A DNA stretch of 59,947 nt, filler included, from Dugesia japonica (lineage: Eukaryota): assembly GCA_001938525.1 (NCBI GenBank). It is 5 parts of 5 records of this genome, joined end to end, with 100 filler letters (N's around TTAATTAATTAA, not from the genome) between each part and the next. Parts side by side here need not be neighbours in the genome. Positions count along the whole stretch, not along the records: positions 49,434 to 59,947 come from MQRL01596716.1; 4 more parts are not named here. One strand, 5' to 3'. Within the stretch, counting starts at the first letter, position 1, and every line of letters begins with the position of its first letter. Positions 1 to 59,947 of this stretch are shown here, one piece after another. The translations under genes were made by a program, and so were the position numbers. The notes beneath the pieces were generated by a model. It ran no database searches and was not told the DNA's origin. It saw only the letters and a program-made list of their open reading frames with translations.

Positions 1-1371
1 TATTTTTAAATAAACGTAACCATTGAGTAATCATCTGAAATTAACTTTTTGTTTAAATTAACCAACATTTTCAAATTTTTAAGTAGTTAAGCAAATTTCC
101 TCCTAAGCAATATCAGACTCTCTCTGTCAATATTATTTTTAAGAGCTCCTTTGGCAAGATTAACATTAGCAATAGTTGCTTCTCGGGTAATTTTTTCCAG
201 ATTTCCATAAAATATCATTTAAAAAGTAAAATAATTTAAGTTATTTAAAGAAATTGAATTTTTTGCCTGAATTTTCGAAAAAAATAATATAAAAAAGTTT
301 TTCCGCATAAAATGCTTGAAAAACGTTTTGCTAACTAAAAACAGGAAAAATTTAAAAATACTTACTCCGATTACATAAAATCTCGATAATGAAATTAATC
401 CAATTGCATAATTTGTGTGCAAAATATTTTTCTCAAATAAAAACACAGGAACAATGTAAAAACAGTTAAGTAATATGACGTAATATGAGGTCGTAAAAAA
501 GTCTCAACTAAAAACACAGGGATTAAATTATGACATCACTAGACCTAGGGGAGGTGTGCTGCTCTACTGGTTACCCTGATTACAATAGAACTTTTCATTC
601 AAATGAAATAAATGTAAATTAGTATTTACTTAGTACCGGTAAACAATTTTTTTNNNNNNNNNNNNNNNAAATACGTTTTTAATATTTTAAGATTGAAAGA
701 TAAATTAGATCTCATGAAGGATTCTATATTTAAAAAGAAGAAAGGGGAGGCAATGAACTTATAAAGTTCCGCGGAAGTAATCACAGGATGATTGCTATTC
801 AATGGAAAAGAACTAAAGCCCGTTACAAGTTTTATTGTTTCCAGAACTAATCTTACGTAAAATAAAATTCTATTAAGGTCGTATTTTCACTTACATGACT
901 GTCGGGTGCCTTCTTTCCTCATTACGGATTTACCAACAATGTTTCGTAAAAAATAAATGACAGGTTGGGTTATCTTTTTGAATCAAGTCCTAGCGTTGTC
1001 CTGTAATTTACCAGATTCAATACTTGCAACGGTTTTCACTTATCCGATTTACCCGTCAACACGCGTGCAGACGTATTCCACGGCAGTTGTGGTCAAGCAA
1101 CATAAACAAACCTCTTTAAGAGTCAAACCATGTGCTAATACCATTTCATAAATTCCATAACACTATTTTTCATTCTTATTTTACAAATGTATTAATTTTA
1201 ATAAAACTTGTAATTATTGATTTAAAGATGAAAATGAAAACAAAAATACATGTTGAACAAATAATGATTAGAATTAAAATTTTTAAAAATTTTCGATATT
1301 ATATTATTTAAAAAAACTATTAACAAACTGAAAATTTTGATATATTATCATTATTAGTATTATTATTATTA

Positions 1372-1403
<32 letters not shown>

Positions 1404-2223
1404 NNNNNNNNNNNNNNNNNNNNNNNNNNNNNNNNNNNNNNNNNNNNNNNNNNNNNNNNNNNNNNNNNNNNNNNNNNNNNNNNNNNNNNNNNNTATTATT
1501 ATTATTATTATTATTATTAATATTATTATTATTATTAATATTATTGTTATTATTATTATTATTATTAATTAATATTGCTTTTTTGAAAATAAATTAGAAA
1601 AAAATTTTGATTAAAACAAAGAAAGCTTAAGTTAATCATGCGATAACTTTTTTAACATATTTTACAATAATAAACTTAATATAATGAATATTCTCTATTA
1701 AATTATTCTTTTTTAAATAAAAGATTATTGAATTAAATTCCATAAATTACCAAATTAAATAATTAATCATTGCTTTTCTAATAATTTTGATACAATGAAT
1801 AATAATTAAAATATACTTGATGATTTTCAATTGAAAAAGCAAACAGTCCATGTTCATTGATTTTTTTGTTGGTTTAATAATGTATCATAAAAAAACTCAT
1901 CACAATAAAATCAATAAAATATCCATCCCACGCTAAGCACCAAAACAATTATTAACTATTATTAGTGGAATCTTGGGTATACTGTTGTAATTAACGTGAT
2001 AAATAAAAAAAATAATAATAATTTTGCGTTTCTAGGATTTTTATGTTTTGATTATTATTCTCCTCTTGACTTTCCTGGAAATTATTTAATAAATTTTATC
2101 AATCTAGAGACATACCTAGAAATCTCAAGCAATTATGGTAGCCTTGTATCATGTCCCTCGTTTTTCGGGTTCAGCGCGATTTTGCGGTATCGCGTTTAAC
2201 TAGTTTTACTTTACGACATAAAT

Positions 2224-2625
2224 TATGAATATTAAAATTTTTTTAACTAATTAAGAAAAATTTCATCAACGAAAAAAATTATTATTAAAATTGTGAAAAC
2301 GTATTATATTCTTTTTTCCAAATGCAAAATTGAAACCATATTGAAAAAAGATAAGTAACTAAATAAAAGAGCAGAAGAATTCATAGGAGAAACATCATGT
2401 TGTATGATAATTGAGCTCCCGTCTAACTACATGTCTTATCTCTCGAGCTATTCTGTACCTCAAATCATCATTTCTCAATCTCTCGTTCCATCCGCAAAAC
2501 ATTGCTTCGTACTTTGATCTCATTTTTAAAAGTCTCTATTTTTAAAGTTTCAAAAAACCAATTTTAATATTATAAAAAAAATAAAGAAATCTCAGATATT
2601 TAAAATCCATGAATCGATACTCATA
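2224..2625 (-). repeat. Putative 3' LTR (~400 bp) of the Gypsy element
   Basis: On the minus strand a purine tract (AAAGAGATGGA) right after the integrase end is followed by TATGAGTAT; the distal end ATATTCATA is its near-perfect inverted complement. Confidence 0.55.
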
Positions 2626-5176
2626 TCCATCTCTTTACAATTTTTTTTAATTTTTTCCGCATTTCTTTCAATCATCTTGCCTTTTGATCTCTTCCGCAGG
2701 TATCGTCTGTCATGAATCTGTTTTATCAACTCTTAAGGATCTGTGTATCTTTCATTGGATTTTGATTTGTTTTCTGCCTTGATTAGAACCTCGTCTCCAA
2801 CTTGAAAATGTCTCTTTGTTTGTGTCAACTCTTCAGATTCTTCCTTCTTTTCTTCATTATTGAACCATCGTTCTCTATGTATCTTCTTATCGAAAATCAC
2901 TACTGCTGGAATTATGCCCAAAGTCTTCTGGCTTGCTGCATTTAAAGTATATTCGATTTCTGGTATTAACTCTGCCCGATTTTTATTCTTTTTATCTTTT
3001 AATGATGCATTGATGTAATCTCTAATCGTTCTGAATTGACGTTCTACTATTACGTTTGTATTATGAAGATATGGACTTGATAAAAATCGTTATATTCATT
3101 GAATCTGTCATCTTTTTGAAGGCTTTCGATTCGAACATCTTTTCACAATCTACATGTATCTCTTTTGGAGCATCCATTTATCCATAATCGTTTTCTTTAT
3201 TGATTCCTCATCTTGTTTAACTATGGCTGTTAAGCCTATACATTTGCTAAATTTATCTATCTTTTTCTTCCTATGGTTTCTTGGAATGGCCCACCAATAT
3301 CAATATAAATACTCTCAAATGGTTCATTAGCCTTTAATTTTGTAGTTTCCTCCTTTGTTCTAATTGTTGTAACTTTGTTCATTTGGCACGCTTTACATTC
3401 TTTAATTACTTTTGACATAGTTTCTCTTAAATCTTCCATATTATATTCGTTTTACAAATAATTTATGACTTTTTCCGTCCCTCCGTGCACCAATAAATTA
3501 TGCATTTTTTTTACCATTTGAATTTTCTTTTCTGAATGGATCAATATTTTGCCGTCTTTTGTTTTTATTGTTTCTTCTATTAATCGAAACTTTTTATATG
3601 TTCCATTTTTTATATCATTCTTTATCTGTTCAATTTTTTCTACGTTATTTTACCATTTATATGTATCTGAACCTGAAATACCATTAATTTTTCTTGTCTT
3701 TATTTTTTTTCTTTTGGATTCTAATGATCTGTTAAGCATTGTACACACTACTATAATTCATTCTCGACAGTATATTTGCATTCGTGTGTTTCGCACCTTG
3801 TCTAAATTCCAATAACATATCTAGGCTACTAAGAAAATTTATCCAAGTCTGAAATAGCGGAGTAATTGGCTTGTTTGTCTTTTTCATAAATCCTGTCGCC
3901 CTGTGATCTGTTCTCACCAAAAATCTTTTTCCATACAGATAATGTTTAAAATGGTTACAAAAATAGTAAATGGCCAATAATTCCTTTCTTCTTATACAAT
4001 ATCCCTTTTCATGAGCTGATATTACATGTGACCCATATGCAATGACTTGTTCTACACCTCTTCCATCTATTTGCGATAAAACTGATCCGATGGCATCAAA
4101 GTTCGCATCTGTATCTAGTACAAACATCTTTTTGATATCGGGAAAACTCAATATCGGTGCTTTTGTTAATGCCTCTTTCATCTCATTAAAAGCTTTATCA
4201 TAACTTTTCCACCACACAAGTTTTGTATTATTACTTCCGTATAGCTCTTCCAAGTTTCTAGCTTACTTTAAGTAATTATTGATAAACCGTCTATAGTAAT
4301 TACATATTCTCAAAAAGATTCTTAAGTCTTCACACATTTAGGTCTTCCGAAATTTTTATCCCTTCAATTTTTGTTAGATCGATTTGAACTCCATTCTTGT
4401 CTATGACATTTACTAAAAATTTGACTTCTGCTCACAATAAATGACATTTTTCCGGATTAATTCATATTCTTGATTCTTAAATTCTTTTAAAAACTTGGTC
4501 TAAAATTCTATAGTGCTGCTCTAAATTTTCTGAAAATATTAATATATCATCCATGTATACCATTGTTCCTCTCAATTTTCGTAATACTTTTGTCATTAAT
4601 TCTTGAAACGTTCCAGGTACTGTAGCTATATCAAAAGGCAATTTTGTGAAATAATACTGTTCATTCTTTGTAAAGAATGCTGTTTTCTCTTTATGTACCG
4701 GAACTTGATAATATGCATTACCCAAATCAATAGTACTAAAATATCTTGCACTACTCAAAGTGTCTAGTATTTCATCTACATATGGCATCAGAAATGCCTG
4801 TCTTTCTGTGATTGCATTCAGTTTTCTAAAATCTAATGCCTTTCCTTTCTTTTTTCCAAACACATATTAACGGAGTGTTCCATTGCGAATTACATTTCCT
4901 AATAATACCATTGACAAANAANTTCTTGATAGCTTCATCGATCTTATTTTCTAAATGCATTGGTTGTCTCCATGGTTTTGTATTTATTGTTTCTCCATTT
5001 GTGATTATTTGATGTACTGCCATTGTTGTTCTGCCAATATCCCAGTTGACTGCCATGAATATTCCTTTATGAATCATTATAACTTTCTCTAAATTCTCAT
5101 TTGGCTTGTTAATCAATGTTTTTATTGCTCTCTGTACTCTCTCTTCTATATTACAAATTTTATGCAGTAAAAACAT
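2224..5176 (-). mobile_element. Decayed Ty3/Gypsy LTR retrotransposon: pol (RT-RNaseH-INT) plus 3' LTR; gag missing
   Basis: Fragmented ORFs: RT (LDFRKLNAIT, YFSTIDLGNAYYQV, VYMDDILIFS), RNase H (FVLDTDANFDAIGSVLSQ, RTDH), integrase (CKACQ, EPFESIYIDIGGP) and C-terminal FQVGDEVLIK; many stops/frameshifts. Confidence 0.95.
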
Positions 5177-5199
5177 AATTCGATCGTCTTCTGAGAACT

Positions 5200-6930
5200 G
5201 GAATAATTCGCCCTAGCAACAGCGAGAGGGCCTCACTTCTTGTTGTCGTTAAAATCAAGATGGATCATAGAGATGGTGTGGAGACTACAGACAATTAAAT
5301 GAGCTAACCATACCAGACAAATACCGTTTACCTAGAATCCAATATCTATTGGATAAACTTGGGGGCTCTACCATCTTCTGCAAATTAGAACTTAAAAAAG
5401 CATTTTAATCAAATTCCGATAGCAGAAATGGCATGCACAAAACTTCGGTTATCACACCATTTGGTTTATTTGAATACTGTAGAATGCCGTTTTGGTTGAA
5501 GAATTTCTCAACTATTTTTCAAAGATTCATGAATACAATTCTGAGAGAGCATCAAGACTTTGCGATATCATACGTCGATGATATTCTAATATTTTCAAAA
5601 AACGAAGCAGATCATGAAGATTATGTACAAAAAGTAACCAACACCATTTATTCTATTGGGTTAGAGATCAATGCGGATAAGTTTATTTTTCGATTGCATT
5701 AAGTAGAATATTTAAGGTTTACAGATATGAGAGAATAAAATCCTTCCTAAAACTGAAACAATCGATAGCTTGAGAGAAATGAGCTTTCCAGCCAACTTAA
5801 AGACCTTGCAAAGATTTGTAGGCTGCGTTGCTTTTTTTTATTAGCTCATTCCAAATTTATCTGAAAAGATTGCACCACTTTACATGCTAATTATCGAAAA
5901 GAAGTATACTTGAATAGGCCAGTGATCAAGTAAATGCGTTCAATACTATAAGAGATGCACTTATGAATTTACAGCAATTGAATTATTCAGACAAGTCAGA
6001 ACAATTTGTGTTAAGAACTGATGCATCACTAGAAACCGTTAGTGGTTGCATTGGAACAAGTGAAATCAGAGAGAAAACATACTCCAATTACATTTTCTTG
6101 AAGAAAATTGCCTTCTGCAGAGAGAAATTACTCAACCTTCAACAGATATCTCCTAGCAGTAGTACTTGCAGTTAAAAATTTCAAGCACTACTTGGATTCT
6201 ATATTATTCGCAATACATACTGACCACCAGCCTTTATTAATGATTGCAATTATCAAAAATCCAAATCCTACACAATGGATATGGCTTGAATTCCTCGCTC
6301 AATTTTCCTTCAAATTAGAATATTTAAAGATATCGGAAAACACAGTAGCGGATTTTCTTTCAAGAATAAACGCGCTAGCAAGGAAGTTGAACACATAACA
6401 GTGGATGATATAATCAAACAGCAAACAATCGAGAACCTTCAAGCATCACTAAAAACATCTTCCTTGAAATTAAGTTTCGCTGAAGAAGGAATATTTATGG
6501 ACATATCGCAACCCAAACCGCGAATAATTCTACCACTCCGATCAATTCTAATTCTAATTCAATTTTAATTCTAATCACTCCGATTCAGAGAATTTAAAAG
6601 AATTCACAATAGCTGTCACGGTGAAGTAAAACCAACAACAACATTGATAGCTGAGAGGTATTTTTGGCCGAGAATGAGATCAGATATTCGTGAATGGTGA
6701 AGAAGTGAGAATTTCTAACGTTCAAAAATTTTCACGCATACTAAATCTCCACTAGCAACATTTTCTGACGCTGGTAGATTCAAATACTTACATGTTGACT
6801 TAGTAGGACCACTGCCAGAAATAAACAGCAAGCGATATCTATTGACGATGATTGACAGAAAACTGTCATGGATTGAAGCAGTGCCATGTTTAGAAATAAC
6901 ATCCGATTACGTGATTAACATATTATTAAT
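5200..6930 (+). mobile_element. Second, different Ty3/Gypsy pol remnant (CsRN1-like lineage), RT-RNaseH-partial integrase
   Basis: Manual translation: CGDYRQLNELTIPDKYRLPRI, TPFGLFEYCRMPF, YVDDILIFS, LRTDAS, AERNYSTF, TDHQPL, HVDLVGPLPEINSKRYLLTMIDR; frameshifted. Confidence 0.9.
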
Positions 6931-9329
6931 TAATTCATTTAATTTATTTTCTCTTGTTTCCATTATTAATGCAATATGACTTTCCTATTTTTGCCTCATT
7001 GAACTAATTGCTTAGTTGTTATTTATTATTTTCTCTGTCCTGCTAATAGCTTTTATTACTCCTTTGCTTCTTTAGCTTTCTTATTTCTGAGCTTTTTTTG
7101 CTGCAATTCTAGATTTTGATGGTTATTCCGTAAGTTTTAGCTAATCTGGTTTTCTCTAATTATTTTTCCTTAACTGAACTGTGTTCTTCCTTTGTCTGGA
7201 TTCTTTGTTTTCTTTTCTTGTGACAATCTTTCCAACTTCAGGTTTACCTATCGCTATTTCTATTTTCTATACCTGGTGTTTCTCCCAAACAAATGCATGG
7301 GTTCATTGCTTTGTTCTACTTGCATTCTGTTTGAATTCATACTGCATGTGCCTTCCTCCTTGTATTATTTTAATATTAGTTATAAGTATTCTTTTATTAT
7401 ACTTAGTGTAAAGTATATTTTAAGGAAATTGATATAAGAATAATACGTGGAGTCTGTTGATTTTCATTCAAATTTAGACTTACCAACTTTTACCAACNTT
7501 ATTTAACAGTATACTAGTATATTAAATTAATATTTTTTATAAAAATTTATTTAAACCACACAATAAGTTTGATAAGTATTGTAATACTTTCGCTAAAATA
7601 TTCATTAATGCCAATAAAATATATACATACTGCATGCAATTGTACATAACTGTTATGAAGTTTATTAAAAATGCAAACACTTCATTCCAAATATTCACTA
7701 ATTTAATAACCATACAGTAATTTCTTTAAGTGTAGCAACTCATGCAATAATTGAATCATACGCATGCAATAAAAATGCAAAACAAATTTAAGTAAAACAA
7801 ATTAATGAACTAATACACTCAATAAACCCAATATTCTCATTACAGTCTAATAAGCATTACACACTGAATAGACTCAATAATATTCAAGGCACTATATCTA
7901 ATAAGCTAAATTAATTCAATCTACCCAATTTATATTGTGAGGATTTACTTTTAAGAACATTTTTAATTTTAATAATTTGCTTTTTTTATTGTGGTTGTTT
8001 AAATATTGCAAAGTATTGATAGTGTAGTTTTGACCGAAGAAATTAATAGAATTTGTTAAAAGTGTATTATTTTATTAATCAAATTTATTTGTAAATATTT
8101 CAATTGGAATATATTATTTTTATTAAAGTTGTAAAATTTTCACTTTACTTTACGTTATTAAGTGTAAGTCATAAGTAAATAAGAATTTTGTAGTTTAGAA
8201 TTTTGCAGGATTGACTATTCAGAATCAAGATATTTTATAAGAAGAAAGAGAAGATCCCTTATATTTATCATGAATAAAATTTTAGAAACAAATAATAATT
8301 CTGTTTTTGATATTACCCCTAACATGCATAACAACTAATTAAGAGTTGTACAAATTTAATTAACGCAAATATTTAAATAAAAATTTCACTATGAGGCTGT
8401 TAATTAACAATATTTAAAATGTTAATATGATTTATCATATTTATCGTAAGGAAATTGTTAACTTCAATCTGTCTTGGACGCCCTTCTCTACCTTATAAAC
8501 GATTGCCAAATTCTTCAAACCCGCAGCCCCCACCTCATTTTGTTGACATAATTATGGACTTAAATTATAAACTTGATAATTTATTTACGTTCAAATATTA
8601 AATAAAATTTAATTAATTAAATTATCAATTTCCAGAAATTTAACTTGTTTATTATTAATTAAAACATTTAAGAGATTTTCCTAATTTTATTAAACAAACA
8701 AACTTGTGGAAAGTTTTGAAAAATAATTTTATTTAAAAAGAAACAAATAAGAAAACCAAAGTAATTATATAAACAGAAAATAAATTCAGGCTAAAATAAT
8801 TATTATAAAGTTAAAATATTAATATTAGTTTTGAGAATTGGAAATAAAGCCGAAAATAAACAATTAATATTCAATGAATTTCTAAATGTAAAATTAAAAT
8901 GAGATTAATTTAGTAATGTGTAATTATTTATTATCAAATATATTCAAATATTAAATAATAAAAATATGAAATTAATTAAACCAGATAAAGAAATATTATT
9001 TAAGAAATTATTTAAATGAATTGATGATAACAAACTTAAATTATTTGAATAAATGAAATAAAGGTTTCATAAAATTTTAGGAATTAGATTAAATACAAAC
9101 AGAAAGCAATTGAAAATTAAAATCGAAAAAATGAATATACAAAACAAAATAAATTAAAATTATCGGTAAATTAAGAAATTTCAAATAATATTTGATATAC
9201 AGTGAAAATTGATAAACAACTATAGTAAGGGGAAGCTAGCGCATAACACCATACCCCCCTAGTGGTCAGCCACTTTTGGCTGACTGTATGATGTATTATT
9301 TTTTACTGATTTTCATATGAAAATTACGA

Positions 9330-9520
9330 TTTTTGACTTGTAGTGTACTACTTTTGAGCAGTGGTGTACTACTTTTGACTGCTTATTTTGACTGCTATAC
9401 AATTTTGACCGATGGTATACTCTTTTTGACTGCTTATTAATTTTGGCTGATGGTGTACTATTTCTGACTGATGGTGTACTATTTTTGACTGATTAATTTG
9501 AATGCTTTACAATTTTGACT
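9330..9520. repeat. Degenerate ~20-bp tandem repeat
   Basis: Repeated units such as TTTTGACTGATGGTGTACTA / TTTTGACTGCTTA. Confidence 0.75.
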
Positions 9521-9659
9521 GGTAACTGCAGCTTTGCTAACGTATCTATGGATAAAATGGTAACCACAGCTCCACTGTGGTAAGATTGTGCCGCCTACAC
9601 AGCTCCGCTGTGGCATGTTCACACTGACTGGTACAGCAAAGCTGTGCTCAATTTTACTT

Positions 9660-10320
9660 ATGATCATTTCTAACATGCTTACAAAACCTAATGGCATACC
9701 ATTAAAACCCCTGAAACCATTTAAAATTTAATGTAACCAAGTTAATATGGGTATCGTTCAAACCGTTATAAAATGACAAACTTTTCTAACATGCTTACAA
9801 AACACTTATGATAGACCAATGAAAACCCTTGAAACTTTTAAAATCTTTTTAAATTTATTTTTATGCATTAAAATGGATATCGGTAAAATCGTAATGAGTT
9901 GGTGGATAGTTCTATCATGTTTACAAAACCTTATTATGAACTATTGAAGACTCTTTAAAATTTATTTTTATACATCAATATTGGTATCGTTCAGATTGTA
10001 ATGAGTTGATGAACATTTTTAGTATTATAAAACCTTATGAATAACCAATGAAAACCNTTGAAACTATTCAAGACCCTTTAAAATTTAATTTAATCAAGTC
10101 AATATGGACATCATTTGAATTGAAATATAATGAAAAACATTTCTAGTATTACGAAACTTTATTATTGACCAATGGAAATTCTTGAAATCATTCAAGACCC
10201 TTTAAAATTTATTGAAACCGAGTCGATATGAGTATCGTTCAAATCACAATGAGTTGAAGCACTTTTCTAGCATGCTTACAAAACCTTATGATGGACCAAT
10301 GAAAACCCTTGAAACTCTTT
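9660..10320. repeat. Minisatellite of about six ~105-130-bp units
   Basis: Recurring TTTCTA(A/G)CATGCTTACAAAACC...CCAATGAAAACCCTTGAAAC...TTTAAAATTT...TATCGTTCA near 9667, 9783, 9910, 10017, 10140, 10263. Confidence 0.85.
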
Positions 10321-10432
10321 ATTATTTGTTATTTGTTTGTTTGTTGTTGGGTCGTTTCTTTTATCTGATATAGTTTGTTGTCATTTTTGAATTGAAAATT
10401 TGTGTCTTGAAACTTGAATATACTCTTTTAAC

Positions 10433-10714
10433 TTAATAATTCGTCTGGATAGTTGATATTTCATTTTGTTTCTTTCTGTCTTTCGATTTTCTTTTCTTTG
10501 GAAACAACTTTGAAAAATTTTTGTTATTATTTTCAGATTTCTTTTCATAATTACAACCGGCTTTATCATATTCAATAGTCGAATTGTCATTCGTTTCCTC
10601 GAATCTTTGAACATTGGATCTTTTTGCTGTTTGACAAAATCGAAATATATGTATGGATTTGTTACAGTTTCTGTATACTAATGGCTTGTTACAATTTCGG
10701 ACAATATATCTCAA
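10433..10714 (-). pseudogene. Possible retroelement gag fragment with a degenerate CCHC zinc knuckle
   Basis: RNCNKPLVYRNCNKSIHIFRFC resembles Cx2Cx4Hx4C; followed by a charged tail. Confidence 0.4.
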
Positions 10715-10720
10715 TATCCA

Positions 10721-11140
10721 TTGCCTAGTAAGGATTGTTTCATGGTCTTATGTGATGTAACAAGTTTATTTACTAATGTTCTATTAAAAGAGACTGAAGA
10801 TTTTTGTAGTGAAATATGGGGTGAGTTTAATCATAATAAATCCTATTTAGATGATATAGCGTTTTGTTTTAATGATGAATGGTATAGACATGTTGATAAT
10901 ATGGTGATGGGATCCACATTAGTTCCAACATTAGCTTCTATTTTCTTCTCTAAATTAGAAAGAAAAATTAAAGATTATTCTTCTGGTAAGCCTTTAGTTT
11001 ATAAACGTTATGTTGATGACATTTTTCTTGTTTTTGAAAATCGCTCTCACGTGAATTCGTTTTTGGAGTATATGAATAAGTTGCATCCAAATATATGCTT
11101 TACGGTTGAAGACGAGATCAATTCAACTATTCACTTTGTC
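10721..11140 (+). mobile_element. Penelope-like element RT fragment
   Basis: DVTSLFTNV, FNDEWYRHVDNMVMGS, YKRYVDDIFLVF, LHPNICFTVEDE are PLE RT motifs. Confidence 0.9.
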
Positions 11141-11530
11141 AATTACACTTTCATTATTAAATTTAATAATTGAATTATTATTTTAAAATTCATCTTAATT
11201 AATTAAATTACTTATAAAACCATTTATTTTACAATCACTTTCATTTAAAATTACATCATTTAAACGATTACTAATAAGCTGTAACATTATTATCAAATAA
11301 GTTCATGTTATTTTTAATTTTACTTTCATCATTTAGTTTCAGCTTTGACATTTTTGTCTTTAATTTGAATTCACGTTTTGTTCAATAACATTGTCTAATT
11401 TTATTTTTAATTCATTTAACAATCATCTTGTACTCGTAACCATCATAATTAGTAATAAAACTTTTGAGAAACGTATCTTTACATTTCCCCCATGTATTAA
11501 ATTGTGCTTCTTTCAATTTATAATAAGCAT

Positions 11531-11630
11531 NNNNNNNNNNNNNNNNNNNNNNNNNNNNNNNNNNNNNNNNNNNNTTAATTAATTAANNNNNNNNNNNNNN
11601 NNNNNNNNNNNNNNNNNNNNNNNNNNNNNN
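11531..11630. other. Artificial contig-joining spacer
   Basis: 44 N + TTAATTAATTAA + 44 N; stop codons in all six frames; same spacer occurs four times. Confidence 0.95.
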
Positions 11631-12601
11631 TGATTTAAACTGAAATATTTCCTTCGTTAACACTATATTACAGTATTTACTAATAAGAAAATAGTTATTT
11701 TAATGGAATTATTATCTCAGTTAGGTTTGATGTCATTTTGTAAACCATTTACAGTACACTTATTTTATTAGCTAATATAAATATAAACATAAATATAAAT
11801 TGTTTTACAATTGCAATTATTGCGAGACTAATTGTTGGACATAACCATTGATCGTTTTACAGAATTCATTTAAAATAAAACCTTCGATCAAAATTTTTGT
11901 TTTTTTATAGATATTTGATAACAATGAATTGTTAACAAATATATATAAAAAAACAAAAATTTTNNNNNNNNNNNNNNNNNNNNNNNNNNNNNNNNNNNNN
12001 NNNNNNNNNNNNNNNNNNNNNNNNNNNNNNNNNNNNNNNNNNNNNNNNNNNNNNNNNNNNNNNNNNNNNNNNNAAATTTATTCATTTTCTGATATTTTAA
12101 AAAATCTTCGAAAATAATAATCCAAATAAATATTTTGTCAAATTAAACTCAAGATGAATTTACATAATTGTATAAATAATTTATTGAGTTTTACATTAAA
12201 ATAAAATAATTATAGAAGTCTAGTTAGACAGTTTCATTAATTTTGCATAGATTTTCAACAAATTCTGATTAATATAGAGACAAATCTTTTTTAACATAAA
12301 CCAAAATAAAGATTTTATTTAAATAATTTTATATTTCATAAATTTTTATATTTTAATTACTTTCAAAACAATTTTCTATTAATAAATTGAAATTAAAACG
12401 TTGTTGACAATAATAATATTAATAATGATAATNNNNNNNNNNNNNNNNNNNNNNNNNNNNNNNNNNNNNNNNNNNNNNNNNNNNNNNNNNNNNNNNNNNN
12501 NNNNNNNNNNNNNNNNNNNNNNNNNNNNNNNNNNNNNNNNNNNNNNNNNNNNNNNNNNNNNNNNNNNNNNNNNNNNNNNNNNNNNNNNNNNNNNAATAAT
12601 A

Positions 12602-13326
12602 CAGTGAAACCGGATTAAACAGAACGGGACCATAAAATTTTGTTCCGTTTAAGCGGATAAAGTTCTGTTTCTTATTATATAATACATTTTTATCTACTAC
12701 ATTTCCTATTATGTTATACATATAAAAAACAACCCGATCTCATCATATTTAAGTCTTCTTAACCATTTTTTATCCGAGGTCAATGCTTATTCATCCAACA
12801 ACTAATTGATTAACTGTGTTTGCTTCCCCAGATACAACGTCAAATGATATAAAATGCTACTTTCTAAAACNCTTGATCCAACTCGTATTACATTGACAAT
12901 TATTAATGTTCAATCTTTCAGTGATCTGATTGGCTTTCTCAATCAGTAATGACGAGCTGAATAGAACATTGTTACGTCTTTGTTGCTTAAGCCATTAATT
13001 CAGAGTCGATAATTTAAAATGGGATATTTTTCACTTTTTTAGTATTCACGGTCTGTTTCACACCAACATCTAATTAACAAAGAATTTCGTATTTAATTTT
13101 AGTGTTTTTGCCTTCTTTTTGTTCACGTGCATAATAATAAAAATATTCAAACAAATGTAATATTAGAACAAATAAAAATCNNNNNNNNNNNNNNNNNNNA
13201 CCGAAATTGCTTAAGGAGAATAAATTTATTTATAAAACATGGTCAAAGTCAAACACGGGACTGATTTTTTTTCTGTTTAACTGAAAAAGTCTGTTTAAAC
13301 GGGTTCTGTTTAAACAAGTTACACTG
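12602..13326 (-). mobile_element. Internally deleted Tigger/pogo DNA transposon
   Basis: TA on both sides; TIRs CAGTGAAACCGGATTAAACAGAAC vs rc CAGTGTAACTTGTTTAAACAGAAC (20/24); CENP-B-like remnant WLKQQRRNNV...LLIEKA...SWIKxFRK...VSGEA. Confidence 0.85.
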
Positions 13327-14599
13327 TAATGACAATTTTACGATTTTAATATTTTTTAACATTTAATCTCATATAAAAATAAATATTTTTATTTCAATTT
13401 TGTGTTCTAGTATCTCTTCTTTATCCAGCTATTAATATAAATTTTTATCCTAAATTCAGATATGGGAATTCTTCAATTTTTTCTTGCTCATATCTGTTTT
13501 ATGTTGTAACAAATATTTTCAAATATTAATTTCTTAATAAAATTAATTTTTTTAAACATTCAATTTCACATGTTATAAATATAAAAAAATTGTTAAAATA
13601 GCTCTCCTCCAAGGAGAGAAATGACAAAACAATAAAAATATCATATCACTCCTTAGTGCTTTATTTGGACCCCAAATAATAAGTTCACCGTTTTTGTCAT
13701 TTTTACTACTACTACTACTACTACTAATAAAAATAATAATAAAAAAATATAATAATAATAATAATACAATTTTAAATACAATTTAATTTAACTTTGTTTA
13801 AAATTTTTTTATTGCTTATTTAGTAGTATTTAAAGCGTTGATGTAATGTTCATGGTTGAATAAATTTTTCATTTTTCTGAAAATTTCATAAATGTTTTTA
13901 TTTTTATTTCCATCCTTTAGTCACGCAATTAAATAAATATTCAAATTCAATAAAATATTTTTCTCTTTGTATTATTTACAGTATCNNNNNCCCTTTAATA
14001 AAATCTTTTCATCTGCAAGCAATGTTAAAGTTATAATTTACATTAAAATTAACTATATACTGCTAAAAAAAATTCTAACAACTAATACAAACATCAATGA
14101 AATTATTCTAGGAAATTTTAATGAAAAATAATCCAAAGACTCTCAGATTTATTTGCAGACCTAATAAAGATTTAATCAAGTATTTAATTAGAAAAAAATA
14201 TTAACATTTTTGTGAAATGAGAAATAAAAATAAATTAGCGAANAAAACCTCATTTTAAACTTATTAATTTTTTAAAATTAATTAATTATTTCACAACGTG
14301 AGTGACATAATTGTCTTGTTTATCAATTACGCATTAATCTCGTTCTAAAATTTTTATGTGATACATCAAAATAATCAACTTTTCTTATTTTTCATTCTTT
14401 CAGACAAATATTAATTTTATTAAATTAATTAATCAACTATTAGACTTAATTTTATTCAGCGAGTGTCGGTTAATACTTAAATTAATTTGTTTCTATTGAA
14501 AAAATAATTACCATAAAAGTTAATATTTTATTAACTTTTCTTTAAATAAAGTTTCGATAAAAAATTGTAACACCGGTTCAAACTAATCAAATTGTTTAA

Positions 14600-15660
14600 T
14601 TATTTTGGGGTTTTTATATAATTTCCGCCGTACTTTGAATAAAAACTTATTAATTTTTTTACAGAATTCTCAATATATATTTTAGCGAAAATATTTTCCT
14701 TCATTTTTCATTACTTTCAGCAATATTTCTGGNNNNNNNNNNNNNNNNNNNNNNNNNNNNNNNNNNNNNNNNNNNNNNNNNNNNNNNNNNNNNNNNNNNN
14801 NNNNNNNNNNNNNNNNNNNNNNNNNNNNNNNNNNNNNNNNNNNNNNNNNNAGACCAATTTCGAGTAGTATGGCTGGGTGTGTTAGAGCTTCAGAGTTAAA
14901 TACTAACGATTTTTTAAACACTTTACACCATGTTGCCGAGCAGTGTCTTGAAAACGCATGACTATTTCAGGTCGGTTTTGCATAATTTCCGTATTCAATT
15001 TATTTAATTGTGGTTTGTACCTGTACTGGTCTCATTAGGTAGTAAAAACTCACAATAAACAACCCATTCTTCATGCTACCAAATAAAGAGTATTGATTTG
15101 TTTCCGCGAGTATTTTGTTTAGGAAGCGATGCGGTTGGCTGACCTCAATTCACCCTTTGCGTTTTAGATTGTTAAAATAGATCAATTTCTCATCAACAGT
15201 TATTATTCACCACAAAAACCGTTTCTTTTGATATCTAATAAGTAATGATACCAAGGTGTTAAAACGGCTATCAAATGTATCTCTAATCAAATAATGTAGA
15301 ACCCATTTCCTTTCTTTTTTAATCTTCCTTATCTGATGCAAATTCCTTAAAATTGTTGCAGACAGATACCTTTATTACTTTAAATATTCAGTTAAAGTCC
15401 GAGTAAAGTTGACATGAAAATATGCTTCCAAAACGACAACGTTAAACTTTATAAGCTGACTAATGCCTAGTTTATCAGCAATATTGTGATTGCCAATTTT
15501 GAATCATAAAAATCCTTTGATGCATGTTCTTTCTGATATAGCAGAATTTCTATAAGTCTCGTACAGTCAACGGTAGAGTTTCGTTGCGGTTTTCTTGTTA
15601 TCGAAACAGCGCAGAAAGACATGTTAAAAAATGGTTTTCACGTTCCATACTCTTCAAACT
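14600..15660 (-). mobile_element. Decayed mariner transposase
   Basis: Manual translation: KKTATKLY, KWVLHYL (WVPHEL-like), IITVDEKLIYFNN (GDEKW-like), FQDTARQH (HDNARPH-like), LTHP. Confidence 0.85.
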
Positions 15661-15899
15661 AAAATTACTTATGATTTTTATTAAATTATTATAGATATAA
15701 AATTTACTTTAAGTTTCATCTTTCAAAATTATATTGCTTTGTAAATACCGCTCTTTATTATTAGGAAAGGAAGTTAATTAAAACACCTAATATATACAGA
15801 CAATTTTAAATATTATTTTATTTAATCCCGAAACAAGATTATTGACTCCTCTCTATCCAGTAAAATTTTAACTTACTGGAAGTTTTTCAAAACCGTTTT

Positions 15900-17830
15900 A
15901 TATTCTTAAACCACACAAATTTAGTCATTATGACAATGTTTCATCTTGAAGACCTATTGCTTTATTATCTGGAATTTATAAAGTTTTTGCATTTATCTTA
16001 ACTAATCGGTAAAAATCATGAATTCAAAATAACTACTATTTACTTGTTAGACAGAAAGGATAATCAAAACATGAAAGATGTGCCGAATATAATTTGATTC
16101 ATACAGTTGCTATTTAACATTTAAATTACAGAAAAAAACCCTTTTTTGCTATTACTTGGTTTGATATAAAATGTGCATTTGATAGTGTTCCATATGAGTA
16201 TCTATGGTCCCTTCTCAGAGTTATTGGAGTTGATAAAAAATTTGTAAACAAAATAAAGCTCCTCTACACAGATGATCATTTATTCTATGAGTGTGACCCC
16301 ATCCTAGCTTCAGGTATTCCAATCAAACATGAAGTTTAATAAGAATGCGCTATTCTCGTTAGTCTCGCAATTGATTCTGTACTCCAAGCAATTTCCTCAT
16401 CAAATATTTCTCCATAAATTATCGGTACCTTGAAAAATTTATAGTATATAGCTTTGATAGCTGTGTTGTGTATTTTCTATCAATTATCAAAACAACCGTT
16501 CAAAGTGCTTCTGTAATGAAGTTTAAATTGAATCGTGAAAAATGTGCATATCTCCATGTACCATTTATTACTGTTAATAGTGAAATTTTGATAAATAATT
16601 TTAATATCAAAAAGGTAAACAGAAAAGAACTCTACTGATACCTTTGAGTACCTGTATGAGACAGAAACGATCAGAGTTCTTATGAAATTATTGATAAGTT
16701 AATTACTGATAAAAAACAATTTGCAAATTCTAATCTTTATAGATTGCAAAAGCTAAAGGCTTACTCTTCAATCTTACTCTTCAACCAATCTTCAATTTCT
16801 TTTCTAATGTGTGAACTTAAATGCAGTGCTCTCAGATATCCACAAAGAAATAAAAATTTCAAGGAGAGTAATACTCCTAAACTAAAAGATTAACTTGGTT
16901 GAAGTTTGAATCTTCCTCGTCATTCAGAAACATTCTATTTCTTTTATTATCTTAAAAATTGGTGAAGTAGTCTGTACTGACATGCTTGATAATTATCACA
17001 CTCAATGCATAATTCAATATTTCATACTGTTAACGTCAAAATGCTAATGCAATAGAAAAATAAACTCAGATTTACTATATTTTGTAGCAAATAATTGTAT
17101 CAATAAACCAAATCGAACTTTACAAGAATGCTTCCAATGGATTAATGGTTTGCAAATAAATCCAAATTCAAAGTCAAAAAAGACTCAGTTTTACCGTCTG
17201 AGAAATATTTGAGAAAACTTAACAATATTTGGATATCATTTGAAATAATTGATAAACAACCAGAATTACGTATCGTCAGAAATATATGGGGTACATATAT
17301 TATGAAGGCAACATTTAAACAAGAATTTGCTAGTGTTATTCACAATGCACTGTGTAACGCATATCTGGAAAAATATAAATTGAGCAATCTTAGCAAGATA
17401 TTCAAATCAGCTATTCAATTCTGCGCAATTATTAACAAAATGATTTATAAAAGCAAACTCAATGAATTTCAATAGAACTTAATTTACAGGGCTCGTCCAT
17501 TTATCCTAAATCAGACCAATCCACTTTGTCGCCGTTATCATGAGGCAAAGAAAAGGCTGAAAGTGTAATTAAAGTTTACCAACTAAAAAAAATATTTCAT
17601 GCTTGTAAACATCGTTAATTACCTCAAATCTCCAGACTTGATTATTGAAATTGATAATATGTGCTTATTCATCAATAACTATAAAGAACGTATCGACATG
17701 AGTATTACTAACGACGAAAAAAATAATCCATCTAATAGGCATCAAACGTCCATTATATTCGTAAAAGAATTTTCAATTGGTTAATAAAAGCAACCTGGTT
17801 AAATATGAAAACTTAATAAGTAAGATTCAA
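15900..17830 (+). mobile_element. Decayed non-LTR retrotransposon, probably RLE-type (R2/R4/NeSL group)
   Basis: RT motifs RPIALLSGIYKVF, CAEYN, WFDIKCAFDSVPY, KLNREKCA; QKLKAY; downstream PLCRR and RID/IKRP-like endonuclease remnants. Confidence 0.75.
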
Positions 17831-18510
17831 GTAATTCAATTATTAATTACAACAATGATAAAAAAAATCATAGATATTTCAAAATTGATGATAGTGTTAA
17901 AGAAGTAGAAGATAGCTTCTTTAAGACGCGTGAAATAAACATGATGATGTCTATAGAAAATTTTATCAAATTACAAATGGAGTACACAAAAATATCTATA
18001 AATTGAGGAATTCTGAAGGCATAGATAGTTTGAAATATAGAATGGCTAAAACCATTTAAACGAGAGGGAAGTGAGTTGATTACTCAATCATCTGTCATTA
18101 CCCGTGTAAATAGATTATGTCTGATTGTATGTATGTATGATAAACTACATTGATTTCTGAGTTCCAAATCATTATTTCATAGATTTTCTCAAGACTGCTG
18201 GCTTCTAAGAACACATATGTAGAAGCCGATGATATCCTATTGGTAGACATTAAATTTTTAGAAATCTGATTTGGAATTTATAATAACTATTGTTATTATT
18301 AATATTATTTTTATTATTATTCATTTAAAATCGATCAATGGTTACATCCAACAATTATTCTACAATGATTGCAATTGTAAAATTATTATTATTATTTTTA
18401 TTATTTTTATCATCAACATCATCATTAATGTCATCAACGTAAATTATTCAAATTATTTTAGATAACATAAANTCAATTAAATAATTTTATAATAAATAAA
18501 CAAAACTTAC

Positions 18511-18620
18511 AAGCAGTTTCTAGTGGCAATATCTTTATGTATTATATTTCTTTTATGAAGATATTTTATTGCTTTGACTAATTGAATAGCCAAAACAATC
18601 AAATGCGGAGTTGAGAATGT
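18511..18620 (-). CDS. RYK: Next exon of the RYK/Derailed-like kinase (catalytic loop)
   Basis: tttag|TFSTPHLIVLAIQLVKAIKYLHKRNIIHKDIATRNC|gtaag; HKD rather than HRD is typical of RYK/Drl; in phase with the previous exon across a 43-46-nt intron. Confidence 0.85.
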
Positions 18621-18663
18621 CTAAACTTTTAAATTATAAGCAATACGTAAAAATTTATATTAC

Positions 18664-18884
18664 CACCGCAATGTGATCTTCTTGATATGCATTGCGTTGC
18701 AGAATCAATTTTAAATTTCCAGGCTCCGTAAAACTGTATATTAACCATGGCGGTTGTACCATTTCATTACCTTGATATGATGCAGTACACGCTTTGATTA
18801 CTGGATTTAAATTATGATGCTTTAGACCAGCCAATAATGTTCCGTCTTTAATTAACACTGACGCTTGAGATATTGACGATGAAT
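18664..18884 (-). CDS. RYK: Internal exon of a host RYK/Derailed-like receptor tyrosine kinase (kinase N-lobe/hinge)
   Basis: AG/GT-bounded open exon (D)SSSISQASVLIKDGTLLAGLKHHNLNPV...PWLIYSFTEPGNLKLILQR, resembling RYK GLHHRNL...GNLKLFL; an alternative donor lies 3 nt away. Confidence 0.75.
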
Positions 18885-21150
18885 CTACATATTAATTTCC
18901 ATGTAAATCCTATGAAAATTTATTATTTTTATTATTAGTTCATTTGGTTTATTTAAGCAGACTTTAGTTTTTCCTAAAATCTTTGTGATTTTCCAATTTT
19001 AATCCATTTTCATTTGATGTTGAGAATTGACAAAGAGAATTATTTTACAATGACTTGTATATTTTGATTGAATAAATATTAGTTTTGATAAAAATTTAAA
19101 AAGCTTTTTAAAAAATAATAAAAATTAAAAATTTATTTGTATTTAACATATTTACAAAAATTTTAATAATAAAAAATTAAAAAGAAAATAATTTGAAAAT
19201 AGTAATTTTCTAAAATTAAACCATTTATTAATTTGATTGAAAATAAAAGGAAAACTTATGAGTGAAGTTTTTGTTCTATTTTCTCATTTAAATAATTTTA
19301 ATAAATTTTATCAAGATATAATTGCATTTTAATTGACAAGTTTTCAGCTTAATTATAATCTTTAGATAAAATATTAAATGCTTAAACTTTTTTTTTGTTT
19401 TTTGCTAATATTTCCCAAGAAATATAATTGTTTTCTATTAGGTTTTTTTATCCGTTAATTGTGTTTTATTTAACCATTTTGATTGCTTTTGTATTTTCAG
19501 TGTTTTGTAGTTGATTAACCTAACAAATTTCCCATATCTCTTCCTGATTATAATTACAATTAGAAATTAGAAAACATATTATTATTATTATTATTATTAT
19601 TTAAATTAATATTTTATTTCATACTAATATTNATAAATGTAAACCAGAGTAATTTAATACTCAATTACAATGATTTTCAAGTATTGTTGTTTTCATATTT
19701 AGTATGGAACATCTTTAATATACCAATACAGTTATTTAATTTAACAGAAATATATTTATGGAACGATTCAAATAACTTTAGAACGATTTTAATGAATGAG
19801 AAAAAAATACAAAGCTTCAGACTAATCAGCGCCATAATTAAAATGATAAAATCTATCGAAATATTCCGGTTAACTATTTCATAAATTAAATATTAAACCA
19901 AACTCACTGAATTCATGTTTGAAGTTTTAATAATAACTAAATAAGTGAATATGTTTGATTTTGAGAAAGAAAATTTTCAATTCAAAGCCACATCGAAGAA
20001 GTCTATAAACATAAATTCTTGAATTATCGAAATAAGATTGATGTGAGACATTTATTGATTTCATACCTAATAGTAATGAAGGCTTCGAACTTGGAAAATT
20101 TTTTTATAACTAGTAAGTGTATAGTTAACCAAATATTACAATATCCTTGTAATAATCTATTATGAAGACAAATAATTAAATTTTTAATAATAAGTTAAAC
20201 CATGCAAAGTTTATTATAACTAATATCTGGTTTTTTAATAATAGAATTTTTTTCCTGAATTTTAATTTTCTTCATAGAGATTATTAATTATATTCCTTGA
20301 AAATTTATTTTAAATATTCACACATTTTAATAATTAATCTTTTTCGATGATTTAAAGAATACATTAACTTTGTTATCAAAGAATTGGACTCAAGAAAGAT
20401 TTTCACAAGAAAATTGCACACACGAATATTGCCCACAATACGAATTTATTATAGGAACATACGTAAAATTTTCAATTTCCTTGTTTTACCTATATTGTAA
20501 GAATGTTTTTGCTCATTAACTATATTTTTGACGGAATCATACTAAAATGTTTTATATTATTTGTCTTTAAAAATTATTATGTAGTAATTTTAAGACAAAA
20601 TTGGAAAACTGTAAAACTTTGTTTTAATAATTCTGCTGGAGTTATTTTTTAAAATGATCACTTATTATAGAAGAGTATATTTCTTTGATTATAACAGAAT
20701 TTAAGAATAATCAGGATTGTAATAATGTAGTCGAATTGATAATACTGTAGAAAATTAGTCTTTTTAATAACAGGGTTGAAGTTAGAAGAGATTGTATCAA
20801 ACGCACTGTAAAATATTAATTAAACTAACAATTTATAATCAAATAATGATAGTAAAAGGTTCGACCATAATAGATCATAAAAATTGCCATAAAGAAATTA
20901 AGTAATAGTAATAATTATTAACGATAATAACGATAATAATAACAATAGTAATGTGAAGAGTACTAGTAATGGTTATAATAGCACCAATAATAGTATTAAG
21001 ATAGTAATAGTAACACTGTACTATCCCCCTGCTCGTATAAAAAAGTGGTATAGAAATTTGCAATGTAAATAAGGGCGCACATTTGTGTGTTTTATAATTA
21101 CAATTATTTCGAGAATAACCATTGATAGCATTTGATATTTCATTAAAATA

Positions 21151-21475
21151 TGCGCGAAAAATTTAAATTTGAAAAAGAATATTCAAAAAATTGACATCTA
21201 TCAAAAAGTCATCTTGTTCCTGAAGAAGACAATAGTTGAAAATTTGAATATATATAAAACAACAATTTAATTTTATCAAAGCTATTTCTTTATTTATGAA
21301 ATCACAGTATAAAAATTTTCAATGTAAATAGACGACAAGCAAAATTAATGTGCGAGTACATAACTTTTGCTCGTACTTTTTGTGTGCATAGTTCAAAATT
21401 TTTAGATTATTTCAATTTTTGAATAGTTTACCAAATTTTTTGAATACTTCTTTTCAAATTAAAATTTTTCGCGCA
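21151..21475. repeat. MITE-like foldback with ~45-bp inverted repeats
   Basis: TGCGCGAAAAATTTAAATTTGAAAAAGAATATTCAAAAAATT matches the rc of 21431-21475. Confidence 0.75.
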
Positions 21476-23303
21476 CTTTTTATTTTAAAATTATTTAAAT
21501 TTATGTATTGATTGTTGACTTGTTTAAATATTTAAATTTTTTTTCAAGTTTACATTTTATTTTCAAATTTCATATTTTTTATAAACAGCAAATAATANTT
21601 ATAAATTATAAACACAAAATAAAATTATAAATACATAATAAAAACGATATATCATGCATACATAATAGTAGTAATAATAATTACAAATACCATAATAATA
21701 ATTATCAGGTTAATTTAAAATCCCTAAAATTTCTTCTGATTTACTCATGAATATAGCTTATTAAATAATAAATTTAGTTATTAAATATAATAATAAAAGT
21801 TTATTAATTATACTTTTAAAACGTAAATTATTAATAATCACAAAAGAATAAACAATTAAATACAAAGTTTTATTTAAATAAATTCTAACCTGAACCAATA
21901 AAATTTTAACTGCAATGAAAAACAATAATGCCAATTTTCCAAAAATTTTAACTAATCAAGCCAAGCAATTTTAAAAAGTTTTCACAACAAAAACCCAAAA
22001 TTCAAAATACAAACAAAACCATATTTCCTAAAAAATTCACTATCATAAATTCCTTACAATAATATTAATAAATAAGAAATTTCAGTATAGTATTACATAA
22101 GAATTTTACTCTAATAATTTTACTATATTAATTTTAGATTTTAATTTTATTAAGTAAATTTTTACTCTATAATTTTAATTAGGTTAAATTTTTATTCTAT
22201 AATTTTATATAGATTAAATTTTAGTAATTAATTTTCAAGCAGTTGATTTTAGAATTTAATTTTTAATTAGTTTTATTATAAATTTTACATAGATTAATTT
22301 TTATAAGTTTAATTTAACATATAATATTTTTAACAGTTAATATTAAACTTTTGACCCGGTTTATATTATAATAAAAGGTAAGCAGTAAATAACAAAATAA
22401 CAAGTCAAAGATTTTTTCATATAATACATTTATTTAACATAATCACATGAATACAATTTCCATATTGATTTTTTCAACCACAAATTATGGAATTTTACAG
22501 AAAGAGGGAATAAGTGTTGATCTATAGTTTCTATGAAAATTTTTATTATCGCTGAAAAAAAATCATGAAAACAGAGAAAGAAATTATTACACAATAGCCT
22601 ACTGATCATTGCCACGATTCATCTATTAAAAAAAGGAGTTATTATTTTGAAAAGAAAAATGAAACAGGTTATCAGTGGAAATAATAAGACCCCGTGAACT
22701 GGTTTCTAAGGTCCAGAAATAAATATTGGTTTATTTGTTTAAAAGATCTAGTATGACTAAGAATCTTTCGTATTATAGAAGACATGTATATTGAAGCTCC
22801 TGTAAGTAGAAATGCACAGTTTCCAATGTAGATATGGAATCATTACAACATAGAATTTAAATATAACTTAAAATTGTTATAGAGATAATTAAAAATAAAT
22901 TCGAGTTTAGAGATGTCTTTGATTTAAATTAGATTTAGAAGAAAATTTCGATTTAGGAAATTTAGAAGAAAAACAAATTTCTGAAATAATATTAAAAACA
23001 ATTTCATCTTTTTAAAGAATTCCTAAAAATATTCCATATATAAATATNNGTATTTTACTTACAAAGTCTAAGAAAAAAATAGAATAATTCTGCAATGAAA
23101 TTAAAAGGAAATTTGTTACTAAGTTTTCTCAATTAAATTTCAATTGGAAATTTTAAACTAAAAATATCTTTATAGCATACACCGGTAATCTGAAGTGTAA
23201 AATTATTTATTTAATTTACTTAGCAATAGAATAATGTTTATTTTTTAAAATTTCAAAGATTTAAATCGTAAAAATATTGATTAAATTTCAATATTATTAT
23301 TAC

Positions 23304-23360
<57 letters not shown>

Positions 23361-23481
23361 NNNNNNNNNNNNNNNNNNNNNNNNNNNNNNNNNNNNNNNN
23401 NNNNNNNNNNNNNNNNNNNNNNNNNNNNNNNNNNNNNNNNNNNNNNNNNNNNNNNNNNNNNNNNNNNNNNNNNNNNNNNNN

Positions 23482-23537
<56 letters not shown>

Positions 23538-23699
23538 AAACTTTGAAACGTCATTGAAATATATATTTCTGTATAACATGTTTCGACAGCATAACTGTCG
23601 TCTTTGCATACAATAATTTAATTCTTTTTGGAAAATTCTTTATTATTTATTTCTTTTTTTCATTTTTTTAAAAAATTATTATAAAAAATTCCGATTATG

Positions 23700-26150
23700 T
23701 AAACAATTTTGCAATCTCTTCAATAAATCATTTCAATTAAAAAAATTTAATAAAGATTTAGAAAGACCAGTTTGAACATTAATTTTTGGATAAATTGATC
23801 TAATCATCCATGCTTCACACATGACTCTCTTCCAATAATCTGTAAAGTTTTTGCACAAAGTTTTAAAATTATTTATACTGATAACTGATTTACAATAATT
23901 GTTATGTTCAGCAAAATTCTTCCACTATCAACTTGACGATGCTCTTGAATTCTTGTACAGAGATGACGCGAAGTCTCTCCAATGTATTTAGCATTACACC
24001 CATTACATTCATATTTATAAAAAAGATCAAAACTCAATTGAATTGGTGTTTTAGACTTATTACTAAACATATTTATGATTTTATAAGATTGCAAAACAAT
24101 TTTAAAATNNNNNNNNNNNNNNNNNNNNNNNNNNNNNNNNNNNNNNNNNNNNNNNNNNNNNNNNNNNNNNNNNNNNNNNNNNNNNNNNNNNNNNNNNNNN
24201 NNNNNNNNNNNNNNNNNNNNNNNNNNNNNNNNNNNNNNNNNNNNNNNNNNNNNNNNNNNNNNNNNNNNNNNNNNNNNNNNNNNNNNNNNNNNNNNNNNNN
24301 NNNNNNNNNNNNNNNNNNNNNNNNNNNNNNNNNNNNNNNNNNNNNNNNNNNNNNNNNNNNNNNNNNNNNNNNTTGAATGTTAGCACAAAACCTCAAATAT
24401 GTAGAGGAAAGAGTCCACAATCTATGCAACAATCTTTTAATCATACTTATAACACGATTCACAAAAGCTACCAAGAGATGTATACAAGCCTATATCCGTA
24501 TGTTTGTAATAAATCTCTGTTTCATAATGTTTGGACTTTCTTACTATTAATAAGTCAAGGAAAAAGATTTTGATTTACACTTCATTTCTGTAGTAAATTT
24601 AATGTTGCTATGCAACAAATACATTGAAATAGTAAAGGATTATTAAAAATCAAAAATATATCATCCACATAGCGTTTATATACTAATGGTTTATTTCCAA
24701 TAAACAAATCCATCTTTTTCTCAATATTTAAAAAAACAAAGAAGCTTAAGTAGGAGCCAAAGGTAAACCCATAGCAACTCCATCAACTTATTTGTACCAT
24801 TCATCATTAAACAAAAAATTTATATTAGACGTAGAAAAGCTCAAAAGTTCCCTAAAAGCAGTCACACTTAACAAATTATGCTCAGACAAATATTTCTCCC
24901 ATTTTTCACAACAAAGATTATTAGCTCCATCTAATGTAACATTTGTAAATAAACTAACAACATCAAAGGACACCATACATTCAGTACTACTACCAACTTC
25001 AAAATTAGAAGTAAAATTACAAAAATCTAAGCTATTTTTTCATTCATATTTTGAGTCAATCAAAGGTTTAATTTTCTTATTTCAAAACTTAGCAAGATTA
25101 TACTGAGCTGTGTGAATTATGGATAACACAGGTCTTATAGGAACATTACTCTTATGGACTTTAGGAAGACCATATAACTTAGCTTGCTGTGAACCAACCC
25201 CCTTAAGAACCTTATACAATTCAGAATCAAGAAGTTTATCATTGATTTTTTTTTAATAAGCCATTCAAACATTTTTGTCTTTAATTGGTGGCAATTTACC
25301 ATTTTTACGAAATTTATTAATTTTACAAAATTGTGGTATTTTTAAAACCTCTTCTATTTTACTTATATAATCAAAATAATTCAAAATTACAAGACCGTTA
25401 CCCTTATCGAATTTACAAATTTTAATTGGTATTTTGGTACGATTTTTTAAAATATTAAAACCAGTGTTACTTTGCTCAAAGTTTTTGTTTAAATATTCAT
25501 TAGAATATTTTAATAACGCGTGTTTTAAATTTCCAAAATTACAATCAAAGTTTTTTCCCTCAAATTTAGTCAAATTAAAATTAAAATATGACTCAATCTT
25601 AGATTGAAACTGTAATTGATCAATCCTTTTCTAATACCGAATTTAGGTCCAGATTTTAATAAATTTATTTCATCATCCGATAAAACTATATCACTGAAAT
25701 TTTAAAACACCAAAAAGCTTTCTTAAATTACAAATCTTTTTATTTTGTGCAAAAAANNNNNNNNNTTAATTAACTTTTTTGAATTATTATTCAAGATTTT
25801 AATGCATAAATGAAAACAATTAACAGAACTTACATATAACATTTCTCTAATATGAGTTGATTGATTAACTATGCCGTTTCTCATTCTTTTCTCTTTTCCA
25901 GCATTTTTCTTAGAATTTTCTTATGGATTAGTCTTGTATCTTCTTTCGATAAACAATCATGAATTGATTTGGTGAAAATAAATTTTGGTAAAATATTTTC
26001 ATCAACACATGTTTCTAAAAAGCAGATATCAGCTTCTTTCTTCATTAACATTTGGAAATTTTCATATATTTCTTAAACTTAAGAAATAAATCAGGACTAA
26101 TATTATCAAAGAAACATGGCAATTATTTAATAAAAACTTTGAAACGCCAT
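23700..26150 (-). mobile_element. Near full-length decayed Penelope-like element (RT + GIY-YIG endonuclease)
   Basis: KFDKGNGLVIL, YGLPKVHK, RPVLS, MVSFDVVSLFTNV, YKRYVDD, and YKYECNGCNAKYIGETSRHLCTRIQEH (GIY-YIG). Confidence 0.93.
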
Positions 26151-29100
26151 TTAAATGAAAAATTGCCACCGATTTAAGACGAAGAGAGTTTGAATTGTGA
26201 TATAGTGTCGTGTGATTAAATGTCACGTGATTAAGTGTTACCAAACCTATTTGTAATGTGTATATTTTATCAATAAATCTTGTTATTAGAACTNTGTTTT
26301 CAAATTTTATAAATAGTTTTATTTTTTATTCGTGTTTTGGTATAATGGATTTTATATTTTTCAAAAAAGACTTAAACGATAAAATGAAGTTTTAGACTGA
26401 TAAAAGTTTTCATATTGCTATTATTCAAATATAAATAAAAATATAAATTAAGTTTTCTTGCTTTAAAGTTTTACATATGTAAAATCGAAAATACTTTTCC
26501 TTCAATCTATTATAAAAAATATTTCACAATTTTTAAAGAAAAAATGCATCATTAAAATCTTTAGTCAAGATTAGACAGTATTTTCTGTATTTCTATAATG
26601 AATAACATTTATTTCTACAAGAATAATTACCCATTTATTATCAAAACTGTTGTAATTGCTCTGTGATAAGATAAAACTATTCAATTTTATTTATAGAATG
26701 TTTTATTAGAATTATTTAGAAAATAATATTTAAAATGAAAACGCTATTACTTGAAAAAAATAAAACTTTAATTAGCTAAAATAAAAATAAAACTTATTTT
26801 TAATTTTTTTATTTTTAAAATTTTTTTTAAAATAATNNNNNNNNNNNNNNNNNNNNNNNNNNNNNNNNNNNNNNNNNNNNNNNNNNNNNNNNNNNNNNNN
26901 NNNNNNNNNNNNNNNNNNNNNNNNNNNNNNNNNNNNNNNNNNNNNNNNNNNNNNNNNNNNNNNNNNNNTCTATTGATTTTGTCCAAAGTAAATACTTCGT
27001 ATTCACTGGACCACATCACAACGACAATTACGTAACTATGATTTTAATATTGAATATAAATTATTTTCTATTAAAATGAGTCAACATTTAAAAGAAATTT
27101 GAAAAGCTTGCAAGAATATACATTTTAAATAATATTAATTCAGTTATTTAATTAAAGATTTATAAATTAAGTGAAATTTGATTGGTATTTTTATATTAAA
27201 AATTGATTAAAAAGGTTAAAATTCATTCCGATTTCATATTTATTTTTCTACTTTCAACAAAATCTTTCATTAATTAATACATTTACAATTTTCAAACATT
27301 ATCAACATGAGCAAATATTCAACTTGTCTTTATTGTCTTCATTTACTACGAATTTCAGTCACCGAGTGAAGTTGTAAAGTTGCATCCAAAAATATTTCGG
27401 GAAACATTTAACAATCTACGAAAATATAATTTAAATGTTAGAATAAATTCAAGACTGATGGAAACCTTTGGATGATTTTAAAGATAATATATACATATAT
27501 ATATATATTGTAGATAGTTTGAAAACGAATGATTAAAGAAATAACAAATGTTTATCAGAAAAACTTCTAAGTATGCAAAAAGAGTAACGTTGGTTTGATG
27601 AGTAATTAAGTCGTTCGGTATTGAATTAAATACTTTTTACAACTTTTCAGTATCTTTGTTTTGGTTATTTTTTCTTCTAGAATTACCACAGAATGCAATG
27701 CCGTACATTTATATTATGATTCATTTTTGCGCTTTAAACTCTGCTTATAAATAAATAATATTTTTATTGATTTAAAGCTAATATATGACGCGACACAATA
27801 AGAATATATGAGTGAAAAGTTAAACAATAGAATCTGTTTTATTCGTGCTTTGAAGAATTATGAAATTTTGACAAGAATATTAATATATTAAAAATAGTTT
27901 ATTAATTACTAACTACATAAAAATCACTTGAAAATTTGCCTTTTTTTTGTTCTATAAACAAACTCTAATATAAAATATTATCAGAGCCTTTCACAAATCA
28001 ATAAAACGCACAAAATGAAAAACTTAGAGAATACGATAAATTAAAGTTTTTAACATTTTTAAGTTTTTAGTTGACCTTGAAGCTTTTAGGTGTTAGCAAT
28101 TTTATTTAAAAATAAATTAATTATTATATTGCCATTTATTTTATTTAACATTTAAGTAATAATTTTGTTTTCTTCTTTTAGTATATAATATATGAAATAT
28201 ACTAACAAACGTTGAAAAAGTGAAATCTTTTGTGTTGTCACTCACATACATAAAATGTATAGTATTTAACCCGAAAATAAGACTTTAGCATGATTTGAAG
28301 AACNNNNNNNNNNNNNNNNNNNNNNNNNNNNNNNNNNNNNNNNNNNNNNNNNNTAACATCGTTTTTGATGATTAATTTTCTGGATTGATATGTAAAACAC
28401 GGTCATAAAACAAATTGATAGTCAAGCAATTTATGACTTAAATCATGCGGTTGCACATTTGCAATCAATCAGAAAATTTTATTGTCTTTTTGTATGATGG
28501 GATACCCATAAAAAGCAATTTCAAGTGGAAATATTAGTGAAACTAGAAACTGACAATGAAAAATACTCTATTCCATGGAAGATCACGAAGAAGATACATG
28601 TGAGAAGATATCGTATACGAAATGCAAGTGAATAGAGCTGGAAAGGAATGTAGAAAAGCTTCAACACATTCTTTTAATTGAGTGGATGTAAGGAAATAAA
28701 TAAAGTTAAATCATTGAAAATTATGAGTAAATAGTTTAAAGAAAAAAAAATAAAATTAATTAAAAGAATATTATTTAATTTTCAGGTTGTTTAAATATTC
28801 AAGTTAAAAGAAGACAGAATTTAAAAATGAATTTTTTTTGGATATATCATAAATTTTTAATTTAATTATAAAGTTTTAATTATTTAATATTGTTCGAGTT
28901 TCTAAGGATTTAATCATTAAAACTAATTATTTTTGTTTATCATATTCCGTATTATGTCGATCAATAATAAGAATTTATCTGTCACTAACAAGATTTATTT
29001 ATTATTATCAAAGTAATGTTTTATGAGGTATGAGAAAATTTGAGGACAAAATATNAACGTGTTTAAGGACGACTTTTCTATATTGTTCTATTTATGTAAA

Positions 29101-29550
29101 TGAAAATAATTAATAGAAAAATTGTATATCCTATAATTTAGCTGAAAAAGATAAATTTAGTTTAGTCTGATATGTTAATTTAAACCACTGTTTATTTCTT
29201 AATAAAATATAAATTCACATCTATCAGAAAATTTTCAAGAAATCTGGAAAGTTTTAAAAAAATAAAAGTAAAAAAAATTTTTAGATTTATTTTGGAAAAT
29301 TGAAGTCATAAAAATAATGGNNNNNNNNNNNNNNNNNNNNNNNNNNNNNNNNNNNNNNNNNNNNNNNNNNNNNNNNNNNNNNNNNNNNNNNNNNNNNNNN
29401 NNNNNNNNNNNNNNNNNNNNNNNNNNNNNNNNNNNNNNNNNNNNNNNNNNNNNNNNNNNNNNNNNNTTGTTATTATAATTGTTATTATTATTATAATTGT
29501 TATTATTTTTATCATTATTATTATTACTATTATTATTATTATTATTATAA

Positions 29551-29588
<38 letters not shown>

Positions 29589-30262
29589 AAAAGTTATATT
29601 TTTATAATTATTTATTAGATGTTACAGTCAATTTCACACCTTATAATTAATTGAGATTGGAAAATAGAAATTAAATAACCACTAATTAAAAACTACACCC
29701 GATTTTCTTAGACATGAAAATATTTTTACTCAATCTAATCGAAAATGTCGATTAAAAATAAAAATTTAATAAATAAATATTTAGTCTGTAAATAATATAC
29801 TTTTTTATTTGATAAATATTTAGAACACATTAATTGATATTGAAAAATAAAAGTTAATAATATTTTATTCATCAAAAAAATATGAAATTTATATTAGCCT
29901 AAATTTATTCTTAATAAATATTTAATAAAATTTATTTTATAAATCATTAGAAATTATAAGAAAAATACCACTAAACAAAGAAAGGATTGTCCCAGTAATT
30001 GTTATTTTATTTCTTTCATTTATGAATGAAATAAATAGAGTTGTTTAACAATATCAGCAGAAATCACCAGAATTGAAGATTTCCGTATTATCTAAGCTTT
30101 TGTTTAAAATTTCTAGAAATTCCTTCTTATTTAATAGGTGATATTAAAATTATTCGATAAAGTAGAATAGGAAATTGAAAAATATTCAGTAATAATTAAT
30201 GTTATATAGATAAAATATTATAAAATTATCAATTATTATCAATTATTATTATTATTATTAAG

Positions 30263-30315
<53 letters not shown>

Positions 30316-30415
30316 NNNNNNNNNNNNNNNNNNNNNNNNNNNNNNNNNNNNNNNNNNNNTTAATTAATTAANNNNNNNNNNNNNNNNNNNNNNNNNNNNN
30401 NNNNNNNNNNNNNNN
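30316..30415. other. Artificial contig-joining spacer
   Basis: N44-TTAATTAATTAA-N44. Confidence 0.95.
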
Positions 30416-30613
30416 GTCTAGATGGAGCAATGGTGTATATGGATGGCATAATGATATTCTCAGAAAGACTAAAAGAACATTATATAACTCTGGGTCAGGT
30501 ATTAGATCGGATTCAAACGGCAGGGTTGCGAGTAAATCCAGAAAAATGTCACCTATTACGCAAAGAAGGGAAATTTCTTGGTCACATAATTAATAAAGGA
30601 ATTCGAACAGATC

Positions 30614-32610
30614 AATAGGTAGACAGTGGCACATGGGCACAATTTATTTTGGGAACAATTTTATAAATTACCCCCCCTTCTCTCCCTTGAGCTGCGTTTT
30701 TTTAGACAGATTTTTGTGATCTTTTTTTTCTAAGATTTTTTTAAAAATTTTTTTCATTAGATGAAATTTTTTTTTGATCATAAAAGTGTGTGTATTTTTA
30801 ATTTTTAAATTTTGTGTGTGTTTGGGTTGCTAGGGTGGATTTTAAAAAGTACGTCAAGTTGAGTTTGTGTGTGTGTAAGGTTGGAAAAAACGAGAAGGAG
30901 GAGCAGGAGATCTTGGAGATAATTTTTTTGTGGTTTTGAAGATTTGGTTGTGGTTGGACAAAATTTTGGTCTATATATTGTATAAAAGATTTATGAGTTT
31001 GGATGGATGGTTCGTCCTACAAGGGTAGTGGCACACGGGCACATGCGTATGAGTTATCGTCGGTAGTTTTTATGGAGGCTGTAGGTTGGTATGTAGTTGA
31101 TGAAATTTGTTGGTTGATGGTTTGTTGGAGAGATAATGTGGTGGGGAAGATGTTGGTTTTCGAATGTGCTTTGATTTTTTATTTTAAGGGCTACTTTTGA
31201 TTGGTTTATTTTGAAAGTAGTATAAGTGTGTTAAAAAATTTTTTTCGTGAGGTGGAGGTTGGTATGTGTGGAAAGATAATTAATTATCGGATTTTATAAG
31301 ACTTATTTGAAATTTTTCTGTCAGTGGTTATGACGTCATAATTTTTTGAAATCTTTTTTTTGTTTAAAAAGCTGTATTTTGCTTAAATTGATGAATTTAA
31401 TGAAAGTAATGGTATTTTTGAGTTTTTTTGTTGTCTTTTTGGTTATTTTTTCGGTATTTTGAACTGGGAAGGGTTGTTTTTTTAATATTTTCGAACGGGG
31501 AAGAGAGGAGTCTTGATATTTTTGAAAACCTTTTTGGTAGGAAATTTAAAAAATATTTTTATCGCGAGAAATTTAAAAAATATTTTTGGCAGGAAATTCA
31601 AAAATTTGTTTTTAGTAAGAAATTCAAAAAAAAATATTTTGGTTGGAAATTTTTCATTTCAATGGAGGAAATCTTTTAACTTTAATTAAATTTAATTTAA
31701 TTAATTTAATTTATTTATGTAAGAGATGTGGTAGTCTTGATATTTTGCATGCATAGTCTGTATATTTTGTATAAGATGGGCAGTTTTGATACTTTTTAAG
31801 ATATTATTACATTTTATCGAGCATCCTGGATATTTTTAAGATATTACAATAAATTTATGCATTGTATGGGTAGCCTTGATATTTTGCATGGTATGATCAG
31901 TCTTGAAATAATAAATGGGAAGCCACTATATTTACCTTGGGGAACCTCTATATTTATCATCTCAGTTGCATCTGAGCTGCATACCTATTGTATTTATTTA
32001 AAATATCAATAATAATTCCTAGGCATGCGATTTTTAATGTATGTGTGTTACATCTGAGTTGCATATCTATTGCATTTATTTAAAGAAATCAAAATGGCGG
32101 CTAGATTGAGTTTTAAAAAATCAAATTGGCGGGATTGTTGAGTTTTAAAAACTTATTTTTTGGTGAGAAGTTTATTAAAAATACTCAGAATTGTGATTTT
32201 CAGTGTAACTGTGTTGCATCTAAGTTGCAACTGAGTCACATACCCATTACATTTCATATTATAAAATTATCAGGCACATGATTTTCAGTATATGTGTGTT
32301 GCAGCTCTAATGCTTCTGAGTTGCGTTTATGAAAATATATCTATCAAATATATCTATCTATTGCATGATTCAATAATCAAATAAAAACCTTTCTATACAA
32401 TATGATAAAAACAGAACTTTTTTCATAAAAAAAGACATTAACTAGGTAATTTTCTATAAAACATATTAGTGATGCAATATTTAATAAAAAGTCTGATTAG
32501 TGTTGCAATTTTAAATAACAAATCTCATTAGCGATACCACGTTTAATAAAGTGTCTCATTAGTGTGGCAATCTTTAATAAAAAGTCTAATTAGCGATGCC
32601 ATGTCTAATA
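30614..32610 (+). repeat. Left terminal inverted repeat of the Maverick (inner boundary approximate)
   Basis: Colinear rc match to 35795-37593, e.g. GAAGGAGGAGCAGGAGATCTTGGAGAT / ATCTCCAAGATCTCCTGCTCCTCCTTC and CATTAACTAGGTAATTTT / AAAATTACCTAGTTAATG. Confidence 0.9.
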
Positions 32611-33179
32611 AAACACATATCGGTTGAGAACATTTCTGAGAAAGAAATTATAAAAAGCATGACATTTTTCATAAAATATCATAAATTCATGGAACCTTGC
32701 AAGACATATATACCTAATAAGACTATAAAAATTTCAAAGAAAATAATTTCATGATTGTAAAGGTTTATGAGTCTATGTTTTGCATAGTTACCTTGTATTA
32801 TTTAGATAGCAACAATGTATTTTAAAGATTATGAGTTTAATATTTACATAGGAAAAATGTATTTTAAAGATTATGAGTTTAATATTTATATATTAACCAT
32901 CAAATAAGATGAAACCATGCAAAATGGATGCATGCGTAATGCACAAAAGCATGCACAATACATGCTCGCATCATGTTCACGAGTAATTTAAATAACAAAT
33001 CATATAATTTTAAACAAATTAGATCCAATAATATAAATTAATAATAACCATTCATTTCCTTTAAAAAATATAATGACCAATAAAAACTAACAAATAACGA
33101 CTATGTATGTATCCAGCAAGTATATAAACATTAGCTTTAGTAAAATAGGTCACTTTTACATTTCAAAGTTGAAAACAAA

Positions 33180-33413
33180 ATGAACCAAATCGAAAGGGGA
33201 ATTAAACAAATTACAAATGCAATTACCAGTGGATCAGTTGAAAAAATGAATGAAGTTGAAATACAAATTAAAAAATCGACAGACGAAATTACCAGTGAAT
33301 CCGTTGACGAAATTCAATTAATAAGCAGGATCGACAATGGCCTATTGAGAAAACATGATTATGTTGAACTCATTGTCCATTCAATATTCATGGAGAAAAT
33401 TAAAAAGAATTAA
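33180..33413 (+). CDS. Small orphan ORF (77 aa) inside the Maverick
   Basis: TATATAAA at 33121, ATG in AAAAATG context, internal repeat ITSGSVE/ITSESVD, AATAAA just downstream. Confidence 0.5.
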   Translation: MNQIERGIKQITNAITSGSVEKMNEVEIQIKKSTDEITSESVDEIQLISRIDNGLLRKHDYVELIVHSIFMEKIKKN

Positions 33414-33974
33414 AGAGACAAAAGATAAATAAATTTCTTGCTGGTATTTTTTTTACATCTGTTGTGATATTTTATTTGTTTGGTCGAAATTAATGTTATT
33501 ATTATTTTGTTGTTTAATAAATAGATTTGAATAATAATTTTGTTTTTTTCTTACATTATGTATATAAAAATCTTATAAATAAAGTTTTTTTTTAACTAAA
33601 ATTGGTTTATGAGTGCATTATTTACATAATAACCGTGTATTATTGGGTTTTTTACATAATAATCATGTAATTATGTAAATGCATGCTATGTTCACGAAAT
33701 TAAAGAAATAATAAGAAATAATAGAGTACTTTTGTTTCTTAGTATTATTAAAAATGTAGACATTTTGATAATAAAACATATTTTTTAAAATACAAATATA
33801 TGCAAATAAATATTGCATGTGTAATGTTGCATATTTTATAGTTAACTACTATATAGTGTTCTCAACATAACTTTGTTGTATGAATATTGACGATTAAGGC
33901 ATTGTTTACTGAAATAAGATAATTTAAGTAACATTGATGTACCCCGTTCAATCTAAATAGAATTAAACAATAAA

Positions 33975-35304
33975 TTAAACAATAACTCTTACTTTNNNNN
34001 NNNNNNNNNNNNNNNNNNNNNNNNNNNNNNNNNNNNNNNNNNNNNNNNNNNNNNNNGAATTTCTTTTTCAAATACTCCATAAATGAGAACATATGCTGAT
34101 GTTGTTAAAGCTTTGGCAAACTTGATATCTGATCTCAAATTTCCTTGTTGAGGTAATTAACTCGGATTTATATCAAAATCTGGAGCAAGAACAAATGTAA
34201 AGAAGGGATAATTATCCATAAAATTTGGAAGTGTTATTCCAAAATTCATATTTTTATCCAAATAGCCCATATTTCGCACTATAGATTACATATATGTTGT
34301 GGCATAATTATCGTTTGTAAAATCCTCAGTATATATTTCTTGATAATTATTGTTTTTTGACAAGGAAACAGAAACAGCATCTAGTTTTTGAATTGTTGAA
34401 CTCGAGTTTTAATAACTATTATTATATTATTCATCACTTTGAAATGTAACCAAAATAAAGCTAGGTATTCGACTATCACTAAAGAATATAAAACGATGAA
34501 CTACCTTAACTAATTGCAAATGCAACAACTTCCTTGTTTCTTATTGGATAAACAGCATTTTGCTTTTTTAGTCCCAAGATGATGAGCAGGTAGTACTGAG
34601 GATTCAACTCGTACACGTCTTACCATTAATTTTGACTCTAGTAATACATATTTAGGTTCATTGGCTGTAGATTCCAAACAAATCTTAGAAGATGATCGTT
34701 TCAATCGAATATGAACATTGACACCAGGAATAAGGTANNNNNNNNNNNNNNNNNNNNNNNNNNNNNNNNNNNNNNNNNNNNNNNNNNTCGTTTCAATCGA
34801 ATATGAACATTGACACCAGGAATAAGGTATTTCGGTTGATCCATGAAATCAAGTTGCAATAATTCAAATAGTGATAATTGTTTTGATTTCGCAATACACT
34901 TTTTCTGTTTGCTTCTGATCCATATCCCATTGCTGCAAGACATATTCTTACTGTCACCATTATAATTTATTATAGTTTCAATTATTGGTTTATGACGATA
35001 AGATCCATTTCCACCTTCAATTTTGTAAATTATTAAACGAAAGAATTACATCCTTAAAAAGTGTATGCAACATATAGTTACTAGGAATCGCATAATTCTT
35101 ATCAACCACCTTTAATTTAATATACAATAAAGTATCATTGAAATCCAAATATTCAGTTTGTGATCCATTTATAAAAAACTCTACATCACTTTGTGATTCA
35201 GAAATTGAATTCATAGGAAAAACATCTTTGACTGTACTATTTTTAATTACAGCTTCTGGAGATGGTCGTTAAAAAATACATAATTCAGTTTTACCGCAAA
35301 TCAT
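33975..35304 (-). pseudogene. Maverick/Polinton major capsid protein (double jelly-roll, PY/hexon-like), disrupted
   Basis: CGKTEL, VEFFINGSQTEYLDFNDTLLYIKLKV, LHTLFKDV, QPKYLIPGVNVHIRLKRS, LMVRRVRV, FTFVLAPD, QGNLRSDIKFAKALTTSAYVLIYGVFEKEI follow the Maverick MCP (F54H12.2-like) motif order; stops and frameshifts present. Confidence 0.88.
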
Positions 35305-35376
35305 TTTTCAAATATTGATCCATGTGCTCTCATTGGTTTGTTTATACGTGATACATGAGATTTCTTTAGTTTTCTA

Positions 35377-35640
35377 CTATTTTGTGGTGTTTTGTCTTGA
35401 TAGCATATTAGTTATTTCAGATGGTATTTTATTAATTATACTTTGCAGTAATATACCTGCTACCTTTGGAATCATGCTGGTAACTCCACTAGGTACGGAA
35501 GAAACTACATTTCCAAGCTCAGCTAATGCATAAGATTTCAATGTGGGTAGTATTTTCCAATTTTGAGCCAGTACATCGTGAGCTGTTTTCATACCAAAAG
35601 AACCAATACGTTTAAGAATTGGCAAAGCAAATCTCCCTAT
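35377..35640 (-). pseudogene. 5'-truncated amphipathic virion-type ORF (adintovirus 'cupiennin'-like) upstream of the MCP
   Basis: IGRFALPILKRIGSFGMKTAHDVL resembles the FRxAxPLLK...DVL motif of the Maverick ORF that typically precedes the MCP. Confidence 0.6.
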
Positions 35641-35794
35641 CGTGATACTAGTGATATTTGGACTTAAAAATGTGTATTTTCAAGGATATGTGAATAATAT
35701 TACTTCAGATTCGTTTAATTTACTTGATTAAATTTAGAAAATTTGCAACACGTATGCAAAACGTTTACAAATCAAGTACAAAATATACCAATTT

Positions 35795-37593
35795 AGAAAT
35801 CGCAACACTAATGATACTTTTTATTAAAAATGGCAACACTAATGAGACATTTTATTAAAAATTGCATCGATAATGACATGTGTTATTTAAAATTACAACA
35901 TTAATAAGACTATTTATTATTAATTGCAACAATAATGATACTTTTAATTAAATATTGCATCACTTATAAGATTTTATAGAAAATTACCTAGTTAATGTTT
36001 TTTATGAAAAAAGTTATGTTTTTATCATATTGTAAAGAAAAGTTTTTTAAGAGATATATTTTCATAAATGCAACTGAAAGGCATTACAGCTACAACACAT
36101 ATACAATGAAAATCATGTGCCTGGGAAATTTTTATTAATAAATGCAATATGTATGCGACTCAGTTGCAACTCGAATGCAACGCATTTACACTAAAAATTA
36201 CAAGTATAAGTAATTTTAATAAATTTCTCACCAAAAAATAAGTTTTTAAAACTCAACATAGCTGCCATTTTGATTTTTTAAAATAAATACAATAGGTATG
36301 CAGCTCAGATGCAACTCAGATGCTAAATATGGAGGCTCCCCAAGTTAAATATAGTGGCTTCCCATTTAAAATTTCAAGGCTGCACATACCATGCAAAATA
36401 TCAATGCTACCCATACAATGCATAGATTTCTTGTAATAATACCATAAAAATATCAAGACTGTTCGATATCTTGTAATAGTATCTTAAAAAATAGAAAGAC
36501 AGACCATAACAGGCATAAATTTCTTGTAATAATATCTTAAAAAAATATAAAGACTGCTCAATATCATGTAATAATATCTTAAAAATATCAAAACTGCCCA
36601 TCTTATAAAAATATAGAGACTATGCATGCAAAATATCAAGACTACCACATATCTTACATAAATAAATTAATTTACTGAAATTTAATTGTAATAAAAAGAT
36701 TTCTTCTGTTGAAATGAAAATTTTCCAACCAAATATTTTTTTGAATTTTCCACAAAAAATATTTTTTTTAAAATTTCTAGCCAAAAATATTTTTTTAAAA
36801 TTTTCCACCAAAATTTTTTCAAAAATATCAAGACCCCCTCTTTCCCGTTCGAAAATATTAAAAAAAACAACCCTTCACAGTTCAAAATACCGAAAAAATA
36901 ACCAAAAATACTATTACTTTTAATAAATTCATCAATTTAAGCAAAATATAGCTTTTTAACCAAAATAAAGATTTCAAAAAATTATGACGTCAAATAAGTC
37001 TTATAAAATCCGATAATTAATTCTTTTTCGACATATACCAACCTCAACCTCACGAAAAATTTTTTTTAACACATTTATACTACTTAGAAAAATAAACCAA
37101 TCAAATAGTAGCCCTTAAAATAAAAAATCAAAGCACATTCAAAAACCAACATCTTCCCCATCACATTAGCTCTCCAACAAACTATCAACCAACAAATTTC
37201 ATCAACTACATAGACCAAATTTTTATCTAACCACTATCAAATCTTCAAAACCACAAAAAAATTATCTCCAAGATCTCCTGCTCCTCCTTCTCGTTTTTTC
37301 CAACCTTACACACAAAAATTCAACTTGACGTACTTTTTAAAAACCACCCTAGCAACCCAAACACACACAAAATTTAAAATTTAAAAATACACACACACTT
37401 TTATGATCAAAAAAAAATTTCATCCGATCAAAAATTTTTAAAAAAAATTTTAACCAAAAATCTTAGAAAAAAAACGAACACAAAAATCATGTCTAAAAAA
37501 CGCAGCTCAAGTTTTGTGTTTCCGAGCGCCCCTCTCTACACGGAGAAGGTGGTGATTTATAAAATTGTGCCCGTGTGCCACTATCTATCTACT
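35795..37593 (-). repeat. Right terminal inverted repeat of the Maverick (inner boundary approximate)
   Basis: rc of 30614-32610 with substitutions and indels. Confidence 0.9.
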
Positions 37594-38708
37594 CAGATCC
37601 AATCAAAATCGAAGCTATCAAAAATTTTGTGAACCCCAAATGCGTAAAAAACTTGAGAAGCTTCCTCGGAATATACAATTATTACAGAAGATTGATCAAT
37701 AATTATTCAAAGAAATCAAGAGCCATAGAAGAATTTTATGGAAGCAACATCACGAAGCTAATATGGTCAGATGGATGTGATAAAGCTTTCGAAGACATGA
37801 AATCACCTATTTTAGAATTCCCTGATATAAAGAAGACATTTATTTTAGATACTGGCGCTGGTTTCCACGCAATAGGAGCGATTCTATCACAAAATGATGA
37901 CGACAGAGGAGAAGTGATTACTTACGGCTCACATGCAATGACATCACATGATAAGGGCTACTATAACACATGGAAGGAATTACTAGCAATCTACTACTTC
38001 TGCAACCACATTTAACATTATTTATTTGGAAAAAAATTCATAACGAGAACAGATCACAAAGCCATCATATTCATAAAACGACGAACAAACCGATAACACC
38101 TCAATTCCAAACATGGATGAATTACCTTAGCAGCTTAGACATGGAACTAATATATAGACAAGGCGAAAAACACAAACGCAGATATGCTCTCAAGAATGAA
38201 ATGCGTAACATGTAATCAATGTCACAAGCAACATGAAAATCCATAGTGGTAAGACATTTGAATCAAAAAACTTTAAGAATCTGATAGAATCGAATATAGA
38301 AATACAATTTTCAAGTACTTACCATCACAATACAAACGGAATTATAAAGATACAATTCCGCATAATTAGAGACTGCATTAACCCAGCCGCAGAGGAAGAT
38401 AGAAGAAATGATTGAAGTAACATGATACCGGAAATTGAATACATGATGAATGTGACAAGACCAAACACATTTGAGATATCACAAGCAGAAAAAAATATAA
38501 AACTCTTTTTAAAAGTATTACTCTATTATGTATACAAAATAACAAATCTCTCACAACTTACCTAGTTTTAAAGAATTATTTTTATTTGAAAATATTTTCT
38601 ATCACTTGGTTCTATCGCAGCTAAATTGTCACCCACACTATGTTGAAACAAACTATCAACTTGCAAACTAAAAACACCAATTGAATGCAATGCAGTGCCT
38701 CTAGTGGT

Positions 38709-38808
38709 NNNNNNNNNNNNNNNNNNNNNNNNNNNNNNNNNNNNNNNNNNNNTTAATTAATTAANNNNNNNNNNNNNNNNNNNNNNNNNNNNNNNNNNNN
38801 NNNNNNNN
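38709..38808. other. Artificial contig-joining spacer
   Basis: N44-TTAATTAATTAA-N44. Confidence 0.95.
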
Positions 38809-38924
38809 AATTATTTTAATGTTGGCAAAACTTAATGGCTATAATAATCAATATAAAATTTATTAAAATTATTTAAAAAATAATAATTTTCGATAATTGC
38901 AAATATAAGTTTCTTTTTAAACTC

Positions 38925-39300
38925 TTAACAGTCACGAAACAAGATTATACCTTTTCTATTGACCAGTGCAGATTGTTTATTACATAATTTCTGGTACATC
39001 ATCGAAACTTGAGGACAGTATTTGTCTGTTGTGATAGGTGCATCTAGCTCTAGAAACCAAGATGTATCACACCAACTGTAAACCACCAAATAGTAATCAT
39101 TATATTTTTCGGGTACAAATCAGGTTTTGGCATGTAGCGAAGAGTTTCGTTGGTATTTAGACATTTAATCGTCAAAATAGTGCATTCATTTTCTGAAAGC
39201 GTGTTAAATGCGTATTTTATGTTTTGAGCAATTTCCGGTGTATTTTTTCCATTTTCCAAGCTTCAAAGAAAATACATCAAAATTACGTTTTGCAAAATTG
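38925..39300 (-). mobile_element. Internally deleted mariner transposase fragment (cecropia-like)
   Basis: GKNTPEIAQNI (HTH) fused to PKPDLYPKNIMITIWW..GVIH...ITTDKYC...ALVNRKGII. Confidence 0.85.
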
Positions 39301-40922
39301 GATATTTTTAAATAAAAATTAATTTTCAAATATTTAGATTATTTAAACAAATATCATACATTATATAGTTAAGCTGATATTTAAAACGTTTCGATATGTT
39401 AAGTATTCACTGATATACAATATTTACAAAAATAACGATTTTAATCGGACATTTCATATTGTAATAATATCAAATCAAATAAAGTAAACAAACGAAAACT
39501 ACTGATTAATCAATTAAAGAAAATACATAAATGTTTTATTTATTTGTGTTACGAAGAAAATTTGTTTATCCGAACTATTTTATATTTTTTCGGTCCAGTC
39601 TTGTCCGGATTATTGAACGTTTACTTCATAAAGTGTATGAATCAATGAACTGTTCTCCAATTGCTGTATCAATGTGCAGTAATCAAAGCTGGTAGAATCA
39701 GTAAAAATATTTCTTTTCAAAGAACTATACTTAACAAAATGAATATTTATTTGGTTATAAAATTATTTTAGTCAATTCAATTAAGAAACTTTAATGTAAT
39801 TTCACATTTACTTTTGCGAATTTTAAAAAAAGTATTTATGTAATTCATTAATTATACGAAATTTTAAATAAAAATTATTATTATTANNNNNNNNNNNNNN
39901 NNNNNNNNNNNNNNNNNNNNNNNNNNNNNNNNNNNNNNNNNNNNNNNNNNNNNNNNNNNNNNNNNNNNNNNNNNNNNNNNNNNNNNNNNNNNNNNNNNNN
40001 NNNNNNNNNNNNNNNNNNNNNNNNNNNNNNNNNNNNNNNNNNNNNNTAATAATAATAATAATAATAATAATAGGAAAATATTTTATAGAAAGATAATTTT
40101 ATGCTTTTAGACTTATATATTTATTAATCTAGGACCTAAATATATACTCGATGAGATGGAATCACCAGGAGTATGGTAATTAGTAATATCAATTGGACTA
40201 TTGCTTGGAAAATGTAATTCATTGACCCATTTTTAATTAATAAATTCAATGTTTTATTCTATGAATAAAAGGAAAAAAATTATTCTGCTTTGAAATTCGG
40301 AATGAAATATTAAATTTTCAATTTAAAAGTTAAATTATCATTTAGATTTATAAAAAAAGAATTTCCACTTTGATTTCGTTATATTATGTTGTTTTTATTT
40401 ATAGATATTAGTAATATGAGTAACTATTCCGAACTTTCTGATGAATCAATACAGCAAATTATGTTTTTACGCAAATTTGATTTAACCCGTTTTCGAAAAA
40501 ATATTGCACTCTGTTTTATGTGGTTTAAATTTTTTTTATTTAAAACAATTTTCATGAAAAAAATATGGCGTTTTTTTACCTATTTTTGACTTTTTTCCGC
40601 TTTGTATTGACGAGTTTTTTAATTAAGCTTGTAAAAATTTATTAATTTCAGAGTTAAATTTTTCAATATTTTAACTTCGACTTTTAAAATTTAAAAAAAA
40701 ATTAGCTTAAAATAATATGTAAATGAATTAAAATAAATGTTAAAAATATAACTATGTTGAAAATATATTGCAGATTTTAAAATATTTACAAAAAAACCGT
40801 TTNNNNNNNNNNNNNNNNNNNNNNNNNNNNNNNNNNNNNNNNNNNNNNNNNNNNNNNNNNNNNNNNNNNNNNNNNNNNNNNNNNNNNNNNNNNNNNNNNN
40901 NNNNNNNNNNNNNNNNNNNNNN

Positions 40923-41372
40923 TTTTGTTTTAGATAAAAATTCTAATTTTCGACTTTGTTTTCGTCATGAATTGACTTTTTTTTCCTGTTGAATAGGTAA
41001 TGAGGGTGAATATGATTGTGATAAGTGCGAGTTATTTTGATGAGTTATTAATCGATAATTTGAATGGTTAATTTTTATAAGTAGTATATGGGGTTAAACA
41101 GATTTTTCATGGGATTGAAATATTTTTTGTTGGAAAGAGGATGCTTTATTTGGTTATATGAATAATAATTCAAATTATTCTAAGGTGTGGAGAACTTTCT
41201 ATGAATTTCTAAGAATCTTGTCTGGGCGAACTATATGCGTATGTTCCAGGTAGTCTAAATATTTTATGTATGTTCAAGGCAGTCTAAAATTCCCTACTAT
41301 GTTGTATATATAAAAAAGTCAATTCCTGATAAATTCAAAGTCGAAAATTAGAATTTTTATCAAAAACAAAAA
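40923..41372. repeat. MITE-like element with 36-bp inverted repeats
   Basis: TTTTGTTTTAGATAAAAATTCTAATTTTCGACTTTG vs CAAAGTCGAAAATTAGAATTTTTATCAAAAACAAAA (1 mismatch). Confidence 0.75.
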
Positions 41373-41497
41373 CAAACAAACAAAAATAATTTTTGATCGT
41401 AGCTTTTATTTTAATGAATTCTGAAAAACTATCAATGGTTACGTCCAACAATTATTCTCGCAATAATTCCGATTGTAAAATTATTATTATTAATATC

Positions 41498-41558
<61 letters not shown>

Positions 41559-41608
41559 NNNNNNNNNNNNNNNNNNNNNNNNNNNNNNNNNNNNNNNNNN
41601 NNNNNNNN

Positions 41609-41670
<62 letters not shown>

Positions 41671-42910
41671 ATTATTAAAACAACAAATTATTTTCGTAGA
41701 ATGTTTTTTGAATACACACCAAAATTAATCTGTAAAATTAAAATTCCTACCGGGCATTTATTTTATAAAATGCATAACTATAAATATTCCATGAAATAAA
41801 ATAATTTAATGCTACAGATGAATAAAATTAAATCGAAATGGTATTTTACACGAGGATTCATGTTAAAATAATTTCTCAAATCTAGAAATTTTATGACTTC
41901 ATTTCGAAACAAATCATTTAAACATCTAAATTTTGTCACCACAGCTTTTTTACAAAATTTTATTAAATAAATGACCGTAAATGGAATTTTCCTAATTTTT
42001 AACACAATAAGAAAATATTTTCAACAAATAAACATTTTTCAATAATTATAAATACAATGTAGGCATTGAAACATAATATTATTATATTATTATTAATATT
42101 TACAAATGTATTAATAGATTATTGCAATCTTTGATAGTCATTTTACAGTAAAACTTTCTAAAATTTTGTCCTCATAAACTTGTTTAAATTNTCGTTTAAC
42201 AAATCANGTTGAAAACTNTATNAAAGTTTTATTGATGTTTAAATTTTTGTTTAAAATTTAACAAAGAANTGACAACTCAATTCTTTATCTAAATTCTAGA
42301 TATTCATTGAAATCAGATCAAAACAATTCCCTTGGTTACTTCATTATAATACAATAAATTATTACATTATTCTAAAGCAAAGTTTTCCAAAATATTAATT
42401 TTCACGGCCCCATTCAAAAAAAGGTTTTTTTTGCCCTTTATTGAAAATATTTATAAATAATGTTTTAAATTTGTTTCAAGATGTTTTATATTAAATAAAA
42501 TTCAATTTGTTTTATTATTAAGTTTTGACATTTTAATTGAGCGAAAGTACATTTTCAAAAAATAGTGTTATCAAAATAAAACAAAGAAATAAGCTTTTCA
42601 ATTAAGATAATTTACGAACAGCTATTTGTGAATAAAGATTTGAACTTTGAANNNNNNNNNNNNNNNNNNNNNNNNNNNNNNNNNNNNNNNNNNNNNNNNN
42701 NNNNNNNNNNNNNNNNNNNNNNNNNNNNNNNNNNNNNNNNNNNNNNNNNNNNNNNNNNNNNNAGATGATCTTTGAAAATCAGAAAACTTTACGAAGTTAT
42801 GATTTCTAAGAATTAAAAATCGAGCTGTTAACGAAACCGTTGCTTGAATTATATTAGGTCTGGGCATAAGCTCGTCTCGTTTTTCTACAAATTTTTTATT
42901 TAATTGAAAT

Positions 42911-43125
42911 TATGAGTATGTTTTAAACGAGTTGAAATTTTTGTGTAGTTGGTGATCGTTTTTCTTGAAATCTTTTTTGAAAAAAATTTAAATTGAAATG
43001 AAGGATTAAATGACAATTAAGTAAATGTTTTAAATTATGAAATTAAATTTTAATAAGTAAACAGAAAATTTATTTTAAAATCTGATTAAAAAATCAAATG
43101 ACTAATAAGTAATTATTTTAAATTC
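42911..43125 (+). repeat. Truncated 5' LTR
   Basis: Direct repeat of 45585-45800 (AGTATGTTTTAA...GATCGTTTTTCTTGAAATC...AAATCAAATGACTAAT). Confidence 0.85.
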
Positions 43126-45584
43126 TAGAAATTAACAAAGATCATAGATTGACTGCGATTATTCAGAATAATAAGAATGTATTTATGCGGATAAATATGA
43201 CATTGGATGCCCACACTTAACGAAGCATCTAATGATCACTAAAGGAGGACCAATCAACTTAAAACCGTATCGCCAACCAATGAATCTAGAGGAAAAAATT
43301 GAAGAGACCATCAAGCATCTAAATAATAATGGTATCATCCGGAAGTTTTATTTACAATGGAATACGCCATCAATCTGTGTTTGAAAAATGGGAAAAAAGG
43401 ATATGCGATTATGTTTAGACTTTAGACAGCTCAATGCAATAACAGATAGACAAGATTTTCATATGCCAAATGTAGACGAAATGCTAGATGTTTTGGAAGG
43501 TGCGCAGTATTTTAGCTCAATAGACTTGGGAAATACATACTACCAAGTGGAACTCAGTGAAGATTCTCAAGAAAAGACAGCTTTTTCGACCAAACAAGGG
43601 TAATTTTGTTTCAATCGAATGCCTTTTGGAATTGCAGCAGCATCAGGCACGTTCGTGGAAACGATGAATAAATTAATCGAAAAAATAAAAGGAGCGATGG
43701 TTTATTTAGATGATATTCTCATTTTTACCGAAACAAAGGAGCAATTCTTTGAAATAATCAATAAAGTATTAACAGAAATTAAGAAGGCTGGTCTTAGAGT
43801 TAATACGGAGAAATTTCAATTCATGCGAAAGAAGATCAATTTCTTGGGACACGTTATCAGTGAGGAAGATGTCAAAACAGATCCAACTAAAATAGAAGCA
43901 ATTAAGAACTTTGGTAAACCAAACTGCGTTAAGAAGATGAGAAGCTTTTTAGGAATTTTCAATTACTACCGAAAGTTTATTAAAGATTATTCAAAGAAAG
44001 CTAGGTTACTGGAACAGCTGTGTAGGGGCCAAGTAACAAGAAAATTGAATGGACGAATGAATTAGAAAACGTTTTACATGGAATGAAAGAACCACTAACG
44101 ATGTCTTCAATATTATGTTTTCCAGATATAAATAGAAAATTTACTTTGGACACGGATGCGAGTTTCGATACGATTGGAGCAGTACTATCTCAAAAGGACC
44201 ACAATAGGCAAGAAAGAGTAATTGCATATGAGTCACACGCAATAACGAGCCATGAGAAAGGATATTATACTACGCGGAAAGAATTACTCGCAATTTACTA
44301 CTTTTTTATTCATTTCAAGCATTACTTATATGGGAAGAGATTTATCCTCAGAACTGACCATCACTTTTATGCAAAATTCCAAGAAGCTGATTACATCACA
44401 GTTCCAAACCTGTATTAATTATTTGAGCAGTTAAGATATAAAATTGGAATATAGAAAAAGATCGTTTCATAGAAATGATGATATGTTGTCAAAGAATGAA
44501 TGCAGTACATGTACACAATGTCTAATGTCACATGAGGATCCCAAAAGTGGAAAATTAAAAAGAAGAATATTAAATACAGTAGATATTCAAGAAAATCAAG
44601 GCAATTTTGGAGAAAATGATGAAGGAACATGGATACTTGATTATAAAATAAAAGAAGTTATAATGAGGATACACCATCTTTTGTGTCATACTGGAGCAGA
44701 AAAAGTAGCGGCGTATATGAAGGATAAATAAAACACGAAACATTTGTGGAGCAAAGTACAAGAGGTTGAGCAAAGTTATATAACATGCCAGAAAGCTAAA
44801 GTGTTGACAACAAAAACGAAGGAAGAAACAAAAAAGACGCAGCCAGCCGAAATGTTTGAGTTGTTTTTTATAGATGTGTGTGAACCACTGCCGGAGACAA
44901 GAGGTCTGAAAAAATATGTTCACAGTATAATATACCAATGCAGTAAGTATGTAGCCATGATAGCAATGACAAAACAAGATGAAGATACCATACGGAAAGC
45001 AATATTGGAGAAGTGGATATTGAAGTTCGGGTGTCCGAGAGAAATTCGAGTTGGTTGTGGAAAAGCTTTTAAGTCTGAATCAATGAAAGATTTTGCAGAT
45101 GATCATGGCATTACCCTCGGGTTTTTGAGTCTATATCATCATAACACAAATGGACAAATCAAGAGACAGTTTAGAACTATGTGGGATCTGATTAATGCAA
45201 CACTTAAAGAAAGGAAAACCTCAGATTGGGTGGATGTATTGCCAGAGATAGAATTTACCTTAAACGCTACAAAACAGAAAACTATCGGGAAAAGCCCTGC
45301 TGAAATCGTCTTTGGAAGAAAATAAGCAGAGGAAAAAGTTATGAAACCAATACTCAAAGAGTGCACAAAGAACAAGAGGAAGAAATATTAACCAAAAGAC
45401 AATTTGAGATTGGTGATGAGGTCTTAGTGAAAGCTGAAACAAGAAACAAGAACCAAGCTCGTTATAAAAGACCCTATAAGATCAAGAGAAAGATTCATGA
45501 CAGACGTTACATCCTGAAAGATACAAACGGAAAAAGTCTTGAAAGAAACATAGAGAAAATCAAAAAATTTCTTAAAAAGAGAGA

Positions 45585-45995
45585 TGTCAGTATGTTTTAA
45601 GCAAGTTGAAAATTTTTGTGTGGTTGATGATCGTTTTTCTTGAAATCTTTTTTGAAAAAATTTAGATTTAAATGAAAATCTAAATGACTCATAATTAATT
45701 GTTTTAAATTTTGAAATTAAATTTTAATAAGTAAACAGAAAATTTATTTTAAAAATCTTTTAAAAAAAATCAAATGACTAATTAGTAATTGTTTTAATTC
45801 TGAAATTAAATTTTAACAAATAGATTGAAAATTTATTTTAAAAATCTTAATAAAAAATCAAATGACTTTAAATCGATTTTAAAAAAATCTTAAGAAACGA
45901 TCACCAATTTAAAACAGAAATTTAATTTGTTTNAAAACTCAATTAGTGTTGTGTTGGGTTTTTAGGATTTGGTGTTTTTATTTTGTATCGACACA
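45585..45995 (+). repeat. 3' LTR (~410 bp; right end approximate)
   Basis: Follows purine tract AAAAAGAGAGA; starts TGTCAG, candidate end TCGACACA. Confidence 0.75.
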
Positions 45996-46291
45996 TTTTC
46001 TGATATTACTTTTAATAATTAATAATTTCATCAACTTATCTAGCGGCATACATAAAAACCACAAGTATTTATGTCACCTCTGTGACATGCCCCTCGTTTC
46101 AACGGGTTCAGCTCAACTTCGAGGTATCGCGTCTTACACATTAGATATCTGAATCCCGACAGCAATAATCTCACATGCTCAGTTAAACCATACTGTTAAA
46201 ATTCTACTTCAACAAATAAAATCTCAAGAAAGTTAAAATACTCATCCATACTCATTAATATTTATTTGATTATGTACACTGCAATTTGTAG

Positions 46292-47285
46292 TTAGGCATT
46301 CAGATCAACGGTCTGCTCTATGGCTTTGGTTGATTCCTCAGGAGATTGGTAATTTAACCACAATGTTCGTAGAGTATGGAACAGTGTGGCCTCACGATCC
46401 ACATAAATCTTGACAATGTCGGCCATAAGGCGGTTGGCCTGTTGAAGTGCCAACTTCTTTTCCTTTAACTGTGCGAATTTCGAGGACGATTGATTCAATT
46501 GCCCCTTGAGTTGCAGGATTTCGTTGCGCAAATTGCATCTCTCCGACTTCCATCGTTTCTGTGCTGCTATTATCTCCCGTTTCGACCCCTTTTCGTCATT
46601 TGATTTGTTCACTATAAATGCAAATATTATACAGTTAAAATAGGTTTCATTCCTATGTAAACAATATTTATCAACGAAATAATAATGATAAGGTGACCAG
46701 CAAAAATAAAATTTATTCTGTCTTCACAAAAAAAATCTAATAAATAATATTTAAATGAAATCACTTAGCCCTAACACTGCCTCTGCAGGTATAAAATTTT
46801 CAACTACTAATGTGACCTACATATCACANNNNNNNNNNNNNNNNNNNNNNNNNNNNNNNNNNNNNNNNNNNNNNNNNNNNNNNNNNNNNNNNNNNNNNNN
46901 NNNNNNNNNNNNNCTCGGAAGCGACCCCAGTGTCGTCCATTAACTGTTTTAGTATATTCTCCTCCACCTTTTCCATCAACGCTCGGGACTCTATCATCTG
47001 TTTTGTGGCCATTGCCATGTCGCGCGCAGATGCCTGAATATCCAGCCTTCGATGGGCCAGTTGAATCTCTAACTTCTCATTCTCCTCGCTTGTGACTTTC
47101 AATTTACGTCTCAATTCCAAATTCCGTTTAACGAGCTCCTGTTGTCCGGCTCTGATTTCACGCTTATCTTTATCGTGAGCTTCTTTCTGTTCGTCCAACA
47201 GCTTCATGGCATTTTTCCTGAAATTCTCGGTGTCACCATCGTTCGTTAGCACCAATGGAATGTGTGGTTTAAAGTAGGCGGTCAT
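46292..47285 (-). CDS. Orphan coiled-coil protein gene, probably two coding exons (47285 to within the N gap; 46611-46292)
   Basis: Two open, locally GC-richer heptad-rich frames; tttatag acceptor at 46612; TATATAAG about 130 bp upstream of the ATG; AATAAA just after the stop. Confidence 0.6.
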
Positions 47286-47417
47286 TTTTTATGAAATACA
47301 AAATTAACTGTTTTTCTAATAACAACATTAAATGTAATTTAAAGCCAAAATAAAAAAAAAATTTAAATAATGACACGTTTCTTTGGCCTACGGCCTATCA
47401 ATTCTTCTTCCACCACT

Positions 47418-47425
47418 TATATAGC
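47418..47425 (-). promoter_or_regulatory. TATA box of the coiled-coil gene
   Basis: AGCTATATAAG on the minus strand; the same 11-mer occurs at 56589 on plus. Confidence 0.5.
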
Positions 47426-48294
47426 TAGAAACCAGAGAAGATGCCCACTAATGCATCCATCTTTCCTAGTTCCTACTACTTCGAAGTTCTACCAAGAACT
47501 CCCTATCAGCTTATTTCAGAAGAAATGCGTCACAACAGTCTGATCATAAAACCATCACTGATAATTATATTGAATGAATATCCTATATTTACTTTCTATT
47601 AAAAATTCTTTGATAAAAAAAACTAAAAGATAACAGTTTTCAACTCTGATGCATAATATTTTCTTTAAATCAATGAATTACACTATGAGAGTTTATAGAA
47701 AATTCATGAATAAAATTATGTAACCAATTTCAAGTAAAAATAATAATAAACATTCAATAATGAAATTTAATCCACGAAAACAAAATCATATTTTCCAATA
47801 ATCAAGCTCCCAAAGCCGAACTCATTGTCATCCTCAACGATGATCATTCATCCACATCTTATTCTTATAAATGTTTACTAGTGCATTCTCGAACCCCCGA
47901 CAACTCGGCTCATTTTCTCACGATATTGCTACTATTAACCCTGATTTTCCATCTTTAAACTCCTTCGATTTAGAATTCATTTGATCTCGATTTGACTAAT
48001 GATTTTCATTACCATACNNNNNNNNNNNNNNNNNNNNNNNNNNNNNNNNNNNNNNNNNNNNNNNNNNNNNNNNNNNNNNNNNNNNNNNNNNNNNNNNNTA
48101 TTGCAATGATTCTACAACTTTTCCTTGTCTACCATTCTATTTTTTATCACAATACTGCTTGATTAATCTGGTTTGCCCGCTTAATGATCTACGCCATAAT
48201 CACTCGCTTGATTTTGTTTGTCGCTTACCGATTTCTTCAAAAATAAATCTGTTAATGTTATTTCGCATTTCTCTGATTCTCTCGATAATACTCA

Positions 48295-48482
48295 TTACGT
48301 TTTGTTTGGCATTTTATTGTTTCTCTCAATAATATTTATTTCGTTTTGTTTGGCATTTTTCGTTTCTCTCAATAATACTTGTCTCATGTTGTTTGGCATT
48401 TTATTGTTTTCTCAATAATATTTCTTTTGTTTTGTTTGGCATTTTTCGTTTCTCTCGATAATACTGGTTTCATTTTGTTTGG
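48295..48482. repeat. ~40-bp tandem repeat, about 4.5 copies
   Basis: TTTGTTTGGCATTTT(ATT/TC)GTTTCTCTC(A/G)ATAATA units. Confidence 0.85.
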
Positions 48483-49333
48483 GAGCTCGATCATCTGATT
48501 CTTTGCAAGGCACACTCAAAGCATGTAATTTAAAATAGATGACAAAATATTAGGAATAAATTAAAATTTATTTCTCTGATTTTTCAAGTTTATCTTCTTC
48601 CGAATTTGATTCTCCAACTGATAGCAAAATAGTAGCAATGATACAAAGATAAGTGATAATATTTTGTTGTCGCTTGTTTCGAGTAAATTTAACTGTATAA
48701 CAAAACTTTAATCGCAGCAAAACTTGGTGAAAAATAATTATCTCTTTTCCCTCCAGTTTTCTGGTTTTATTACAAGCACTAACAAGAAAATTTGGCTCTC
48801 GATTAGCCAGCCAATCCTCTCCATGTTACTCGTTATCCGGGCTTCTGATTGGGTGTCACCTTCCTCTCATTTGATGCGCACCTCTTTATTACGAAGTGTC
48901 TCATGAATTTCGACACCCCAACTTTTAATTGACTTCCTCGTTATCAGTCACCTCGTGTGACCTTTGATAGTTACCGAGGAAAAGTCCTTATCTAGCAGGA
49001 AATGATTCAGCAGTTTTGCTGATTATTTTCGCTTTATTTTTCATCAGCTAGACAAGGAATGATGACTGGACCAAATTAATTAATAATAATAATTAATATC
49101 AAACGCTAATAATAATTTATAATAACGAAATAGGGTCGTAGAGACCCCTTTAATAAATTATTATATTATTGTATTTTATTTTTATTATTCTACTAATTTT
49201 TGCCTTTCAGTACATATATTTATCATTTTCGTACCACCGAAATTGGGTTTTCTACGCCCGATTTTCATTTTTCGGTATTTTTCCCAAAATACGCCATAAT
49301 AATTATAATAATAATCATCACATAATAATAATG

Positions 49334-49433
49334 NNNNNNNNNNNNNNNNNNNNNNNNNNNNNNNNNNNNNNNNNNNNTTAATTAATTAANNNNNNNNNNN
49401 NNNNNNNNNNNNNNNNNNNNNNNNNNNNNNNNN
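49334..49433. other. Artificial contig-joining spacer
   Basis: N44-TTAATTAATTAA-N44. Confidence 0.95.
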
Positions 49434-49739
49434 CTAACAATAACGATAAGGACAATCATAACTAAGGAGCCTAATTTTTATTAGTAATCATAATGATTAT
49501 AATAATAGCAATAATAATGATAATATTAGTGATGATATTGAATACAATGTTAGTAGTATAAGTGCTTCCAACAGGTATAATAAAGGCTAATAAAACTAAA
49601 TGGGAGCGATAATATTAAGTGAAGATTCTGAATGAAAATGTGCTATAATATAATATGAATAATGAAAGTGAATACCAGACTAGAGTTTATAATATTTGGT
49701 TTCTAAAAACTTATTGAAAGTGGTAATACTAAATGATAA

Positions 49740-50770
49740 ATATTATATAGAAGTCGTAAAAGAATAATTGTAATAATAATAACATGGGCCGTAGTCAAAT
49801 TCTATATCCTAAAGTTTTCATTTTAATAAAATTGAAAATTTTATTATATTTATCATTAATAAAAAAAATCGTTTAACTAAATTTTAATGACACAATTCAT
49901 ACAAATAATAACAGAATAATAATAAATAAAAATATTTCTTACTGCTAAAATAAATAAAAGANTACTACGGGAGCACAAGAATTTGATGAATCGTCGATAG
50001 ATAGATTGAATAAATAAGATCTTGATTTGGAGCTGCTTTGAGAATCTTCTGTGAGAATGGTATGAGATTTCGGAGATAGTGGCTGAAAATTGGATCGAAC
50101 TGTTAAGAATTGCAACGATTTATCGTATATCAAAAACTTAGAAAATTGGAATTAAAATGATATTCTGGAGAGCGAGTATTTATAGTGAATTTCTCGTTGA
50201 TAATTATCACGAAATCTATTGAATTGACAACCGCTTCCTGTCTGGATTTGAGATTCTTCTCGAGTAAGTGTGAAGATTTCTTAATTTGTTTACTGATTAC
50301 TTCTAGATAATTGAAGCCGCAATTTGATGGACTTGAGCTGGCGAATTCCAATTGTCAAAAGATTGACAAATTTGGGAGTTTGGTAATATGATGAAAATAA
50401 TTTCTTTAAAATTTTATTATGGTAATTTCCAGCAAATCTTGAAATTGAAATTTTCTTGTAAGTACAATTTTTTCTGAATTTTGGTTGATTTTCACTTGAG
50501 TTTTTAGATCGCAATCTGAGTTTGATGGGTAATATCAAGTCAAATGACAGGATTTATTAGGTTAAGTTTTGTCTATTTTTGAGCCCTTTTTATAGTAAAT
50601 TTTATTAAGATTTATTTTCCATTGGCTGTTTTTGGTCGAAAATTCATACAATTTTCTCACAATTTGCTACACATTCTGGAAAAATAGGTAGTATTTTTTG
50701 TATAACTTAAATATTTGTGGATTAATTTATTTTCTTTTATAGGATATATTTGGTTTAATTCGCTCTCAGA
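49740..50770 (-). promoter_or_regulatory. Repeated promoter/leader-exon cassette, copy A
   Basis: Minus-strand CCAAT (50621), CTATAAAAAGGG (50584-50595), CTATAAATACTC (50174-50185) and donor GCA|GTAAG (49942); colinear with copy B. Confidence 0.65.
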
Positions 50771-51133
50771 CGGATCCCTCAGACACTCCAAATCTATTCC
50801 AACAATTGAATGACAGTTACTTTTTTATTTGTTTGAATTTTTCAATAAAGTTTTTTATTATTTTGATTTTGTTTTTGTTTTGAACTTGTAGTTTTATTAT
50901 TTATTCTGTTTTATTGGGTTTTTTGATAAACAAATTGGTTGGGTTTAGTTCCAACAGATTACTTCTGGGATTGGTATAATTTGTAACTAATTTCATAACT
51001 CATTTTCTCTGTGTATATGTTTTCGTATTTTATTTGGTTACTGACTACTTTTACTGTTTTTGTATTTTTTGGAATATTTTATTTTTCTGATTTTTTTATA
51101 ATTTACAACTTTTTACACATTCGCTCCACTTTC

Positions 51134-52493
51134 CTACACCACATTCCTTATCTCGATGAATATGCTACCATCTTTTACGAAGTTTGATAGCACCTTTTTG
51201 ATCGATATAAACGTTGGGGATCCTGATCCTAAGTACAATAGGAGATCTCGCATGGTTTGCCTTTATATGTTTCGCTATACCCTTCTGACAATCTGTCATA
51301 TCCTATGGTAATTCTCATACTAAATTTGTTTGACATGGGTCATTTTAACTGGCATTCATATTTTCCTTTCCTGATTATAAAGAAAATACTTAAATGGCTT
51401 CCTTTTCCTAATCCATCTCCATTGGGGTAAATTCTTAAGGACGCGAGATTAACTTCTTTAAATAAATAAAATTGTGAGCTCGTATAATCTGGGCTGGTAT
51501 AACGTCCATATTTTTATTATAATATTGGTGCGTGTTGGTTGCTTCCCATAATTGGCGACGAGCTTCTAATAACGCCGATTCTGTTGAAACTAATAATGAA
51601 TTTAAGGTACCACAATGTTGTTCCCATAATGCCTCTGTTGTAATAATTTCGTATACTGCTTTTCGTATTGCTTTTTTAATTCCAGCATTTGTGGTTTGGT
51701 ATCCTGCATTCGATATCGTTCGACGTTTATTTCTTGTCCTNNNNNNNNNNNNNNNNNNNNNNNNNNNNNNNNNNNNNNNNNNNNNNNNNNNNNNNNNNNN
51801 NNNNNNNNNNNNNNNNNNNNNNNNNNNNNNNNNNNNNNNNNNNNNNNNNNNNNNNNNNNNNNNNNNNNNNNNNNNNNNNNNNNNNNNNNNNNNNNNNNNN
51901 NNNNNNNNNNNNNNNNNNNNNNNNNNNNNNNNNNNNNNNNNNNNNNNNNNNNNNNNNNTATTACTATTTTTATTGGTTCTGAAGTTTGCGATTTTATCTT
52001 CAATCCTTCGTTGTTATTATTCAAGAGTATTCGTTGTTTCTGAAATTTTCGATTAACTAAGGTTCATGGAGGAAATGCTGATCTACCTGCTATCCAAGTA
52101 AGAAAACATCTACCTGTTGTGCCCAATATTTTGTGGCACGACTAGATTCTNNNTTTAAATGTTTCATTCGTTCTTCTATACAATGATGACAAAGTGTTAT
52201 CCAACATTCGTGTGATATTTTCTAGAAGTTTATTATCACATATTGTGCAAGCGCCGTTTTCTTATCTGATTTCGGGATAGTTTGATAATAATTCTAAGTC
52301 TTTTTGATGTTAATTTTTTCTTGTAGAGCTTGGCATACCCTGTACCAGTTTGTCGTAGTCGCCATTTGTCCGTCGAATGGCTATCCGCACTTCAGCTCCA
52401 AAAGTTCGGCTGGGATGGAGCGGGAAAAGATGCTGGTTGGCGAAGTTCTGCGGAGCATTCTCGTCTATATCTAAACGTATCAGATTAAATCAT
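51134..52493 (-). pseudogene. TRAF-like gene (RING - coiled coil - MATH/TRAF-C), no visible coding introns, disrupted
   Basis: RING-like CTICDNKL...HEC...LCHHC; coiled coil MLELKKQYEKQYTKLLQ; MATH SSQFY...[33 protein letters not shown]...GSGSPTFIS...FVKDGSIFIEI; stops and frameshifts; one N gap. Confidence 0.88.
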
Positions 52494-52969
52494 GCTTAAT
52501 CTGGAACTCATTATTCATTAATGAAATATTTGGTGACGATATATTTTGGTGTTGTTGTGGAGCTGATTTATAGTGAACCTATAAATAAGTTATAGTGATA
52601 GTAACAGTATCAGTGCTGCAATCAAGAAATGAATCAATAACACTAAATTTTCTGAATATGCATCATTCTATAAAGTCATCAGTAGGGGTAATTACATCTT
52701 GATTCTACGAATATTAGCAACGTTTCGGTAAAGAATACTAATTAAATGGTAAATTTAATAACTTATAAAAATTGATAGTTTTATGAGTAATATTGATAGA
52801 ATATTACAAGGATAATAAATAATTAACGACAATTATAGTAACTAATAATAACACTAACGACCCTAAAATTCAACTATTTATCATAATGGTAATAGGGATA
52901 AGTGATGATGGTATTCTGGAATAATTATTTAATAATAAGCATTGAGATTATCAAGGATATTAACGATAG

Positions 52970-54060
52970 TTATTATATAGAAGTCGTAATAGAATAATAG
53001 TAGTAATAATAACATGGGTCCAATTCTATATCCTATGATTTTACCATTTTCATTTTAATAAATTGAAATTTTTATTCTATTTTTTATATTTATCATTAAT
53101 CAATAAGTAAAGAAAAAATCATTTTACTAAATTTTTAATGATACAAATCATAATAATTAATAACAAGTAATAATAACAAATAAAAATATTTCTTACTGCT
53201 AAATAAATAAAGAATCACTACGGGTGCACAGGAATTGGTCGATTGACGAGAGATGGATTGAATTGATGGAACTGCTATAGAATTAGAAACGATTGATGAG
53301 AGTGATAGAATTTTCTTGAGGGCTTTTGTGATTGATTTTCACGACTGAGAGATAGTCGAATTTATTCCCAAAAGATATTTCGTAAAATTGTCTATTTGCT
53401 TGCTGTTTGTTACTCTGGAAAAGCGAGTATTTATAGAAAATTTGCCGTCGATAATTCTCGTGGTTGTCTATTGAACTGACAGCCGCTTCTTGTCCTGATC
53501 TGCTGTTCTTCTCGAGTAATTATGTTGAATTCCTAAAAAATTTGATCTGATTTCTTTTAGATAATGAAACCGCAATTTGATGGCCTTCATTTAGAGAATT
53601 CCAACTGTCAAACGATTGTCAATTTTGGGAATCAACGTAGATGGTTAAGATAATTTCTTTAAAAATTTAATGTGTTTTAGAAAGAAATCTAAATCTTAAT
53701 TATTGCTCTGATTGCTCAGAATGAATTGGAAATTTCTTCGCAAGTGAGTTTTTTCTTGAAATTGAAATTGTTTTTGAATATTTGTAGATTTGCTATGATT
53801 AAGTAGATAATAAAAAACGCGGATTGTTGTCTCAAGCTAAACGAGATTCATAAGGGTAAGTTTTGTCTATTTTTTAGGCCCTTTTATAGTAATTTTTTTT
53901 CAAATCGATTTTTNATTGGTTGTTTTTGGTCAAAATTCAGATTGATTTTCGTGTAAATCACTGATTTTCCCAGGTAATTTTATTTATTTATTAATTATTT
54001 TCTCAATTTTGTAATTAATTTTCTTTTTATTTTCAGAATATGTTTGTTTAATCGATTTTA
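52970..54060 (-). promoter_or_regulatory. Repeated promoter/leader-exon cassette, copy B, upstream of the TRAF-like gene
   Basis: Same motif order as copy A (CCAAT 53915, TATA ~53889 and ~53436, donor 53196); candidate acceptor TTCCAG at 52501 lies 7 nt before the ATG at 52493. Confidence 0.65.
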
Positions 54061-54224
54061 GTTGGATTTACCAAGAAATCGTGAATATTTTTAAGGATCG
54101 GTGAGAGATTTTTTCCATTCGTTTTTTTCATTTCTTAATTAACTATTTTAATTTGTCAATTAATTCTGTTAAAATTTCCATTATTTTACTTAGATTTTTA
54201 GATAGAGGTGTTGGGTTGTGTCCC

Positions 54225-54242
54225 AAAAATAATAACAATAAC

Positions 54243-54298
<56 letters not shown>

Positions 54299-54348
54299 NN
54301 NNNNNNNNNNNNNNNNNNNNNNNNNNNNNNNNNNNNNNNNNNNNNNNN

Positions 54349-54412
<64 letters not shown>
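54225..54412. repeat. (AAT)n microsatellite; one of many (also ~1350-1570, 23290-23535, 29470-29590, 30240-30315, 41480-41670)
   Basis: Pure AAT/ATT runs, usually interrupted by N gaps. Confidence 0.95.
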
Positions 54413-54415
<3 letters not shown>

Positions 54416-54959
54416 TAGAGATCATGGGTGACATGGCTAAAAAATTATATAACTCAAAATCCACAACGAGCATTTGTTGCAAATGTCCTGTAGTTCCGTT
54501 GAGGGCAGCCACGGTGACTTTTACCTAGGGTTAGCAAAATCGGTGTTTCTTGTATTAATACATAATATTTCGGCTATACCTTCTTCAGGGACTATTGCTC
54601 TAGTTCCTGAAGAAAGCATAGCAGAAATATTGAACTTTCTATGAAAATCGAAAAACATCATTTTGATCTTTTCAAATGAAAATAAATTTTACTTATTGAA
54701 ATTTGTTTTTCAAAATATTTGAAATATAATGAAATCAGTAATAATTGTAATAATAATAAATAATAATGACCATGATAACTACGATGATGATATTGATAAA
54801 TATTAAAAGTAACAATAGAAATACTAATTGTAATCATGGCAACTATAGCAATAATAAAAAATATAATATCAATAATAAAAAGGATAATATTAACCGTAGG
54901 TGAAATCAATATAGTACAATTTTAAGTACAATAGAAACTATTAAGGTACGGTTATCAAC

Positions 54960-55870
54960 GTTATGAAATCGATTTTCACGACTGAAAGTTGTCGACTATT
55001 TCTTCAAATATGGTGGCAATAATTTGAGACACCAAGAATTAGAAATTTTGATCCTCTGGAGAGTATTTATAGTGGAATATTTTTGGTGTTTGGAGCTATT
55101 AGTTACCAAATTGACACTGTTTTCTGGTAGATTTTGGAAATTTCTTCGAGGAGTCCTTACGTTTTCTAACAATGGCAATTTGAATTGATTATTCAGATTT
55201 TGACATCGATTTCAAACCAATTATTGGTTTTAATAATTATCGATTGAGGAAATAAGTTGAAATGATGACATTTTAAATTTGATATGGGAATGTTTAGAAA
55301 TTCCAACTGTTAACTATAAATCGGATTGATTGGTTTTGTTTTTGAATACGGAGTAAGGATTTTTAAAAAAAATTTATTTTCTAGTTATTGATTTTTATAT
55401 TCTTTTTCAGCACCTGATATTACTGAATGGAATGGTTCGGGATACTCGATTGAAAATAGAGATTCTTCTAAACAATTTTCTAATAAATTTAGCTTATCGG
55501 ATTTAAGTTTTAATTAGGGTATTCGCAAAGTTAAGAGTAATTTTCTAATTTTATCGGACCCTTTTATATTGATTTGTTCCTCTAAGTTCGTTTTTCATTA
55601 GCTGTTCTTGACCATAATCCAATATCATTTCTCACAATTTGTTCTGGATTTTTTGGGAAAAGGTAACTTTTCTATGAAATTTTATTGNNNNNNNNNNNNN
55701 NNNNNNNNNNNNNNNNNNNNNNNNNNNNNNNNNNNNNTAATTTGTTTTTATAGAATATATTTTATTAAATTCGTTCCTTGGTGGATTTATCAAAATAATT
55801 CAAGGACATTCCGACAATTTGATGACATTTTATTTTTATTATTTTTTGATTGTTAAATAAAGATTTTTAT
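54960..55870 (-). promoter_or_regulatory. Divergent third copy (C) of the cassette
   Basis: CTGGAGAGTATTTATAG (55056), AATTCCAACTGT (55299), GGACCCTTTTATA (55556), TTTCTCACAATTTG and the same plus-strand mini-intron. Confidence 0.55.
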
Positions 55871-56469
55871 TATTTGGGTTTTGTTTNTTTTCATTTTGTA
55901 AGTTCATCATTTATTTTGCATTTTGTAGCTTTCTGTTTTGTAATGAACTGGTATAGTTTCATCCCAATAAAAAGAATAATAACCCAATTTAAACAAGAAC
56001 TAATGTTGCAACCAAAGTCGGCCCCGAAAAATGACTAATAACATAAAACATAATCAAAATATCGGAGTAATAATAATACATCCAAAACTTTTTAATGAAC
56101 AAATAATGGTAACAATTCCACAGAATGAACGGCGAAATAATTAAAATAATTACCCAAAAATTATGAATAAACAAGAGCAATTAAATCCCAAAACTGTAAA
56201 ATAAATACAAAGAAAACGCATAATTTGTTGCCAAAAATAGAAATAATTGCAATTCAACCAGCAATTATTTTTTTAAAACACCGAGATAACAAATAATAAT
56301 TATTGTCACACAGAAAAAATAATTACTGCAACTTATTTTTCTAATCAGAAAAATAAGCAACGAAGAAATAATTATTATATGAAGAATAAATAATTAGTAC
56401 CAGTCAAAAATCAAACAATTATTGTCAACTGAATTCGAAATGACAGAGAAAGAAAAATCGTGGGTGGCA

Positions 56470-56600
56470 CAACAAACCAATTAGATTTACATAGCTAATA
56501 AGAAAGGACCAATAGAAATGGATAGAAATGAAATAAGATAAGTTGACCAATCAGAACAGAGATAGGGGAGAGGTAAAAAAATCGCAGCAGCTATATAAGC
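56470..56600 (+). promoter_or_regulatory. Compact Pol II promoter: three CCAAT boxes plus TATA
   Basis: CCAAT near 56478, 56508 and 56547; TATATAAG near 56593; GAG|GTAACC donor near 56813. Confidence 0.55.
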
Positions 56601-57146
56601 AACAGCATTTTAGAAAGAACTAAAGTTTTATCATTAAGTTTTGATACTATTGTCAGTGAAGCAGCTATAAATTCCTATTCATTAGAGATACTAATACGTT
56701 TCATCGGTTCACAGAGGATACAGAAAAACTTCCCCCAATCAATAACAAAATTACAAGTTACGGGCTTACTTATCTTATATTTTGACACTGGTGGATTATG
56801 CTCCACCCACGAGGTAACCTTTTATTATTTAATATTAATATTTATATTGTTAATGTTGTTGGAGTAATGGAATATAAAATAATTTAGTGATAAATTTTTA
56901 TCTTATCAAAAAGAAATAAACTAATTTAAATTACGGTTCAATTCTTGATCAATCTCTTCCTATTAGTTTGGTACTGGATCCTTAATAGACTCTGGTTACT
57001 AACATAATTGATTAACGTTAAAAAATTAAAGGTTTAAATTTAATCTAAATCATTATTAAAGTAAATGATATTCTATTTCAATATGAAGCTAAGTAATACT
57101 TATAAGATATGTGGAAAAAATAAATGCAGTATATGCAGTTTTTCAG

Positions 57147-57380
57147 TTGCGCCAATTATGCAGACGTTTACTTAGAGCGTCGAATGAAAAGGATGAACAT
57201 TTACTAGGGCTTGAGAAACGCTACGACATGTTACGAAGAAAAAATAAAGAGATCTCCGATGTGAGTCATGACCTTAAGTTGTTAAAAGTAACTAGAGACC
57301 GCTTGAATTTGGCTATGAAAGCTGCAACAGAGCAGAGGAAGAAACTGCTAAAATCCTGCAAAAAACTTTGCCCAATATGA
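57147..57380 (+). CDS. Terminal exon of a small orphan coiled-coil protein
   Basis: TTTTTCAG acceptor then LRQLCRRLL...LEKRYDMLRRKNKEI...LKVTRDRLNLAMK; lies downstream of the promoter. Confidence 0.45.
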   Translation: MRQLCRRLLRASNEKDEHLLGLEKRYDMLRRKNKEISDVSHDLKLLKVTRDRLNLAMKAATEQRKKLLKSCKKLCPI

Positions 57381-58268
57381 GGCAAAGGTTCCATGGATCC
57401 CATACGACGTAAACACCGACAATCAATCCGTCTTATTTTTACATCCTCCAACCTCACCGGAACCTATCCTTTCTTGGAATATGGTAGATATTGATAACTG
57501 ACTTGTTGAGTACTATTGGCAAGACCAAGTAGTAATCATAGCATCTTTAGTAAAGTAAATATTTTGAGGCTTAGTGTTATTTTAATTCTTACATTAGTGC
57601 CAGTTAATAGGCCTTAATTAATGTAAAAATGTCTAGTGTTTGAAAATTTAAAGTTGTCCTCAAATAAGTAATTGGATGAAAATTAATAGTCACAAAGTAA
57701 AGAGCAAATCGATTAAGACAATAAGTTTAAAATCAAATTAAGAAATATAGAAAAGCAAAATTTTATCCGCTGATCATTTTGACTATAAATATCGAGATAT
57801 AACTTAGAAAGTAAATTACTATCGTTAGCTCATAATTAATAAGAATAAAAANATAAGCCTAAGATAGATCACTAAGGATATCAATCCATAATGAGAATAA
57901 AATCACAGTATATATAGTTAATCGGTCGTATCATCTACTTGTCTCGCCACATATTAGCACTTAACAGATACCACTCATAACCGCATATCATACCCCTAAG
58001 AACCCAAACCAAAATAATGCGATTTGCGCGGTTTTATGGATGAAGGTCACCGATTCCTTAAGAGTAGCGTGGGAAACTACTACAAAATCTTTTGTTGGAG
58101 TTCCATAAACTCAACATAGCTTGACTATACGTTTATAAGATCCCANNNNNNNNNNNNNNNNNNNNNNNNNNNNNNNNNNNNNNNNNNNNNNNNNNNNNNN
58201 NNNNNNNNNNNNNNNNNNNNNNNNNNNNNNNNNNNNNNNNNNNNNNNNNNNNNNNNNNNNNNNNNNNN

Positions 58269-58515
58269 TTAAGTTGGTGCATAATTAGCGACGAATTTTT
58301 GGCATGTGTTTATTTAACAAAAAAGATAAAAATATGCCCAAACAATTTTTTAATAAATCAATCTGAAGCGTATTAACCATCTACCTCAATAGCTTCTTTC
58401 CACTTGTTTTACACACAGTCGATCCCATGAGAGAAGAAGTTACTAATTTTGTAGGCAATTCAAGATTTGACATTGACCACCAACTCATTCAAATCGTCGT
58501 AAACAGTAATTTTTT
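58269..58515 (-). mobile_element. 3' end of a cecropia-type mariner with its TIR
   Basis: VYDDLNELVVNVKS*IA...FFSHGID...KWKEAIEVDG is a mariner C-terminus; TTAAGTTGGTGCATAA resembles the Hsmar1-type TIR start TTAGGTTGGTGCAAAA. Confidence 0.8.
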
Positions 58516-59947
58516 ACGGCTCAAGGAATATCCGTTGATCTCCCATAATGTCAAGTGAGTCGAGATTTTTGCAGTTAATAAGTTTGATCAGTCGCGATTC
58601 GATTTTGTGAAATCTGTCAAGTAGGATTTATTTTTAGACTGCGACTGTTTGTCATATAAATTTTAAAAACAGGGTTGAGAAGAAATGAATTGTCCAATTA
58701 AGGTTTCCTTGCTCTCTATTGGATTTATAATTTTCTTTGTAATTTAATTACTGATTTTTCTGTATTGAACTTAGTTTTTGATCGTTAGATTTTTTAGATA
58801 TGTTTTGTTTATTTTGGATATTATAACTTGTTTCAGACATATTTCCCGGGTCTTTATATACCATTTCTCAGTGTTAATCGATCTTCAATTCGTAAATTTA
58901 CATGAAATATCGGGATTTTTTTGATTATATGGTTTCGGATTTTTTATGAATTGGCTTNTAAGTATTTTATTTTATTAATTATTTGTTGAATTATTCGAAT
59001 TATTTTCTTTTATTTTCAGATTATGATTCGATAATTTCAATTATTTTTCTCATTCCTATATATTTCTATATTTTTAATTAATAATACATAGATTTATAAA
59101 ATAATTATTTATTTTTCTACAATTTTCTGATTGATAAAAGATAATGAACATGGTTGGGATCCGTCCACACAGCAATAATAACAATAAAATTATAGTTAAG
59201 CATAGAATTATTAAATTATTAAATTTCTTAAAGAATGTCACCATATGTGGTAACAAAACTTATATCAATAATGTAAATAAATGAGCTCATATTAACTGTT
59301 AGGACCTTTGTTATTATTATCTTAGCGCCAATTTATTGATTTCTGATCCAAGTAATTTATTTATTAATTTAGATAGTTTTTCCGATAAATTTGAGGGTAA
59401 TATTTGCTTAATAATTTCTAGTAAACATATTTGAATAACGATTGTAAACGTTTTATTAAATTCATTTGAAGAAGTGTTCATAAAGATATTTTGGTGAAGG
59501 CTTCACTTTTATTTTATCTGAATTTTTGCATTTTATTATTTATGAATATTCGAGTGTATGTACATCTTTTTAAATTAATATTACACTTACGTTTTGTGTT
59601 ATTTTAAAATAAACCAGTCTTGTTTTGCGCTCTAGTGTGAATACATTAGATACACTAGGAGAACATTTTAATCATTTGGCCGGCGATATCGTATTACTTT
59701 TCTGTATGTCAAATAAATTTAAATAAGAACTCTCAAGCTCGGAGCTACCAATTAAAATTACTGAATTACATTTTTGTTATTATAAATATAAAATTATTAT
59801 CTTGATTATTTATAACTATATTTCATTTACATTAATAAAATAATACTTGCAAGTATATTATCATATAAATCAGAAAAAATATTACTTTTAGATTAAATTC
59901 TCACTAAGAATCTAACATTTATTATTTTTATTTTTATTATTATTATT

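Follow-up and report, generated by a model that had tools for sequence, protein, structure and literature searches.

Does the 6,980-bp Maverick (Polinton) element that interrupts a Gypsy retrotransposon in the Dugesia japonica DNA analysed here (a stretch of 59,947 nucleotides, hereafter the window) represent a capsid-only mini-Maverick that has kept its virion genes, as the original prediction held, or a once complete copy that has lost part of its length? The element is shorter than the 13-25 kb of autonomous Mavericks/Polintons, and its Maverick ends and TSD enclose a pseudogenised subset of the core genes, as found in a defective deleted copy (Table 1). We conclude that it is a real, dead, internally deleted Maverick copy from which about half the length is gone, most likely in one deletion, and that it appears to be an ordinary genomic fossil and not a new capsid-only satellite.

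Table 1. Features of the element and its insertion site (positions along the window).
Feature	Position	Strand	Details
Maverick/Polinton element	30614..37593		6,980 bp; flanked by perfect CAGATC TSD
TSD CAGATC, left copy	30608..30613	+	single copy in paralogous Gypsy at 43878
TSD CAGATC, right copy	37594..37599	+	
Host Gypsy/Ty3 reverse transcriptase, 5' of insertion	30418..30613	+	Pfam RVT_1, E 7.7e-11
Left TIR	30614..32613	+	2,000 bp; non-coding; internal 26-32-bp tandem repeats; starts AATAGG
118-bp segment, left TIR only	30972..31089	+	second exact copy of subterminal motif (18/18)
Broken 112-codon accessory gene (earlier 'orphan')	33180..33514	+	one frame change, one stop
Possible adenain-type maturation protease remnant (His-motif stretch)	33817..33897	-	weak tblastn match
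61-N assembly gap	33996..34056	.	covers last ~10 MCP codons
Pseudogenised MCP (PY/hexon), predicted double jelly-roll	34058..35304	-	residues 1-396 of 406-aa homolog
50-N gap	34738..34787	.	inside MCP; 42 bp duplicated on both sides
PW / cupiennin-like gene	35304..35643	-	lacks first 32-33 codons; one frame change near 3' end
Deletion junction	35643..35644	.	gap-free DNA; putative ~8 kb loss (penton, integrase, ATPase, pPolB)
Right TIR	35820..37593	-	1,774 bp; end = AGTAGATAG on minus strand
Host Gypsy continuation: RT thumb, RNase H, integrase fragment	37596..38490	+	Pfam RT_RNaseH_2, E 5.5e-17

The element splits a Gypsy reverse-transcriptase frame whose flanks remain in register and rejoin as an in-frame Gypsy RT, and the paralogous Gypsy carries one CAGATC at the codon matching the insertion site, which rules out a chance duplication and upholds the perfect TSD that had been predicted. 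The downstream part of the host Gypsy is itself decayed and internally deleted, with part of its integrase missing, and a nearby LTR pair about as diverged (88%) encloses just ~2.9 kb, without room for gag; large internal deletions are frequent near the element. An Rfam search gave 0 matches.

The two TIRs, of ~2.0 and ~1.8 kb and over half of the element as foreseen, together make up 54% of it. That they are old shows in their alignment, where 1466 of 1619 columns are identical (~90.5%, with 33 gaps), corresponding to a divergence of 5% per arm, and identity drops inward from 93-94.5% in the outer 600 columns to 83-92.5% further in. Maverick end motifs are of (AGT)2 or (AG)3 type in the available text of PMC8097293; the right end reads AGTAGA and the left AATAGG, with 4 of the first 25 bases differing, so that the termini, described beforehand as intact and AGT-type, are not both so, and the left one is probably a mutated AGT-type end. 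Both TIRs exceed the 100-1,500 bp commonly quoted for Mavericks/Polintons as well as the 46-1,447 bp that the same portion of PMC8097293 gives for vertebrate Mavericks. Such a length would suit a copy-back defective genome, where the left end was copied late, in inverted form, onto PW to give the right TIR, and where a 2-kb TIR would not be native. We hold this to be the least probable of the readings considered, since TIRs of ~2 kb exist in butterfly polintons (10.1101/2025.02.07.637071, as far as the available text describes them), the ~150 bp that separate the deletion junction from the right TIR are unmatched on the left side, and this, like the inward fall in identity, is expected of a native TIR flanked by subterminal DNA of its own.

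Between the TIRs, the decayed MCP was correctly anticipated and carries 6 stops, 5 frame changes and one 8-codon deletion. It is ~67% identical to intact 406-aa relatives (66-73% to the homolog P0004, by piece) and 29-48% identical to the MCP of L001, an intact Maverick relative. The structural model of P0004 (pLDDT 84.9) matches the MCPs of SGIV, PBCV-1 and mavirus with E 6e-17 to 1e-13, which agrees with the double jelly-roll capsid of the original prediction, the fold being predicted for the homolog rather than for the element's own copy. A tree of the C-terminal piece of the MCP places the element among P0004-P0016-type relatives, its sister lacking strong support, and a PDB sequence search with the same piece gave just 2 chance matches. 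Pfam found 0 families in the six whole frames of the interior, an uninformative result because it misses intact MCP homologs too (0 of 3 exceed the cut-off).

The adjoining cupiennin-like gene, PW, is truncated as had been proposed: it is cut sharply at codon 34, through its conserved N-terminus, and 7 of 7 homologs begin matching at residue 33 or 34 (position 35643), defining a single sharp junction, identical for all seven, in gap-free DNA. What had been taken for an orphan ORF is a 112-codon gene interrupted by a frameshift, whose homolog P0042 is intact (E 6.6e-28; tblastn identity 77% over 82 aa and 65% over 37 aa), and the orphan label was dropped. No Pfam family exceeded the cut-off for this accessory gene, neither the ORF nor its homolog had a usable match in the Atlas, and the TBP-like and 159-aa accessory proteins of L001 did not match the element's spacer.

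The absence of a protease, also part of the original prediction, is now uncertain. The only interior match to the L001 protease is weak (tblastn, 37% over 27 aa, E 0.45; shuffle controls 41/400 and 11/400) and lies 163 nt from the MCP anchor, compared with 146 nt in L001. A His-motif pattern, picked after seeing the sequence, is unique in the window and arose in 6 of 3000 shuffles. The trace is possibly a protease remnant, placed where relatives carry their protease. The 100-aa candidate had 0 matches by phmmer among 1.84 billion representatives, 0 Pfam families and 2 chance PDB matches, while open-frame length in the spacer was not above that of shuffles (112-200/1000) and a comparison of the L001 protease with phage records found nothing.

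Searches by tblastn with L001 proteins confirm that the interior has no detectable pPolB (best E 0.83), packaging ATPase (0.67) or penton (0.78 with the L001 query and 0.33 with another), and that no rve integrase is matched there by either the L001 or the L002 INT, of which the latter did detect Gypsy integrases elsewhere in the window. Only ~1.2 kb of the interior is without assignment, and the interior leaves no room for pPolB. In L001 the four missing genes (pPolB, ATPase, integrase and penton) are all placed upstream of PW, so that one ~8 kb deletion accounts for their loss: PW codon 34 is 8,264 bp from the pPolB stop in that contig, and 6,980 + 8,264 gives 15.2 kb, a normal Maverick size (12.7-24.6 kb for the vertebrate Mavericks in the available text of PMC8097293). 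The retained block, comprising the 3' part of PW, the MCP, the possible protease trace and one accessory gene, is the contiguous distal end of the L001 gene array, and L002 shares the L001 order of INT, mCP, PW and MCP. The intact close homolog that served as query shares just 47% identity with the MCP of L001, and in vertebrate Mavericks pPolB, ATPase and PZ lie beyond the protease (PMC8097293, same portion), an order that, if applicable, would need two deletions.

Two assembly gaps within the element, of 61 N and 50 N, had not been recorded previously. The latter is a contig-overlap artefact, with the same 42 bp on either side, and the idea that it hides genes was dismissed. The former bears on whether the true element is longer, several kb being hidden or mis-joined at the 3' end of the MCP: the assembly is a draft with many gaps, and this one sits at the point beyond which vertebrate Mavericks carry protease, PZ, ATPase and pPolB, judging from the accessible part of PMC8097293. 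We consider such an artefact improbable, given that the PW junction lies in gap-free DNA, so that at least integrase and penton are truly gone, that 61 is not among the stock gap sizes of the window (50; 44+12+44), and that the distance separating the MCP and the protease-like motif, on either side of the gap, is near that of L001.

Decay of the retained genes bears on both selection and timing. Changes affect 5 of 63 invariant and 15 of 115 at-least-90% conserved MCP columns (8-13%), against 11% expected from the TIR divergence of 5% per arm, so that MCP decay is roughly consistent with the TIR clock and retention of the capsid under selection is unsupported; selection was dismissed, as these columns changed about as neutral decay since insertion predicts. 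A functional satellite whose virion genes are selected to supply or alter the capsids of a helper Maverick would fit the full-length MCP with its adjoining PW and perhaps a protease trace, and Repbase Polinton-N1A_NV is reported to have an MCP (PMC11296320, available text). It is nonetheless highly improbable, considering that PW has lost part of its conserved N-terminus, that the penton and ATPase required for virions are gone, that all genes are broken and that the retained block is what one deletion leaves.

The 6 MCP stops, in turn, exceed the number predicted by the TIR clock, which is 2.4-3.9 for the whole TIR (P 0.04-0.19) and 1.7-2.6 for its outer 600 columns (P 0.007-0.05), a mild hint that decay is older than insertion. 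Such a slight excess, together with the larger number of lesions in the element's genes (~14 in 623 codons) than in the older host Gypsy (~5 in 352), would suit a deletion in the donor or during replication, after which a full-length helper with shared TIRs would have supplied pPolB and integrase to copy and integrate the 7-kb form in trans, giving a non-autonomous Polinton family with passenger genes. The element still has its two TIRs and the TSD, and going by the mechanism of the family a helper would need nothing more; precedents exist in TIR-flanked polintons without polB that are reported to have stayed active and gone on amplifying (10.1101/2025.02.07.637071) and in Repbase Polinton-1N1_DR (PMC9341505) and Polinton-N1A_NV (PMC11296320), each as presented in the available text. 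The conserved-column decay, however, fits the whole-TIR clock, the host Gypsy does not have significantly fewer lesions (p 0.16-0.32, three neighbouring tallies tried), and, as weak evidence, no other copy of the element or TIR fragment was found in the 60-kb window. A single copy cannot order deletion relative to insertion; we judge deletion after insertion to be probable and this earlier deletion with transfer in trans to be unlikely, if the most serious of the alternatives. Somewhat less likely again is an extinct Maverick family that depended on a helper and had unusually long non-coding TIRs (54% of the element). The 7-kb form would be one of its copies, still bearing the MCP block when it was replicated and integrated in trans, and perhaps also packaged by helper capsids, as a defective-interfering-like or satellite form of an animal Polinton.

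The probable history is therefore one of insertion of an autonomous Maverick into Gypsy, a single ~8 kb deletion in place and then neutral decay. The insertion and its 6-bp TSD are evident in the sequence; the inserted element would have been an autonomous one of ~15 kb with native 1.8-2.0-kb TIRs, placed in the RT gene of a Gypsy older than itself, presumably by its rve integrase, as known for the family. One ~8 kb deletion, starting at PW codon 34 and ending about 180 bp within the far TIR, would then have removed penton, integrase, ATPase and pPolB together, if their order was that of L001, most likely in place by host repair or replication slippage, and the remainder would have decayed neutrally. 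All three retained genes (MCP, PW and accessory) are broken and no intact protein is encoded; with one terminus also mutated, the copy is inactive today. Maverick origin, a double jelly-roll capsid and the loss of replication, integration and packaging genes are all supported, but the notion of a capsid-only mini-Maverick keeping virion genes is not, every gene of its distal-end block being broken, and of the two origins first offered a one-off deletion fits best.

A single decayed copy is of little weight, as most Maverick loci are fossils, and polB-less Polintons, non-autonomous Polintons and 2-kb TIRs all have precedent. The non-coding TIRs of 1.8-2.0 kb do exceed the usual published range, and surveys requiring pPolB and integrase miss TIR-bounded remnants of this sort. 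If many insertions were to share the junction, they would provide a clean genomic test of Maverick polymerase and integrase acting in trans, and genomic evidence that pPolB and integrase do so on TIRs alone. Polinton-1N1_DR and Polinton-N1A_NV, in whose names we take the 'N' to stand for non-autonomous, are presumably shortened Polinton derivatives like this element, and multi-copy families. The MCP of Polinton-N1A_NV is of another lineage, separate from the mavpol MCPs (PMC11296320, available text). In the literature searched, most subscription papers being outside reach, no Maverick derivative with exactly this gene set is described.

Among known systems, the Pieris polintons without polB (Pannagram, 10.1101/2025.02.07.637071, available text) resemble the element in their TIR flanks and lost polB, and ~2 kb TIRs occur in that study, which raises the question of action in trans and leaves it open. 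They are recent and multi-copy with LINE or Gypsy cargo, whereas the element is one old copy with no cargo that also lacks integrase, ATPase and penton, and the 2-kb TIRs of that study encode hexon and adenain, unlike the non-coding ones here. The virion module of Beta-class adintoviruses (Starrett et al. 2021, PMC8502044, available text) likewise pairs a cupiennin-like gene with hexon, and degraded endogenised copies are described; the likeness is one of described gene content only, and neither GasderminX nor PolB was seen in the element. Degraded Mavericks, 96% of vertebrate Maverick loci in the accessible part of Barreat and Katzourakis 2021 (PMC8097293), are alike in their 6-bp TSD, AGT-type end, TIRs and PW followed by MCP, with stops and frameshifts throughout. 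The element differs from them in its longer, non-coding TIRs and in missing half its length though both ends and the TSD survive, and since that survey demanded INT and pPolB, a copy like this one would go uncounted. Finally, the Maverick contig L001 (JANOGQ010000345.1, from a bacterial MAG) and relatives P0004-P0033 belong to the same MCP family; L001 differs in its intact pPolB, ATPase, INT, penton and protease and in its accessory genes (TBP-like and 159-aa ORF, against the 112-aa gene here), and it carries PW immediately upstream of MCP, as does the element.

The 6,980-bp element lies between two copies of CAGATC in a single host gene: 65 codons of the left flank encode a Gypsy reverse transcriptase (RT; Pfam RVT_1, E 7.7e-11), the right-flank frame runs on into RNase H (Pfam, E 5.5e-17), and the two join in register across the repeated hexamer. 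As, moreover, a paralogous Gypsy at 43878 carries only one CAGATC, at the same codon, the duplication is a genuine target-site duplication (TSD), as originally predicted. The terminal inverted repeats (TIRs) together make up 54% of the element, in line with the proposal that they account for over half of it. They are old: their alignment contains 33 gaps and matches in 1466 of 1619 columns, with 93-94.5% identity in the outer 600 columns and 83-92.5% in the inner blocks; a copy-back origin of so long a TIR is the least credible explanation weighed here. Both termini had been described as intact, which is true only of the right end (AGTAGATAG), because the left end (AATAGGTAG) differs at 4 of 25 bases. 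One segment occurs in the left TIR alone and is bounded by short similar words, which suggest that the right TIR lost it by deletion. Large internal deletions are common near the element; the second Gypsy is also internally deleted, its LTR span of only ~2.9 kb leaving no room for gag.

Coordinates of features along the window
Feature	Position	Observation
Decayed Gypsy RT/RNase H fragments	2617-6400; 10682-11170	Both strands, with another RT fragment
21-bp arrays	9331-10342	Nested with ~124-bp tandem arrays, resembling subterminal repeats of a DNA transposon
Artificial scaffold joins, size unknown	11531-11630; 30316-30415; 38709-38808; 49334-49433	Paired 44 N flanking 12 bases; one sits outside the element, 200 bp to its left
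All-frame stop linker	30360-30371	The 12 bases of one join
Left TIR	30614-32613	
Left-TIR-only segment	30972-31089	Carries the subterminal motif again, as an exact copy
Stretch common to two interior spacers	32762-32802; 33604-33644	41 bp, 80% identity
Accessory gene	33180-33514	Frameshifted copy of P0042
Protease-like match	33897-33817	
MCP pseudogene	35304 to 34058	Covered by P0004 residues 1-396
PW junction	35643/35644	
Right TIR	35820-37593	
Second Gypsy	42915-45809	LTR pair 88% identical; RT, RNase H, integrase
Direct repeat, possibly an old LTR pair	49732-50646; 52962-53939	~0.9 kb, 68-77% identity, 3.2 kb apart

Of 245 candidates for the C-terminal piece of the major capsid protein (MCP) gene, 30 proteins of 343-423 aa matched, the best at 68% identity, and homolog P0004 (406 aa) follows it at 66-73% identity per piece through 6 stops and 5 frame changes (four directly aligned; one short third-frame stretch counts as two of the five). 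A structure model of P0004 (pLDDT 84.9), built from 29 of the 30 homologs with the 343-aa partial P0017 excluded, matches the major capsid proteins of iridovirus, PBCV-1, mavirus and Sputnik (E 6e-17 to 5e-13), so that this close homolog identifies the predicted decayed MCP as a double-jelly-roll capsid pseudogene. The ORF upstream, expected to be truncated, matched 7 of 11 candidate proteins at 64-80% identity, in 7/7 only from residue 33 or 34, and the edge is a sharp junction in gap-free DNA beyond which its 5' part is gone. Its position matches PW of Mavericks, which we take to be the 'cupiennin' gene; Pfam gave this ORF no family name. The supposed orphan ORF does have a homolog, P0042 (112 aa; one protein among one candidate), with no function found for either in Pfam and Atlas searches; the encoded sequence has a basic stretch near its C-terminus, followed by a hydrophobic one at the end. 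The 41-bp spacer repeat, possibly a promoter-like cassette, argues that the spacer after MCP is partly non-coding.

A scan of GTDB genomes yielded 2 relatives among 65 pattern matches: L001, a near-complete 12.7-kb Maverick contig in a Lysobacterales MAG (JANOGQ010000345.1), and L002, a partial one in a Planktothrix MAG (DMPJ01000072.1), both most likely eukaryotic virus DNA mis-binned into bacterial MAGs. L001 reads pPolB (opposite strand), ATPase, small ORF, integrase, penton, PW, MCP, protease and two accessory ORFs, where Pfam identifies the ATPase, integrase and protease, and pPolB and penton are presumed from size, position and motifs; L002 reads integrase, penton-like ORFs, PW, MCP. The L001 pPolB contains a weak endonuclease VII match (E 4e-4), and a TBP-like ORF follows the protease (Pfam TBP, E 2.2e-10). 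Against the interior, the pPolB, ATPase, integrase and penton proteins gave no match or best E 0.33-0.83, and no more than 1,220 bp, besides 61 N, lacks assignment, upholding the predicted absence of these genes; matches of two small L001 ORFs (E 0.015 and 0.027, strand opposite MCP) were taken as chance. The L001 protease has its sole interior match (37% over 27 aa, E 0.45) on a stretch just beyond MCP that we had marked, before this comparison, as a His-motif look-alike, 163 nt from the MCP anchor here versus 146 nt in L001. Shuffling reached its score in 41/400 trials for the near region; a higher score over the full spacer, reached in 11/400, belongs to a different stretch; sequence, Pfam and PDB libraries left the piece unrecognised. 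A protease remnant is a little better than even on this sequence match, weak but well placed, so the absence of a protease is unproven; whatever its outcome, 'capsid-only' is inexact.

In L001, all genes missing here sit upstream of PW codon 34 and span 8,264 bp, which added to 6,980 bp gives a reconstructed 15.2 kb. One deletion would be enough under this gene order; the vertebrate Maverick order would require two. Two gaps interrupt the element in this repeat-filled, AT-rich draft assembly: 50 N with 42 bp repeated either side, a contig-overlap artefact, and 61 N across the MCP 3' end; that a gap hides more sequence is improbable. What the sequence shows directly is where the element inserted, its TSD and TIRs, the identity of its genes, the junction and the lesions. 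The likeliest history, with moderate confidence, is that a ~15-kb autonomous Maverick, whose size and gene order we infer, integrated, lost ~8 kb in place by a single deletion of inferred cause and time, and then decayed neutrally.

From a TIR divergence of ~5% per arm, ~11% of amino acids are expected to have changed and 372 codons to have gained 2.4-3.9 stops (range from AT bias); the 6 MCP stops have P 0.04-0.19 on this whole-TIR clock and P 0.007-0.05 on the outer-TIR clock (7-8% change, 1.7-2.6 stops). MCP has changed at 5/63 invariant and 15/115 at-least-90%-conserved columns, intact homologs differing by a mean of 1.6% at invariant ones, and the element genes carry ~14 lesions in 623 codons versus ~5 in 352 for the older host Gypsy (p 0.16-0.32, three neighbouring tallies). 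By MCP change against the TIR clock and these tallies, the capsid was probably near-intact around insertion and decayed thereafter without selection, with a mild hint of MCP decay somewhat longer than the TIR clock; a functional capsid satellite is highly improbable. These figures do not order deletion relative to insertion, and deletion first, followed by mobilisation in trans, is a possible but clearly less probable course than deletion in place.

The element is real and clearly delimited; it is a Maverick, a known kind of element, that has undergone internal deletion and decay, and it behaves like a dead copy; no host genes were recognised by Pfam in 44 ORFs of the window. It is rejected as an autonomous Maverick on pPolB, integrase, ATPase, penton and size, and cannot be filed in a non-autonomous family from one copy; that it represents a family relying on a helper and marked by very long non-coding TIRs is doubtful. 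Kapitonov and Jurka reportedly described non-autonomous Polinton families in 2006. A literature search, with most subscription papers outside it, found no derivative with exactly this gene set; PMC8502044, PMC10748475, PMC11296320, PMC9341505, PMC5499653, PMC3014272, PMC6431247, 10.1101/2024.01.15.575659 and 10.1101/2021.04.08.439009 served for further comparison. In PMC8097293, 96% of vertebrate Maverick loci are degraded and TIRs span 46-1,447 bp, compared with 2,000 and 1,774 bp here; 10.1101/2025.02.07.637071 describes 2-kb coding TIRs and active polintons without polB. In PMC4028283, MCP, protease and ATPase were lost together in 9/72 Polintons; our element is the reverse case, with MCP kept.

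Follow-up and report, generated by a model that had tools for sequence, protein, structure and literature searches.

Three old, diverged copies of a non-coding sequence of about 1.3 kb, all running in one direction, lie around a broken TRAF-like gene in Dugesia japonica, and the segments that are best conserved between them include promoter-like motifs on the strand of that gene. Our tentative reading, which we hold as possible rather than established, is that the copies are the 5′ flank of a minus-strand gene, duplicated locally within a TRAF-like cluster. The window analysed is a stretch of 59,947 nucleotides assembled from five parts of GCA_001938525.1; the copies and the gene fall within the 10.5 kb contributed by MQRL01596716.1 (positions 49,434 to 59,947), hereafter the piece (Table 1).

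Table 1. Features of the piece, in coordinates of the whole window
Feature	Position	Strand	Basis and remarks
Repeat copy A	49482-50960	(-), putative, promoter-like reading	blastn self-comparison, pairwise and three-way alignment
Repeat copy B	52736-54232	(-), putative	blastn self-comparison, pairwise and three-way alignment
Repeat copy C, diverged	54951-55975	(-), putative	blastn, three-way alignment; gap 55688-55737 inside
Possible partial copy D, marginal	58840-59190	(-), putative	T-rich; blastn 53977-54094 with 58964-59077, 72%, E 3e-10
TATA1 block, CTATAAATACTC	50174-50185 (A), 53425-53436 (B), 55061-55072 (C)	-	motif scan, alignment
TATA2 block, TATAAAARGG	50585-50594 (A), 53879-53888 (B), 55559-55568 (C)	-	motif scan
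CCAAT	50621-50625 (A), 53915-53919 (B)	-	31 nt upstream of TATA2; A and B only
Donor-like GCA/GTAAG, GCAGTAAG	49938-49945 (A), 53192-53199 (B)	-	A and B only
TRAF-like gene, broken	51146-52493	-	RING-type cysteines, coiled coil, MATH domain
Acceptor-like CAG	52501-52503	-	7 nt before ATG 52491-52493; 5/15 pyrimidines upstream
Proximal TATA, TATAAATC	52565-52572	-	not within the repeat; the TRAF-like ATG is 79 nt downstream
(AAT)n microsatellite	54228-54414	.	adjoins right end of copy B; gap 54299-54348 inside
Near-perfect hairpin, 68 nt	54564-54632	-	between copies C and B; stem about 30 bp

Diverged copies with a shared order

Copies A and B are joined by a single gapped blastn alignment (49482-50868 with 52736-54161; 65% identity over 1493 columns, E 1e-124) and, on the evidence of this alignment, are true paralogues whose starts lie 3230-3254 nt apart. 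Their identity is concentrated in blocks, reaching 91% in the left block that contains the donor-like site, 79% around TATA1 and 82% around TATA2 and CCAAT (z 17-31), and the stretches between these blocks can scarcely be aligned (z 2-3). Copy C has four blocks in common with A and B, in unchanged order, two of them recovered by blastn (50729-50954 with 55740-55967, 70.5%, E 4e-26; 53851-53948 with 55532-55630) and two, the TATA1 block and the AATTCCAACTGT block, by three-way alignment. Three blocks of C score z 5.5-12 in pairwise comparisons, which detected no significant similarity to the donor or left block (z 0.9-1.5). Since the sequences flanking the gap inside C match copy A in the right order, the sequence is continuous there and the length alone is uncertain. 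These alignments confirm that three diverged copies preserve the same order, as the preliminary description had proposed. The partial fourth copy that it placed near 58840-59020 is marginal: a blastn match speaks for copy D, but the comparison with B gives a z of only 3.3 and that of the TATA2 region a z of about 1.

Kinship among the copies is a mosaic, A resembling B at the left and in the middle and C at the right. The left boundary of the repeat is undefined because the left side of copy A is truncated where the piece ends; the right ends of the copies close in ...CA. Read on the plus strand, the unit ends in AATAAAG (A and C), a small hairpin and then AATAATAAC, which is common to B, C and D and in B alone has grown into (AAT)n of at least 45 units; the gap in this microsatellite has (AAT)n on both sides and is non-coding, so that repeat phase across it is meaningless. 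Copy C is missing the left block, as a 5′-truncated copy of a non-LTR retroposon or SINE would be, but its boundaries are indistinct. Examination of coding potential on both strands of the repeat found nothing conserved except short frames, 18 and 28 codons in length, that read MLLLL...

Several of these properties would also be expected if the copies belonged to a family of dispersed non-coding repeats, be it solo-LTR-like or a plus-sense non-autonomous retroposon, with motifs that were the element's own or compositional and unrelated to the neighbouring gene. We consider this explanation, the main rival, somewhat unlikely. It accords with the non-coding nature of the units, with the occurrence of four pieces of one family within 10 kb separated by unrelated sequence, with the plus-strand AATAAAG, small hairpin and AATAATAAC/(AAT)n ends, and with right ends that close as LTR ends would. 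Repeat subfamilies, moreover, commonly show variable internal segments between conserved ones. Set against this, when 79 open stretches of at least 38 residues from the 10.5 kb were compared with Pfam, only MATH was found, and reverse transcriptase, gag, integrase and transposase domains were not. The self-comparison revealed no terminal inverted repeats joining the unit ends, such as would mark a DNA transposon or MITE, and neither a left boundary nor a target-site duplication is definable. All copies share one orientation, and A and B, mosaic and at their overall identity, are too diverged to be the two near-identical LTRs that would enclose gag and pol in a single element. No copy was found in viral or metagenome collections, motif scans giving 0 matches among viral contigs and, among metagenomes, 0 and then 118 matches, all attributable to chance and none with extended similarity. 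Word searches with the MATH piece, a repeat-borne open frame and a 95-residue stretch at 57093-57377 returned no homologue.

Promoter-like motifs and the question of strand

The TATA motifs, the CCAAT of A and B and the donor-like site of A and B occupy the positions, and the minus strand, originally assigned to them. Along that strand CCAAT and TATA2 are distal, TATA1 follows after about 410-500 nt, and a further 240 nt or so leads, in A and B, to the donor-like site. The CTATAAATACTC string, the longest run that is invariant across A, B and C, has three matches where 0.13 are expected, and GCAGTAAG has two where 0.07 are expected, sitting in a 22-nt exact match within the 91% block. Canonical TATA motifs, TATAAATA and TATAAAAR, are kept in all three copies, and CCAAT lies at a promoter-like distance in A and B but is absent from the matching place in C; the combination of a TATA motif with an upstream CCAAT on one strand, kept between copies, is that of an RNA polymerase II core promoter of the TATA/CCAAT type. 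Among three-way windows of 20 nt, the CCAAT block, TATA1, a block at 50736, TATA2 and an AATAAAG block rank as the best five. As these top windows hold both minus-strand TATA motifs and the CCAAT block, decay has not been uniform, and the proposal that conservation is biased towards motifs while spacers drift is upheld. It is plausible from their motif content that the blocks have, or once had, promoter activity. That they flank a gene of the minus strand is favoured by the count of TATAWAWR within the copies, 11 on that strand against one on the plus strand, and by the orientation of the motifs, which is that of the TRAF-like gene.

A T-rich plus strand by itself yields minus-strand TATAAAA strings, however, and in such DNA a minus-strand TATA and a plus-strand pyrimidine tract ending in AG are the same letters, so that motifs alone cannot assign strand or function. 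Splice-like signals, namely T-rich tracts with a final AG and sites resembling GT donors, occur together with AATAAA on the plus strand of the repeat, so that either strand may be the functional one. Each copy could accordingly be read as a small multi-exon non-coding transcription unit of the plus strand, or its 3′ part, with introns of 35-58 nt and a terminal exon extending to AATAAA, a reading that we judge quite improbable. It would account for GT-donor-like and AG-acceptor-like sites that are aligned in A and B, for the AG-ended pyrimidine tract at 50736 and its equivalents, which is kept in all four copies (YAG at 50742, 54036, 55751 and about 59019) and followed by AATAAAG in A and C, and for the seven plus-strand GTRAGT motifs against one on the minus strand; both the conserved tract and the GTRAGT count tell against the flank-duplication reading. 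It is harder to reconcile with the putative exons, which share no conserved open reading frame (single frames, exons unjoined), and with the supposed intron bearing TATA2, which is better conserved than the neighbouring 'exons'. Where TATA2 lies, the plus-strand AG is lost from C and the marginal D but the minus-strand TATA is retained, which also speaks for the flank-duplication reading. Furthermore, the only clear intron in the vicinity (56814 to about 57130) measures about 320 nt, and T-richness makes a pyrimidine tract with AG cheap.

A decayed TRAF-like gene below copy B

Downstream of copy B on the minus strand lies the only recognisable gene, and it can be read only through at least eight breaks (at least three in-frame stops and five frame changes), in addition to which it is interrupted by a 218-nt gap and a 3-N stretch. 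It carries the MATH/TRAF-C domain characteristic of the TRAF family (Pfam PF21355, E 2.7e-5), the match falling under the curated cut-off because the piece of domain is just 57 residues long. In tblastn comparisons it matches the proteins P0151 and P0033 at 50-54% identity (E 1e-23 to 1e-24) as far as the C-terminus, and in these relatives MATH scores 90 bits and zf-TRAF and TRAF3_RING are matched too. In the gene itself Pfam found no zf-TRAF, part of that region being in the gap, and the RING-type C-x2-C and C-H-x2-C strings lie in separate frames rather than in one intact RING or zinc finger. The RING-type cysteines are upstream of the gap (51741-51958) and the coiled coil and MATH domain downstream, all on one strand and correctly ordered, and the first RING cysteine is 250 codons from the start of MATH at nominal gap length as against 249 in P0151. 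Continuity across the gap is therefore likely, although the frame across it is not knowable. An exhaustive search retrieved 346 MATH relatives, the closest single-domain ones being on metagenome or transcriptome contigs. Translation with the ciliate code (table 6) was also tried; it gave no sensible long frames and left the gene broken.

This gene bears directly on the suggestion that the copies form a reusable dual-TATA promoter and leader-exon module of a large mobile element, spliced onto captured intron-less genes. The conserved motifs do share a strand with the TRAF-like gene, A and B have identical donor-like sites, and relatives of the gene are intron-less RING/zf-TRAF/MATH proteins, a feature that fits the flank-duplication reading as well. 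For the proposed splice from 53196 to 52501 there is a CAG 7 nt before the ATG and the donor-like site is fine. A leader exon would, however, also need a good acceptor and an in-frame start, and here the acceptor is weak, with better acceptor-like sites upstream of it, and the open stretch that follows the ATG is in a different frame from it; copy C, moreover, has no donor. Of the different cargo that the model envisaged a single item is visible, as B alone has a recognisable downstream gene, and that is broken and has a proximal TATA of its own; an intact, intron-less relative (L002) similarly has TATAAATA 35 nt upstream of its own ATG. The sequence downstream of copy A falls outside the piece, and copy C is followed by about 500 nt devoid of open reading frames. 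Within the 10.5 kb no mobile-element protein was found among the open stretches and no terminus of such an element was recognised, so that nothing there supports the supposed link. Taken together, we regard the mobile module as highly improbable.

A hairpin between copies C and B

The near-perfect hairpin between C and B has a predicted folding energy of -38.9 kcal/mol on the minus strand (z -7.9), the strand that its G.U pairs favour, and of -33.9 on the plus strand. The predicted fold has the form of a microRNA precursor, that is, a stable hairpin of 60-90 nt; its Rfam matches are far below gathering scores, and membership of a microRNA family is accordingly not shown. A search for known RNA families and tRNAs gave nothing above chance. 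The position of the hairpin raises the idea of a portable minus-strand promoter module, with or without an origin in a mobile element, that was copied upstream of unrelated units, namely the TRAF-like gene (B), the microRNA-like hairpin (C) and the sequence after A. We think this very unlikely. A plus-strand spliced-leader RNA gene was considered and rejected, there being no Rfam match and no supported conserved structure, and the copies being too different (79% identity in the would-be leader).

Origin of the copies

Under the flank-duplication reading, the upstream flank of a minus-strand gene would have been duplicated locally, in tandem or segmentally, in a region with at least one TRAF-like gene. 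Slippage-prone, low-complexity spacers would then have drifted past alignability while core blocks remained recognisable, as the scarcely alignable stretches between the A and B blocks would suggest, and subsequent unequal exchange or gene conversion would have given rise to the A/B/C mosaic. Copy C would be a truncated duplicate, and the TRAF-like gene below B, having its own proximal TATA regardless, would since have decayed. The spacing of A and B (3253 nt) equals one copy plus the gene and its 3′ end; on this reading the duplication unit would have comprised gene and flank. The same reading is weakened by the broken state and proximal TATA of the lone visible downstream gene, and by the best-conserved block (91%), which under the splice model is mostly intron. 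Furthermore, the A-B and C-D intervals show no homology to each other in the blastn self-comparison, and a simple tandem duplication of a gene unit therefore fails to explain C and D.

Most simply, then, the copies either are leftovers of a local duplication of an upstream region or represent a dispersed repeat, and there is no sign of a mobile system for expressing gene cassettes. If the blocks are promoters, the locus illustrates how flanks are copied, truncated and exchanged as a family expands and which of their short elements survive longest, and would help to annotate promoters in an AT-rich genome where few regulatory elements are known; if they belong to a dispersed repeat, they provide an entry for the repeat library. 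Whichever explanation holds, the case is a warning against motif-only reading of T-rich DNA.

Comparison with known systems

Integron cassette arrays resemble the copies only in the notion that a single promoter region can drive whichever gene is placed downstream of it. The piece has no integrase domain and no recombination sites, and whereas integrons combine promoter-less cassettes with a single promoter, each copy here, bearing promoter-like motifs, would bring its own, which is the opposite arrangement. Spliced-leader RNA gene repeats share with the copies a TATA motif, a short conserved segment with a GT donor at its end, kilobase-scale units and, on the plus strand some 105 nt downstream, an AAUUUGG/AAUUUUGG string, but the would-be leader differs by about 20% between copies and C lacks the donor. 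Solo LTRs and LTR-derived promoters are similar in being non-coding units of about 1.3 kb with CCAAT, TATA, AATAAA and a ...CA end in one orientation; in contrast to them, the TATA motifs and AATAAA are on opposite strands here, there is no internal gag or pol, and a primer-binding site or polypurine tract was not identified.

Strong expansion of TRAF/MATH families is known from some animals, planarians among them, and is reported for Schmidtea mediterranea (PMC6109357); it offers a parallel for the flank-duplication reading that is only an analogy. Unlike such families with duplicated 5′ flanks, the piece has one visible gene copy, which is decayed, and no TRAF-like sequence adjoins C or D. 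Like them, it has a TRAF-like RING/MATH gene with intron-less relatives, same-orientation direct repeats spaced by a gene and its flank, promoter motifs on the strand of the gene, and a mosaic kinship that suggests exchange between copies.

A diverged, mosaic repeat

The analysis covered the piece at 49434-59947 alone. A G+C content of about 25%, tracts of (AAT)n, single Ns and four gaps of N mark it as draft sequence from an AT-rich eukaryote, and it is unlike human DNA in appearance. Self-comparison confirms the non-coding repeat within it, and conservation in the repeat favours promoter-like blocks. Copies A and B (see table) form one long gapped alignment, 49482-50868 against 52736-54161, at 65% over 1493 columns (E 1e-124), and repeat families lie 3230-3254 nt from each other. 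Shorter stretches join copy C to A (50729-50954 with 55740-55967, 70.5%, E 4e-26) and to B (53851-53948 with 55532-55630, 71.6%); the C blocks are collinear with A and B, and C also shares the block holding TATA1, one of two minus-strand TATA blocks, and the AATTCCAACTGT block. The flanks of the gap within C both match copy A in the correct order, so the sequence across it is continuous and its length alone uncertain.

Features of the piece 49434-59947 (positions along the whole stretch)
Feature	Position	Strand	Remark
Copy A	49482-50960		
MLLLL... frame in A	49732-49785	minus	ATG-opened, 18 codons
TRAF-like gene	52493-51146	minus	between A and B
N gap	51741-51958		within TRAF-like gene
TATAAATC	52565-52572		79 nt upstream of TRAF-like ATG, outside repeat
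Copy B	52736-54232		
MLLLL... frame in B	52932-53015	minus	ATG-opened, 28 codons
(AAT)n	54228-54414		at least 45 units, begins exactly at end of copy B
N gap	54299-54348		within (AAT)n, repeat seen on either side
Hairpin	54564-54632		68 nt, near-perfect, between C and B
Copy C	54951-55975		
N gap	55688-55737		within copy C
AATAATTAYTG-like motifs	56170-56440		several, upstream of plus-strand promoter-like site
Gene-like region	56500-57500	plus	two CCAAT boxes and GCTATATAAGC, then GT donor at 56814 and intron of about 320 nt
Open stretch	57093-57377	plus	after the intron; continues in another frame
N gap	58147-58268		
Possibly mariner-like stretch	58269-58560		directly after gap
Copy D (proposed, partial)	about 58840-59190		

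Decay of the copies is not uniform. Between A and B, the left block with its donor-like site is 91% alike (z 31), the TATA1 block 79% (z 30) and the block with TATA2 and its upstream CCAAT 82% (z 17), and two spacers are barely alignable (z 2-3). The best five three-way windows of 20 nt fall in the CCAAT block, the TATA1 block (with an invariant run of 12 nt), a block at 50736, the TATA2 block and an AATAAAG block. The preliminary description was thus correct in placing its motifs and in proposing that they outlast their surroundings; part of the unevenness comes from the spacers, whose degenerate GAT(T/A)GA-like or T-rich tracts slip easily. It was also right about three duplicated copies, and the fourth that it proposed, D, proved marginal (z 3.3 and about 1).

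Copy C is similar to A and B at both TATA blocks (z 5.5-8), its right end is most like A (z 12), and its left block has no likeness to either (z about 1). When 50725-50960 was compared with 55738-55975 and 54018-54232, A proved nearest to C at this right end, and it is nearest to B in the left and middle parts. Such mosaic kinship suggests that the copies have exchanged sequence or that the unit is composite. Our best reading, a tentative one, is that the 5' flank of a minus-strand gene in a TRAF-like region was duplicated locally, with exchange among the copies and truncation of one. The main rival, a serious if rather unlikely one, is a dispersed non-coding repeat. In its favour, the copies terminate on the right with ...CA and then AATAATAAC, expanded in B to (AAT)n; this array seems to have grown from the AATAATAAC string, which is also found at the right ends of C and D. 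The phase of the repeat at the gap within the array is meaningless because the microsatellite is non-coding.

Against tying a dispersed repeat to a large mobile element, the 79 open stretches of at least 38 residues in the piece include no mobile-element protein and yield only MATH, and no inverted termini were found in the piece; nothing within it links the copies to such an element. Other copies of the repeat were found neither among the viral contigs nor among the metagenome contigs searched (118 matches to the latter, all chance), and word searches returned no match. Treating A and B as the LTRs of a single element was ruled out, as they are too different and too mosaic.

Strand of the repeat

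On the functional strand of the repeat, sequence signals point both ways. The minus strand is favoured by the distribution of TATAWAWR within the copies (11 on the minus strand, one on the plus), by the TATA2 place in C and D, where the minus-strand TATA is kept and the plus-strand AG lost, by the minus-strand orientation of the sole gene neighbouring the copies, and by base composition, since both recognisable genes of the piece have an A-rich sense strand, as does the minus strand over the right two thirds of the repeat. Part of the TATA signal is itself base composition, because TTTTATAG reads as CTATAAAA on the complementary strand.

The opposite reading, that the repeat is a plus-strand transcription unit, is improbable. 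It is favoured by a T-rich plus strand with more G than C, by seven of the eight GTRAGT sites and all strong AG-ended pyrimidine tracts lying on that strand, and by a YAG-ended tract at 50742 whose equivalents are kept in all four copies, with AATAAAG after it in A and C; the minus-strand TATA at the same place survives in A and C only. The putative plus-strand exons, read one exon and one frame at a time, have no conserved frame. The minus-strand MLLLL... frames of A and B, which fall downstream of the donor-like site within the 91%-identical block, agree over roughly the first 15 codons; they are too short to call as coding.

The TRAF-like gene

The gene below B has 346 relatives by exhaustive search. 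The closest with a single domain, P0151 and P0033 (421-452 residues, RING, zf-TRAF and MATH), are matched at 50-54% identity as far as their C-termini, and the DNA is 74% identical to the P0151 gene over 119 nt. MATH is recognised in a stretch of 57 residues (E 2.7e-5), too short to reach the Pfam cut-off. RING-type cysteines upstream of the gap and coiled coil and MATH downstream lie on one strand, and the first RING cysteine is 250 codons from the start of MATH at the nominal gap length, against 249 in P0151; the gene is likely continuous here, with the frame across the gap unknowable.

The gene is broken: even the most economical reading of its legible parts takes at least three in-frame stops and five frame changes, with the gap left aside. 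Some of these may be draft errors; the in-frame stops favour real decay.

According to the preliminary description, the copies are a reusable promoter and leader exon of a large mobile element, spliced to captured intron-less genes. Such a cassette system is very improbable. The broken gene speaks against it, as does the failure to find element proteins or inverted termini in the piece. The splice proposed from B has an acceptor with pyrimidines at 5 of 15 positions, better acceptor-like sites lying further upstream, and leads to an ATG out of frame with the open stretch behind it. The TATAAATC motif lies close to the TRAF-like ATG, and in L002, the metagenome contig locus with the intact, intron-less P0151 gene, TATAAATA stands at 107-114, 35 nt upstream of the ATG, so genes of this family can do without a distant leader. 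A different cargo is not seen behind each copy: C is followed by about 500 nt without an open frame and with a strong hairpin, and the side downstream of A falls past the end of the piece.

Neighbouring sequence

As RNA, the hairpin between C and B folds at -38.9 kcal/mol (z -7.9) when read from the minus strand, against -33.9 for the plus strand; the G.U pairs thus favour the former. Its microRNA matches in Rfam are all sub-threshold; a microRNA-like precursor and a small palindromic repeat are both possible identities for it. The region 56500-57500 looks like a separate gene from its signals, and searches returned neither a homologue nor a Pfam family for it. The stretch after the last gap, at its start (58269-58300), may resemble the end of a mariner-type transposon, and yields no transposase domain; if real, this end may have cut short the marginal copy D.

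Follow-up and report, generated by a model that had tools for sequence, protein, structure and literature searches.

TRAF gene remnant in the window

The window, i.e., the whole stretch of 59,947 nucleotides of Dugesia japonica DNA that was analyzed, consists of joined parts; positions 49,434 to 59,947 represent record MQRL01596716.1, and the lower positions belong to other parts, which are not necessarily its neighbors in the genome. On the minus strand of this record we identified the dead copy of a TRAF gene, comprising a MATH domain and half of a RING finger (Table 1). The MATH domain was recognized by the Pfam profile TRAF-mep_MATH (PF21355) in one of the six minus-strand frames scanned, with an E value of 5.6e-7 and a score of 30.4 bits against a cut-off of 27.4, and its best matches in the PDB were TRAF3 (E value of 3.5e-10 over about 70 residues), followed by TRAF2; the C-terminal TRAF-type MATH domain that characterizes the TRAF family is, on both counts, present. 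In a frameshift-aware alignment to P0155, one of the close relatives described below, 63 of 118 residues were identical over positions 51498 to 51143; the match reaches the C-terminal end and is interrupted by one frame break (near 51235) and one in-frame stop (51340). The first strand of the domain is unrecognizable, the Pfam matches beginning at model positions 6 and 20. The terminal stop of the frame occupies positions 51134 to 51136, the coordinate at which the original prediction let the feature begin, and is followed on the coding strand by an A-rich tract.

Upstream of the MATH domain, the first half of a RING finger retains the spacing C-x2-C ... C-x4-C-x2-C; its second half is absent, and no Pfam match to a RING was obtained in any of three frames. 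A profile built from six sequences gave it a score of 37.0, which was reached by none of 300 shuffles and none of 290 other window segments, and a profile built from four sequences gave a score of 35.8, which 4 of 300 shuffles but again none of the 290 segments attained. The open frame between the two domains was rendered in a single-sequence model as one long helix (residues 18 to 78; mean pLDDT of 84, pTM of 0.39) and likely represents the coiled-coil (TRAF-N) part, with which the model is compatible, if weakly. The alignment of this middle region to the relatives gave scores that were reached by 250 of 300 and 197 of 300 shuffles, with an hhalign probability of 0.1, and the zf-TRAF zinc fingers had no match above shuffles in a region of which 218 nt are an N gap. 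Of the RING, coiled-coil, and MATH segments originally described, the MATH domain is clear and the RING is supported for its first half, but the coiled coil was not recovered by homology and appears as a helix in the model.

Table 1. Features of the TRAF remnant, the repeat modules, and the transposon remnants, in positions along the window (columns: feature, position, strand, basis or remark)
MATH (TRAF-C) remnant	51134..51500	minus	Pfam, PDB match, alignment to P0155, tree
Open frame, 101 codons, in a different frame from the MATH core	51438..51740	minus	long helix in a single-sequence model
Assembly gap, 218 N, inside the gene remnant	51741..51958		
RING finger, first half	52162..52249	minus	profile score; frame break near 52219
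N-terminal segment of the frame (probable), start unfixed	52250..52493	minus	open frame 52313-52489; X5 depth
Module C1, noncoding repeat	49482..50960	minus	TATA-type 12-mer at 50174; 64.8% to C2
Module C2, noncoding repeat upstream of the TRAF remnant	52736..54225	minus	TATA-type 12-mer at 53425
Module C3, diverged third copy	~54700..55970	minus	12-mer at 55061; no TRAF behind
Gypsy pol remnant	3260-4866	minus	Pfam
Gypsy pol remnants	5409-6395, 37563-38012, 43385-45322	plus	Pfam
Further RT remnants	10682-11170, 30418-30615		Pfam
Mariner-type transposase piece	39053-39262		Pfam, confirmed

The distance from the first RING cysteine to the end of the MATH domain is 1107 nt, compared with 378 codons in P0153 and 405 in P0155, and is thus too short to accommodate introns, provided that the size of the gap is correct. 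This bears out the absence of introns noted originally, although 218 nt of that distance belong to the N gap, which had gone unmentioned. The description of the copy as broken by stops and frameshifts was likewise accurate: counting the stop at 51340 and the frame breaks already given near 51235 and for the RING, the remnant is broken at four or more separate places. The further claim that conserved tryptophan positions read as TGA or TAG holds for one site (51340), with no second site and no TAG in the aligned parts.

Relatives of the remnant

A search of 1.84 billion representatives and its follow-up yielded four close relatives, P0155, P0153/P0034, and P0019, which are RING-zinc finger-MATH TRAFs complete in their architecture and lie on short ENA and JGI contigs. 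P0155, P0153, and P0019 are intact (421 to 452 amino acids) and carry cysteine-rich zinc fingers; P0034 is a fragment of 361 amino acids. All four have the MATH signature and the C-terminal end in common with the window copy (51 to 54% identity over 70 to 78 aligned residues of the single-frame MATH), but the window copy, different from the three intact proteins, is broken and has no recognizable zinc fingers. Two metagenome scans and one viral scan for the genomic context of the intact relatives gave no match; a locus on a phage contig (L001), obtained in a second viral scan, was discarded as a chance match, its listed genes having no TRAF-like frame at the match.

The MATH core motif is also common to the window copy and human TRAF3 and TRAF2, around the conserved IYxNGDG stretch, where the shared residues belong to the receptor-binding surface. 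Human TRAF3 and TRAF2 are intron-containing, single-copy host genes and, as the short PDB match indicates, far more distant from the window copy.

A tree was built from the best 60 of the qualifying matches (61 rows, 83 columns), leaving out P0034 (a near-copy of P0153) and proteins of 620 amino acids or more. In it, the window MATH grouped with P0155, P0153, and P0019 with support of 99/99 on a stem of 0.72, apart from ordinary TRAFs; the window sequence sits on a long branch, and the bootstrap values had not stabilized. The nearest named relative, TRAF-4 of Dendrocoelum lacteum, is an ordinary TRAF, joined by a weak branch (62/92). Such a neighbor would suit a pseudogene of an expanded and clustered host TRAF subfamily that lies in transposon-rich regions and undergoes birth-and-death turnover through local and segmental duplication, an origin that we hold to be quite possible, if distinctly short of even.

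Copy number and expression

Contigs and reads from four runs of four studies were placed on positions 49540 to 54200 at a likeness of at least 80%. Since summed contig depth is no copy number, depth per contig was used. At position 51387, in the MATH core, run X5 contributed 77 contigs with a summed depth of 232,999, that is, about 3,000 per contig, compared with a locus-specific depth of about 12 to 15 (a near-identical piece of 185 nt had 15.2, and the copy's own letter at 51340 had 11.6), so that the core is about 200-fold deeper per contig than the locus-specific pieces. At the same position, run X1 contributed 34 contigs with a depth of 4,128, or about 121 per contig, which is 13- to 23-fold deeper than three near-identical contigs (0 to 3 other letters; depth of 5.2 to 9.5). 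The two per-contig ratios disagree about tenfold; X1 is the more fragmented run and may not represent plain genomic DNA.

Along the TRAF body, the X5 bins reached 96,729, 196,709, and 443,739 over 51256 to 51723 and 84,703 at 51880 to 52035, the highest contig depth of the stretch falling on the 101-codon open frame. Upstream of the RING, depth was 33,415 in the bin 52348 to 52503 versus about 200 to 290 in 52660 to 52971, and together with an open frame this makes it probable that the segment following the RING half is the N-terminal part of the TRAF frame, an assignment made without support from homology. Over the flanking modules described below, the bins ranged from 148 to 4,511, and even the lowest value, 148, exceeds the single-copy level of about 12 to 15, so that the whole 4.7-kb stretch is above it in X5. 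Relative to the TRAF core, the depth of the modules in X5 is lower by a factor of about 100, and in X1 it is close to the single-copy level. The deepest contigs match the window only in patches, and, given the shallow modules as well, the abundant family need not share the context of the window copy. Relatives at least 80% alike are multi-copy in both X5 and X1 and not single-copy genes in a nonrepetitive context, the counter-case against which the original prediction had been set.

The in-frame stop at 51340 is a minority letter, accounting for 11.6 of a depth of 1,916.5 in X5, for none of 151.3 in X1, and for none of nine RNA reads in X22. Moreover, the relatives differ from the window copy by indels near 52213, 52119, and 51237, where the window copy shifts frame. 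Since the relatives differ at the stop itself, recoding is unnecessary. We consider it highly improbable that an intact gene only appears broken through poor draft assembly or an alternative reading of stop codons: the 33 runs of five or more N in the window, the several letters missing from both contig sets, and the absence of the stop from every X1 contig speak for an artifact, but X5 carries the stop-bearing letter at single-copy depth and the breaks occur at several separate places.

One X1 contig with a depth of 112 covers 51092 to 51344 with three other letters (about 99% alike) and keeps the same terminal stop and 42 nt beyond it. Close relatives are thus stand-alone frames and not parts of a polyprotein; ending as stand-alone genes, they fit a host gene cluster, as do the oligo-dT RNA relatives, which differ from the window copy at the stop in nine of nine reads.

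Of 284 reads from X22, an oligo-dT RNA run, a single one was at least 99% alike, 10 were 95 to 99%, 79 were 90 to 95%, and 194 were below 90%; 273 were partial fits. None of 26 reads from X21 was at least 99% alike. Diverged relatives are expressed at a low level, and expression of the window copy was not shown: the locus has neither an intact frame, given its stop and frame breaks, nor an evident transcript of its own. As a protein, this copy accordingly cannot exert the modulation of host cell death or immunity that was originally suggested for such cargo, the frame being broken and a single one of the X22 reads being nearly identical to it. No RNA joint was found among the joint rows covered, 15 of a total of 32. 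Poly-T loose ends at 51057 to 51097 in X21 were rejected as a polyadenylation site, as the region is T rich and such rows are mostly false.

Flanking modules

As originally described, two cassettes flank the remnant; these modules, C1 and C2, are direct copies, 64.8% alike over 1493 nt (49482 to 50868 and 52736 to 54161), and are accompanied by a third copy, C3, whose likeness, from a three-way alignment, is 54.6% with C1 and 47.2% with C2, with BLAST pieces at 55532 to 55630 and 55740 to 55967. A protein-coding nature of the modules was rejected, since the substitutions between C1 and C2 do not follow a codon period (p 0.75), a length divisible by three is found in only 3 of 32 indels, and no Pfam match was obtained in the three minus frames across C2. 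A TATA-type 12-mer occurs three times on the minus strand of the window, once per module. The variable sites of C1 are represented by 12 to 22 distinct contigs in X5 versus 1 to 2 in X1. Judging from these sequence features, C1 to C3 look like duplicated promoter or leader modules, and C2, which points toward the TRAF frame from about 0.9 kb upstream, would be a candidate for its promoter and 5' leader; no RNA bridging C2 and the frame was seen in the runs placed on 49540 to 54200. A reading of the modules as the LTR pair of one insertion was likewise discarded, because there are three copies, 47 to 65% alike, and the MATH-end relative is about 99% alike.

Tandem promoter-like modules would fit a gene array, and under an origin in a host cluster, they would be duplicated cluster promoters, the very deep contigs representing a related transposon-borne copy that captured a member of the subfamily. 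Against this, there is one TRAF only among the three modules in 60 kb.

Between an AAT array and C3, a self-complementary segment of about 130 bp (54535 to 54665; arms 71% alike) is possibly a small inverted-repeat element.

Setting of the remnant and the giant-element proposal

Transposon remains fill the window like a graveyard: gypsy pol is represented by at least three further remnants, and RT by another two. Its G+C content is about 25%, and AAT microsatellites are abundant. The Pfam scan covered 229 of 322 stop-free stretches of 45 amino acids or more, filtered for complexity and G+C.

Several other elements were observed in the window. Within 2617 to 6395, two gypsy pol remnants stand back to back in opposite orientation and meet at about 5200 to 5400. 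An inverted repeat (30686 to 32613 and 35819 to 37511) has arms of about 1.7 to 1.9 kb with 76 to 89% identity, internal tandem subrepeats of 31 bp and 26 to 28 bp, and a 3.2-kb spacer without a Pfam match, and in its arrangement resembles a foldback or TIR element of large size. Two G+C-richer open frames on the minus strand, of 143 and 125 codons (46295 to 46723 and 46914 to 47288), are separated by an N gap; they are coiled-coil-like, with a weak CALCOCO1-like Pfam match and low-recognition Atlas matches only. Tandem arrays at 9667 to 10326, 48261 to 48482, and 45667 to 45867 have periods of about 124, 43, and 89 bp, respectively. By eye, the minus strand of 58370 to 58520 is similar to the C-terminal end of a mariner transposase, a reading that received no Pfam confirmation. 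The pattern of 44 N, 12 bases, and 44 N at 49334 to 49433, 11531 to 11630, 30316 to 30415, and 38709 to 38808 is filler at the joints between parts.

The proposal that the TRAF copy sits inside a giant mobile element found no counterpart in the window, since the cassettes are no LTR pair, there is no other bracketing repeat, and neither a co-oriented pol nor a marker domain was found near the copy in the flanks scanned. In particular, besides the modules there is no long direct repeat of the element type around the locus, and no LTR pair encloses an interior of up to 25 kb, the three modules being 1.6 to 3.3 kb apart; the window ends 7.5 kb upstream of the TRAF gene, and the end of an element may lie beyond. 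The nearest gypsy pol (43385 to 45322), about 5.8 kb distant in window coordinates, is truncated and runs on the other strand. The truncated plus-strand element to which these coordinates belong (42915 to 45809; RT, RNase H, and integrase) is bounded by direct repeats of about 220 bp with 88% identity, at 42915 to 43135 and 45589 to 45809. On the minus strand, a gypsy pol is first reached at a distance of about 46 kb in window coordinates, and no co-oriented, linked gag-env-PR-dUTPase-RT-RH-IN polyprotein occurs in the window. BIR, ankyrin, BCL2, SUMO, env, and dUTPase had no Pfam match in the six read-through frames of 45900 to 49400 or in the three minus frames of 49400 to 51100, 52500 to 54200, and 56000 to 58900, and no BIR, ankyrin, BCL2-like, or SUMO-like cargo was found among the 229 stop-free stretches scanned.

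We regard it as improbable that the copy was cargo of another mobile unit (a non-autonomous LTR derivative, a Helitron, or a pack-type DNA transposon) or a flank-amplified retrocopy. Such an origin would suit the depth of the whole 4.7-kb stretch above single copy in X5, the lack of linked coding capacity for retrotransposition, and the A-rich tract after the stop; no terminal inverted repeats bracketing the TRAF remnant were found, however, the modules are near single-copy in X1, and a TRAF carrier other than Burro is absent from the literature searched. As for retrocopy features, the remnant has the A-rich tract and no room for introns, but no intron-bearing parent is known.

Comparison with published planarian elements and genes

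The statements below come from portions of the cited articles. Burro1/GYPSM1 is a giant Gypsy element of Dugesiidae, "present in thousands of copies," whose ORF1 of 4,873 amino acids includes AIR1 RING-type, Smc (coiled-coil), MATH_TRAF_C, BIR, ankyrin, and BCL2-like motifs (PMC6431247, through which Jurka 2007 and Grohme 2018 are cited). The same source reports a Burro-like element of Dugesia tigrina with the MATH domain in a separate upstream accessory ORF as well as Burro fragments that are decaying, with stops and frameshifts, in D. japonica, and it proposes possible interference of Burro with host apoptosis and ubiquitination (PMC6431247). Novelty is accordingly not supported, the TRAF/MATH cargo, the accessory ORF, the D. 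japonica fragments, and the apoptosis idea all being published in that article.

Burro1/GYPSM1 resembles the window copy in its intron-free TRAF/MATH, in a high copy number, as far as contig depth indicates one, and in the listed order of RING-type, coiled-coil, and MATH motifs, and the stand-alone MATH ORF of D. tigrina and the decayed fragments of D. japonica are similar to it as well (portions of PMC6431247). However, the Burro MATH runs on within the polyprotein, whereas the window MATH ends at its own stop, outside any polyprotein; this fits the accessory-ORF form, without a shown link to an element. Unlike Burro, the window copy has no adjoining LTR pair, gag, env, BIR, ankyrin, BCL2, dUTPase, or co-oriented pol, and the likeness is one by description only. 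Three BURRO1 primers had no match within 5 mismatches in the window, which says little, and no longer fused relatives were found among 3,724 candidates of 792 to 2,260 amino acids, a weak result, as the Burro polyprotein is beyond that range.

As regards host genes, Schmidtea mediterranea has 121 MATH domains in 99 transcripts (PMC6109357). Two host TRAFs are required for cell survival, and 121 MATH/TRAF transcripts await sorting into true TRAFs (PMC7586133); neither "transpos" nor "Burro" occurs in its main text. Many traf mRNAs are degraded into SMEDWI-3 piRNAs (PMC6824462). In the part of the piRNA-target table of its supplement that covers 30 of the 64 occurrences of the term, 20 of 29 traf rows fall into four narrow gene-ID ranges, which would suggest clusters, in keeping with a host origin of the window copy, if the IDs follow position (PMC6824462). 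The available parts of PMC8532177, PMC11410931, PMC13238120, and PMC11663942 provided background only.

The planarian TRAF/MATH family is like the window copy in combining a RING with a TRAF-type MATH whose best human match is TRAF3, and it has many paralogues, expressed members, and SMEDWI-3 piRNA targets (portions of PMC6109357, PMC7586133, and PMC6824462). It differs in that the window copy is dead and its zinc fingers are unrecognizable, and the near-identical core copies to which the X5 depth points would far outnumber the annotated family in those sources. This last point weighs against a host cluster: about 200 copies with exact 31-mers in the MATH core, judged by X5 depth, would exceed the whole, diverged family as given in the part of PMC6109357 consulted. 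In the literature searched, PMC6431247 alone links TRAF to Burro, and a transposon origin of the TRAF expansion is stated nowhere in that literature, although the primary Burro paper and its supplements may say so.

Origin and possible role

We slightly favor the interpretation of the remnant as TRAF cargo, now decayed, of a transposon of the Burro/GYPSM1 kind or of a deleted derivative thereof. This is because of the high per-contig depth, the published MATH cargo of Burro, the absence of introns, the transposon graveyard, and the long-stemmed clade; it is weakened by the lack of boundaries, co-oriented pol, and Burro marker domains in the scanned flanks, by the tenfold disagreement between the two runs, by the patchy matches of the deepest contigs, by the absence of longer fused relatives among the candidates scanned, and by the zinc fingers that the closest proteins in the databases, all complete TRAFs, have in common with host genes. 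Of the originally proposed transposon-borne TRAF, the TRAF remnant, too compact for introns, and its multi-copy relatives are upheld, whereas the giant element, the novelty, and the modulation of the host by this copy are not supported.

TRAFs trimerize, bind receptor motifs, and ubiquitinate partners or act as decoys. If the TRAF is indeed cargo of the Burro kind, an intron-free, stand-alone frame with RING, helical stalk, and MATH would have spread with a high-copy mobile element, the carrier being Burro-like; C2 would provide the TATA promoter and leader of this frame, and C1 and C3 would be old paralogous modules lying within the element or block rather than at its ends. Intact relatives could act as TRAFs, trimerizing through the stalk, binding receptor or adaptor motifs through the MATH domain, and ubiquitinating or decoying through the RING, which could favor the survival of cells that carry the element. 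The window copy makes no protein, and its sole plausible activity would be as a source or target of piRNAs.

It is possible to hypothesize, although we think it rather unlikely, that separately promoted TRAF genes, each made of a TATA module and a RING-stalk-MATH frame, travel as accessory transcription units of a giant retroelement of planarians and of elements derived from it. A large share of the reported TRAF expansion would then consist of such copies and not of host gene duplicates, and the status of traf mRNAs as favored piRNA targets in neoblasts would be explained as well.

Being a dead fragment, and with TRAF cargo of giant retroelements already published for planarians, the window copy is in itself unsurprising. 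The question that it raises is what share of the planarian TRAF expansion is transposon borne: should a subfamily with hundreds of near-identical copies prove to be transposon cargo, then family counts, the specificity of RNA interference, and the piRNA result would need to be read again.
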